This document shows, one piece after another, positions 1 through 64,000 of a stretch of DNA of 64,000 nucleotides (the first letter of the stretch is position 1; each line of letters begins with the position of its first letter). Source of the DNA: Lingula anatina (Eukaryota; Animalia; Brachiopoda); assembly GCA_051362555.1 (NCBI GenBank), contig CM120641.1, positions 3,658,001 to 3,722,000 on the forward strand, read 5' to 3'. Under the pieces are notes generated by a model. The model was not told where the DNA came from. It did no database searches and worked only from the letters and a program-made list of their open reading frames with translations. Both the position numbers and the translations under genes were made by a program.

Positions 1-616
1 AAGTAAGTCATAGTAGCCCACTTCTATACTAATATGGGCAATCCAGCTATCGGTTCGACTGACCGAACTTACTCTCTGATGACAATACAAAGTATTCTCC
101 ATATATATACTGATACACTGAAATAAGCACATAATGCATTTAAGTGATTCCTATAGCAAGAGATAGTGAAGACCTTTAACATAACTGAATTAACAGATTC
201 ATTTAATATAATTATAGCTGAGACACCTGAACAATTGACACAATTTGATTTAAAATTGGAAGTTTCTAAAATATAATCTGACCATGAAATCACCACTATG
301 ATATTTCATAGGCCTTTCTTAAGTTTTTCTCCTATTTATCATGAAATCACCACTGTGGCATATGATGTGAAAATGGCAAGTAGCCTCGTAACCATGAAAA
401 CTGACGAAACCTAAGATGGCCGCCGCGGTATTATTTATTTATTTATTTATTTACTTATTCTAATGATTCAATATAATTTGATTAAATAATCTAAATTATG
501 TTTTATGTCTGAGATGGTCATTGGATGATCCAGAGGATTATTTTTCAATGCCTATTCATTGTGGGGAAAAGTTGGAGACTAAAGAAGTGTCAGCTTCTCT
601 CTCTCTCTCGCTGTCG

Positions 617-671
617 CACACACACACACACACACACACATACATACACACACACGCACACAGAAACACAC
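617..671. repeat. (CA)n microsatellite; further SSRs at 2028-2069 (TAAA), 11025-11055 (GA), 55427-55464 (TTATG), 61808-61853 and 63887-63943 (TAAA)
   Basis: Read directly from the sequence. Confidence 0.9.
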
Positions 672-857
672 GGCTATTTCTTGTTTCTTACATGTACTAA
701 AACTAAAAACTGTGTGAGAGGAGAGTGAAAAGGTGAGAACAGTGTGGGTGATTAAAAAACACGGTTCTAATTCACTTACCCTAAGGACTTTTTAAAATAC
801 TGCTTGGTGCCACGCTTGCTGCATTGGTAAATTTTTTTCTCCCTCTTTTTGTTACAG

Positions 858-2030
858 AGGTAGGCATCATTTGCGAATTAAAGAACACCACCATTGGCTG
901 CCTGCAGGAGACAGAGAGGAACAAAGTGATGAAGATCTTGTTTGCCAACTACGGCCGAACCAGCGACATCAAGTGCCGCCATCCCTACAACACCTCATCG
1001 CTGCACGAGTCTCTCAACTGCAGTGCTGCCAATTCTACCAAGATAATCCGGGATTTGTGTGAGGGGAAACGCACCTGTCATCCGGATGTCTCCAATGCCG
1101 TATTTGGTGACCCTTGTTATGGGACGTACAAGTACCTGGAGGTGGATTGGCAATGTGTGGACCCAGGTAATAATAATAATACGTTTTGGCGGGTCAGATG
1201 TCGAGGTAGTTTAATAGGGAAGTGGAGATTGGTATAAAAGTGCCCCAAACATGGCCTAAAATTGCTGCTACTGTCTCCGCAGTTTATAGGGGTCTAAGAG
1301 GCTTTTATATGTAAAGAGGAGGCTGCACAGTTATCTAACAAAGCCACTAACTTATCACTTAAAGTCATCTCATATCCAACAAAAAACATTCTAAAACACA
1401 ATGACTTGATTACATCTGGTAATAATAATGTGAAAAATATTTAAAATTTATATTCGGCAAACACCTATCTCCATTTACTTTAAATCTGTTGGATGCCCAT
1501 ATTGAATATATTTTTAATTGTTAATAACAACTGGTCGGGAATAAGGAAATGTGTTTTCATTATGTATCGGGTGGATAAATGACTAAAAAAACGCATTGAA
1601 CTTTAAATGACTGAAAAAAGCGCATTAAACTTTAAATTTGAGAATCTAAAGAGTTCTCTGTTATTCAGAATCATATACGAGGTAGTGCCTTTCGCCAAAA
1701 AATGTGTCGTTCAAAAACCAAAATAATAAATAGTTACAAAACGTATGCCGAAGCCAACTGCTTCATAGTTTCTAGAATGATATTTACGTTACATTTTTAA
1801 GAATAACATAGATAAAACACATTTTTTACGCATGTTTATATAAACACACCTCGTATTTTATAATGCAATTTTCTGTCAAAAAAATCGGAATTAGGCAGAT
1901 GCACGCACGGTAAAAATCTACAGTGTTACCGGTACGACTCAATGTTAAGACATTTGAGTAGTTAATCAACTAGGAGATCCACAAATCTTACAGCCTGTGG
2001 CGGCTGTGCACTAGTTCAGAAATTACAAAA

Positions 2031-2069
<39 letters not shown>

Positions 2070-2564
2070 AAAAGAGAGAGCCTGCTATTTGTGCAACTTC
2101 TCGGCCAGTCAATAGAGTTTTAACTTTAAAATTACGAACAATGTATGATAGACTTAATCCAGATTGTTGCAGCCTCTATCCAAAAGAGAAGTGTATTTTA
2201 AGAACATCCTATAATCACATAAAACAATTTGAATGAAGTATAAATGTCTGGATCTGAAAAAGATTACACTTTAGACCGCAGCGCTAATTTGACCTACAAA
2301 TTTTATTCCGAATTCTTTTAGTAAAAAGACCGCCCCTACCTTATTTTTCAAAATTCAATGTGCATTAGATGATAAAGCACGCGAATATATTAATGAATAA
2401 AACTTAACCATTATAAATGATGAAATCCTGAATGTTTGTTTAAAAATCTGATTGCATAGTTTTTCTTTCCAGGTACGCTCAGTTCTGTGACGAGAAATGA
2501 ATGCAGCGTTGGAGCTCTGCTCACCATTGCCTTTGGTCTGGCATTCTCTCTTAGCAGAACCTAA
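858..2564 (+). CDS. SUEL/rhamnose-binding (Gal_Lectin) domain protein with hydrophobic C-terminal tail, probably GPI-anchored; 5' part lies upstream of the window
   Basis: Exon 858-1166 (phase 1-1, ttacag|...|gtaat) encodes ICE...ANYGRT...C...C.GK..C...N.VFGDPC.GTYKYLEV.WQC, the SUEL signature. Terminal exon 2473-2564 (tttccag|) splices in frame as GTLSSVTRNECSVGALLTIAFGLAFSLSRT*. A donor-like aa|gtaagt at positions 1-8 suggests the previous exon ends at position 2. Confidence 0.85.
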
Positions 2565-3014
2565 CGCACCGACAGGAACTACGAGCGCCAAGTAAAGATT
2601 ACATAAGCTTTAGCGTGCCATAAGCACAAAAGTTCGTCTTCAGAGTATGTCAAACACATTTTATTTGTTTGTAAACAAAACAGCATTAAGCCAGATTTTG
2701 TAGTTTTATTTTAACGTACTAAAACACCATTCGCACCTTTTCAAAATATAATTGGGAAATGGAACTATTGACGTTGAAGAGATTTGCCCAAAAATATAAG
2801 AAATATATAAGTACAGGCTAATACTAGAAAACACTGAATAAAGGGATTGCAGGTCACGTGTTACAGACAATGCTTTAAGAACTGTCCGATTTTGGGCACT
2901 GAGCAATATTAAAATATGTAAACATCTCGCACTGAAATTAACCGATTAAAAAATCTGTATCTGCGTTCCAGCGCTGTATACCCTATCTACTTTTACAATG
3001 TAAAAATCTATCAC

Positions 3015-6000
3015 TTATTTTCTTATACTTGCACTTTCGCAAGAATCTTTTTTCTTGTTAATTTGAACATTTAAAAAGTTAACGGTCCCATTTTTCAGAC
3101 CGACGCAAAGTTTGCGTCCAATCACAAGCAAACAGGTGACTATGTGTTCAAAATAAAATTGGCATAGTGAATGAGATTCTTTAATGTTGTGTTTTGGCAC
3201 TAACCATAAAATTATAGATTTATCGTAGGACCCTGTGATAATATGATTGTCGCCATATGGCACTATAGCCGTCACAGCACGGGTATGAGCATATGCGTAT
3301 TGCTTACTTTGTGTTTGTTCTCCTAAGAGGTTCATGGAATCCCCACTGTTAATGTCTGCTATATTAATTGTACATTTTGGCCCCTCTGTGAAGACACGCG
3401 AGCCTGAACACGAACGCGGTCGACTCCACGCGGTGTTGTACGTCAGCATCTGCTTTGACGGTATATCCGTTGTCAAGTCGATCATCTGAGCAAAAATGTC
3501 TTTGTGGCAACACATGACGAACTTGCCGTCTGACGACACTGATATGCATCGCATGCCGTAATGTTGCTGTGTGGAAATTACCCTGACTAAATTCCCATTC
3601 ACAGTTTCGTGAACACCAATTTTGTTGTCTGATGACGCCGTAAGAAATAATGTTTGATCCGGAGTACGGCACAAGTGCTCTACACCGAATGGGGCGTGAC
3701 AGGCATTGGCACGTATTCTAGGCTTCAGTGCCTTTCCATTGTCTTTCAAGTTCCAAATACAAACTCGACCATCACTAGACCCGGTCAATAAGGTTCCATT
3801 TTGAAGAGCTAAGATACTCTTTGTGGCACTGGGGGCACTTAATTTCAAGACCAGGGCTTTAGATGTCAAGTCCCAAAGCTGAACTAAATTGTCGCCATGC
3901 ATCACAAATGCAATGAGATTCTCTGATACCGCTTTCACGCGGTCTATATGAAATGCGCCGATGTGCCATCTTGTGCGTGTCCACTGTAAACAATATGGAA
4001 ACGCTTCTCCATCTTTACCTTGTGCGTATTCTACGAAATCGCCCTCTGACGTTAACACCAACACAGATGTGGCATTTGGCAGCAATTCTATACATTTCAC
4101 TTCACCGGTAACACTTGGCAAAGTCGATAATGTTTTCCCGTGTCTCGTCACTATGGTAACACTGCCATTGTCACTTCCGCACACCAGGTGTTCTTGATCC
4201 TCTGAGATCGCGAGAGCAGTGGCGATTTCAACCTTTGGAAGGCCAGAATTTATTTTGGAATTTCTTTCGATTTCCAGTATGAGGGTTCTCAAACGGCTGT
4301 CCTCGTCAAAACCTATAATGATTTGTTTAAACTTTGGAAGGGGTACTACTGGGAAGGGCGGCATGTTTTTGATTTTGACAGTCACTATCTCATGCTGTTG
4401 TTGCTCCTGGTAATCCCTTTCATATGACAAAGTTGTAATTGCGTCGTCACATAACGCCGATATGGAGCATTCTGGCGTCACTCGCAAATGTCTTACTCCG
4501 AATTGTGATGTTCTTATCACACGCAAAATGGCTGTTTGTGTTGGCCTTTGAATATCCCACACATAAATGTCCCCGTTACAGAGTCCAACGATAAGGGGGT
4601 GGCCTTCTAAAGCCGCTAAAGTTCCTATAGCAGCTGGATGCACATATGAGAACGCTGCGTTTTGGCTTTCGTCCTCCAAGTTCCAAATGTGCAAGGTTCC
4701 AGTTTGGGATCCAGTGAAACAGCGGTTTCCATGACTTGAAACAGTTGTTATTCTGTCCCCATCGTCATGCCTCCCTATAACTTTGACGGCTGTTCCATTT
4801 GATGAATCCCATAATATCACCTGCCTGTCCCAGGAAACAGAAATGGCATATCTTTCATTAGATGCTGACGTCATTGCCGACACCGGTCCCTCGTGGTTTG
4901 GCATGTGACTTTGTGTCGAAGAATTATCTAGACTGGAAAGAGAAAAGCACGACTGTTTTACTGATTGGTCGACCGATGCCGTGTAAATAGTCATCGTGTT
5001 CTCTTGGAAGGCACATTGGATCCCCCGTACTGCAGCAGAATGGATCTGAGCCTGAAATACCAGTGAATGGTCGTCGTTCACGTCCCAAAATTTGACCCGT
5101 CCATCATCTCCACCGGACAACAATAAGGAGTGCGATTCGTAACGTGCAAGACACAAAGCAAATGTACCGCCCTCGTGCCCTTTCAAGATTCGCCGTACTT
5201 CCAACGAAGGGAAATTTAAAACACCGATTCCCGTCTTCCCGCCAACATAAAGCTGACGTTGATATCTGCTGAAAAACAAAGTATAAAGAACTCCCAACTT
5301 TGGATTACAAGATGTAACTGGGCACTCCGGTCTGTTTTTTCGCCACAAGTAGACAGTTTTATCATAAGAGCAAGAAGCAAAAAATGTCTCCTTTTCAGAT
5401 AAATTGGTAAAACATGCGCATGCGACTACATCGGTGTGGGCAGCATACGTGAACTGAACACTCCCGTCATTTAAATACCACAATTTTATAGTTTTATCTC
5501 CGGAGACTGTGAGTCCCGATTCGCCATCCGCCGATAATACTAACGAGAATATCTGCCTGTTGTGAATATTGGAGAACGTTTCACGGAGGCATTTCCCCTT
5601 TAAATCCCATAGCTTGACAACACTGTCACAAGCGGCTGTCACGACGAGGGTTTCGCTACTGTTGACACCAAAACAAGTAACCAAATCATTGTGCTTTGTG
5701 AGATCTGATCCGAGGCAAGTCTCTCCTCCTGTTATTGGATCGATGAGCCGTACAAATCCGTCCCCAGATGTCGTAACGATCGATGAATCCTTTAACACTC
5801 CTAACCCTAAAACAGCTGTGCTATTGTGTGCGCTGTACGTTTTAACAACATGCCCATAGGGTGGGGAAATACACGCACGGTCAGGTAAAAAACATGAATC
5901 GGCATCCTCAAAAAGTTGGTTTCTAACATCTTTAAGAAAATCAGAAATCCCAATTATTTCTAAATTACTAAGGGAGCCCAGGAACACGGGGCCTAGTTGC

Positions 6001-8702
6001 TTCTTATCGCGGATGATGGCTGGAGCGTGGAGAAGTAAAGCTTTGTTGATGGCATCATGCAAGGGGCTGAATTGAGGACGTTCGAAGTCAGAAAGTATTT
6101 CTGACAAAGATGTTTTATTCAATTTGGCTTGAAGCCAGCGGAATGAACACAGGAGTCCTATGTAAAATGACTCGAACTCTTCTCCCATAGCTGTGCAGTG
6201 ATGAATGAAATTGGTGTACACATATTTGTCACCTGAAAAATCCAGGTTCCACCAAGGATAACTCAGTACAATAGCTTGGTCATTCTCATAGCAGCTACTG
6301 CAACCCAATTGATCTTTGCCACTGTTTGTGTTTGATCCGCTAATCGTGGGACGATCTTTGCAGGGACTGTGCCTCTGAACTGAACGCTCCAAATCATCCT
6401 GGAACCCTGAATCCGAGCGGTCTTTCTCAGCCGAGCACCCTGCTGCCGGTTCTTCCAGCCGTAACTTTTCAATGTGCTGCAACCCGATTGTGCCTTCTGC
6501 AGCTGCGACGTATGCCGCCAGGAGGGCCGTGTGCATCCGACGGATCCCATCCGGTCCCCACAAAGTCTCAGTCTTATTCTGAATGTACTGCAGTACCAGG
6601 TCGTGTATTCGGAAATAACAGTCTCCATCTTCATCTTCAAGCTTAAATCTGAGCAGAGATTTATCTGCCAGTGTGAACAGACATTCACGGACATGTCTTG
6701 CAACTTTATCTTGCTTTTCAGCGTTGGATTTATCTTGCATGTAGCTGCATAGGATAGCTAATGTTGACGATTGAATTAAGGCATCTTTTTTGAACAACGA
6801 CACCTTAAGAAGTATTTCTTGCAGCATGCTGTACGGCTTGTTTGTATCGCCGGCGTCTCGCAAACAGGCAAAAGTTGCCTCAAAGGCGCCTACAAAAGTT
6901 TCAGGATAACTGTCTATCGGCAGACGTCTGGATTCCATCCACAATTTGTCTTTCTCTTTCAAGGATGCTGCCATGTCCCTCCACCTCTGAGAAGAAAATG
7001 GCTGCGAAACCGACGTGGCACCTTGCCTGAGCGACGAGGCAACTAAAGCAATCGCCAGAGGATATCCTCCTAGATAACTGTGTATGGCGTTGGCTTCCTT
7101 TGTTATTTTGTGGTCATTTAAGAGCTTTTCTGTCACATTTGCACATTTGAGGAACAACTGCCAAGCATTTTCAACATCTAAATGATCAAGAGTATATATT
7201 CAAACGTTAAGCATGTTGATAACAGCTCGGTCGCGAGTTGTTATAAGCAGCAAACAGTCTTTAGAAATTGCAGTAAAAGCGCTGGCATCATCTGGATTCC
7301 AAACGTCGTCTAGCACAAATAATATTTTCTCGTGCATCGTGAACTGTATTAACCAACTTCGGGCAGAAATACGATCGGCAAAATCTTCCTGGGATTCACT
7401 ACCTTGTAGGTGCCGTCTTACACTACTGATGATTTTCACAACGTCCGGTGCTTTGCCGCAATGAATCCAATAAATATGTAGAAACATCCTTCTGTAAATG
7501 TATCTGCAGATGAGTGTCGCCAGCGAAGTCTTCCCAATGCCGGGAGCACCCGAAATACCAAACATATTACTGCCCTCCTCGGGGACTTGGCCCATGAAGG
7601 ATTCGGCAATGAAGACGACATCGTCTGTTCTTCCCAATAAGTTGTGAGGGTTGTGGACCTGGATACCGTGAACGAGTGGTTCTGAAAGAGATAAGATTAA
7701 AATGCCGCTGAAATGTGCACCCTAAGACCCCATGCAAAGAGAAGGTGGCTTGTCTTCACGTCCCACGTATTCCAATTTATCAAAAAAAGCTTGCGGCATA
7801 ATGTAGTGTATTGCAGTTAAGATCAACATTTCCAAGGCAACCTAAATAGCCAGATTAAAACTAAAAGTAATATAACTCTGTGCTCCTTTAAATCGATATG
7901 TAAAAAATTTACTTACTTGTACCCCATTCTAGTTCTGAAACAAAATGAAAATAACATTTTATTTATACAATATTTACAACTGTTTATCTATGGACAGCCC
8001 ACACCTGATACTGATGGGGACAACTCTCTACCCAAAATACACTATAATATCAGAAATTGGTTTCAAATAGATCCTTAAATATAGTGTGAGGCAGCGGCTA
8101 AGATTAACTATATTTCCAGGCATAAATTTAGCTTGTATGCATTTGTATGACTTTCTTATATTATAATATCTGTAACTTAAATGGAATGCTCTGTAAGCTC
8201 TATTACATAAACCAACCTTTGCTGAGTTGCTTTGATAGCTTCTTCAAAAATTCTGGATCGTCATGGTGTATTACATCTCTTTTGTGTGTATATTTATAAG
8301 GTACGATCGTGTCTTGCAGCAATACAACAACAACAGATCCACGGCGAGGTCGTTCGGTATCATTTTCCAGAGAGAGTGCTAAGTTTGCCGCGTACAAACA
8401 TGAAGGATCGCTCAAAAAATCTGAAGTTATCACTAAAACAGTTTTGTCGCAATTTCGTATGAAATCGATCAATTCGTCTATTATAATAGCGCCAGGTGGA
8501 ATGTTAGTTTCATCCAAGAAATGAAATTCTGCATTGGACTGCGTTTTCAAACTGTCCACCAGTGCCGCCCTCCAATGTTTCGCTCTTGGGTTTAGTTCGA
8601 TGCCCACAAGGAACACTTTTTGGGGCATATCATCATAGGAATGCGTGAAGATTATACGAGTGCCTGTACCTTTGTTGAGCAATTGCCTTCCAGACGCAAG
8701 CC
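3015..8702 (-). pseudogene. TIR-NB-ARC-WD40 STAND gene, copy A, with premature TGA at 7200-7202; pseudogene or truncated ~303-aa TIR-NBD protein
   Basis: Exons 8702-8217 (TIR), 7934-7917 (18-nt microexon) and 7681-3015, all GT-AG and phase 1. ORFs 7200..7637 and 3015..7157 are in the same frame and split only by GTT-TGA, where copy B has GTT-CGA (a7202 vs g21570). Confidence 0.85.
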
Positions 8703-10919
8703 CTATAATATAAGAAGTGTTAAAAAGGTGTACTAATTCATAGGTAACTAAAAGCAAGGGTTAAGTTGTTTACCTTTCACAAGTTAAATGTTTTTAAGTC
8801 CCAGCCCAATAAATCTACAACGTTAATTTCAGTTGGAAGAGCGGGAATGATTAGAAGGTCCACGTTAAAAAGGCCATCCTCTTACACCAATTTGATGGCC
8901 CTACTACATGTAGTAGCATTATTATTTAAGTGATTCCGCCGGCCTTAGGAAATGCAACATGTAGGTTGCAGCAGACAGTGGACTCGCCTTGCCTGGAATT
9001 CCTCTCCCCTTTATTTCATTAATAACACTGGTTGTAGGATCAATACAGGCGCTTGTTTGACTAGTCTCTTTTCAACCTACGGGTTATTTTATCTCACTCA
9101 TGATATGAGTATTATATTATGTCAGTGAAATACGTATATGGTGTTCTTTGGCCATACAGAATATATACCAAACCTTAAATTCCTTTTGGATGGGAACCCC
9201 ATCTCCATGTGCGTTCCACAAGAGTAGACCATGTTAAAGGCTTGAAAAAAGCCAAAACTAACACTCAGAAACGCAGGGTACCAATCTGCTCTCTAGACAT
9301 TTGTGATTCATTGCGTTGTATGATATCATCCCCTTAATTAAGTCTTAAGCAGGGGGCTTGATAAGACAAACTACAGGAAGCAAACCTTTGTTAATCAATT
9401 ACCTGTTTTATTTTCAAGAGTTTTGACTCGTTATTTAAAAATAGTTAACTCAGTAAATATTGACCGAGAACACATTTCTTCAGCCTGACCCTTACAACCA
9501 AACAACTTTCTGGATTTCAAGGGACAATAACGCTTTATATCGGAGGGAAGGATGCCATAATACGGATTTCATGTGTCCCACACTTGCCTATGGTTAATGA
9601 ATCCGTTCCGACATTCAGAGTAAGGTGATGTTTTTTTTCTTAAGTGTGTTTTTGTAATAATCTCTGAAGAGATTATTACGGAGGTTAAAGTCATCTATGA
9701 ACGTCCACGTGCTCTGATGGCATGGACAGATGTCAGAATCATTGCGAAAACCGCCGTTTTGGTGGTACATGTAAAATGGTATTGCTTATATGTGTTGTTT
9801 ACAATGTATTTATTGAAAAATTTTGAAACTCATATGAGGAATTGTTATCCCTTTAAATTAAAAACGGATTACTTAAAAGTAAAATCATTCTGGTTTTAGA
9901 TTAAAACGCACGTCATCTCTTAGATAACGTTTTAATATTCTGAATTAATTCTTGCTGTGTGGTATGGCTATCTTATCAAAGGTAAATATACATGAACAAT
10001 ATATACAACAATAACGCGGCGATACATTCTAAATGTATTCATACCACCGCACTTTGTGGGGCACTTAGTAGTCCCAATATATAAATATCCTCACACAGTA
10101 AAGTAGCAATGGAACCCATATCAGTTTCACTGAAATTTGTCAGCTTTATAAGTGTGATCGCAGTATTCTCTATATTTGATCTATAGTTTATGTTTGATGA
10201 TGCGTTGACAGTATATTGTTGCTCATTCATTCATTATGACACAGGAAACCACTGGAAGGGTAAAGGTCGTGGCAAACAAGCTTAAGAACAACAGTCGCGA
10301 CATAGGCCTAACATTCACATAGAGCACACGAGAACGGGAAAGGCCGTGCAGATTAAACAGTGGCCCACAGCGTGTCAACAATGTATTACTGTTAATAATA
10401 TAATCGAAAAGCAAGGGGATAGGATCAAGGGCGGTTTTAGCCCGTCTTCTGGGTCTTCCGGGTTTCCAAGTTTAAGGAATCACGAGGATTATGATTTTAA
10501 ATGAATAAAAAAAATCCCCCAAACACATCCGCGCATAAAATCAGTTAGATCCCTCAAAGTCGATGCAAAGTGGTCTTTATCTACTTGTAAATTCACCGTA
10601 TATTCCACCAATAAATTCAGCTTTGACTCTTTATTATTTAATTTATTTCTAATGTAGTGACAAGCATAAGAGTAGGCCTAGTGAACGAGACAGCTGAAAA
10701 TATCAGGATTCGATGATCTAGAAGAGCATTCGGTGCGTGCGTGTGTGTATGTGTGTGTGTGTGTGAAAGAAAGAGAGAGACGTGCTAATCTTTCCGATCA
10801 AAAAACACACAACGCCCCCAGTATTGACTTACTTGTGATACATGTAGTACCGGTAGCTTGTTCAATGACTGCAATGCGGTGTGTTGATCTTGTGCTCTTT
10901 GCGAATCGGAGTATCAAAT

Positions 10920-10939
10920 GGAAATTCCCAATGACGTCA
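10920..10939. promoter_or_regulatory. Adjacent NF-kB site (GGGAATTTCC on minus) and perfect CRE (TGACGTCA) upstream of STAND copy A
   Basis: ggaaattccc at 10920-10929 and tgacgtca at 10932-10939. A minus-strand donor (caa|gtaagt) about 90 bp downstream at 10832 is compatible with a non-coding first exon. Confidence 0.5.
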
Positions 10940-11022
10940 TCGTCGTATTTTGCCATTGTTTATCAAGTACTGATCTAGGTCATGAATCGATCAAAATGAG
11001 ACTTGTTAATTCGCATATTAAA

Positions 11023-11059
<37 letters not shown>

Positions 11060-12563
11060 AAATGTTAACAATTTCTCAGCTTAACAGAGGCTTAGGCCCT
11101 AATATTTGTCAAAATTTCAAATGTTATCTCTTGTGCAGGAATATCAGCCCGGGGTTTAAATGTCGCTGGAAACTTGCCACGCCTACCTAAATAGCCTACT
11201 GCAGTCGTTTTCAGTGTCTATAAAAATATCCCAATATACGGGCTACCCCCCCCCCCCCCCCCTTTCGATTTCTGAAAAAATATCACACCAAGGTCTCCTT
11301 TTTAAATAAGAATTTTGACTAGCTGAATCATAGTTCTAAACCGTACTAAATGGCACCGTTTGCCCTCTAAAATACCAATTTTTTCGAGGCCGGGGGGGGG
11401 GGGGGGGGGGGGGGGGGTGAGTATGGGCTTTGCATCTGCAGACCCCTCCCCCCTTCAAATGATCCTGAGTCCGCCCCTGCAATATGTGGGCTGCTGGAGA
11501 CGGCAGAAGGACGCTGATATTAGGGACGAGTTTCCAGACCATCCAGAGAACTCTCAAACTGGTGAAAACATATTTGTTTACTTCAAATCGTCCAGAATAT
11601 ACTGACGGCTGGCCACAATCCCCCGCCATGCCTTCCCAGATCTACAAGGTAGGCATGTAAGGTGGTGGGGGGGGGGGGAACAAATAGGGATTGTATATGT
11701 ATATGTATATATACATGTATATAGTGGGGGCATTTACTAGCCAACTATCCTGAATACTTTCCTAAATATTACATTTGGTGGAAGATCCATTTTCGGACAG
11801 GTAAGGTAGCGCATTTAAATTTTATTTGCCGGAATTGCATGGTATTTGAGTCTTTTTACTCTCAATAGACAAAAAGTGCCAGCGAAATGTTGTTTGTCAC
11901 TCTCCAGTTACTGCTGTGAATGTAGAAAGCAATGTGGCCTGAGCTTACACATCAAGAGCACGGTGAAAACATATATCTAGGAGGGAGCGTGTGGCTTTCA
12001 ACAGAACTGATGCTGGGTATATCGTCTATAGAGTTGAGAAAATGGTTAAGACAGTAGAATCCCCAGCCGAAAGCTCCCACCCATAACACTAATGAGCAGG
12101 AGCAAAACAAAGAGTGGTCTTTGAAAACTTTGATACGAAACATTTGAATCGTAATAAAATTCGAGCCATATAGCTTATACTGTAAACATTGCCCCCCCCT
12201 TTTACGCCGATGCCACGAAATTTATATTTATAAACTTTTTTTCTTTTGTAAATACTCCTTCTCTTAGGTAACTTAATTCAACAACCCTTAATGTGTCACT
12301 TGTCAGATCTCAAGCAGAAAGGCGCGCGAAGCAGTCTATTCTTCTTCTTTAGAGGTTGTGCCCATAGGCCGTCTCAGGAAAGAACTTAAACCCGAAAATT
12401 TGTCTAATCCTAAGACGTCTAACTTAAGTCTATTTTGACATGGATAAATCAGTAGTACATTTATTAAACTAATATTGAGAATTTGCACGGTTTTAATCAG
12501 AAAGGCATGGTTATATCGGTGTATTTTTTTATTTTATTCAGGTGGACTACATGTACTGTGGAT

Positions 12564-13072
12564 TTATCTTGACCCAAAGTAGACCGCTTGAGCGTGGTCT
12601 GGGCGTCCGGCGTGGTCTGGCTTGCCTTGTGCTTTCTCTGGTTTTCCTCCAAACTGGTCACCAGAGCCGGGCTCGTTAGTTGGGAGTGGACAATGTGCCC
12701 TTTGCAAGGTGCGGTCCTTGCAGTACGCTTGGAACAGGTAGCATCTGGAAGAAAAAGATATAGTGAGTGCACTGTTATCATGCCTTGTCCAGCTACTAAT
12801 CTATTAGACGAAGCCAATAAGGACTTACACGAAAACAATGCAGTTGATATAGCTCTCCATCTTCTTAATTAATCAAGATGGCGTAGGGGGAAGGGGTTGA
12901 GGTAGGGAAGGGGTAACAATTATGGAACAACATCTCTGATGAACAGGTTTCGTGCCTTTTTACTGTCAAAGAAAACTGACTGTTCCATAAACATCTTACC
13001 AAAACTAGAACCACGACATCATTTTATCTAAAAAACTTTTAATTTGACTTGCATTTGGATTAGGAAAGTTGT

Positions 13073-13115
<43 letters not shown>

Positions 13116-14045
13116 AGCCTCTTTTACAGAGACAAAGAAATGCAAATTAAATAAATGTATGGTGTGCATGATACTATGTCTCACCTGTTGGGGTACTCAT
13201 TGCCCTTGTCGTCACAGACAACGTGCTCCTTCAAGAGAGAGCAGTCCACTGTTTCTGCCTGCTTGCACTCCTCGTCCACGCGGCTGCTGGGGCGGTCACG
13301 GGTGACCATGCGGCACTTCTTGGGGGTCAGCTCAGGGTCGGCGCAGCGGGCTTTTTCGAACTCGCATCTGTAAAGGGATACTGATTGCTGTTTTCATTCG
13401 TTATATGAAGCATTTTGGATCACTTAATCTTATGTCTTGTGTGCGTTCATAACGGACGTTAGTCAATCAAGAATTAAAGACAGTGGTGATGGAAGTTGCG
13501 CTACATTTCTGCCATGGAAAAAATTAATGAATTTTGGACTTGTAATTTACAAGAAGACACACAGTAACTTGGATAATTGTGATGAATTAAAAAATTAAAA
13601 ATAAACAGCGGATTGTTAGACAGATATATCAGTTGATGGATTGATGAATTAATAAAAAGTGATAGCCATCTCACGCACCTGTTGGAGTACTTATTGCCCT
13701 TGCTGTCACAGTAGGTTCCCTTGTGGTTCCAGCGTGCGATAACAGAGCAGTCCATGTCCTTGACCTCCTCGCACTTGTCGTCTGGCTTTTCCGGCTCACC
13801 AGAACCTGCCAAGGTCTCGACATCGGGCTTCATTTTGTCAGGGCGGTCGCAACGCGTCAGCTTCAGATCTGGGTTGTCGCAGTGCGCCTTGAAGAACTCG
13901 CACCTGAACAAAAAAAGAGAAAATCATGTTTCAATCTTTAAAAACCTAGCTCAGCTCACACTTGTGAAGTTCCGACCTCGTGAGAGCGTTGAATTATGCA
14001 TATGCATCTGATGGGTGTTACATCTATCTGTGAGGCCAATGGCTG

Positions 14046-14087
<42 letters not shown>

Positions 14088-14541
14088 TATCCAGCCAATT
14101 TGCATTTGTGAACTTTTGGGTTAAGAAAAAAATGTACGTTATTTTTAATGAATCATACTAGGCTGAATAAAAAACAAAATAATTACCAGACTTATATTTC
14201 TGATAAATTTAACCCTGGCAAGGACGTACATGATTCTTTGCCAAAGGGGAGTAACGTGCAGTCTGCTGGAGAGGATGCTTTGCCTAAACATTTTAAAATC
14301 GCTGGCTGATGACCACAAAACGGTAAAAAGTCTTACCTGTTGGCGTAGGTGTTCCCTTGGACGTCACACAACTTCCTGACGTGGTTCCACGGCGCCATGA
14401 CTTGGGCGCAGTCCAGGGCTTTTAGTTGCTTGCATTTGTCATCGTCCTTATCATCCCCAGAACTCTGAGGCTCGATGCGCCAATTGGGGTCGGCGGCGAC
14501 AGCTAAAAGAATGGGAAAATTGACCAAACAAATTTAAAATG

Positions 14542-14574
<33 letters not shown>

Positions 14575-14893
14575 GCTTTAAAAATGAACAAGTGAGATAC
14601 TCTATTGGATACAGGGAACTGCCTTTTTTCCATCACAAGGAGACTTTTTGCATGACAAGCGACATAACAACAGCAGACATTTTATGTTCATGCGTGTGTA
14701 CGTGAGGGAGGCTGCCATGACGAAAAAAGGCAACTAATCCAATTTGTTGAAACTAAATAGAACGTAACGTATAACCTGCTTTGATTAATTTTCCCAAAAG
14801 CTCACATCAATTCTGCATCGAAAAAAAGGTAAGATACTGGCCTAATTTAAGCAACTTACCGACAGCAAAAAGGCAGATGGCCAAGATCTTCAT
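12564..14893 (-). CDS. Secreted protein with three atypical Kazal-like domains, copy A (repeat tail deleted)
   Basis: Exons 14893-14860 (signal peptide MKILAICLFAV), 14502-14337, 13903-13679, 13367-13185 and 12744-12564, all GT-AG and frame-compatible. Three six-Cys domains with C-D-x2-G-N-x-Y-x-N-R-C-x6-C. The protein ends ...PDHAQAVYFGSR*. Confidence 0.8.
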
Positions 14894-14920
14894 TGTTGTA
14901 ACTTGTATCCCACTGTCAAC

Positions 14921-14956
14921 GACTGAGGAAGCCTGTATTCTGGAGCAGTATTTATA
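14921..14956 (-). promoter_or_regulatory. TATA box and Inr of Kazal-like gene copy A
   Basis: TATAAATA (minus, 14956-14949) lies about 30 bp upstream of an Inr-like TCAGT (~14924). The arrangement is conserved in copy B. Confidence 0.65.
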
Positions 14957-17382
14957 CACAGAGGAATGGATACCTGAACAGGTGCGCTGCCAAATCAACA
15001 GGATGTCGATCTTATATGGGGAGTAGGCGCAGGTCTCGGGGTCTGTGATTAAACACTGAAGCGTTTGGCGATATTCTCATGGTCTGATGTACGTGTGTAA
15101 GTTGTGCAATGATGTGCTCGTGTTTTTATTATGTATGCTTTAAAAATATCAACTTTTTGCATAGGAAACCACTCCAATATCCTATCCCATTGAAAGATTT
15201 ATGCCAAATAGCATATTTATTATGATTTTTTTTTTTTATTTTTGCGTAAAACCACATGCACTAAAAATATACTAGATTTTCGCTTTTATTTTTTCAGTCG
15301 AATGAATGTTTGAAATTCGAAAACATCCAACCAGACACAACTTTAAAAAAAAAGAAAAAAACTTATCACTTCCAAAAACCAAACAACGGGTATAAAAAAT
15401 TGCGACTTTGTGCAAATATTAATTGTGAGATTTACTTATGGGATGATAATGCCAAAAAAGAAGTAAAATGTAGTAGAAGAGAGAATATCTCAGTTTTATC
15501 TTTGAAAAATATATGAAAAATATCGTAGACATTGTTCAAGATCTTGTTTATTAGTTTACTTGAAATGGGCATGCCACCTGTTATTTATCTGGAAAAAACT
15601 AGGACCATGACGAAATAAACAAAGATAAAGTCGTAAGAATCGTCATCTGGGAAGAACATGTAGGCGTCCGAAAATAAGGATCAAAGTAAAGCAACAGCCG
15701 GCACAGAGTTAACTAAAAGTTTAGTAAGTAGAAGCTATAAAAGTCATTATGTCTAAAATTTGGCGGTCTACAAAGAAATAATGAAGTGAAAGATAAATTC
15801 GCGAATTCTACATTTTATAAAATCCTTAGTGAAAGACAGTGTAGCTTTGTGTAAATCACGGAAAAATTTTAATTCATGCTATGCTGGTATGGGGCAAATT
15901 TCTTATTTAGTGACGTAGGTTCCAGCTGTTTAGTAACAAAAGTTTAAAAAATAACTGCTTTGGGTAAAATGTGCACGTTATCAATAATAAAAATTACACT
16001 GCGCTGAAGGGGTATTACCAGATGCACGTTTATTTTATTACACATTATTCCTCAACCACAAGTTTATATTTACAATGCCTGGCAACGATTTTTTTTTTTT
16101 TTTATTTATTTTTTTGCAAATAACTTTCTAAGAGAATGCAATTTTAGCGCGTTATGTGTAAAACATTTAAGTGTGCCCTGTCACCATATCGTCAAGCTAA
16201 TCATGGATGTAAATGAAGTGAAGATCTTTCTGATGGCTAAAATATTACAAAAACATCAAACAACTAAAACTGATGATCTGGGCCAAAAGACACAACGAGT
16301 TTTTTTTTTTATTTTCACAATCTTTTCCTTTACAGTATCTACCAACTTCACATGCACATCAAAATCACGTAGAATATCACGGGCAGTTTATGAACAGATT
16401 ATTATGTGTATTAAAAAGCACGCGTAGAATTTAGACGAGTTAATTTAGCTGAGTGGTAGTGGAAAGAGGAGGGGGGGGAGCTGTTGGTCATTGTTGGTTG
16501 ACTGATAGCATAGAGATTGACACCTCACTCAATTTAAAATATTTTTTAAAAATTCCATCTAATATCAACATCAAACATCAAATATCCCATGTACGAGGTA
16601 GTGCCTTTCGACAAAAATGTGTCGTTCAAAACCCAAAAATAATAAATAGTTACAAAACGTATGCCGAAGCCAACTGCTTCATAGTTTCTAGTATGATATT
16701 TACGTTATGTTTTCAAGAATACCATAGATAAAACACATTTTTACGCATGTTTATATAAAAACACCTCGTATTTTATAATGCAATTTTCTGTCAAAAAAAA
16801 TCGGAATAAGGCAGATGCACGCACGGTAAAAATCTACAATGTTACCGGTACGACTCAATGTTAAGACATTAGAGTAGTTAATCAACTAGGAGATCCACAA
16901 ATATTACAGCCAGTGGCGGCTGTGCTCTAGTTCAGAAATTACAAAATAAATAAATAAATAAAAAAGAGAGCCTGCTATTTGTGCAACTTCTCGGCCCGTC
17001 AATAGAGTTTTAACTTTAAAATTACGAACACTGTATGATAGACTTAATCCAGATTGTTGCAGCCTCTATCCAAAAGAGAAGTGTATTTTAAGAACATCCT
17101 ATAATCACATAAAACAATTTGAATGAAGTATAAATGTCTGGATCTGAAGAAAAGATTACACTTTAGACCGCAGCGCTAATTTGACCTACAAATTTTATTC
17201 CCAATTATTTTAGTAAAAAGACCGCCCCTACCTTATTTTTCAAAATTCAATGTGTATTTTATTGCAATAGAGCAATATTAAAATATGTAAACATCTCGCA
17301 CTGAAATTAACCGATTAAAAATCTGTATCTGCGTTCCAGCGCTGTATACCCTATCTACTTTTACAATATAAAAATCTATCAC

Positions 17383-20300
17383 TTATTTTCTTATACTGGC
17401 ACTTTCACAAGAAACTTTTTTCTTGTTAATTTGAACATTTAAAAAGTTAACGGTCCCATTTTTCAGACCGACGCAAAGTTTGCGTCCAATCACAAGCAAA
17501 CAGATGACTATGTGTTCAAAATAAAATTGGCATAGTGAATGAGATTCTTTAATGTTGTGTTTTGGCACTAACCATAAAATTATAGATTTATCGTAGGACC
17601 CTGTGATAATATGATTGTCGCCATATGGCACTATAGCCGTCACAGCACGGGTATGAGCATATGCGTATTGCTTACTTTGTGTTTGTTCTCCTAAAAGGTT
17701 CATGGAATCCCCACTGTTAATGTCTGCTATATTAATTGTACATTTTGGCCCCTCTGTGAAGACACGCGAGCCTGAACACGAACGCGGTCGACTCCACGCG
17801 GTGTTGTACGTCAGCATCTGCTTTGACGGTATATCCGTTGTCAAGTCGATCATCTGAGCAAAAATGTCTTTGTGGCAACACATGACGAACTTGCCGTCTG
17901 ACGACACTGATATGCATCGCATGCCGTAATGTTGCTGTGTGGAAATTACCCTGACTAAATTCCCATTCACAGTTTCGTGAACACCAATTTTGTTGTCTGA
18001 TGACGCCGTAAGAAATAATGTTTGATCCGGAGTACAGCACAAGTGCTCTACACCGAATGGGGCGTGACAGGCATTGGCACGTATTCTAGGCTTCAGTGCC
18101 TTTCCATTGTCTTTCAAGTTCCAAATACAAACTCGACCATCACTAGACCCGGTCAATAAGGTTCCATTTTGAAGAGCTAAGATACTCTTTGTGGCACTGG
18201 GGGCACTTAATTTCAAGACCAGGGCTTTAGATGTCAAGTCCCAAAGCTGAACTAAATTGTCGCCATGCATCACAAATGCAATGAGATTCTCTGATACCGC
18301 TTTCACGCGGTCTATATGAAATGCGCCGATGTGCCATCTTGTGCGTGTCCACTGTAAACAATATGGAAACGCTTCTCCATCTTTACCTTGTGCGTATTCT
18401 ACGAAATCGCCCTCTGACGTTAACACCAACACAGATGTGGCATTTGGCAGCAATTCTATACATTTCACTTCACCGGTAACACTTGGCAAAGTCGATAATG
18501 TTTTCCCGTGTCTCGTCACTATGGTAACACTGCCATTGTCACTTCCGCACACCAGGTGTTCTTGATCCTCTGAGATCGCGAGAGCAGTGGCGATTTCAAC
18601 CTTTGGAAGGCCAGAATTTATTTTGGAATTTCTTTCGATTTCCAGTATGAGGGTTCTCAAACGGCTGTCCTCGTCAAAACCTATAATGATTTGTTTAAAC
18701 TTTGGAAGGGGTACTACTGGGAAGGGCGGCATGTTTTTGATTTTGACAGTCACTATCTCATGCTGTTGTTGCTCCTGGCAATCCCTTTCATATGACAAAG
18801 TTGTAATTGCGTCGTCACATAACGCCGATATGGAGCATTCTGGCGTCACTCGCAAATGTCTTACTCCGAATTGTGATGTTCTTATCACACGCAAAATGGC
18901 TGTTTGTGTTGGCCTTTGAATATCCCACACATAAATGTCCCCGTTACAGAGTCCAACGATAAGGGGGTGGCCTTCTAAAGCCGCTAAAGTTCCGATAGCA
19001 GCTGGATGCACATATGAGAACGCTGCGTTTTGGCTTTCGTCCTCCAAGTTCCAAATGTGCAAGGTTCCAGTTTGGGATCCAGTGAAACAGCGGTTTCCAT
19101 GACTTGAAACAGTTGTTATTCTGTCCCCATCGTCATGCCTCCCTATAACTTTGACGGCTGTTCCATTTGATGAATCCCATAATATCACCTGCCTGTCCCA
19201 GGAAACAGAAATGGCATATCTTTCATTAGATGCTGACGTCATTGCCGACACCGGTCCCTCGTGGTTTGGCATGTGACTTTGTGTCGAAGAATTATCTAGA
19301 CTGGAAAGAGAAAAGCACGACTGTTTTACTGATTGGTCGACCGATGCCGTGTAAATAGTCATCGTGTTCTCTTGGAAGGCACATTGGATCCCCCGTACTG
19401 CAGCAGAATGGATCTGAGCCTGAAATACCAGTGAATGGTCGTCGTTCACGTCCCAAAATTTGACCCATCCATCATCTCCACCGGACAACAATAAGGAGTG
19501 CGATTCGTAACGTGCAAGACACAAAGCAAATGTACCGCCCTCGTGCCCTTTCAAGATTCGCCGTACTTCCAACGAAGGGAAATTTAAAACACCGATTCCC
19601 GTCTTCCCGCCAACATAAAGCTGACGTTGATATCTGCTGAAAAATAAAGTATAAAGAACTCCCAACTTTGGATTACAAGATGTAACTGGGCACTCCGGTC
19701 TGTTTTTTCGCCACAAGTAGACAGTTTTATCATAAGAGCAAGAAGCAAAAAATGTCTCCTTTTCAGATAAATTGGTAAAACATGCGCATGCGACTACATC
19801 GGTGTGGGCAGCATACGTGAACTGAACACTCCCGTCATTTAAATACCACAATTTTATAGTTTTATCTCCGGAGACTGTGAGTCCCGATTCGCCATCCGCC
19901 GATAATACTAACGAGAATATCTGCCTGTTGTGAATATTGGAGAACGTTTCACGGAGGCATTTCCCCTTTAAATCCCATAGCTTGACAACACTGTCACAAG
20001 CGGCTGTCACGACGAGGGTTTCGCTACTGTTGACACCAAAACAAGTAACCAAATCATTGTGCTTTGTGAGATCTGATCCGAGGCAAGTCTCTCCTCCTGT
20101 TATTGGATCGATGAGCCGTACAAATCCGTCCCCAGATGTCGTAACGATCGATGAATCCTTTAACACTCCTAACCCTAAAACAGCTGTGCCATTGTGTGCG
20201 CTGTACGTTTTAACAACATGCCCATAGGGTGTGGAAATACACGCACGGTCAGGTAAAAAACATGAATCGGCATCCTCAAAAAGTTGGTTTCTAACATCTT

Positions 20301-23070
20301 TAAGAAAATCAGAAATCCCAATTATTTCTAAATTACTAAGGGAGCCCAGGAACACGGGGCCTAGTTGCTTCTTATCGCGGATGATGGCTGGAGCGTGGAG
20401 AAGTAAAGCTTTGTTGATGGCATCATGCAAGGGGCTGAATTGAGGACGTTCGAAGTCAGAAAGTATTTCTGACAAAGATGTTTTATTCAATTTGGCTTGA
20501 AGCCAGCGGAATGAACACAGGAGTCCTATGTAAAATGACTCGAACTCTTCTCCCATAGCTGTGCAGTGATGAATGAAATTGGTGTACACATATTTGTCAC
20601 CTGAAAAATCCAGGTTCCACCAAGGATAACTCAGTACAATAGCTTGGTCATTCTCATAGCAGCTACTGCAACCCAATTGATCTTTGCCACTGTTTGTGTT
20701 TGATCCGCTAATCGTGGGACGATCTTTGCAGGGACTGTGCCTCTGAACTGAACGCTCCAAATCATCCTGGAACCCTGAATCCGAGCGGTCTTTCTCAGCC
20801 GAGCACCCTGCTGCCGGTTCTTCCAGCCGTAACTTTTCAATGTGCTGCAACCCGATTGTGCCTTCTGCAGCTGCGACGTATGCCGCCAGGAGGGCCGTGT
20901 GCATCCGACGGATCCCATCCGGTCCCCACAAAGTCTCAGTCTTATTCTGAATGTACTGCAGTACCAGGTCGTGTATTCGGAAATAACAGTCTCCATCTTC
21001 ATCTTCAAGCTTAAATCTGAGCAGAGATTTATCTGCCAGTGTGAACAGACATTCACGGACATGTCTTGCAACTTTATCTTGCTTTTCAGCGTTGGATTTA
21101 TCTTGCATGTAGCTGCATAGGATAGCTAATGTTGACGATTGAATTAAGGCATCTTTTTTGAACAACGACACCTTAAGAAGTATTTCTTGCAGCATGCTGT
21201 ACGGCTTGTTTGTATCGCCGGCGTCTCGCAAACAGGCAAAAGTTGCCTCAAAGGCGCCTACAAAAGTTTCAGGATAACTGTCTATCGGCAGACGTCTGGA
21301 TTCCATCCACAATTTGTCTTTCTCTTTCAAGGATGCTGCCATGTCCCTCCACCTCTGAGAAGAAAATGGCTGCGAAACCGACGTGGCACCTTGCCTGAGC
21401 GACGAGGCAACTAAAGCAATCGCCAGAGGATATCCTCCTAGATAACTGTGTATGGCGTTGGCTTCCTTTGTTATTTTGTGGTCATTTAAGAGCTTTTCTG
21501 TCACATTTGCACATTTGAGGAACAACTGCCAAGCATTTTCAACATCTAAATGATCAAGAGTATATATTCGAACGTTAAGCATGTTGATAACAGCTCGGTC
21601 GCGAGTTGTTATAAGCAGCAAACAGTCTTTAGAAATTGCAGTAAAAACGCTGGCATCATCTGGATTCCAAACGTCGTCTAGCACAAATAATATTTTCTCG
21701 TGCATCGTGAACTGTATTAACCAACTTCGGGCAGAAATACGATCGGCAAAATCTTCCTGGGATTCACTACCTTGTAGGTGCCGTCTTACACTACTGATGA
21801 TTTTCACAACGTCCGGTGCTTTGCCGCAATGAATCCAATAAATATGTAGAAACATCCTTCTGTAAATGTATCTGCAGATGAGTGTCGCCAGCGAAGTCTT
21901 CCCAATGCCGGGAGCACCCGAAATACCAAACATATTACTGCCCTCCTCGGGGACTTGGCCCATGAAGGATTCGGCAATGAAGACGACATCGTCTGTTCTT
22001 CCCAATAAGTTGTGAGGGTTGTGGACCTGGATACCGTGAACGAGTGGTTCTGAAAGAGATAAGATTAAAATGCCGCTGAAATGTGCACCCTAAGACCCCA
22101 TGCAAAGAGAAGGTGGCTTGTCTTCACGTCCCACGTATTCCAATTTATCAAAAAAAGTTTGCGGCATAATGTAGTGTATTGCAGTTAAGATCAACATTTC
22201 CAAGGCAACCTAAATAGCCAGATTAAAACTAAAAGTAATATAACTCTGTGCTCCTTTAAATCGATATGTAAAAAATTTACTTACTTGTACCCCATTCTAG
22301 TTCTGAAACAAAATGAAAATAACATTTTATTTATACAATATTTACAACTGTTTATCTATGGACAGCCCACACCTGATACTGATGGGGACAACTCTCTACC
22401 CAACATACACCATAATATCAGAAATTTGTTTCAAAAAGATCCTTAAATATAGTGTGAGGCAGCGGCTAAGATTAACTATATTTCCAGGCATAAATTTAGC
22501 TTGTATGCATTTGTATGACTTTCTTAAATTATAATATCTGTAACTTAAATGGAATGCTCTGTAAGCTCTATTACATAAACCAACCTTTGCTGAGTTGCTT
22601 TGATAGCTTCTTCAAAAATTCTGGATCGTCATGGTGTATTACATCTCTTTTGTGTGTATATTTATAAGGTACGATCGTGTCTTGCAGCAATACAACAACA
22701 ACAGATCCACGGCGAGGTCGTTCGGTATCATTTTCCAGAGAGAGTGCTAAGTTTGCCGCGTACAAACATGAAGGATCGCTCAAAAAATCTGAAGTTATCA
22801 CTAAAACAGTTTTGTCGCAATTTCGTATGAAATCGATCAATTCGTCTATTATAATAGCGCCAGGTGGAATGTTAGTTTCATCCAAGAAATGAAATTCTTC
22901 ATTGGACTGCGTTTTCAAACTGTCCACCAGTGCCGCCCTCCAATGTTTCGCTCTTGGGTTTAGTTCGATGCCCACAAGGAACACTTTTTGGGGCATATCA
23001 TCATAGGAATGCGTGAAGATTATACGAGTGCCTGTACCTTTGTTGAGCAATTGCCTTCCAGACGCAAGCC
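17383..23070 (-). CDS. Intact TIR-NB-ARC-WD40 (Apaf-1-like STAND) protein, ~1698 aa if started at ATG 22996
   Basis: Exons 23070-22585 (TIR: KVFLV...NIPPG...IRNCDKTVLVITSDFL), 22302-22285 and 22049-17383. NB-ARC motifs: Walker A GAPGIGKT, Walker B LFVLDDVW, sensor-1 LLITTRD, GYPLAI, MHD-like IHD. An Apaf-1-like helical domain (FIHH...LLCSFRWLQAKL) precedes about 21 WD40 repeats. The true start codon is uncertain. Confidence 0.9.
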
Positions 23071-24743
23071 CTATAATATAAGAAGTGTTAAAAAGGTGTA
23101 CTAATTCATAGGTAACTAAAAGCAAGGGTTAAGTTGTTTACCTTTCACAAGTTAAATGTTTTTAAGTCCCAGCCCAATAAATCTACAACGTTAATTTTAG
23201 TTGGAAGAGCGGGAATGATTAGAAGGTTCACGTTTAAAAGGCCATCCTCTTACACCAATTTGATGGCCCTACTACATGTAGTAGCATTATTTAAGTGATT
23301 CCGCCGGCCTTAGTAAATGCAACATGTAGGTTGCAGCAGACAGTGGACTCGCCTTGCCTGGAATTCCTCTCCCCTTTATTTCATTAATTACACTGGTTGT
23401 AGGATCAATACAGGCGCTTGTTTGACTAGTCTCTTTTCAACCTACGGATTATTTTATCTCACTCATGATATGAGCATTATATTATGTCAGTGAAATACGT
23501 ATATGGTGTTCTTTGGCCATACAGAATATATACCAAACCTTAAATTCCTTTTGGATGGGAACCCCATCTCCATGTGCGTTCCACAAGAGTAGACCATGTT
23601 AAAGGCTTGAAAAAAGCCAAAACTAACACTCAGAAACGCAGGGTACCAATCTGCTCTCTAGACATTTGTGATTCATTGCGTTGTATGATATCATCCCCTT
23701 AATTAAGTCTTAAGCAGGGGGCTTGATAAGACAAACTACAGGAAGCAAACCTTTGTTAATCAATTACCTGTTTTATTTTCAAGAGTTTTAACTCGTTATT
23801 TAAAAATAGTTAACTCAGTAAATATTGACCGAGAACACATTTCCTCAGCCTGACCCTTTCAACCAAACAACTTTCTGGATTTCAAGGGACAATAACGCTT
23901 TATATCGGAGGGAAGGATGCCATAATACGGATTTCATGTGTCCCACACTTGCCTATGGTTAATGAATCCGTTCCGACATTCAGAGTAAGGTGATGTTTTT
24001 TTTTCTTAAGTGTGTTTTTGTAATAATCTCTGAAGAGATTATTACGGAGGTTAAAGTCATCTATGAACGTCCACGTGCTCTGATGGCATGGACAGATGTC
24101 AGAATGATTGCGAAAACCGCCGTTTTGGTGGTACATGTAAAATGGTATTGCTTATATGTGTTGTTTACAATGTATTTATTGAAAAATTTTGAAACTCATA
24201 TGAAGAATTGTTATCCCTTTAAATTAAAAACGGATTACTTAAAAGTAAAATCATTCTGGTTTTAGATTAAAACGCACGTCATCTCTTAGATAACGTTTTA
24301 ATATTCTGAATTAATTCTTGCTGTGTGGTATGGCTATCTTATCAAAGGTAAATATACATGAACAATATATACAACAATAACGCGGCGATACATTCTAAAT
24401 GTATTCATACCACCGCACTTTGTGGGGCACTTAGTAGTCCCAATATATAAATATCCTCACACAGTAAAGTAGCAATGGAACCCACATCAGTTTCACTGAA
24501 ATTTGTCAGCTTTATAAGTGTGATCGCAGTATTCTCTATATTTGATCTATAGTTTATGTTTGATGATGCGTTGACAGTATATTGTTGCTCATTCATTCAT
24601 TATGACACAGGAAACCACTGGAAGGGTAAAGGTCGTGGCAAACCAGCTTAAGAACAACAGTCGCGACATTCACATAGAGCACACGAGAACGGGAAAGGCC
24701 GTGCAGATTAAACAGTGGCCCACAGCGTGTCAACAATGTATTA

Positions 24744-25068
24744 CTGTTAATAATATAATCGAAAAGCAAGGGGATAGGATCAAGGGCGGTTTTAGCCCGT
24801 CTTCTGGGTCTTCTGGGTTTCCAAGTTTAAGGAATCACGAGGATTATGACTTAAAATGAAAAAAATCCCCCAAACACATCCGAGCATAAAATCAGTTAGA
24901 GTCCTCAAAGTCGATGCAAAGTGGTCTTTATCTACTTGTAAATTCACCGTATATTCCACCAGTAAATTCAGCTTTGAATCTTTACCAATTAATTTATTTC
25001 TATAATGTAGTGACAAGCATAGGAGTAGTGAACGAGACAGCTGAAAATATCAGGAGTCCATGATCTAG

Positions 25069-25118
<50 letters not shown>

Positions 25119-25403
25119 CGTGCCAATCTTTTCGATAAAAAAAACACACAACATCCCCCAGTATTGACTTACTTGGTAGTAGCTTGTTCAATGACTGCAA
25201 AGCGGTGTGTTGATCATGTGCTCTTTGCGATAGTGAAATTGGATGACTGCTGCTTGGAAATTCCCAATGACGTCATCGTGCCTTACATATGTTACTTTAG
25301 TCGAATTTTGCACTGTTGTGAATCAAGTAATGATCTAGGTCATTAATCAAAATAAGACTTGTTAATAATTAGTTTATATATTTCGTAAATCGCATATTTT
25401 AAT

Positions 25404-25467
<64 letters not shown>

Positions 25468-26532
25468 GAGAGAGATAAAAACAATTTCTCAGCTTTATGG
25501 GGGCTTTATTTTTGTCAAATGTTATCTCTTGTGCAGGAATTGCACCCCGAGTTTCAAGTGCCACTGGAAACTTTCCACGCCTACCTGAATACGACAGTCA
25601 TTTTCAGTATCTGGGTTTAAAAATATCCCAATATACGGGCTACCTCCCCCCCCTTTCCATTTAAAAAAAATCACACCAACGTCTCCTCTTCAAATCAGAA
25701 TTTTGACCAGCTGAAAGCTGAATCATGGTTCCAAACCGTATCAAATGGCACCGTTCGCCCTCTTAAATATCAAAAATTTCCGGGGCCCTTCAGCCGGCAC
25801 CAAACCCCACGCCAAGGGGGGGGAGGGGGAGGGGGGGGCTGTCATTCCTAAAAACCGAATCCCCTTAAAATAATCCTGGATCCGTCCCTGCTACTGGAAA
25901 GGGCAGAAGGATGCTGATTTTAGGGGGAGTTTTCAGACCATCCAGAGAGCTCTAAAGCTGGTGAAAACCCCATTTGTTTACTTCAAATCTTCCAGGATAT
26001 ACTGACGGCTAGCGACAATCTCCCGCCATGCCTTCACAAATCAGCTAGGTAGGCATTGGAGGGGGGTAAAAAATAGGGATAGTATATATGGGGGGGGGGG
26101 ATTCATTCTCCAACTATCCTGAACATTTCCTGAATATTACATATGGTGGAAAAATCCATTTTTGGACAGGTAAGGTGGCGCATTCAAATTTTATTTGCTG
26201 TTAATAATATAATCGAAAAGCAAGGGGATAGGATCAAGGGCGGTTTTAGCCCGTCTTCTGGGTCTTCCGGGTTTCCAAGTTTAAGGAATCACGAGGATTA
26301 TGATTTTAAATGAATAAAAAAATCCCCCAAACACATCCGCGCATAAAATCAGTTAGATCCCTCAAAGTCGATGCAAAGTGGTCTTTATCTACTTGTAAAT
26401 TCACCGTATATTCCACCAATAAATTCAGCTTTGAATCTTTACCAATTAATTTATTTCTATAATGTACTGACACGCATAAGAGTAGTGAACGAGACAGCTG
26501 AAAATATCAGGAGTCCATGATCTAGAAGTGTA

Positions 26533-26577
<45 letters not shown>

Positions 26578-26860
26578 CGTGCCAATCTTTTCGATAAAAA
26601 ACACACAACATCCCCCAGTATTGACTTACTTGGTAGAAGCTTGTTCAATGACTGCAAAGCGGTGTGTTGATCATGTGCTCTTTGCGATAGTGAAACTGGA
26701 TGACTGCTGAGTGGAAATTCCCAATGACGTCATCGTGCCTTACATATGTTATTTTAGTCGAATTTTGCACTGTTGTGAATCAAGTAATGATCTAGGTCAT
26801 TAATCAAAATAAGACTTGTTAATAATTAGTTTATATATTTCGTAAATCGCATATTTTAAT

Positions 26861-26935
<75 letters not shown>

Positions 26936-27273
26936 AAACAATTTCTCAGCTTTATGGGGGCTTTATTTTTGTCAAATGTTATCTCTTGTGCAGGAATTGC
27001 ACCCCAAGTTTCAAGTGCCACTGGAAACTTGCCACGCCTACCTGAATACGACAGTCATTTTCAGTATCTGGGTTTAAAAATATCCCAATATACGGGCTAC
27101 CTCCCCCCCTTTCCATTTTAAAAAAAAATCACACCAACGTCTCCTCTTCAAATCAGAATTTTGACCAGCTGAAAGCTGAATCATGGTTCCAAACCGTATC
27201 AAATGGCACCGTTCGCCCTTTAAAATACCAAAAATTTCCGGGGCCTTTCAGCCGGCACCAAACCCCACGCCAA

Positions 27274-27308
<35 letters not shown>

Positions 27309-28016
27309 CTGCCACTCCTAAAAACCGAATCCCCTTAAAATAATCCTGGATCCGTCCCTGCTACTGGAAAGGGCAGAAGGATGCTGATTTTAGGGGAGTT
27401 TTCAGACCATCCAGAGAGCTCTAAAGCTGGTGAAAACCCCATTTGTTTACTTCAAATCTTCCAGGATATACTGACGGCTAGCGACAATCTCCCGCCATGC
27501 CTTCACAAATCAGCTAGGTAGGCATTGGAGGGGGGTAACAAATAGGGATAGTATATATGGGGGGGGGGGGGGGAGGGAGGGGGGATTCATTCTCCAACTA
27601 TCCTGAACATTTCCTGAATATTACATATGGTGGAAAAATCCATTTTTGGACAGGTAAGGTGGCGCATTCAAATTTTATTTGCTGTTAATAATATAATCGA
27701 AAAGCAAGGGGATAGGATCAAGGGCGGTTTTAGCCCGTCTTCTGGGTCTTCCGGGTTTCCAAGTTTAAGGAATCACGAGGATTATGATTTTAAATGAATA
27801 AAAAAATCCCCCAAACACATCCGCGCATAAAATCAGTTAGATCCCTCAAAGTCGATGCAAAGTGGTCTTTATCTACTTGTAAATTCACCGTATATTCCAC
27901 CAATAAATTCAGCTTTGAATCTTTACCAATTAATTTATTTCTATAATGTACTGACACGCATAAGAGTAGTGAACGAGACAGCTGAAAATATCAGGAGTCC
28001 ATGATCTAGAAGTGTA

Positions 28017-28055
<39 letters not shown>

Positions 28056-28339
28056 CGTGCCAATCTTTTCGATAAAAAACACACAACATCCCCCAGTATT
28101 GACTTACTTGGTAGAAGCTTGTTCAATGACTGCAAAGCGGTGTGTTGATCATGTGCTCTTTGCGATAGTGAAACTGGATGACTGCTGAGTGGAAATTCCC
28201 AATGACGTCATCGTGCCTTACATATGTTATTTTAGTCGAATTTTGCACTGTTGTGAATCAAGTAATGATCTAGGTCATTAATCAAAATAAGACTTGTTAA
28301 TAATTAGTTTATATATTTCGTAAATCGCATATTTTAATA

Positions 28340-28407
<68 letters not shown>

Positions 28408-29136
28408 AAACAATTTCTCAGCTTTATGGGGGCTTTATTTTTGTCAAATGTTATCTCTTGTGCAGGAATTGCACCCCAAGTTTCAAGTGCCACTGGAAAC
28501 TTGCCACGCCTACCTGAATACGACAGTCATTTTCAGTACCTGGGTTTAAAAATATCCCAATATACGGGCTACCTCCCCCCCTTTCCATTTTAAAAAAAAA
28601 TCACACCAACGTCTCCTCTTCAAATCAGAATTTTGACCAGCTGAAAGCTGAATCATGGTTCCAAACCGTATCAAATGGCACCGTTCGCCCTTTAAAATAC
28701 CAAAAACTTCCGGGGCCTTTCAGCCGGCACCAAACCCCACGCCAAGGGGGGGGGGGGGGGGGGCTGCCACTCCTAAAAACCGAATCCCCTTAAAATAATC
28801 CTGGATCCGTCCCTGCTACTGGAAAGGGCAGAAGGATGCTGATTTTAGGGGAGTTTTCAGACCATCCAGAGAGCTCTAAAGCTGGTGAAAACCCCATTTG
28901 TTTACTTCAAATCTTCCAGGATATACTGACGGCTAGCGACAATCTCCCGCCATGCCTTCACAGATCAGCTAGGTAGGCATTGGAGGGGGGTAAAAAATAG
29001 GGATAGTATATATGGGGGGGGGGGGGGAGGGAGGGGGGATTCATTCTCCAACTAGCCTGAACATTTCCTGAATATTACATATGGTGGAAAAATCCATTTT
29101 TGGACAGGTAAGGTGGCGCATTCAAATTTTATTTGC
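24744..29136. repeat. Three head-to-tail copies of a ~1.46-kb unit that is single-copy in A (~10389-11830)
   Basis: ctgttaataatataatcgaaaagcaagggg starts at 24744, 26198 and 27682. Each unit carries (GT)n(GA)n tracts, G-runs and the kB+CRE motif. Confidence 0.92.
25256..28210. promoter_or_regulatory. Three kB+CRE composite motifs (25256-25275, 26713-26732, 28191-28210)
   Basis: ggaaattcccaatgacgtca is identical in all three units and in copy A, while flanking sequence differs between A and B. Confidence 0.5.
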
Positions 29137-30245
29137 CGAAATTGTAGCTTTTTCGTTTCGAAAAGGGTGGTATTTTAGTCTTTTTACTCACAATGGACAA
29201 GAAGTGCTAGCATAATGTTGTTTGAGACTATCCAGTTACTGTTGTGAATGTCGGATGGCAATATAACCTGAGCTTACACATCAAGAGCACGGTGAAAACA
29301 TATATCTAGGCCTTTCAACAGAACTGATGCTGGGTATCGTCTATAGAGTTGATAAAACAGTTAAGACAATAGAATCGAAAGCCAAAAGCACCCACCCATA
29401 ACAATGATGAGCAGGATCAAAACAAAGATTCGTCTTTGGAAACTTTGATGCGCAACATTTGAATCGAAATAAAATTCGAGCCATATAGCTTATACTGTAG
29501 ATATTGCCCCCCCCCCCCCCCTTTTACGACGATGCCACGAATTTTGTATTTATAATTTTTTTTCTTTTTTTTTTATACTCCCTCTCTTAGGCAATTTAAT
29601 TCAACAACCCATTAATGTATCACTTATCAGACCTCAAGCAGAGAGGCGCGCGAAGCAGTCTATTCTTCTTCTTTAGAGGTTGCGCCCATGGGCCGTCTCA
29701 GAAAATAACTCAATACGAAAATTCGTCTAAACTTAAGACGTCTAACTTAAGTCTACTTTGACCCCGGATAAATCAGTAGTACATTTATTAAACTAATATT
29801 GAGAATTTGCACGGTTTTAATCAGAAGAGCATGGTTAATATCGGTGTAATTTTATTTTATTCAGGTGGACTACATGTACTGTGGATTTATCTTGACCCAA
29901 AGTAGACCACTATCAAAGTTTGGGCTAATATTTTTGCCTAAAAGTTAAGGCCGGTTTTCAAGCTAAAAATGTAATCACCGCCTGATCTACCAAAGACCGT
30001 TCTCCTTAATTATCGCGGGGAGAACGATCTAATATGGCATCACCTATGGAGACCGCCGAGTATCACTACGTTTCAAAATGCATTCATAAGGAGGATGATT
30101 GCTACATCTTATAAAGAAAATTATGTATAATTATTACAAGGCAAAAGTTTTATTTTCTAAGTTTCAAGAACTTTTATTGATCACAGCAAGAGAAAAACAG
30201 TTCATGACTGATTGAAAATCAAATCAGATGACTTTCAGTTTTCGT

Positions 30246-33200
30246 TCAATCTTGCTGAGGGACAGGGGGTTGACCTTGGGCGTGGCTTGGACGTCCGGCG
30301 TGGTCTGGCTTGCCTTGTGCTTTATCTGCTTGGTCCTGCTTATTTACTTGACCTACAGCTTGAGCGTGGTCTGGGCGTCCGGCGTGGTCTGGCTTGCCTT
30401 GTGCTTTATCTGCTTGGTCCTGCTTATCTACTTGACCTACAGCTTGAGCGTGGTCTGGGCGTCCGGCGTGGTCTGGCTTGCCTTGTGCTTTATCTGCTTG
30501 GTCCTGCTTATCTACTTGGCCTACAGCTTGAGCGTGGTCTGGGCGTCCGGCGTGGTCTGGCTTGCCTTGTGCTTTATCTGCTTGGTCCTGCTTATCTACT
30601 TGGCCTACAGCTTGAGCGTGGTCTGGGCGTCCGGCGTGGTCTGGCTTGCCTTGTGCTTTATCTGCTTGGTCCTGCTTATCTACTTGACCTACAGCTTGAG
30701 CGTGGTCTGGGCGTCCGGCGTGGTCTGGCTTGCCTTGTGCTTTATCTGCTTGGTCCTGCTTATCTACTTGACCTACAGCTTGAGCGTGGTCTGGGCGTCC
30801 GGCGTGGTCTGGCTTGCCTTGTGCTTTATCTGCTTGGTCCTGCTTATCTACTTGACCTACAGCTTGAGCGTGGTCTGGGCGTCCGGCGTGGTCTGGCTTG
30901 CCTTGTGCTTTATCTGCTTGGTCCTGCTTATCTACTTGACCTACAGCTTGAGCGTGGTCTGGGCGTCCGGCGTGGTCTGGCTTGCCTTGTGCTTTATCTG
31001 CTTGGTCCTGCTTATCTACTTGACCTACAGCTTGAGCGTGGTCTGGGCGTCCGGCGTGGTCTGGCTTGCCTTGTGCTTTATCTGCTTGGTCCTGCTTATC
31101 TACTTGACCTACAGCTTGAGCGTGGTCTGGGCGTCCGGCGTGGTCTGGCTTGCCTTGTGCTTTATCTGCTTGGTCCTGCTTATCTACTTGACCAACAGCT
31201 TGAGCGTGGTCTGGGCGTCCGGCGTGGTCTGGCTTGCCTTGTGCTTTATCTGCTTTGTCCTGCTTATCTACTTGACCTACAGCTTGAGCGTGGTCTGGGC
31301 GTCCGGCGTGGTCTGGCTTGCCTTGTGCTTTCTCTGGTTTTCCTCCAAACTGGTCACCAGAGCCGGGCTCGTCAGTTGGGAGTGGACAATGTGCCCTTTG
31401 CAAGGTGCGGTCCTTGCAGTACGCTTGGAACAGGTAGCATCTGGAAGAAAAAGATATAGTGAGTGCACTGTTATCATGCCTTGTCCAGCTACTAATCTAT
31501 TATAGTTGAAGCCAATAAGGACACACACGAAAACATTGCAGTTGATATAGCTCTCCATCTTCTTAATTAATCAAGATGGCTAAGGGGGAGGTGTTGGGTT
31601 GGGGAAGGGGTAACAATTATGGAACAACATCTCTGATGAACAGGTTTCGTGCCTTTTTACTGTCTCAGAAAAACTGACTGTTCCATAAACATCTTACTAA
31701 AACTAGAACCACGACATCATTTTATCCAAAAACTTCTGATTTGACTTGCATTTGGATTCGGAAAGTTGTCGAAAAAAAAAGCTTCTTTTACAGAGACAAA
31801 GAAATGCAAATTAAAATAAGTGTATGGTGTGCATGATATTATGTCTCACCTGTTGGGGTACTCATTGCCCTTGTCGTCACAGACAACGTGCTCCTTCAAG
31901 AGAGAGCAGTCAACTGTTTCCGCCTGCTTGCACTCCTCGTCCACGCGGCTGCTAGGGCGGTCACGGGTGACCATACGGCACTTCTTGGGGGTCAGCTCAG
32001 GGTCGGCGCAGCGGGCTTTTTCGAACTCGCATCTGTAAAGGGATGGTGGTTGCTGTTTTCATTCGTTATATGGATCATTTCAGATCAATTTCTCTTACGT
32101 CTTATGTCCATCCATAAAGAAAGTTAGTCAAGCAAGGAATTAAGGTCAATGGTGATAGAAGGTGAGCTACATTTTTGCCATGGAAAAAATTAATGGATTT
32201 CAGACGTGTAATTTACAAGAAAACATACAGTATATTGGATAACTGAAATGAATTTAATAACTAGATAGATAATTGACAGAGAAAAAAATTGAAAAATAAA
32301 CAGCGGATTGATAGACAGATATATCACTTGATGGATTAATAAATTTAATAAAAGTGATGGCCATCTCACGCACCTGTTGGAGTACTTGTTACCCTTGCTG
32401 TCACAGTAGGTTCCCTTGTGGTTCCAGCGTGCGATGACAGAGCAGTCCATGTCCTTCACCTCCTCGCACTTGTCTTCTGGTTTTTCTGGTTCACCAGAAC
32501 CTGCCAAGGTCTCGACATCGGGCTTCAGTTTGTCAGGGCGGTCGCAACGCGTCAGCTTCAGGTCTGGGTTGTCGCATTGCGCCTTGAAGAACTCGCACCT
32601 GAAAAAAAATAAGAAAATAATCTGCCCAGCTTTAAACACCAAGCTCAGCTCACACTAGTGAAGTTCCAGCCTCGAGAGAGCGTTGGCTTGTGCATCTAAT
32701 GGGTGTTACATCTATCTGTGAGGCCAATGGCTGAATTATTTTTGGTAACGGGCCAATTAACATTTGTGAACTTTGGGGTTAAGTAAATGGCCAAAAAAGA
32801 GTACGTTATTTTTAATGAATCATACTAGGCTGAATAAAAAACAAAATAATTACCAGACTTATATTTCTGATAAATTTAACCCTGGCAAGGACGTACATGA
32901 TTCTTTGCCCAAGGGGAGTAACGTGCAGTCCCCTGGAGAGGATGTTTGATGACCACAAACGGTAAAAAAAGACTTACCTGTTGGCGTAGGTGTTCCCTTG
33001 GACGTCACACAACTTCCTGACGTGGTTCCATGGCGCCATGACTTGGGCGCAGTCCAGGGCCTTCAGTTGCTTGCATTTGTCATCGTCCTTATCATCCCCC
33101 GAACCCTGAGGCTTGATGTGCCAACTGGGTCTGGCAGCGACAGCTAAAAGAAGAGAAAAATTGACCAAACTTAATTGAAAATGGCAAAAAAGAAAATGAA

Positions 33201-33318
33201 CAAGTTAGATATTATATTGGATAAAGAAAACTGCCCTTTTTTCATTACAAGGCGACTTTTTGCATGGCAGCCCTTGTAACTTACCAACAGCAAAAAGGCA
33301 GACGATCAAGATCTTCAT
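30246..33318 (-). CDS. Secreted 3x Kazal-like protein with a ~350-aa His/Asp/Gln/Lys-rich tandem-repeat tail, copy B
   Basis: Exons 33318-33285, 33143-32978, 32598-32374, 32032-31850 and 31440-30246; the first four match copy A in length. The last exon encodes ~12.5 x QAVGQVDKQDQADKAQGKPDHAGRPDHA. Confidence 0.82.
30279..31330. repeat. 84-bp coding minisatellite, ~12.5 near-identical copies
   Basis: Unit cttgagcgtggtctgggcgtccggcgtggtctggcttgccttgtgctttatctgcttggtcctgcttatctacttgacctacag, with only scattered single substitutions. Confidence 0.95.
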
Positions 33319-33348
33319 AGTTGTTGCTTGTATCCCACTGGAGTCAAC

Positions 33349-33384
33349 GACTGAAGAAGCCTGTATTCTGGAGCAGTATTTATA
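33349..33384 (-). promoter_or_regulatory. TATA box and Inr of Kazal-like gene copy B
   Basis: TATAAATA (minus, 33384-33377) with TCAGT about 30 bp downstream. Confidence 0.65.
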
Positions 33385-35466
33385 CACAGAGCGATGGAGA
33401 CCTGAACAGGTGCTCTGCCAAATCAACAGGATATCGATGTTATGGGGAGTGGGTGCAGGTCTCGGGGTCTGTGATTAAACGCTGAAGCGTTTGGCGATAT
33501 TCTCATGGTCTGGTGTACGTGTGTAAGTTGTGCAATGCTGTGCTCGTGGTTATAATATGTGTGCTTTAAAAATATCAACTTTTTGTATAAGAAACCAACC
33601 CAACATCCTATCATATTGAAAGGTTTATAGGAAATAGCATATTTATGACATTTCTTTTTCTTTTTTACAAATTCCTTCATTGCAATTGAAAGCGCATGCC
33701 TTAGAATTATTCTATATTTTCGCTTTTTTTTTCAGTCGAATGGATGTTTGAAATTCGAAAAATCCAAACGAGACATCACTTAAAAGACATTATCATTTTC
33801 AAAAACCAAACAAGTAGAAAAATTGCGACTTTGTGCGAATATGAATTCTGAAATTTGCTTATGGGACGATAATACCAAAAATTAATCAAGAAGAAAAACT
33901 TGTTATTAGAGAGAATGTTTCAATTTAATCTTTGTCCTTATATGAAAAATATCGTAAACATTGTTAAAATCCAGTTTATTAGTTTAATTGAAATAGGCAT
34001 GCCACCTGTTGTTTATCTTCATCAAAATGGAACAAACTAAGACCATAGCAAAATAGGCCTACACATAGATAAAATCATAAGAATCGTCATCTGGGATGAA
34101 CATGTAGGCGTCCGTCAATGTAAAGCACCAGACGGTACCGAGTTAACTAAAAGTTTTGTAAGTAGAAGCTATAAAGGTCATTACTTATTAATTATAAAAT
34201 AGGTCCCTTTGAAGAACAGAAAAGTGAAAAAATGAAGTGAAAGAATTATCCAATTCTACCTTATTTAAAGCTCTGGTGACAGAAAGTGATAAATCTAGCT
34301 TTTTGTGTAAATCGTGGAAAATTTAAAAATCCATACCTTGCTAGTAAGGGGCAGTTTTCATATTTCATAACGAAGGATTCAGCTGTTTTAGTAAAGAAGG
34401 TTTTAAAAATAAAAACCCTTTTGGGTAAAATCTGCACGTTATTAATACTAACAAAAATTACACTGTGCTAAAGGGGTATTACGAGAGGCACGTTTATTTT
34501 AATGACACATTTTTCCTCAACCTCAAGTTTATTTTTTACAATGCCTGGTAACGAAGGTTTTGAAAACTACTCTGGAAGAGAAAACAGTTTTGCCGCGTTA
34601 TGTGTAAAACTTTTAAACTGTGCCCTGTCACCATATCGTCTAACTAATCATGGATGTAAATGAATTGAAAATTTTACGAATGGCTTAAATATTACAAAAA
34701 CATCAAACAACTAAAAATGATGACCTGCGCCAAAAGACAGAACGAATTTTTTTTCATTTTGTAAAAACCCGGTATAAACCGCCAAAGTAGACGTTAACTA
34801 TTTATTGAGTTATTTAAAATAAACATTCTAGATATTTTCTGAGATTTTACTCGCTTCCTTGCAATGTTCAAACAGTATAAAAACTTTGCTGCTTTTTGCT
34901 GCTTTTTGCTGTTAATACCTGAAAATACTCTTTGTTCGAAAATTAAATGCATTATATCCATTCCGTCATTTTATTATAACTAGATGGGATAACCACGTGC
35001 ACTTTACCTTGTATGTATCGAAGAATAAGAAAAGAAAAAATGATTGTTATTAAAAACATTTCTTTCCAAAAAAATGCATTATAAATAACCTTGTCTTTTA
35101 CAAAATCTACCAACTGCACATGTAGATTAAAATTACGTAGAATATAACGGGCAGTTTATGAACAGTTTATTTTTTGTATTAAAAAACACACGTAGAATTT
35201 ACACGAGTTAATTTAGCTGAGGTGATTGCTCACTCACTAGTGGTGGTGGAAAGAGGGGGGGGAGCTGTTGGTCACTGTCGGCTGATTGATATTATAGAGA
35301 TTGACACCTCACTCAATTACAAATGTAAAAAACGCATCTACTGTTATCATCAAAAGAGTACGTTATAGAAAAGAAAATCAGTAAATGAGTATGATATCCA
35401 TTTTACCATGCGCACCCTGAATTTCAAAGACTATTTGAGCCTAACCTCTATGGGTCTATTCCCACA

Positions 35467-35636
35467 ACTTTAGATCGATCTATCACCGCGGGGAGTCTCA
35501 CTAGATTACTGTCAGATAATCCCCCTTAAGTGTCCGTCCCCGCCTACTACAAGCTGTAAGAGGTAATTAACTTTCGTGTCCGCCCGGCTGACAGCTATTT
35601 AGCGTGAACCCCCAGGGAGTTAGGTCGATCTAAAGT
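35467..35636. mobile_element. Possible degenerate MITE / inverted-repeat element
   Basis: actttagatcgatcta (35467-35482) is the reverse complement of taggtcgatctaaagt (35621-35636) with 1 mismatch. No clear TSD. Confidence 0.35.
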
Positions 35637-37742
35637 AGGTCGATCTAATCTATGGAAATGGGGTGTAACACTTTAATAGGGGTGATCCCAGCACTCTGAG
35701 CTCTCTCTCAAACTCAGGATGACCAAGTGCGGACGAGCAAGGACAATGTCCTCCAGTGGTGTATATCATAATACGGTCGGTTGGCGTGGGCAATTTAAGG
35801 TGGGCATTAAAGTTCGTTTCTATGTACAAGGAAGATTAAGATTCTGGAGGTCAGGGTTCTTTTCTAATCCTTATGTAGGTGGACACTGCCTCACTTTCTC
35901 ATTAGGCGTTAGCGGGTTTGAGAGAGGTAAAGCACCTGGGACCTAGAAGGAGGAAGGGGGCGGGTCGTGAAAAAAATTGTTTTCAAGTGCCCGACAGAAC
36001 GGTGTGCAGTGCCAACTTCAGTGCGGTGAGGGGGGGGGGGGGGGGGTTACCAGTTTTACCATGCCTTGGCACTTTCACTGACATGTGGTCTTTTGCAAAA
36101 AAAAAAGGTTTCGCTCATCAAGTGAACTTAGTGTTTGATATTTCTCAACAAACGTGCATATCCTATTTTATATGCTTAACTGTTTACATTTTGAAACAAC
36201 CGAAGCTGAGTGAACCATCTAGCGTACATTTTTGTCTCAATATATATATATATGTACTATCTTAGCCAAAATGTTAGCCCTAAAAGATCGTTTTTGTTCA
36301 TAAATCATCACATGACAACTTTAAACCGTGAAACTGTGCTTTTTTATTCCAGCACGTCTTACAGGGTACAGAAAAGCCAAAATACCGGCAAATGTATCCA
36401 TTTTATACCATTTATTCGGAACATGCAACCCTAAATACGACGTTCCGCATTGATTTCCAAAGAAGTAGAAAATGGCTATAAAATTGAAAAGACAACGCCA
36501 ATGTCACCAAATCCATACAGTTGTATGTAGCACCAGAATTCACTTTTCGAACTAACGTGTCTATTAGTGCGTGTATCTATTGCGTTCTGCAATTTTCTCA
36601 TGTAGACGGGGCGACATGCCTCCTACAAGGTGTCTGGGTTCGTTATTAGAGCTATCATAATTTTTATCTAATGTCGTAAATGAATTTTCAGTTTTCCAGT
36701 TTTCATTGGATTGGGAACTGATGAATTCTATTCCATTCAATTTAATTTCCTGAAGTTTATTAGAAAGATGCTCTACAATATTATGTGCCATGAATGCATT
36801 TTTTTTTTGTTGAGTAAGTCAAATGTGTCACCAGGATTTATACATATGTTATCAGTCTACAGGCCCAGTATAAGTTGCATCGAATCAAACAAGGTTATTC
36901 AATTCAATAAGAAGCCATGGAATTAATTAAGGAGACCATCCACCTCAAACTTATTTGGCAATGGTTCTCTACCCTGAAACTATACGATTCACCTGGTTTA
37001 ATCAATATAGGTATCAGTATCAACCTGTATCTGGAAGCCATTTAGCATCTAATTCTTCTGTATCAATAAGCATAATTTGACTTGAGTGACTCATCTGGCT
37101 GTGAAGGCAATACTATGTGACTGCATGTATAAGTAAAGGTACATAAAGATAGAGGCTGGAGAAAAAGTGACATGAGACAGGCGAATAAAAGTCTGAGAAG
37201 ATTCCACCCCTGGTTGTTATATACCCTGCCCCATGCCTCGGTGTCAAGCGGTATTTCAGATAGAACCTGTGCAGGGCATAACACGGTCCCCTACAAAGGG
37301 TTACAAGTCTGTTTTCTGGGACATTGTTCTAGGTTAGGGAATTAATTCTTCTCTCCTTTGCGCACTCCCGATCATCCCTCAGGTGCAGACATCATATTAA
37401 TTTTAAAGGGAACACAAATTATGGAATTGAAATGTCTAAATATAGATCTGTATATGGAGTGTGTGAAAAGACACACAAACCAAAAACATGCAAAGCCTAC
37501 ACATTCTTGTAAACTAAAATGTGGAGTTGGTAATTGTTGAGTATTAGGGCTCAAAAGCCCTTTCTCGTTTGATAGTCAATCCTTATACTAAGAAAAGAAT
37601 AAAAAGACAGAAGACTGATAAATTCATTAAATTTACTATTTAGGCAAGGGAATATATTTTCATTACATTTCACCTTAAAATAGGCACATATTTCAAGTTT
37701 CTTAATAACTTCATGAAAATATTGACCAACTGATAACTGAAT

Positions 37743-37865
37743 GTCTACTTTTTAATGCATGTTGGCCAAGAACAAAATAACCATGTAAAATATATTTGAC
37801 ATGGTCTACTTTTTAATGCATGTTGGCCAAGAACAAAATAACCATGTAAAATATGTTTGACATGG
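37743..37865. repeat. 61-bp tandem duplication
   Basis: gtctactttttaatgcatgttggccaagaacaaaataaccatgtaaaatat... occurs twice in direct succession. Confidence 0.85.
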
Positions 37866-38214
37866 CAGAATACCTCATCTCTGACTCTTAACATGGGATT
37901 AAATATGTGTTCTTAGAATTCCATTTCTTTTTTTTTTTTTTTTTGCATTGAGAGTACGTTTTAAATGAGCTAGAGCCAGGCAGTTTCTATTCACTTTCTG
38001 TTCCATGTGACATTATGATTATCTGAGGCATCATAGTTAACATAGCTCAGGTGAGCCTGAACAACACGTCACATATATGTAGTTCAATGGTAAAAAAAAA
38101 AAGATTTCTTATGCTTCCAAAATTTGATACTTTGTCTTCTAATAAAGTGTTCAAAAGGCAACAACACTGACCATGAAACTGTGGTCCTCAACTTAAGCAC
38201 ACTCATAAACTCAA

Positions 38215-41200
38215 TACCCTCTACCAGGGCTGCAGTTATTATTTGCTATATATTTGCTGAGGCGACCCTGTTACGTTAGGCCAGGAGGAAACAATTAACT
38301 CTGTCCGTGTGCAAAAGGCTTTGTACTCGCTCTGCGCCAATGTAATTAACGCTTGTTACTCAACCTGACCTGTCTTGTCTGTCTGCTAAAGGGCTGTTTT
38401 ATTGTCACAGATGAGCAATTAACTATCTTATTACTGTCAAGGGGACTTGGCAGGGACTTGCTAAGTGACCGTGCCTGAGTAGTTATGCAAACGATTACAA
38501 GCCATGTAATCATCCTTGAGATTTCAGAACAGGGTCACAGTGCAGAGATTAGCCATCTATTTAACCAGAGACATATCCATTAAGAGCGCGTCCATGAGAA
38601 AGCCAGACAGATCAGTCAGGAGGTGGCAAGGTGGGGGTCAGCAGATTTTAATAATTTTTGGTGTGGTAAACCATCAACATAAAAGATATTGTGAGCCACT
38701 GGCTTTCTTATTTTGGATCATTAGTTTTAGAGATATGGGGGCAGATCTTTTATTGGCAATTTTGCCAAAATATAGCACTTTTTAGCTCTTGAAAAGTTAT
38801 AATTTTAAATATTCTTTTAAAAAATCATGTACAGCATAAGGAATTATTAAGGTAAGCCACATGATAGGTTAAGGAAAGACCTTTAATACCCAGTACAGAT
38901 TTTTTGAAAAGGCACTGTCATGACCACACAAGGTTGATTCTAATAAGGCATGTTTTCCGTATGCTTGACCCCCTCCCCTTCTTTAAATGCACACAACTTC
39001 TTTTTTGCAGGTTTTATCCATATAATTTTGGTATGTGCTGATAGAAAAGGGTTGAAAAATAAATTTTGTAAAATAAAATCTGTGTTAAACCTTGTAAAAT
39101 AAGAACTACAACAATTTTAAAAAGGGCCTAAAAACGAATATTTTTATACTACTTAAATGCTAAACTGTTTCTTCAACTAAATAAATAAGTCAAAACCATG
39201 TATAGGTTTGTGAAAAGCCCTTAAAATAATTATGTTTGCCCTGCAGACGAACTTATGAAGCGAAAATGCATTTTTTAAATTTGTTTATGTTGTAGAAACT
39301 AAATGTAAAATAACGATGCTAACTCTGTGACCTATTTTCAACATGGCGGGTACTAGGATTATCACCGGAGCAGCTGTGGAGCAAAGCACATCGTCTTCAC
39401 AGTGTTAAAACATAATACTTTCTTAAATTTATGAAGAACACGCACTAGAGATGCTTAAGTACATCTCAGAAGGATTGGTGTGCACCAGAATATAACAAGA
39501 AATGACCATAGCAGCTGGTCGTCCTTAGAATGTGCATTTTTTGGTTGAACCACTTCAGACTGTTGTCAGGCTTGGGTTCCTCAATATATCCATCTCATCG
39601 ATTTAGCTCTGGATGTTTGTTGTAAGGTAAGTGATCAGTGGTGGCATACATATACTAGAATCAGATACACTAAAAACTCAAACCAGTTTAAATAATACGT
39701 TTGAATATTATTCAGTAATATAAAGAATATAAGCAAATTTTAAAGACATACTGGTATATTTCAATTCACAGAGTTTTACTTGATTTGTGTTTCATGGTAA
39801 ACATGTATGCTGAAAAGAATTAACTGTGTATCTAACTTATGAAGTATATTTTTGCATTAAATTTTAGGGCTTTGTTACATGTGTTATCATAACACAAACA
39901 GTTAAGGACTATGCTGAGCTTGAAGACAGCTTCATAAGAAATTTCTTACCCAGAATCAAAGGTATGTAACACACATTCAGTTTCAAGTTTTGGCATTTTA
40001 GGGGATGTTACTTGTGCCAGTTTTTTACATTTTAGTTTTATATTCACTTTGCAGATTTGTGTGTTTACAATGAAGTTGAAGTTAACCGCCTGTGCTTCAA
40101 TTTTCAAGACTTACATATATTACACAGGACACTTGTAACTAAAGGTACTTATGTAAAATCAGGAAAACTTTGCGGTCCATTATGTTGTTCATGTTGCTTT
40201 GCAAGGGGGCGTGCCAGACAATTAAGCTGATTACAACGACTGAGCCCGAGTGTGATACTCCGCTGAGATAGATTGATCCTGCTACGATAGTTTCTATTCT
40301 GAACACAGTAAGCCTCTGTTGTTGTAAAGCATTTATTGATGTTATGTTTATTTTTCAGAATTTACATCCTAGGCCTGTATGTGAACCTTGACCTGGACAA
40401 TCTTACAGACAATAATAGAAAAGTCACCTGAAATTGCACAGGCAAATTCATCAGATTCAGATGTGAGCACCAACTTTGTAATGCCTGGAACACTTCCACG
40501 GAGAAGAAAAAAGGTTTACCTTTTTTTCATTTGTTTCTTTTTATATCATGAAATTCTGGTAGCTACAGTCATGCATATTTGATTTTTTTTTTTACATTTA
40601 TGCAATATGTTTGATCAGAATATTATTTAGTAATTGTTCTTATACAGCAATTAACATGAGTTTAAAATATGTTTAATACATTTTCTTTTGACAGCCTGTC
40701 CTGCCATCTTCAGGTAGACACAGTAGTGGATATCCTGGCAAACCTCTATTGGACTTGGAGGAGCCACCTTGGGACAATCCCCCATGACAAATGTGCATCT
40801 TTGTCTTGGCAATCTCATTCAGTTTTGTAGGAAAGGAGGATTGGCGCCATTGAATTTACAAATATTGACAATTGACAGTTCAGTCACACTAAACTATAGT
40901 GGCATGTTGCTTCAAGTTACCACACTTATTCTAAGATTACTGAATTATCATTACTGTAGGAGACCCTGGATCTCTCAACCAGAAGAAGAAACTTGGGGAT
41001 CAATCAGTTATAAGATTAAAATCTGTGGAACACTACCCATCACTGTTGTGTTCAGTATATGGAAAAGATGGCCGTGATATAGGAACCTTGGAGATTCATA
41101 ACTTGATTTCACTCCTGTAAAAAGTAACTGCTTTGTTCTTTTACTGTCCAATTGATAATATGAAAATAAAGTACTCCTCCTGTCATTGTATGTTGCTGAC

Positions 41201-42403
41201 TCTGTTTTAATTTTCTTTATAGATAAAGAATATAGATATCAAGATATCACATGTATTTACAAAGCCTATGAATCATTAGAAAGGAAAAAGAATGGTTGAA
41301 AAATGCAATATAAATCATTTCAAGTGGATTAATTAGTGTTGCACTTGAGAAAACTGATAAAATGAGACAGTCATTCCCTTTTACCTTTAGAAAAATCATT
41401 TGTAATTTTTTTTTTCTCTATTGCTCCCTGAAAATAAGGTATATACACAATGCTGATGACACTGGATATGCACAGTAATAACTTATTAAATGGAGGGGGG
41501 GGGATAACTTGTAATTTAAATTTATTCAGAAGTTGTATGGCTCTGTTTGAAAAGAATATTATTTGAGCAATCCTGTATTACAGATCTCAAAATAAAAAAC
41601 CTGCAAAAATGGGCCTCTTGATTATTTTGAGGAATTAGGGTAACTGTATTTTTGGGACAGATTTGATGGCAGCCATTTTGTATTTATAAAAATTGGATAG
41701 ATTTGCCCTTATCAAAGCATAGTTTGAATTCCTGGCTGTGGGTCTTTGATTAAATTTGATTATTGGAAGGAATTTTATCTCAAAATGTACTGATATCTTG
41801 ATTTCGGCCGTTTGGTTTTCTGCTAAAATTGCTTAAGTTTGAGGCACTTTTTCAATATCTTCTGTTGTGTTTAACACACTTTTTGAATTTTGTATGATTA
41901 GACCAATATATGCTTAGGATCCCTATAAAATTTTATGGCTGTCAAGCCTGCAAAAAGAGAGATATGAATGCTTGAACATTGCTTGGTAGAAAAGTGAGTT
42001 TGGGGGGTGGGGTCATAAAAATGGGCGTGGCTCGTTAGTTTGTGGGTTAAACTGAAATTTAGTAACATATTCTCAATGGCAAATGGCTGGTTTAAATAGG
42101 TAAATTTTCAATTAATTTTAAAAAGTCGTCAGTTTTGACATATTTGCTTATGAAGTGGCTTTATTGACCGAAGCTGAAAATTAAGCCAAAAATGGCCAAA
42201 ACATATAATATCATATTATAATTATATCCAATGATTTCTTTTGGGATTGTTGCCTTCAATCTTAATATCTCCTATATATGCAACAATAATATGAATTTGG
42301 TTGAAATCTGTTGACCCCCACCTTGCCACCCTCTGACTGGTCTTATCATGGACACACACTTAATACCTAGTGAAAAATCAATCTGTGGCCCTGGTAGAGG
42401 GTA
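38215..42403. mobile_element. Non-autonomous TIR element (~0.4 kb of its own sequence) with 9-bp TSD, Mutator-like, hosting a nested insertion
   Basis: Perfect 16-bp TIR TACCCTCTACCAGGGC (38215-38230 and 42388-42403). Direct repeat TAAACTCAA at 38206-38214 and 42404-42412. Confidence 0.8.
38584..42359. mobile_element. Degenerate TTAA-targeting DNA transposon (Kolobok-like) with a decayed, spliced internal gene on +
   Basis: TTAA flanks at 38580-38583 and 42360-42363. Imperfect TIRs of about 60 bp (gagcgcgtccatga...ggtggcaaggtgggggtcagcagattt). The interior has AG/GT-bounded exon-like blocks with stops and frameshifts. The purine start after TTAA fits Kolobok better than piggyBac. Confidence 0.65.
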
Positions 42404-42606
42404 TAAACTCAAGGGGAAATATGAAGAGATGGCATTCTAGGTTCAGCATGTTTTGATCACTTCCACTCATACTGAGTTTTGAAGAGGGTTGTGCATTCGG
42501 AGTCCCTTCAAAAGTTAAGTGGAAATAACATTGGATTAAAAGGTCTTTCCCATTTCATCATCCTTTTCTTATATTACACAAATATTTTGTGACTATCTGG
42601 ACAAAT

Positions 42607-44002
42607 TTACATATTTTGAACATGATATGCAGTATCATTCAATTCACATTGTTTCAAAGCTTCCACCAATGCTCTCTTTGTTGCTTCTTCTCTATATTCC
42701 TTTTTCCACTGTATGAGAGATTTTCTACTCTGTTCCTTCAAATTTCTTGAATTCTCCTCTATGATACAGTCAATGTCAGTTTCTGTGAGTTGCAGTTTTC
42801 TCGCCAGGGTGCGCCAGTGACGGCCAATATGATCCACAACATAATCAAACTCCTTGGATAAATCTGAAATAACAATTACTAAACAGATTACTAAAGGCAA
42901 TTTTTCATTGACTATATAATGCAAATTTTTCTTAAATGAATATAATAATTAAGTTTTCACTTGACTTGGGTGTTCACAAGAGCTCTACAAAACCTTACAA
43001 TGCTACTACAAATTTCCGAAACTATGATATTTAAGAGAAATATGAATAACTGTGAAACTAACATTTAGCAACTGACTGTCCCTGCAGTCTCAACCTGAGA
43101 CCTTATATATAGTTATATATCAGAGGCATAGTAGGGTTAAATGAGGTGTACGGTCACTGTCTATTCTTTGTATCAAGTCATTTTCATGTGGGCATATGAT
43201 TTACTGGATTGGGAAGGGTCAGGGATGGGGATCTTTTTCTACAATATTTTACCTTCTCCAACAAATTCCTCTTCTTTTTGAACTCTTCCTGATTCTGAGA
43301 ATTGAAATGATTAAATATAGTTCTGTATATATCAAGTTTTTAAAAGAACAGACAAACCAAAAGCATATCAAACCTAAACATTCTTGTGAACTTAAATAAA
43401 CATAATAAAAGTAGTCTGACAGGCAATCAAACAAGCATGATATACAGCTACTGAAATCTATGAATGCTATTCATCACTTCACATGTACATACTAGCAAGC
43501 CAAATTAAATTAGATCTATAATTGCTTTTAATTAAAGTAATACCCCCTATGTTGGCTGACATATTTGCCCAAATATTAAGGTTCATTTTAACAAATAATT
43601 TCTGTTATTTTTTCTTTTATTCTAGAATCAAGACCCACTAATAAAAGTGCTTTAAAAATTGAATTTTTAAACCTTGGAAGAACAGATCACCAATTTACCT
43701 GAATGGGACCCAATTCCATTTTGACCAAACTGTCTTTCATATTTTTCTAGTATTTTGGCTAAGTCTGTTCTATTTTCTGTTGCCGAACTTAGCAGGGTGT
43801 TCAGAAATGCTGTATCGTCTGCAGCCAACACCCCTCGTTCCTCCAAAGCTTCCCAAAGATCTGTTCCACTTTCAATATCTTCCAATCTCCTACGCGGAAT
43901 TAAGTCTTTACACATATATTTCATAGCTTCTAGATCATCTCCTCTCATTCCCTTGGCTATGTCTACCAAGCATTTCCTAAAGTTAATGTTTTTAGCATCC
44001 AT
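42607..44002 (-). CDS. FADD: FAS-associated death domain protein (DED + death domain)
   Basis: Exon 44002-43699 encodes a DED (FRKCLVDIAKGM...DLEAMKYMC...DLWEALEERG...RTDL). Exon 42863-42607 encodes a death domain (HIGRHWRTLARKLQLTETDID...LKEQ...WK...LVEALKQC). The intron is phase 1. Confidence 0.88.
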
Positions 44003-44276
44003 TTCCAGGTCTCCGACTTAATAGCACACTGGACACGCACAATACATAACTACGGAAGGAACGAAAAAATGGCGACAAGATGGGGGAAAGGGGATTCCCT
44101 ACATGTGACGTCACGGTCCAGGAAAACCCAAATTTATCAAACCAACCTAGACAGATATACTCTATGGTAAAAAAACCCCTCACTTTTAAAGCAGAACGTA
44201 TTTTTAAAAAGCAAAACTGAACTTAAAAAGTTCGGACATCTCCGCAGCATGAAACTAGGTTAAAGGTCAAGTTAAA
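44003..44276. promoter_or_regulatory. Compact bidirectional promoter of FADD and LRPAP1 with kB site and CRE
   Basis: The divergent ATGs are separated by 274 bp. GGGGATTCCC at 44090-44099 and TGACGTCA at 44106-44113. Confidence 0.7.
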
Positions 44277-47200
44277 ATGGAGGTCGTGGGGGTGTTTCTA
44301 CGATTATGTTTGCTTTTAGCAGTTTTTTCCAAATTTGTGAACTCAAATAAATACACAAAGGATAAGAACATGGCGAAGGATGAAATTATCAAAATGGAGC
44401 GACCATTCCGCATGGCAAAAGTTAACCTTCTGTGGGAAAAAGCGAGAAAGGTTAGTTGGCATCAGCGAGCGTGGTCGATGTAACGCCAAACACATGTTGC
44501 ATATGAACACATCTTCTCTGTTATAGCCGTTTTAATGCGTTATGACTTAGATCTATATTTGTATAAATGAGTGGTCATTATATGAACTTAATTGTCCATC
44601 CTTTTTACCGTTTAATGACACGTTATTACAAAACTTTAGAACTAATTAAGTAATGCTGGAAGGGGCATATGCTATGAGAGGATTTGGCTTTCGAAAATAA
44701 GAAAGCACCTTGAAATGTCTTTAGAAATATCATATATGTATACTCTGTTTTGATCTACCTTTAAATTCAGGTTGCCTGTGGCAGTGTGCTTTTAAATTTA
44801 TATAAGGCATTGTTGGTTTCAGAGACTTTCCAAAAATCAACTAGCTGAGCTTTATGCTGAACTCAAACTTCATGACAAAAAAGAACTTCAGTTAAAACAG
44901 ATCATAGCAGATGATTTGGATAAGGATGGAGAAAAGGCTGCACGCATCAGAAAAGAATTCAGAGGCATGTCAAGCTATTCTTAAAACAATACTAGTAGAA
45001 TTTTTGCCTAGTAGTTTTTGAAAGACAGATAAAATTCACAAATTTTAGCAACTATAGTCTGAGTAATTGACTTTAAAAAGTAAGATTATCATGTTGTTTA
45101 TTGTTTTAAAAAGATAAGCCATATTCATGCTTTTCTTGTATATCACAATATGAGATGCCTTTCATTTTTTTATTGATTAGGTATAATGATAAAGTATGAT
45201 TTAGATGACCATTTTGAACATGAAGAAGATAACGAGGTGGAGAAAACTTTCAATTCAAAACCCCGCAAAGAGGCACAGTTAATCAATAAAAAACTAAAGA
45301 AGTTGTGGAAAAAAGCAGAATATGCTGGATTCTCAGGTGAGAGTCATGTTTTAAAGGGTTGTTGTTGAGGCTTAGTGCTAAATTAACTTTTAAGGAATGT
45401 CTAGCATGAAAGGTGGCAGTTTATAACGATGTCTCATTAGTGTTTTATGAAGAGGAATGTTATGGTGGAATCATGCATTTGTGCACAAGTGTTACTCTGA
45501 AATATTTCATATTGATTTTGAGAAAAAAAAAGATAGCAAAAATGATAGTATCAAAAAAGCTGACTCTGGTTTCACAAAGTTTCCCCCCTCATTTTTCAGC
45601 TCAAGAACTTGAAGATTTAAAGCAGGAGTTTTCACATTACCAGACAAGACTTGATGAGTATCACCAGTTGTTAAATGAAGCAGATGAGTGGCAAGGTTGG
45701 TATAGGAGATTAAGAACTGGAATAAGGCTTGCACATTTTGTTTTAGTCAATTGAATGGTATTTATTCAAAACAGTGTAAAACAAGAAAAATGCACCTTTC
45801 ATTTTATCTCAGAGTAAATTAATTTTAATATTTATTTTTATGTACAGACACAGATGTGTCTGTACATATTGCCATCACCTGCGTCTGTCGTCGCCGATCA
45901 TGTCGCCGTCGCCGTCGCCGTGCACTTTCAGCGTTAACACCATAAGTGGAAGACAGTTTTACTTTTTGGTTTTATATTTACAGAGCTGACTAATATTCAT
46001 AAAACGCATGTCAAGTTCGAAAATCAGCATGATCGGCCCATTATTGTAGAATTTATGCTGTTTTTTCACTTTTTAGCATATATGCAACACTGTTAACACA
46101 TTTCAAGGAAAACCGATAGGCCTGTTGTCATGAAACTCACAGGAGTATTCAGTCTTACTAAAATGCAGATCAAGTTCGAAAATCGGCATGATCGGGCCAC
46201 TATTTTAGTAGTTATGCTGTTTTTTCACTTTTCAGCATATATGCAACACTGTTAACACATTTCAAGGAAAACCGATAGACCTGTTGTCATGAAACTCACA
46301 GGAGTAATCCATCTTACTAAAACGCAGGTCAAGTTCGAAAATGGGCATGATCGGGCCACCATTTTACTAGTTATGCTGTTTTTTACACTTTTCAGCATAT
46401 ATGCAACACTGTAAACACAATATAAGAAAAACAGATGGGCCAATTGTCATGAAAGTCACAGGAGTGGTCAATTTTACTAAAATGCAGGTTGAGTTCGTAA
46501 ATCAGCATAATCGTGCCATTATTTTAGAAGGTATGCTGTTTTTTCACATTTCCTCAGATTCAATTTTTAGGCATGTTAACAGTCTCATTATTAAACTAAT
46601 AAGATACGTGAAAGTGTTTGTTTGACATTTCCTGCATCTTTACAACATTGTTAGTTGATTTTGTAAAAATGATGGTAAACATGTTATCGTGTATTGTGTT
46701 ATAAAGTGTCAAAAATGGAAATAAACTCATATCATTGCAGTTTGTCAGATTGAATCATTCACTATGTTCAGAATCTCAGAATGGAAGAAATTGGACATTT
46801 AACACTGCTTTATTGATATTTTTCCCATCTCATCAATTTTCTTAGTTGATCATATAAAAATGGCAGTAAACTGTTAATTTTGTTTTATGTTTAAAATTGT
46901 TAAAAATGGAAAAAAAAAAATTTCAGAACAGTGCTGTCTTGTTTACATTTTGGCATTTTCAAGTTGTGACTTTGAAGTTCCATGGGCCTGAAGACCTTTG
47001 CTAGTCACATTTTCTGAATATCCATGATACTAATATTTTATTATTAAAAATTGATGGTCATTATGCTGTTAAAAATTATGTAATATTGCATCAAAATTTG
47101 AAAAAAACCTAATTTGGGCACTGCTCCCATGATGACCATTTAAGAAAAACCATGTCAATTACTGTTCTCAAACAGTACAGTAAATATATATAAATGTGTC

Positions 47201-48415
47201 TGTACATATTGCCATCACCTGCATCTGTCGTCGCAGTCATCGCCGGCGCCGGCGCCTTGTTTTAATAGAAATTTAAGTATAATGACAGATAATGATCTAG
47301 TTGTAGAATGATGTGCATTTAAGTACTTTGACATGTTTCTATTACATGCAAGAGTGTTAAATATTTTAATGCAAAGCAAACTAAATACAGATTATTTTAA
47401 ATACTCTAATGTTTGACTCTATTTCAGATGTTTCAGATAATTCAATCAAAAATTTTGAAGACAATACAATAGATGGACATAAAAAGAGATCTATCAACTC
47501 CGACTTGAAGAAAAGGCATAAAGATCTTAAGATGGATTATGAAAGGCTAGAATTTTTGGCTAAAAAAGTACCTGATGGTGAAACGAAATTCACTGAACCA
47601 AAAGTCCACGAATTGTGGATGCAGGCTAAACAGGTTGACTTTAGTCCAGAAGAATTAGTAGCATTTGAGGTAATTGGAACTTAAGAAAATCACTGAGAAG
47701 TTCCAGGGGCCGATCCAGAGATATTTTCTGACAGTCTTCCCAATTATCTTTGTCGATCTATTCTCTATTTTAGACCATCTTAAGACTGAAAAAATTAGAT
47801 TCCCGTCAATGTAAACTTTAAAATTTGACCGTCTTACGGAAGACCCAGAAGACATGGTTACCAGGCAAATTATTGTTTATGAGTTATAAAAAAAAGACTA
47901 TCAAAGGTTCATGAAAACTGTCCTTTCTTTACTTTTTATAAGTTTAAAATAAAATATGTTTTTTTTCCTATACAGGAAGAACTCAGGCATTTTGAGCATA
48001 AACTGAAGAAACATGCTGATATGACAAAGGAATTTGAAGAAACCGTCAAGGATTATAAAAAGAGTGGCAAAGACATCCCTTTGAAAGTTGAAAAAATGGA
48101 TGAGAAAAATAGGGACTATGCCAAAAAGGTAAATGTATATAAATAAATGCAAGTATGGTTTGTCTGCTTCAACTTTAGAGTTTTTTTAATTGTATGAAAA
48201 ATTTTACAACTGTAAATGATGTAAGTACTAGGGAATTCATAATGTTAAAAGTGGTTGGCATCTTTATGTAGTATAAATAAGTAGTACATTGTAAAATCAC
48301 TGTTTAGTCCATTCTTGGTAAATAGCATAACAATATATGTTCATATTTCTTATAGATAAAGAAGCATCACACAGAGCTGCAAAGGAAAATAGACAAGAGA
48401 CACATAGAGTTATAG
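44277..48415 (+). CDS. LRPAP1: LDL-receptor-related protein-associated protein (RAP)
   Basis: Exons 44277-44450, 44823-44964, 45181-45336, 45600-45695, 47428-47669, 47976-48128 and 48356-48415. Signal peptide, PFRMAKVNLLWEKA, DKDGEK, FTEPKVHELW, EELRHFEHK, and a C-terminal ER-retention-like HIEL. Confidence 0.92.
45836..47262 (+). mobile_element. HINE/Helentron-like non-autonomous element with internal ~159-bp tandem repeats, in LRPAP1 intron 4
   Basis: 5' hairpin tgtacagacacagatgtgtctgtaca, a (cgccgt)n tract and ~3.5 copies of a 159-bp unit (45985-46550). The 40-bp subterminal motif recurs at ~47194, followed by a GC-rich palindrome and cttgttt. Confidence 0.6.
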
Positions 48416-48933
48416 CCTTAATACATACCAGCTGCCAATGATTTGATCTTTTTCTTATTTTAGATATATTAATACATCAAGTTAGAACCAAATATTTGTA
48501 TTATGGTAATAATTAATCAAGGAAGTGAATTCAATCGAGAAAAAACACAAACATTAAAAAGATATATTAGAATATTTGACACCATTTCTGATTTTTTTAC
48601 ACTTTTCTATTTACATTATGTGACAAAAATATTTGACATACAGCTGATTTCCCAAATAGATCTGACAAAAGGAATGCTGCTTCATTGTTAAAGAAGTTAA
48701 CTTCTGCAATTCCAAGGTGCTTTCTTAGTTTGTTAATGAGGTCTTTTTGTAGTTTTTCTACAGTACAATATTTACTGGACCCATTTTTTGCATTATTGTT
48801 TGAAAGCACACATTTTAAAAATGTGCATTTCTTCCAAGTACAATTTTATTCTTGTTACTCACATCTTTTAGAATAAAGAAAGTTATCCTTGGACTTGTTT
48901 GCTCAATAAAACATTTAATCTGGTCTCCATTAA

Positions 48934-49257
48934 AGGGATAACAACTGTTCGTAAGATATCCATATTTCACTATAAATAAATTGCAAACAACTCATAGAAA
49001 TATAATAAATTCAACTTTACCACCCAAATGGCGGTTGACATATTTATTCCAGAGTTAGTGCTTGTAATCACATGACCTCACATGACAGATGGCTACACAC
49101 TAATCTCTAAAGAGAATGTAACAAAAAACCAAACTTTTTAGAAAAAAAACAGGGACTAACTTCGAATGTGGGAACGGATTCATTGGGAAGTATGGGAAAA
49201 GTGTCCTTTACCCCAGGAAAATTCATTTTTTGGCCAAAATTAACAGTTGTTATCCCT
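48934..49257. mobile_element. 324-bp MITE, Kolobok-type
   Basis: 16-bp perfect TIR AGGGATAACAACTGTT, with TTAA on the left and TTGA on the right. Confidence 0.7.
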
Positions 49258-50607
49258 TTGAAAAGCAAACAATGGCTCTTAGCCAACTAATTTAAATTTC
49301 ACAATCTTAAGGGCTTCTTAAGATGCTTTTTTCCCATTCACTATGCCCTTGGAGCAGAATATATTTCTCTTGATGATGATTGTTATTAAAGGATTATAAG
49401 AAGTGTATATGACTGACTCAAATCATTTTCAAATTAAGCTGAAGTGGATGATAACAGGGATGAGAAGAGTTTAGGCATCAGTCACAAGTGGCTTTTACAG
49501 TATACGGAATATCTTTCAGAGTGTACTATGAATCTCTGTGAAGAGAAATTGTGATCACACACGTACCTATCTAGCACAATGCAAACAAGTACAAACAACT
49601 CTTCTGTCCTTTCTTTTTTATTGTTTCTTTAAATGCTAGGCATAAAACCACAAAATGCAGTCATGTAACCTTCAACAAAAACTGGCCAAAACTGATTCTG
49701 ATTTTCTTGATTTGCCACAAGCACAATGCTTTAAAACTGTTCATACAGTTAAGCATAGCCTATTCAGATCAGGCATACTAATCTAAATTTTCATCTGACC
49801 TCAATGTGTTTTTAAACTGGCAATTTATGTAAGAAAACATTATGGCCAAATCTGAAATAATGAAATCTGTGACAGAACATGTTTCATCATGAAGAGTTCA
49901 TTAAGTTAATGCATTTTAACAGCATCAAGACTCCTCATTCCATCACTCAAAAAGTCTGTGTGTTGTTACAATTGTATATTGCCACAATTTTGTGTAACTA
50001 TATTTGATTCTTCATCCTTGACATGGACTGAATAAAATAAAAAACCCACCAAAGGCAGTGTCAGCTAAAGAGTAATGGTAAGCATGAATTATTTAAAATA
50101 CTGTCTTGGGGGCATATGACTTAACATGTTAGTAAAGTGCAATATTAAAACTGACAGGCAATCACTGTCATCCACTATCACTACAGTTTATGAACTGGTC
50201 CAATTTTCATGACAAGAAAATACTTTTGTAATGTTGTGAGCATGGTTTTGACAGATAAACCTTTGCCACTTTTCAACAAAAAGACTGGTTTAGTAATTTT
50301 TATGTTGCCAAATATATGATGTCAATCATCAAGAACTATAAGTATTGATTTTCATTAAACACCGTTGTAATTGAACAAAATTAACATCAAGCATTATAAT
50401 AGTGCTACAGAAGGGCACACAAAATTTGACCAAACGATTATAGGGCGTTTCATAATTTGATCTCAAAAAAGAAGAAAAATAATAGTGCCATTTTAATTGT
50501 GCAGAGAGAATCCTCCCGTGCACAGCAATGCCTACAGTGGCCATGTCATCCAACTCCCTTGCAATGCTTGGCCATTATGAATGCACTGCACTGTTTAGCA
50601 CCCTTAT

Positions 50608-53600
50608 TTAATCCCTCCAGTTCATGTTGTTCCTTTCAAACTCATCAAATTCTTTTTGTGAAATTTCATCTACCTCATCCTCCACCTGCAACAATTAAAA
50701 TAAAATAATGATAAATTCATTGACATCCATAAACCCTTTTCAACAAATTACAAGCACTGGGCTCCCTTCATTAACAATTTCTGAAGACTCTTCACTCTCC
50801 GACTATAAATGAATGCTCTTTTTGAATGTTTCTTACAAGCATGACTAAACAAAAATAGTTAAATTTACTCTATGTGCAAATTTATCCCTTTTTTTCATAA
50901 ATACCTGAACAACTTCTTTAACTTCAGGAACATAAAACTGCAGCATATTCTGTACTCCATGTTTCAGAGTGACTACAGAGCTAGGGCAGCTTGTGCAGGA
51001 GCCTTGCATTTTGAGCTTCACAACCCCACTTTTTTCATCAAATTCCTGGAAGCAATTCAAAAAGCCCTATTTTAAGTTTTTTGAAAAAATTAAGAGCCCT
51101 TTTACCAGAAAAATCTCTTTAAAACATCACCATCTTGCACAGTCAAAATTAACAACAGTCCATTATCATGAATTACAATCAATAGTTAAAATTTGTTAAG
51201 AGTGAATGTTATATCATGTTTGAAACTGCATTTTTTCCATAAATGGCCTCTTAAAAAGAAGCACTTGTAGATGGGAACTTGTATCTTTAAAGAGGTAAAG
51301 ACGCTACACACAAAACCTCCCCTATATGGTAATTCATTGAACTATTCAAACGGGATTGAATAATTAATTATATTAATTGAAACAACAATCTCTTGGAACT
51401 TCGCTGCAATCATCATTGTACCTATGGCAGATCTTTTATAGTAATCTTTCTTGTAGAGATTCAAACTAAATAATTTCAGGTTGGGGTTCCAAATGGAACT
51501 CTTTGCTGTGCAACAAAATTCAATCCAGGGCTTTGCCATCAAGTCCAAATGTGAGACTGGGAAAAAATGGTTGAAATGATCCAGTTTTTTTAACAGTTCA
51601 ATTAGTTACTATTCTGACTGAAAACAAAAGAAATCTTTAGTCAAAAACAAATGGAATCCATGCAAATGCAAAGAGCTGACAAATCTTCCATACCACAAAA
51701 ACAATGTCCCCTCCATCTTCTTGTACTGTGGGCCTGATTCTGGTATCCAGGAGTTCCTTGATCATGGCAACCGTTTCACTGTCTTCAGAATCCACAGCTA
51801 GAAAACATAAATGAATTTGTTATTTAATATTTTGCTATCAAACAGTTGTGGCGCATTAATAACATGTGTAGCACTTACAGCTATACAAAACAATTTCACA
51901 TTTCACAATCAAGAACTATAATTGTCGTTTTAAGAAAAATTTCATATTTTCATACCATTTCCATAACTGATTTTTTCTTGTTAAAAGGCACTCAAGTTTT
52001 TATTCATATTATATTCAAACTGAACTATTTTTTTTGTTGTGGACCTAAACCTATGATTTATCTGAAGTCAAAGCAGTCTAAAATTTAAAAACTATTTTAT
52101 TTTCAAAGGAATTCCATTCATATTACAATCATATCATCTTTTGTTTTATTTCCTTTTGGCTTTATTAAGTGTCTACTCTCATATTACTCATATGATACAG
52201 TCACATACAAGCATCAAGGTACTATTTTACTATAGCTTGGGAAATATAACAGTCTATATTGAGGCAAGCACAGGGTGTCAGAAAATGAGAACCATGTAAG
52301 CGAGGTGAGGTGAAACATGGATTCACAACCCTTGATTGAGCCTGTGTGCAAGTTTTACAGTGTTAATTAAGTGTTGTCTTAAGTTTAGGTATTAGTGCAC
52401 AGCCTGTAAAACTACAAATGGTGCCCTATCTCCTGCTTAGGAGTATACTGAGAATATTTAATCTCTTTCCATAATAATTATTCATCCAATGGTTAGTTTA
52501 TTTTGTATTATGATTTTCAAAAATGAGCATATAATGCTAGAATACTGAATTTCCACCTTTATATGTATGTATAAATAAATATGTCTCTGGAATAAATATG
52601 ATTAAAATATAATTACTGTCATATCTTACCTTAACATATTTCTTTCTAACTTACAGTAGTGCTCAAGCTCTGATAGAAACAGCTTGAAATTAAGCATACT
52701 ATTAATTAGTTTTCTACATTATGTCTTTTTGCTATATTTGGATGCAGAATTTTACTGTAACACTTCCCATATGAGATAAAAAATTATACAACTTCAACCC
52801 AGCTTTTCATCCATCCATTCTTCAGTCTATCCAAAACTGATCAACTACTATACAACTGAAAAAAGGGATTCCATTAACTATCTTCTTCAACTAGAGGATC
52901 AGAGAGGCGATGCCGCCTCCGAATATTGTACCACCAGCTGGAGCAAGCGCATTTGTATAGACCCCCACATACACAAAATAAGGGACACAGCCACCAGTCT
53001 TTTGCTTGACAAGCTGTAAAAATGCAATCAACAAGAATTTTCAAAATATGCAAAAAAAAAATATATAACTTAAAATGGTACAATCAAAGTTAAGTTCATC
53101 AAAAGGTAGGTCAAAGGTCAATTTCACAGTAAGATTGCCAGTATATGACTTCCTATTCAAGTTCAATAGTAACAATGGACCTATCTCTGCCAGGTTAGGA
53201 GTTAAAAGAGAAAGAAATTAGCAGAGTTCAGTTCATGGTGAAAAGTAGGTCAAAGGTCAATTTTAAGCTCACATTTAGATTGCTAGTATATGACTTCCTA
53301 TTCAACTTCAATAGTAACTTTGGACCTATCTCTGCCAGTTTGGGAGATAAAAGGGAAGCAAAATTTGCAAAGTTCAGTTCATGGTGAAAAGTAGGTCAAA
53401 GGACAATTTCAAGGTCACGTTAAGATTGCCAGTATATGACTTCCTATTAAAGTTCAATAGTACCTATGGACCTATCTCTGCCAGTTTTGGAGATAAAAGG
53501 GAAGCAAAATTTGCAAAGATCAGTTCATGGTGAAAAGTAGGTCAAAGGTCAATTTCAAGGTCACATTTAGATTGCCAGTGTATGACTTCCTATCAACGTT

Positions 53601-56600
53601 CAATAGTAACTATGGACCTATCTCTGCCAGATTTGGAGATAAAAGGGCAGCAAAATTTGCAAAGTTCAGTTCATGGTGAAAAGTAGGTCAAAGGTCAATT
53701 TCAAGGTCACATTTGGATTGCCAGTATATGACTTCCTATTCAAGTTCAATAGTAACTATGGACCTATCTCTGCCAGTTTTGGAGATAAAAGGGCAGCAAA
53801 ATTTGCAAAGATTAGTTCATGGTGAAAAGTAGGTCAAAGGTCAATTTCAAGGTCACATTTAGATTGCCAGTATATGACTTCCTATTCAAGTTCAATAGTA
53901 ACTATGGACCTATCTCTGCCAGTTTTGGAGATAAAAGGGAAACAAAATTTGCAAAGTTCAGTTCATGGTGAAAAGTAGGTCAAAGGTCAATTTCAAGGTC
54001 ACATTCGGATTGCCAGTATATGACTTCCTATTCAACTTCAATAGTAACTATGGACCTATCTCTGCCAGTTTTGGAGATAAAAGGGACGCAAAATTTACAA
54101 AGTTCAGTTCATGGTGAAAAGTAGGCCAAAGGTCAATTTTAAGGTCACATTTAGATTGCCAGTATATGACTTCCTTTTCAACTTCAATAGTAACTATGGA
54201 CCTATCTCTGCCAGTTTTGGAGATATAAGGGACTAAATGGTATAATTTTGGAGTTACCATAGTGTGCCATAAATTTCCTACAGAAAAAAATTAATTAAGA
54301 TAAAGAAAAGGTCATTTTGGTCAAAATTCTTGAAATGGGAGGTGCTTTGAAGTTCCAGATGTTCAAATTTGATGAAATAATGTCATTTTTGACCACAAGT
54401 TGTCTGCTTTGCCAAGCCCGCACATTTTGCTTTCACCACCAGTATATGACTTTTTGATAAAGCGTAACTCGAAAACCGTATGGAATACAAAAAAACGGAG
54501 ACCACCTCCAGTGTTGGGCTTTACATGCTCTACAAAATGCAAAAAAGAATGGGTGTCTAGCATTAACGGTTCCCGAATTAGAGACAATTTTCAGTTTTGA
54601 TATCTTATGGCCGCTACTCCCGTGAAAATGCACCGATTGACCCCAAATTCACGGAGATGAAAGATGACCCAAAGGGTAACACTTTCCATTAATATTATTA
54701 GTTAAGTCTGTGTGGTGTCTGAATAAGAGCGCAAAAAAATTTTTTTTCGGCAAAAATTTTGTTTTTTTGAAAATTTTGGCCCGTTTGACCTTGAAATAAA
54801 GGTCAAAGGTCAAATCCAAGGGCATATTTGAAATCTACACATATGACTTTTGGAAAGCTGTCTGTAGAAATTTTTCCCATAATTCCTTCCGTAGGGGAGA
54901 TAATTAGCATTTAATTTTGCCATTTTTGGACAAGGGTGCATTGCAATGAGTGCCACACCTAGACCCCAATACCGACAAAGCCCAAATTTTACGTGGAACG
55001 AGTTGAGATTATAGGTGACCTAAATCCAAGAGATGGGTATGGAGGCCCTTACCGTCTAGGAGGAGAAGCGGTAACGGTGACTTGGCGGCGGAGCCGCAGG
55101 AGCCGGCGGAGCTGCAGGAGCCGGCGGAGCCGCAGGAGCCGGCGGAGCCGGCGGAACATACGGGTCGGGACTAAAACCATGAGTACCGCCAGCGCCTACG
55201 CTGGTGGTACAATAATAAAAGGAACACAACTGGATTGTTTTATACTGATTTTATGGGAACAAGTACCTAAGGCTATAATTTTGTATCCATAGCAATTTAG
55301 TATAAACAGTGATCTTAAATGACAAGTTAAAAATCTAATCTATCTTATCAACTGACATCCATGCACCATTTTTCTTAAAATACATTCATTCAATTCATCA
55401 TATTATGCCATTATTTTCTTTTAAACAATGTTATGTTATGTTATGTTATGTTATGTTATGTTATAACTCTCAAGTCATCATTTTATACATTTATCTGCTT
55501 TGGTTATTATGTGGTAGACTAAAATTTTGGTCTAAAATCACAGCTCTGTTTTGAAGCCTACCTCTGGGGAAAATGATTCAAATACAACTATACTTGAGAT
55601 GAATACAACAGTATTACCTGTGTCCTCGGCAGGTGGTTCTCCTGTTATGACTGGGGTCCCAGAGGCAAAGAAATCCATGATGGTGGCAAAAATATCTGGT
55701 TTCAAAATACTCCATGGTACCTCAGCGTTGATCTGGAGAGAAAAATGCATAATTTATAATCTACAGATGTGATATTTTTCATTCATCTCAGCATAAGCTG
55801 GTGGCAGCACTCCACCATCTTTCTGTATGGGGAAGTCTAGACAGAATCTACCAGCTGCAGCTTTTACCCTGCTTACAATATTAAAAGAACACTATGTGCC
55901 CTTGAAAAATTTCCAAAATTTTTATTTTCACATCAAAACAATCCACAACCCCACTTATTTTTCTCTATTCAGATATCAAAAATGATAAAACCCCTAAAAT
56001 AAAAGTACCTGATGACCATGTTTTCTTCTGAAATGTCAGAAAGACCAGTAGTCCAAATGAATCATGATTAATTTAGAACTAAGTGATTTAATTAGAACCA
56101 TGTTAGATCTTAGTGCAGAGACAAAGAAATCCATGATGGTGGCAAAATCCCATTTTATCTTGGTCTTATACAACATCTGACATCTATTATTTTAAACCTT
56201 TGTATGGAGATTTCCTTTCAATGAATTAGTATTTGGTTTTAAAGGTTACAGCTCACCTTGGTAATGCTTATGAAATCTGTGCCAAGCATTACAGACCTCA
56301 CCCCATCTATACGGAACAGCTGTCTGCAAAATAAAAAATCTCCTAGACAGCAAAGCTTGAAAATATACAGACATTTAACAGCCAAGAAGCGTTTCCCATT
56401 GCTCCATTTCAACAGTAACAGGCACATTCCTCTAAACACTGAAAAAAATTAATCAACTTCATACTGTGTGCAGTGACCAACTTTATGAAAAGTGTGCATC
56501 TACATTCCAAAACAGATTTGCATTGGACTTGCATGTGTGTGTGTGTGGAGAGAAAGAGAGAAAGAGAGAAAGAGAGATGGGTGAAAGGGAAGAAGAAAGA

Positions 56601-58291
56601 AAGAGACTCCTGCCACATTAAAATGAGATCTTTTCATGCCACAGTTTAAAAGGCAAATTTCTGTTATAAGTTGGACCCTGTCTGAATAGCCCTTTTTTAA
56701 TGTGGCAGAGGTCAGTATTGATATCTTACTTGACCAAGGGAGAGGAATGTGCTGTCCTGGCATTGGGGAAGTCCAGTGTTCCAGACTCTAACACCTGGAC
56801 TCCTGGTAAGAATTTCAGGCTGTTGGGATTGGGGGTGACCTGGGTCTGGATAAAAATAGCCCTGGCTGGAATAAGGGAGGTACAATATCTGTTAGATAAA
56901 ATTTGTTTTCAAATTATCAGCTCTACAGACTTTACTCTAATGCATACACAGAGATAAAACTTAAATCTGTTAAAAACATTATTAGTTACATAATTATGTG
57001 TAATTGCATTGAAAAATTAAATGAAAATTTTCTAGCAAAAAAGTGTAAATTAAATGCAATTAAACAATATTACACCTTGTGTCAGTTGAGATGTTTCACT
57101 TGGAACAGCAAGGAATTTTGGCGTGTTTATTAATTTATTGAGCACACTGTACTTTCTGTGGACTGCCCATAACTGGCCCTGGCGCAAAGATCTAAAATAA
57201 ACAATAAGACATATTAGAAAATATATATATGTCAGGGGTTTTCTACATTTAAGATTGGAGCTCATTTAACAAAAGCACTTTTGATACTCCCAAGACCAAA
57301 GCTTTACTTCACTTCAATTCAGGACATAAATGTGAAGAACTAGCAGTACGGTTAACTAATTGGCATAAAACAGTTTATTTCTCTCTTATCAGTATTTCAT
57401 CTAATTTTACCGTTTTTGATTTCCCTACGGTCAAAGTAGACTAAATTTTGCTCTGGAAGTTAAGAACATCTTTGCTCCTTGCCAGTGCATACAACCCTCA
57501 ATAGTTATAATTAAATTGTCCACAACAGTAAATGTAAACATTACACTGAGCGGGGGGGAGGGGGGGGGGCTAGGGACGTAAGACATTCGCTTAAAATGCA
57601 GGACTGTCAAGTAAAATCTAAGACAACTGGTAATCACATGTCCCTAGAATGTATCAATTGTTGATACATGTATTATATAGTGGTCAGTGTCAAAACATGC
57701 TATGGTATAAGCAGAAAAAACGTGTCAATTCATCATTGTCTCTTTCACCTTGTTCACCTTGCTGCAACGTGCTTTACAGATAATTTTCTGTTGATCACGT
57801 TTTTGGAGTGCAATAATTAGTCAGATGTCAAACACAAGTCCAATTGTGAAAAATACACATTACATGATGTACATCGATCACTATATTAATTATTATACCT
57901 GAAGATAATTCTGCTCATTTTATACTTTTCGTAAAAAAAAAAAATTATATATATATTTAAATAAATTGAAGAAAATTAAAGGTACCGAGAACGTGCCAAT
58001 GCTTAATGGTCCTTTTCACCTTACAGCATCTTGTTTCACCTGGCTGGATATTTTGATTTACAGACTCTATAATTAGAACATGTGAGCCTTCAGTGATTCA
58101 ATGACCCAAATTAATGAATTATCGCGAACTGCTAAAATGCAGCTATTTCGGGTTTGGGAAAGGCACACAAGAATTTGCAACCCTTTTCTTGGTAAACAAT
58201 CTAACCATCGATCGACTAAAATATACCTTGCACTTGATGAAAATCCAAAGTTTTGGCTTAAACGACTAAGGCATCGCACACGGTTAGCCAT
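50608..58291 (-). CDS. NFU1: NFU1 iron-sulfur cluster scaffold, mitochondrial
   Basis: Exons 58291-58227, 57191-57076, 56865-56730, 56323-56257, 55732-55618, 51797-51694, 51045-50905 and 50685-50608. Motifs [37 protein letters not shown] and [11 protein letters not shown] (CxxC), plus an Arg/Ser-rich presequence. Confidence 0.93.
52889..55216 (-). mobile_element. HINE/Helentron-like element with a central 147-bp satellite array, in NFU1 intron 5
   Basis: 14-bp subterminal inverted repeat attgtaccaccagc (52926-52939) / gctggtggtacaat (55200-55213). Terminal hairpins at 52905-52920 and 55183-55210, and a 9-mer GC-rich microsatellite at ~55085-55155. Confidence 0.7.
53095..54235. repeat. 147-bp tandem repeat, ~7.7 copies
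   Basis: aaagtaggtcaaaggtcaatttcaaggtcac...tatgacttcctattcaa...ggacctatctctgccag recurs every 147 bp. Confidence 0.92.
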
Positions 58292-58960
58292 CTCATCAGC
58301 GCCTAACTGCACGTCTCCCAAACTGCGAAGGTCGGCTTTGTTTTTATCGCAAGGGTTCGTAAATGGCTTTGATTTATGTACTTAATAGCTGCAGTATCGA
58401 AGTACTGTGAATGTCAATCATACGAAGCAATTTTAATCTTTACCATCTATGCTATTATAATTTCATCATCAGCGTGATTATTAATTTTGATTTCATAATT
58501 TACCATTTGGTGCGGATCTACATTTGACCTATTTTCGATAGTTTACTCCTGGAAACCGTACACAAAATGCAGGTATACGGAATTCTTTAGTGCTCTTCTT
58601 CTCCCTATTGTTTGCATAGACTTAATCTGATGGTAGAATGGTATTCAGTGGAATTATCAGTTATCCAGTAGATACAGAAACCTACTAAAGCATGATTTTA
58701 TTGTGTAGATATATTTACTACAATTTAAGAAATTGTGTTGAATTTTTTTCAGCTTGTCTCAGTTTCTACGGCCTGTCAGTGCCACGGCAGTGCTTGACTT
58801 TATAGAACTTTAATCTTCTACGGCTGCAACTATGCGGTTATTTGTCTTCAGCTGACAGAAAATTTCCTTTGTTATTTGGCATCAAAATTTAAAGTTGAGT
58901 TTTTGCTTTATTATTTATTTATTTTTTTATTAAGGAGGGTTAACAGACCAGCTATCCAAA

Positions 58961-59660
58961 ATGCCAGAAAACGCCCGTGTAGTCGTGTGCTACGGACCAT
59001 ATGAATCGTGTGGAGTTGTGGATCATAGAGAGGAGAGGTTACAAGGACTGCAGAGTAAGTGACATTGTGTGCCCATGTTATGTGTTTTTTTTTTCTTGTT
59101 TAACCTTTATTTTGATGAAAAGTAATTAGGATGTTTTTTACCGTTCCGATTGATGTGCATGCTCGCTTGATTAGTTTTTAATAATTTAACTCATTTCAGC
59201 TGTTCTAACTAGAGATGGCCATCAGGTAGACCTACAAAAGATGGCCGATCATAATACAGTACAACTCTATGTGAATGGGGAACTAATATTCACATGCAAC
59301 ATCAAAGATCTGGAATTTGGTAAACTACATTAAAAAATAATCTGGTGATGAAATTTTCATAAGATGAAAAATGATATTAATTCAAGTGAAAAAATAGATA
59401 CCAAGTATCATGATTACTATTTCAACAGTAAAAATAGGAATGAAAGATTCATGTAAAACCCAGTGCTACAAATACAAATTTAATTCTTATTGCTTGCCAT
59501 CACTGCACTGTATGCTGGTAAAGTAAATGCAACTGATGAATACTGCAGTTTGATCTTACATATTTTACAAAGATACCATATTTTTTCTCATTCAGGTGGA
59601 GATGGGCAGCTGGACAGTCTGTGTGCTCAGGCACTAGATGCAGTGAAGAAGGCATTTTAA
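58961..59660 (+). CDS. C10orf53: UPF0728 family protein (C10orf53 homologue), 92 aa
   Basis: Exons 58961-59054, 59200-59319 and 59596-59660 give MPENARVVVCYGPYESCGVVDHREERLQGLQTVLTRDGHQV...VNGELIFTCNIKDLEFGGDGQLDSLC...AF*. This matches the family motifs YGPY, RLQGLQ and LEFGGDG. The ORF track misses it. Confidence 0.88.
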
Positions 59661-60868
59661 ATAGATCTGATGAGATCAAATATAATCACTCAAATAGTCT
59701 ATTAATCAAACAATTAAGCTCAATCTTGATTGGACTAATAAAACGACGGTTAATGAGAAGCATGGACAAGTTCACAGTTATAGAAGTTATTAGTTTTCTT
59801 TGTCAAACTGATGATATTTTGGATAATACTTTTTTGAGGTGACAGGTTCGTCACATTCTTTTTTTTTTCACACAAATTGATAAACGTTTTAAGCAGTACG
59901 ATTCCAGCTGTAGAAAACACTTAAAAGAATACATTGATGTTACAGAGATATATAGATTTACAACATAAATTTCATCTGAATAAACTTACAAAATATTAAC
60001 ACAGGTATAACTTTGTTTTATTCACTTTAATCTGTTGACTTGCAATACAGACAATGGTTTCTTAAACAACCCAGAAATACATCTTCCTTTAATGGTGCTT
60101 ATTAAAATTGAAGACACGCCATTTCAGTCAAAATCACTACAGTGATCACTTCAATAATTTACCACAAATAAAATTAACACAAACTGACACAAACTTTAAA
60201 CCTCATTTGATCATCATTCAATCATTTCTCCAGTTGGTGGTTTAATGACAATTACTAAATGCCAAGTCTTATAGAATTCAAGTCCATTTCAATGAGCGTA
60301 TAACACACCTAGATCACATCTGTTCATAAGTGGCAGCCAGTGCCTCAGGCTTTGAAGTTTTAAAATCTATGATTGTTATACAATAACAAGTAATGGCATA
60401 GCAAATAGGCATTACCCTGAGGGGGCCAGCTATACAACATGCTCTCTGAAACAATAATCTGACCCTGTGCAACCACACTAATATATATTACTCTTCTACA
60501 TGATATAAGTTATCTCTTTGGACTAACAGTATTTACCTGTTATTTAATTTAAGGAATAATTTAAAAACAGTTTTCTAACCAAGGAAAACTTGAGATTTGT
60601 TCAACATTCCTCTCCATCTAAATGGGCAAATCTTCTTACACAATGTATACTATAAATAGCTATAAATATGTTTAATAAATAAAGTCGAGATGCAAGTTGT
60701 TGTTTTTTCTCTTAAAATTGTGCGATTTGCAGGCTACACTTTGGAGATTACCATTTTTACTGGAATCTTAATTGTATGCAGTCTTTATGTATAAATAAAA
60801 AGATTCTGACGCTAAAAGTTTATCACCACTAAATAGCACTTTTGAGTGTTTAATGTCAGCCCTCGTAA

Positions 60869-61809
60869 TTAATCGTTCAGCTCGAAAGCAGTTCTGAGGA
60901 AAACATTTCGCTCATCTTCATGCATTCTCTTGTTCCCACAAGCAGGTGAGGCAGCTGAAGGTCGCCCAATGTATCTGCAAAATAAAATTTAATAAACAAA
61001 TAAATTTATAAAGTTTTTAATTAATCATCAAAGCTTTATCATACTGACCTATTATCTCTCTCATTGGGGATTTTCAAGTATGTGCATACATAAACTTTAG
61101 AAAAATGTGACATAATGCTTTTCAAAATACATATAACTTATACCATTAAGAACACATCGATTTTCTCTATCTGGGTGTTACTGAGAATTACAAATATCAT
61201 ATAATACATAAGCAACAGTGATAGAAGATAATGAAAGTTTGTATGAAGAAGAGTTTAAGCATATGTATGTATACTTTCTATATCTATTTCTGGTCTTACA
61301 ATATCTGTAAATAGCTGATAACTATGACAGACAGTCCTGTGTCCTCATTTTAAAAGGTTGTCCACACTGTAAAAGTCATATTTATCATCTTCCCATACAG
61401 ACCATCAAGTCTATCAATAAGAATAAAAACGTGTTATACTTTCTCCACTGTATGTCTTATAATCTTCATCAACTAGTCAGCGACTGTGGGAAGTAATCTA
61501 ATAAACTGATTGCCCACCTGACTGCTCCTTTGTCCCTGCGTGTGGTCTTCCTCAGGACAGTGTCCAGACGGGGCTGGATGTAGGACCATGCCCCCTGGTT
61601 CTTGTGTTCTTCCTGCACCCAGCAAATCTTGGCACTGGAGTATTTATTACATTCTTCTTGGACCAGGTCAAATGGGAACGGGGAAATCTGGATGGAAAAT
61701 GTGATGAAAATTAATGACATATAACAAAACTATTCCCAAAATATGAATATACTTTAATAGATACAGACCCAACTTGTGACTTTTATATAGAAATTTGAAA
61801 ACAAGAAAA

Positions 61810-61852
<43 letters not shown>

Positions 61853-63692
61853 AATTTCAGTGTCTTTTATTTTCCAAAACTGGCAACAATTGTAATGAAT
61901 CGAATGTAACTGTGAGGACAAGTCTGCCAACCTGTTCAATTCTGGCAATAGCAACTTTCTCATCAAGGTTATTGGCCTGTCTCTCCTTCACCAACTCATA
62001 GTACACTTTGCCAGTGCAGAACAGTAACTTCTCTACAGAAGTTGGGTCTTCCTGGGCGCCACCCTCTTCTGGGATCAGGCGCCTAAACTTGGTGCCCTCT
62101 ATCATCTCATCGAATTTCGATCGGGCCATGGGATGACGCAAAAGGCTCTTAGGTGACATCATGATTAACTGCAAGCAGGAGGAAAACCACTAAGAAAAAC
62201 TCGACAAACATGACTGTCAGTAATTGCTGATTATATATATTAATGAAATTATAAATTATTAATAACTGAACGAGAACATAGCATACCAAATAAGTGGAAT
62301 TCAAAGGGCGATAACATTAGAAATTATTCAATCAACCCTTCCATCCATCAAATTGCTCTCTAATTCTAAATACCCCGATCAATTTTGATCCTTTTAAAAA
62401 TCAAATAATTCTTTTTTTTTCACTTCCTTCCAATATGTAAACATACCGGCTTTCTGAAGGGCAAGTAGATCTGCCTCCTGATCACATGGAAGAGGTTGGC
62501 TGGAGTGGTGCAGTTCACCACTATCATGTTGATCTCGTGTAACTGCTGCATCACAAAGTCTGCATCTATTTTCTGAAATACAGAATATTGACATTTTGCT
62601 TTGTGAATAATTACAAATCCTAAACATAAGAATGCCATGTTCATGCTTGAGCACGATTAATCAAAGACAGATACAAAAAAGGTTTCTTTTTTGCAAATTG
62701 AACATCTAAATAAGTTCTTACAGTTTCAACACACGCAAATGTTCATAGTGTAAAATCAAAAGAACTTCGCACAATCACAATCAAGTGGCAGTTATAGCTG
62801 TTAAAGTAGACAGCAATAGTTGCAAATATACAGACAAGTAACATTAAAATAAAGCCATTCTCATTGCTCCATTTTAACACATACAGACACAAACAGTATC
62901 TGTATTCAAAATGTACTTACGGGAAACAAGTCTGAATCATCGTTGCACATCTGCAGGAATCTTTCCAAGCGAGCACTGGAGTGTTCAGGACCCTACAAGA
63001 GAATAAGTACATGAAAAATATGTGTGTGTGCGCGTGTGCATACATACATACATACATACATAAAACACAACTATCAACAGGAACAAACAAAACTGTACAT
63101 ACAAATATATGTATACATATATGGCTTTAAAAATTTTTTCCAACAAGAAAGACTTAGTTTGAATTCAACTGGAAGAACTGGTTTAAAATAGAAATCCAGA
63201 ATATGAGAGTTGATGTGGCAAAGAAGTTGTCAAATCTGTTCCCTTGGGTACAGAACTGAAGTTGTACTGAATGTTTACTGATGGTTTTGCTCATCACAAG
63301 AGCATCATCAGGCTGTTGGGTATTGGTAACCTTGTGACAATATGTGTTTCGCTGATATTTGGTTCCAAAGTAAGCAATTACTATCACAAAAACATCAGTA
63401 AATACAATTTCTTCGAACCATGAACAATCTCACTGACATATGCTGGATGCTATTTAAGAAAGCGATGTATCCTTTGTATAAAAAAAAAAGTTTGCCTGAG
63501 CATAACTCCTCACCATTCCTTCCATGCCATGAGGCAAGAAAAGCACGATTCCCAGCTGTCTCATCCACTTGTCCTGGCCACTGCTGATGAACTGGTCTAT
63601 GATGCACTGGGCGGTGTTGGCAAAGTCGCCAAATTGGGCCTCCCAAATGACCAGGGAGTTGGGGTTGGTCTGAGCATAACCTACTTCAAAAC
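60869..63692 (-). CDS. OGDH: 2-oxoglutarate dehydrogenase E1 (OGDH/OGDHL co-orthologue), last six exons; 5' part beyond the window
   Basis: Exons 63692-63514, 62992-62921, 62572-62447, 62168-61932, 61687-61518 and 60974-60869. Motifs [34 protein letters not shown] and [10 protein letters not shown]. Confidence 0.95.
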
Positions 63693-63891
63693 CTAAACAC
63701 AGGGAGACCTTGGATGTTAAATGGTTCAAAATAAACAAGTTTGTAATATATTATATATATTTCTTTATTTTCTTTTTCTTTCATTTTCAAAATTCTGGGA
63801 GTTTTCATTTAGAACAAAATGCGAATGGAATTATTATAGCTGCTGATAATTGAGGCATTCAAAAACATATAATAATCTGCAATAGAAATAA

Positions 63892-63942
<51 letters not shown>

Positions 63943-64000
63943 AGCATAAGATATTTCATTTCACATCTAATTTACACAATATGATCTATTTTGTAATACC

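What the first reader, a model, noticed from the sequence alone, without database searches (positions are those of the whole stretch)
17383..23070. Animal TIR-NB-ARC-WD40 receptor: an Apaf-1-like scaffold with a TIR effector and apparently three beta-propellers
Seen: splicing three phase-1 exons joins a TIR domain to an NB-ARC with all canonical motifs, an Apaf-1-like helical domain and about 940 aa of WD40 sequence. I count 21 blades, with linkers after blades 7 and 14. Known: Apaf-1 has a CARD and two propellers (~15 blades), plant TNLs are TIR-NB-ARC-LRR, and animal NLRs mostly use NACHT. Non-CARD NB-ARC proteins have been noted in invertebrate genomes but are largely uncharacterised. Inference: this is a cytosolic sensor that oligomerises like an apoptosome but signals through TIR-TIR assembly rather than caspase-9 recruitment.
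Basis: partly seen in the sequence, partly recalled or inferred. Interest (0 to 1): 0.85.

Follow-up and report, generated by a model that had tools for sequence, protein, structure and literature searches.

The report
Brachiopod TIR-headed three-propeller Apaf-1-like gene
A lamp-shell (brachiopod) gene has exons that join in frame into a protein with an immune TIR head, an Apaf-1-type ATP switch and a predicted three-propeller sensor; it likely works as an intracellular alarm, and the same layout was already reported in amphioxus, although this copy likely got its TIR head separately.

Summary
Three exons with GT-AG ends join in frame (1,698 aa from the first ATG). They encode a TIR, an NB-ARC with all motifs and a weak Apaf-1 helical domain. 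The AlphaFold strands read as 21 WD40 blades in three propellers. The animal is Lingula anatina; a RefSeq model uses the same junctions. RNA is scarce: no joint was listed, but binned depth fits one fragment crossing both introns.

The layout is not new: TIR-[NB-ARC]-WD40 proteins were named in amphioxus in 2008 (PMC2575513).

What is added: the gene belongs to an old animal subfamily with a ~1,000-aa WD40 tail whose head varies (DED in Nematostella, Death in hemichordates, TIR in amphioxus). Lingula groups with the Death-headed forms, not the amphioxus TIR forms (AU p = 2e-5), and its TIR lacks the catalytic glutamate they keep. It likely signals as a TIR scaffold; this is untested. A tandem twin carries a stop codon and a RefSeq version is frameshifted. 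The scan earlier noted this layout in prokaryotes.

The parts
22585..23070 (-). TIR exon, phase-1 at both ends; likely start ATG at 22996-22994
   Evidence: splice signals and frame; Pfam TIR_2 at about 22948-22667; X6 depth in bin 22988-23243 equals two reads over the 83 exon bases, which fits the acceptor at 23070 (inferred from binned depth)
22285..22302 (-). 18-nt linker micro-exon
   Evidence: AG and GTAAGT ends; used in RefSeq model XP_013392449; X5 bin depth equals 2 x 18 letters (inferred)
17383..22049 (-). single 4.67-kb exon: NB-ARC, helical/winged-helix domains and WD40 sensor
   Evidence: open frame of 1,568 codons; sense-strand RNA reads in X4, X5, X6
21382..21948 (-). NB-ARC domain; Walker A 21918-21892, Walker B 21690-21667, sensor-1 21618-21598, GxP 21438-21418
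   Evidence: Pfam PF00931 E=9e-24; motif coordinates
20965..20982 (-). IHD (MHD-type) motif of the winged-helix domain
   Evidence: the histidine is invariant in 62 of 62 aligned proteins
20446..20601 (-). Apaf-1-type helical domain 2 (weak match), preceded by a polar insert of about 70 aa
   Evidence: APAF1_C E=4e-4, under cut-off; relatives pass the cut-off (P0017, P0023); alignment
19306..20244 (-). predicted beta-propeller 1 (blades 1-7)
   Evidence: Z 38.3, rmsd 1.8, 292 aligned to LIS1
18388..19251 (-). predicted beta-propeller 2 (blades 8-14)
   Evidence: strand pattern of the model; not overlaid separately
17431..18330 (-). predicted beta-propeller 3 (blades 15-21), ending in the subfamily's conserved last blade
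   Evidence: end motif shared with hemichordate, Nematostella and amphioxus relatives; not overlaid separately
25171..25172 (-). candidate donor (GTAAGT) of an upstream, probably non-coding exon inside a 1.48-kb repeat unit
   Evidence: RefSeq first exon matches copy 1 at 10956-10834 (41 of 41 aa) but is interrupted by a stop here; not tested by RNA
3015..8702 (-). tandem copy 1 of the gene, offset 14,368 bases, with a stop codon in the NB-ARC at 7202-7200
   Evidence: 14 codon differences in the large exon (8 missense, 1 nonsense, 5 silent)

Best explanation
This Lingula gene encodes a TIR / NB-ARC / 21-blade WD40 protein that likely acts as an autoinhibited cytosolic sensor, which would switch on by nucleotide exchange, oligomerise like Apaf-1 and cluster its probably non-enzymatic TIR heads to recruit TIR adaptors. 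Shown: exon structure, domain content, intact NB-ARC motifs, loss of the TIR catalytic glutamate, and kinship with Death-headed hemichordate proteins. Predicted: three propellers. Inferred from Apaf-1 and TLR/MAL/MyD88 biology (recalled knowledge): ligand binding by the propellers, ADP-to-ATP exchange, ring formation and adaptor recruitment towards NF-kB-type output. The ligand is not identified. The TIR exon, symmetric in phase 1, was likely shuffled onto an old three-propeller scaffold whose head differs between lineages.
For: Frame and splice sites; the same junctions in RefSeq XP_013392449; depth arithmetic in X5 of 93-96, 35-37 and 73-75 letters in the three exon-holding bins, as expected from one overlapping 102-nt pair. 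A profile of 62 relatives matches the WD40-free Apaf-1 structure 1z6t over residues 99-558 in one stretch, E=9e-92. The TIR's best solved matches are TLR2 (E=7e-4) and MAL/TIRAP, with Ala where TLR2 has Glu; 8 of 9 other TIRs aligned have Glu in that column. Animal TIR catalysis depended on this Glu in all cases tested in bioRxiv 10.64898/2026.04.20.719644 (passages). Trees: 16 of 16 sampled family rows form one side of a branch (SH-aLRT 96, quick tree); Lingula sits with hemichordate Death-headed proteins at 100/100 with or without the other long branch and shares a 3-residue insert in blade 1 with them.
Against: No function is measured for any member. Expression is very low: 0, 13, 17 and 3 reads in four runs, and no intron joint reached the tool's 3-read limit in any of the 8 runs laid, of 9 listed. 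Reads cannot be tied to this copy: at 18994 and 19645 they show copy-1 letters (3 of 3, 6 of 6). X6 also has antisense depth within the large exon. Copy 1 has a stop, RefSeq XP_013392449 ends in a frameshift within the WD40 region, and XP_013392484 begins after the site of that stop. Lingula's branch is the longest in the family (1.5). PMC10959488 proposes that CARD-less Apaf-1-like proteins are under relaxed constraint and likely do not oligomerise (passage).
Confidence: 0.55

Rival explanations
1. A decaying or dispensable paralogue: the scaffold is old, but in Lingula it drifts, with broken and intact alleles segregating and little current function.
For: Of four versions seen, one has a stop, one a frameshift, and one model starts after the stop site. 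Longest branch in the family. Very low read counts. Copies differ by 8 missense and 1 nonsense against 5 silent changes.
Against: This copy keeps a 4.67-kb open exon, every NB-ARC motif and the splice sites, and folds as propellers at only about 25% identity to relatives, which needs long purifying selection. Low basal expression and broken copies are usual for immune receptors (recalled).
Confidence: 0.2
2. A replacement apoptosome: in a lineage reported to lack Apaf-1, the ring recruits TIR-bearing caspases or adaptors and triggers cell death instead of transcription.
For: APAF-1 was not detected in L. anatina (PMC11463336, passages). Relatives carry Death or DED heads, so the scaffold is wired to death-fold signalling elsewhere. 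An unchecked scan note reports a TIR-Roc-COR-caspase in this genome (e1-10589268). PMC2575513 suggests such proteins link immunity and apoptosis.
Against: No partner was tested. That paper defined APAF-1 by CARD plus NB-ARC and proposes CRADD as the activator. The neighbouring FADD-like gene has no TIR in the two exons scanned and proximity alone shows nothing.
Confidence: 0.15
3. A resistosome-like enzyme: oligomerisation switches on NAD+ cleavage by the TIR, as in plant TNLs and as predicted for the bacterial TIR / NB-ARC / WD40 proteins.
For: Both amphioxus relatives keep the Glu, and many animal TIRs are catalytic.
Against: Lingula has Ala at the catalytic position in two independent alignments, with no nearby Glu in that helix.
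Confidence: 0.07
4. A recent horizontal transfer of a bacterial TIR / NB-ARC / WD40 gene, suggested by the intronless 4.7-kb exon.
For: Most of the 150 best phmmer hits look prokaryotic, many with the same domain order.
Against: The 11 best non-self hits include hemichordate and Nematostella proteins, colinear over the whole length. The family forms one side of a branch apart from 33 prokaryote-like rows and from 6 in the careful tree (100/100). The TIR is closest to TLR2 and MAL among solved structures.
Confidence: 0.03

Closest known systems
Amphioxus TIR-[NB-ARC]-WD40s (Zhang et al. 2008, PMC2575513; here XP_078689363, XP_078596445, XP_035677772)
   Same: Same domain order, similar length (1,650-1,667 aa) and ~1,000-aa WD40 tail; same animal subfamily in the trees. 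That these records are the proteins meant in the paper is my inference.
   Different: Separate branch (AU test rejects a Lingula + amphioxus clade, p=2.4e-5); TIRs only 20-22% identical; amphioxus keeps the catalytic Glu, Lingula does not.
Hemichordate Death / NB-ARC / WD40 proteins (Glandiceps XP_078001525, XP_078001528; Ptychodera XP_070569057; Saccoglossus XP_006814872) and Nematostella DED-headed XP_032223290
   Same: Closest named relatives (E down to 1e-51), colinear over the whole scaffold, shared inserts.
   Different: Head is a Death domain (E 3e-6 to 0.02; 1 of 4 above the Pfam cut-off) or DED (E=4e-16), not TIR. Automatically named only.
Apaf-1 (PDB 1z6t, 3sfz, 5juy)
   Same: Best natural PDB match of the family profiles; NB-ARC through helical domain 2 in one stretch; top ESM Atlas cluster, 0.97, tied with a cyanobacterial cluster.
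   Different: No CARD; 21 blades against about 15 (recalled); not placed in a tree with it; cytochrome c binding untested.
Prokaryotic TIR / AP-ATPase (NB-ARC) / WD40 STAND proteins
   Same: Same domain order and similar last blade.
   Different: WD40 tail median 598 aa, with 2 of 98 measurable non-family hits at 850 aa or more; separate side of the tree; most aligned TIRs keep the Glu.
Plant TIR-NB-ARC-LRR receptors (RPP1, ROQ1)
   Same: TIR joined to NB-ARC; plant NB-ARCs are the best single-sequence PDB hits.
   Different: WD40 not LRR sensor; no catalytic Glu; plant rows lie apart in the tree.

Membership tests
Apaf-1 proper | N-terminal CARD | tested here: not met
   head is TIR; no open upstream coding exon found for this copy
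Apaf-1 proper | NB-ARC followed by winged-helix and helical domain 2 | tested here: met
   (weak)
Apaf-1 proper | two propellers of about 15 blades | tested here: not met
   21 blades read from the model
Apaf-1 proper | orthology in an NB-ARC tree | not tested
   no search returned an Apaf-1 sequence as a usable record, so none is in the trees
Apaf-1 proper | cytochrome c-triggered heptamer that recruits caspase-9 | not testable with these tools
   needs biochemistry
CARD-less Apaf-1-like proteins (PMC2246300, PMC10959488) | Apaf-1-type NB-ARC with a head other than CARD | tested here: met
CARD-less Apaf-1-like proteins (PMC2246300, PMC10959488) | falls in the published subfamilies | not tested
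   figures are not held and the supplementary sequence lists were not read
Amphioxus TIR-[NB-ARC]-WD40s | domain order TIR, NB-ARC, WD40 | tested here: met
Amphioxus TIR-[NB-ARC]-WD40s | one clade with the amphioxus TIR proteins | tested here: not met
   AU p=2.4e-5 under LG+G4, 18 rows, long Lingula branch
Plant TNL | LRR sensor | tested here: not met
   WD40 to the C-terminus
Plant TNL | TIR catalytic glutamate | tested here: not met
   Ala at that position
Prokaryotic TIR / AP-ATPase / WD40 | nests among prokaryotic sequences | tested here: not met
   the prokaryote label is from record names for a few rows and by eye for the rest

The most novel reading that the evidence does not exclude
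An ancient, overlooked animal subfamily of three-propeller Apaf-1-like sensors, present from cnidarians to chordates, swaps its output head (DED, Death, enzymatic TIR, scaffold TIR) by exon shuffling. TIR was gained twice, and in Lingula, which lacks canonical Apaf-1, the protein forms a TIR-headed apoptosome that feeds TIR adaptors or TIR-caspases directly.
Probability: 0.25. Interest if true: 0.75.

Novelty: new member of a known kind. Interest (0 to 1): 0.45.

Why it matters
It extends an architecture noted in amphioxus gene models to a protostome reported to have lost Apaf-1, and it outlines a subfamily with one sensor scaffold and at least three kinds of output head. That gives a natural swap series for asking how an apoptosome-type ring is rewired from death-fold to TIR output, and whether amphioxus forms are animal counterparts of plant TIR resistosomes while the Lingula form is a scaffold. 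The architecture itself is not a surprise to a specialist, and nothing about function is shown.

Tried and rejected
Whole-genome access: none held for this window, so copy number and other TIR or Apaf-1-like genes of this assembly were not searched. Single-sequence AlphaFold of the WD40 region failed (pLDDT 34) and was not used. Foldseek and the wide VIA search listed multi-propeller and single-propeller proteins but no full three-propeller overlay; the tool warns that other parts were barely tested. Complex prediction of two NB-ARC copies with ATP gave no answer (score 0.00, alignment not used). The word-indexed search with the family profile added no animal members, and the TIR search found only the RefSeq twin. 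The careful mixture-model tree of 56 rows did not finish in two runs, so one search is the quick tree; one plant-like row (P0034, short match) was dropped before it. Trees used 18 and 17 chosen rows of about 200 fetched proteins, under LG+G4. Literature searches listed no paper on this Lingula gene or on a three-propeller Apaf-1-like subfamily; the library lacks most subscription papers, including a survey of Lingula immune genes that I recall (Gerdol et al. 2018) and did not see. Most X8 and X9 reads, and the joints at 23.9-24.2 kb, come from an unrelated repeat and were set aside.
Full report
Observation. The minus strand holds a 1,568-codon open frame at 22089-17383 and a TIR-coding frame at 23128-22571. 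Splice signals give exons 23070-22585, 22302-22285 and 22049-17383. Joined, they read 1,722 codons without a stop, 1,698 from the ATG at 22996; leaving out the micro-exon also keeps the frame. Pfam finds TIR_2, NB-ARC and WD40 above their cut-offs and a weak APAF1_C match under its cut-off. Walker A, Walker B, sensor-1, GxP and IHD are intact.

Sensor. AlphaFold2 with 18 aligned rows gave pLDDT 78.6 and pTM 0.66 for the last 962 residues. Its 82 strands group, by eye, into 21 blades with poorly predicted linkers after blades 7 and 14. The first seven blades overlay single WD40 propellers (LIS1, Z 38.3, rmsd 1.8, 292 residues). Propellers 2 and 3 rest on the strand pattern alone.

Organism and transcripts. 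The nearest records are Lingula anatina RefSeq models: XP_013392449 (96% identical, same two junctions, frameshifted within the WD40 region) and XP_013392484 (begins inside the NB-ARC region). Neither is identical to a window copy. Eight of nine listed RNA runs were laid. At 95% likeness four runs gave 0, 13, 17 and 3 reads. At 90% four others gave 88-205, most in X8 and X9 from an unrelated repeat. No intron joint reached the 3-read listing limit. Binned depth is still informative. In X5 the three bins that hold the exon ends contain 93-96, 35-37 and 73-75 letters, which is what one fully overlapping pair covering 47 + 18 + 37 bases would give. In X6 the bin over the TIR acceptor holds 165-168 letters, twice the 83 exon bases there. 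This is inference from one or two fragments, not a listed joint. Reads show copy-1 letters at two sites, so they cannot be tied to this copy.

Duplication. A second copy lies 14,368 bases away, inside a larger duplicated block. Its large exon differs at 14 codons, one a stop in the NB-ARC. Whether this is a true tandem copy or an uncollapsed haplotype was not settled. The RefSeq first exon matches upstream of copy 1 but is interrupted upstream of this copy, so it is probably non-coding here.

Family. A full HMMER search of 1.84 billion representatives put hemichordate, Nematostella and unnamed ENA proteins first (E 1e-51 to 1e-27), colinear with the Lingula scaffold at 24-27% identity. Their heads are Death (hemichordates; weak to moderate matches) or DED (Nematostella), and two amphioxus proteins lower in the list have TIR heads. 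Nine of 13 family hits have tails of 894-1,027 aa after the helical domain and four are truncated, against a median of 598 aa in 98 measurable of 135 other hits. The family is one side of a branch against prokaryote-like and plant rows (quick tree, 100/100). Lingula joins the hemichordate Death-headed proteins at 100/100, also without the other long branch, with shared inserts. A Lingula + amphioxus clade is rejected (AU p=2.4e-5). The three subclades are unresolved, so two TIR gains and one ancestral TIR replaced twice both remain possible. The phase-1 symmetry of the TIR exon and the 20-22% TIR identity favour separate gains. No Apaf-1 sequence was available for the trees. Family profiles match Apaf-1 best among natural PDB proteins.

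TIR. The closest solved TIRs are TLR2 and MAL/TIRAP. The BB-loop Pro-Gly is kept and the catalytic Glu is replaced by Ala; both amphioxus TIRs keep it. A 2026 preprint found that activity of animal TIRs depended on this residue. A scaffold role is therefore more likely than NAD+ cleavage.

Mechanism. Best reading (0.55): an autoinhibited sensor whose propellers bind a trigger, whose NB-ARC exchanges nucleotide and oligomerises, and whose clustered TIRs recruit TIR adaptors. All these steps are inferred from Apaf-1 and TLR biology. Rivals: a drifting paralogue (0.2), given broken versions, a long branch and scant RNA; a replacement apoptosome wired to caspases (0.15); an enzyme (0.07); recent bacterial transfer (0.03).

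Literature, with what I saw. PMC2575513 (passages and section 9) names TIR-[NB-ARC]-WD40s in amphioxus and suggests an immunity-apoptosis link; that section lists no cDNA for them. PMC2246300 (passages) reports Death, DED and TIR heads on Apaf-1 homologues. PMC10959488 (passages) separates Apaf-1 from CARD-less Apaf-1-like genes. [quoted passage not shown] PMC6321704, PMC11747288 and PMC8195603 (passages) add context only. bioRxiv 10.64898/2026.04.20.719644 was seen as passages. No supplements were read; those of the 2007 and 2008 papers and the preprint's TIR tables may list this gene or its relatives. Six searches listed no paper on this gene or on the three-propeller tail.

Verdict. Real gene, correctly read. 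A new protostome member of a kind named in 2008 and not characterised in the papers I read, with a likely separate TIR gain and a non-catalytic head. Interest 0.45.

Noticed in passing
window 42607-44017 (-): FADD-like gene: DED exon (E=4e-22) and Death exon (E=1e-19), about 20 kb from the receptor gene.
   Followed up: partly
window 785-1237 (+) and about 2870-3140: SUEL lectin exon. Plus-strand RNA in X6, with loose ends matching copy 1's left flank, overlaps the 3' end of the receptor gene in antisense at depth about 20; it may be this lectin gene's 3' UTR.
   Followed up: partly
window 30246-33000 and 12497-14657 (-): Duplicated cysteine-rich multi-exon gene upstream of each copy; the second ends in a long tandem 28-aa repeat (GKPDHAGRPDH type) that the first lacks. 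No Pfam match for the exon scanned.
   Followed up: no
window 24741-29136: Three tandem units of about 1.48 kb, each holding a relative of the RefSeq first exon and its donor; possibly multiplied promoters or 5' exons.
   Followed up: partly
window 23940-24222: Interspersed, transcribed repeat with inverted structure; also at 48930-49184.
   Followed up: no
window 45410-45754 (+) and 61857-62189 (-): Exons matching alpha-2-macroglobulin RAP (LRPAP1-like) and 2-oxoglutarate dehydrogenase.
   Followed up: no
P0102, P0133, P0207: Amphioxus TIR / NB-ARC / long-WD40 proteins keep the TIR catalytic Glu but have altered IHD and, in P0133, sensor-1 motifs; candidates for enzymatic animal TIR resistosomes.
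   Followed up: no
P0112: An Anaerolineales trypsin-like / NB-ARC / WD40 protein also has a ~1,000-aa WD40 tail but groups with prokaryotes.
   Followed up: partly
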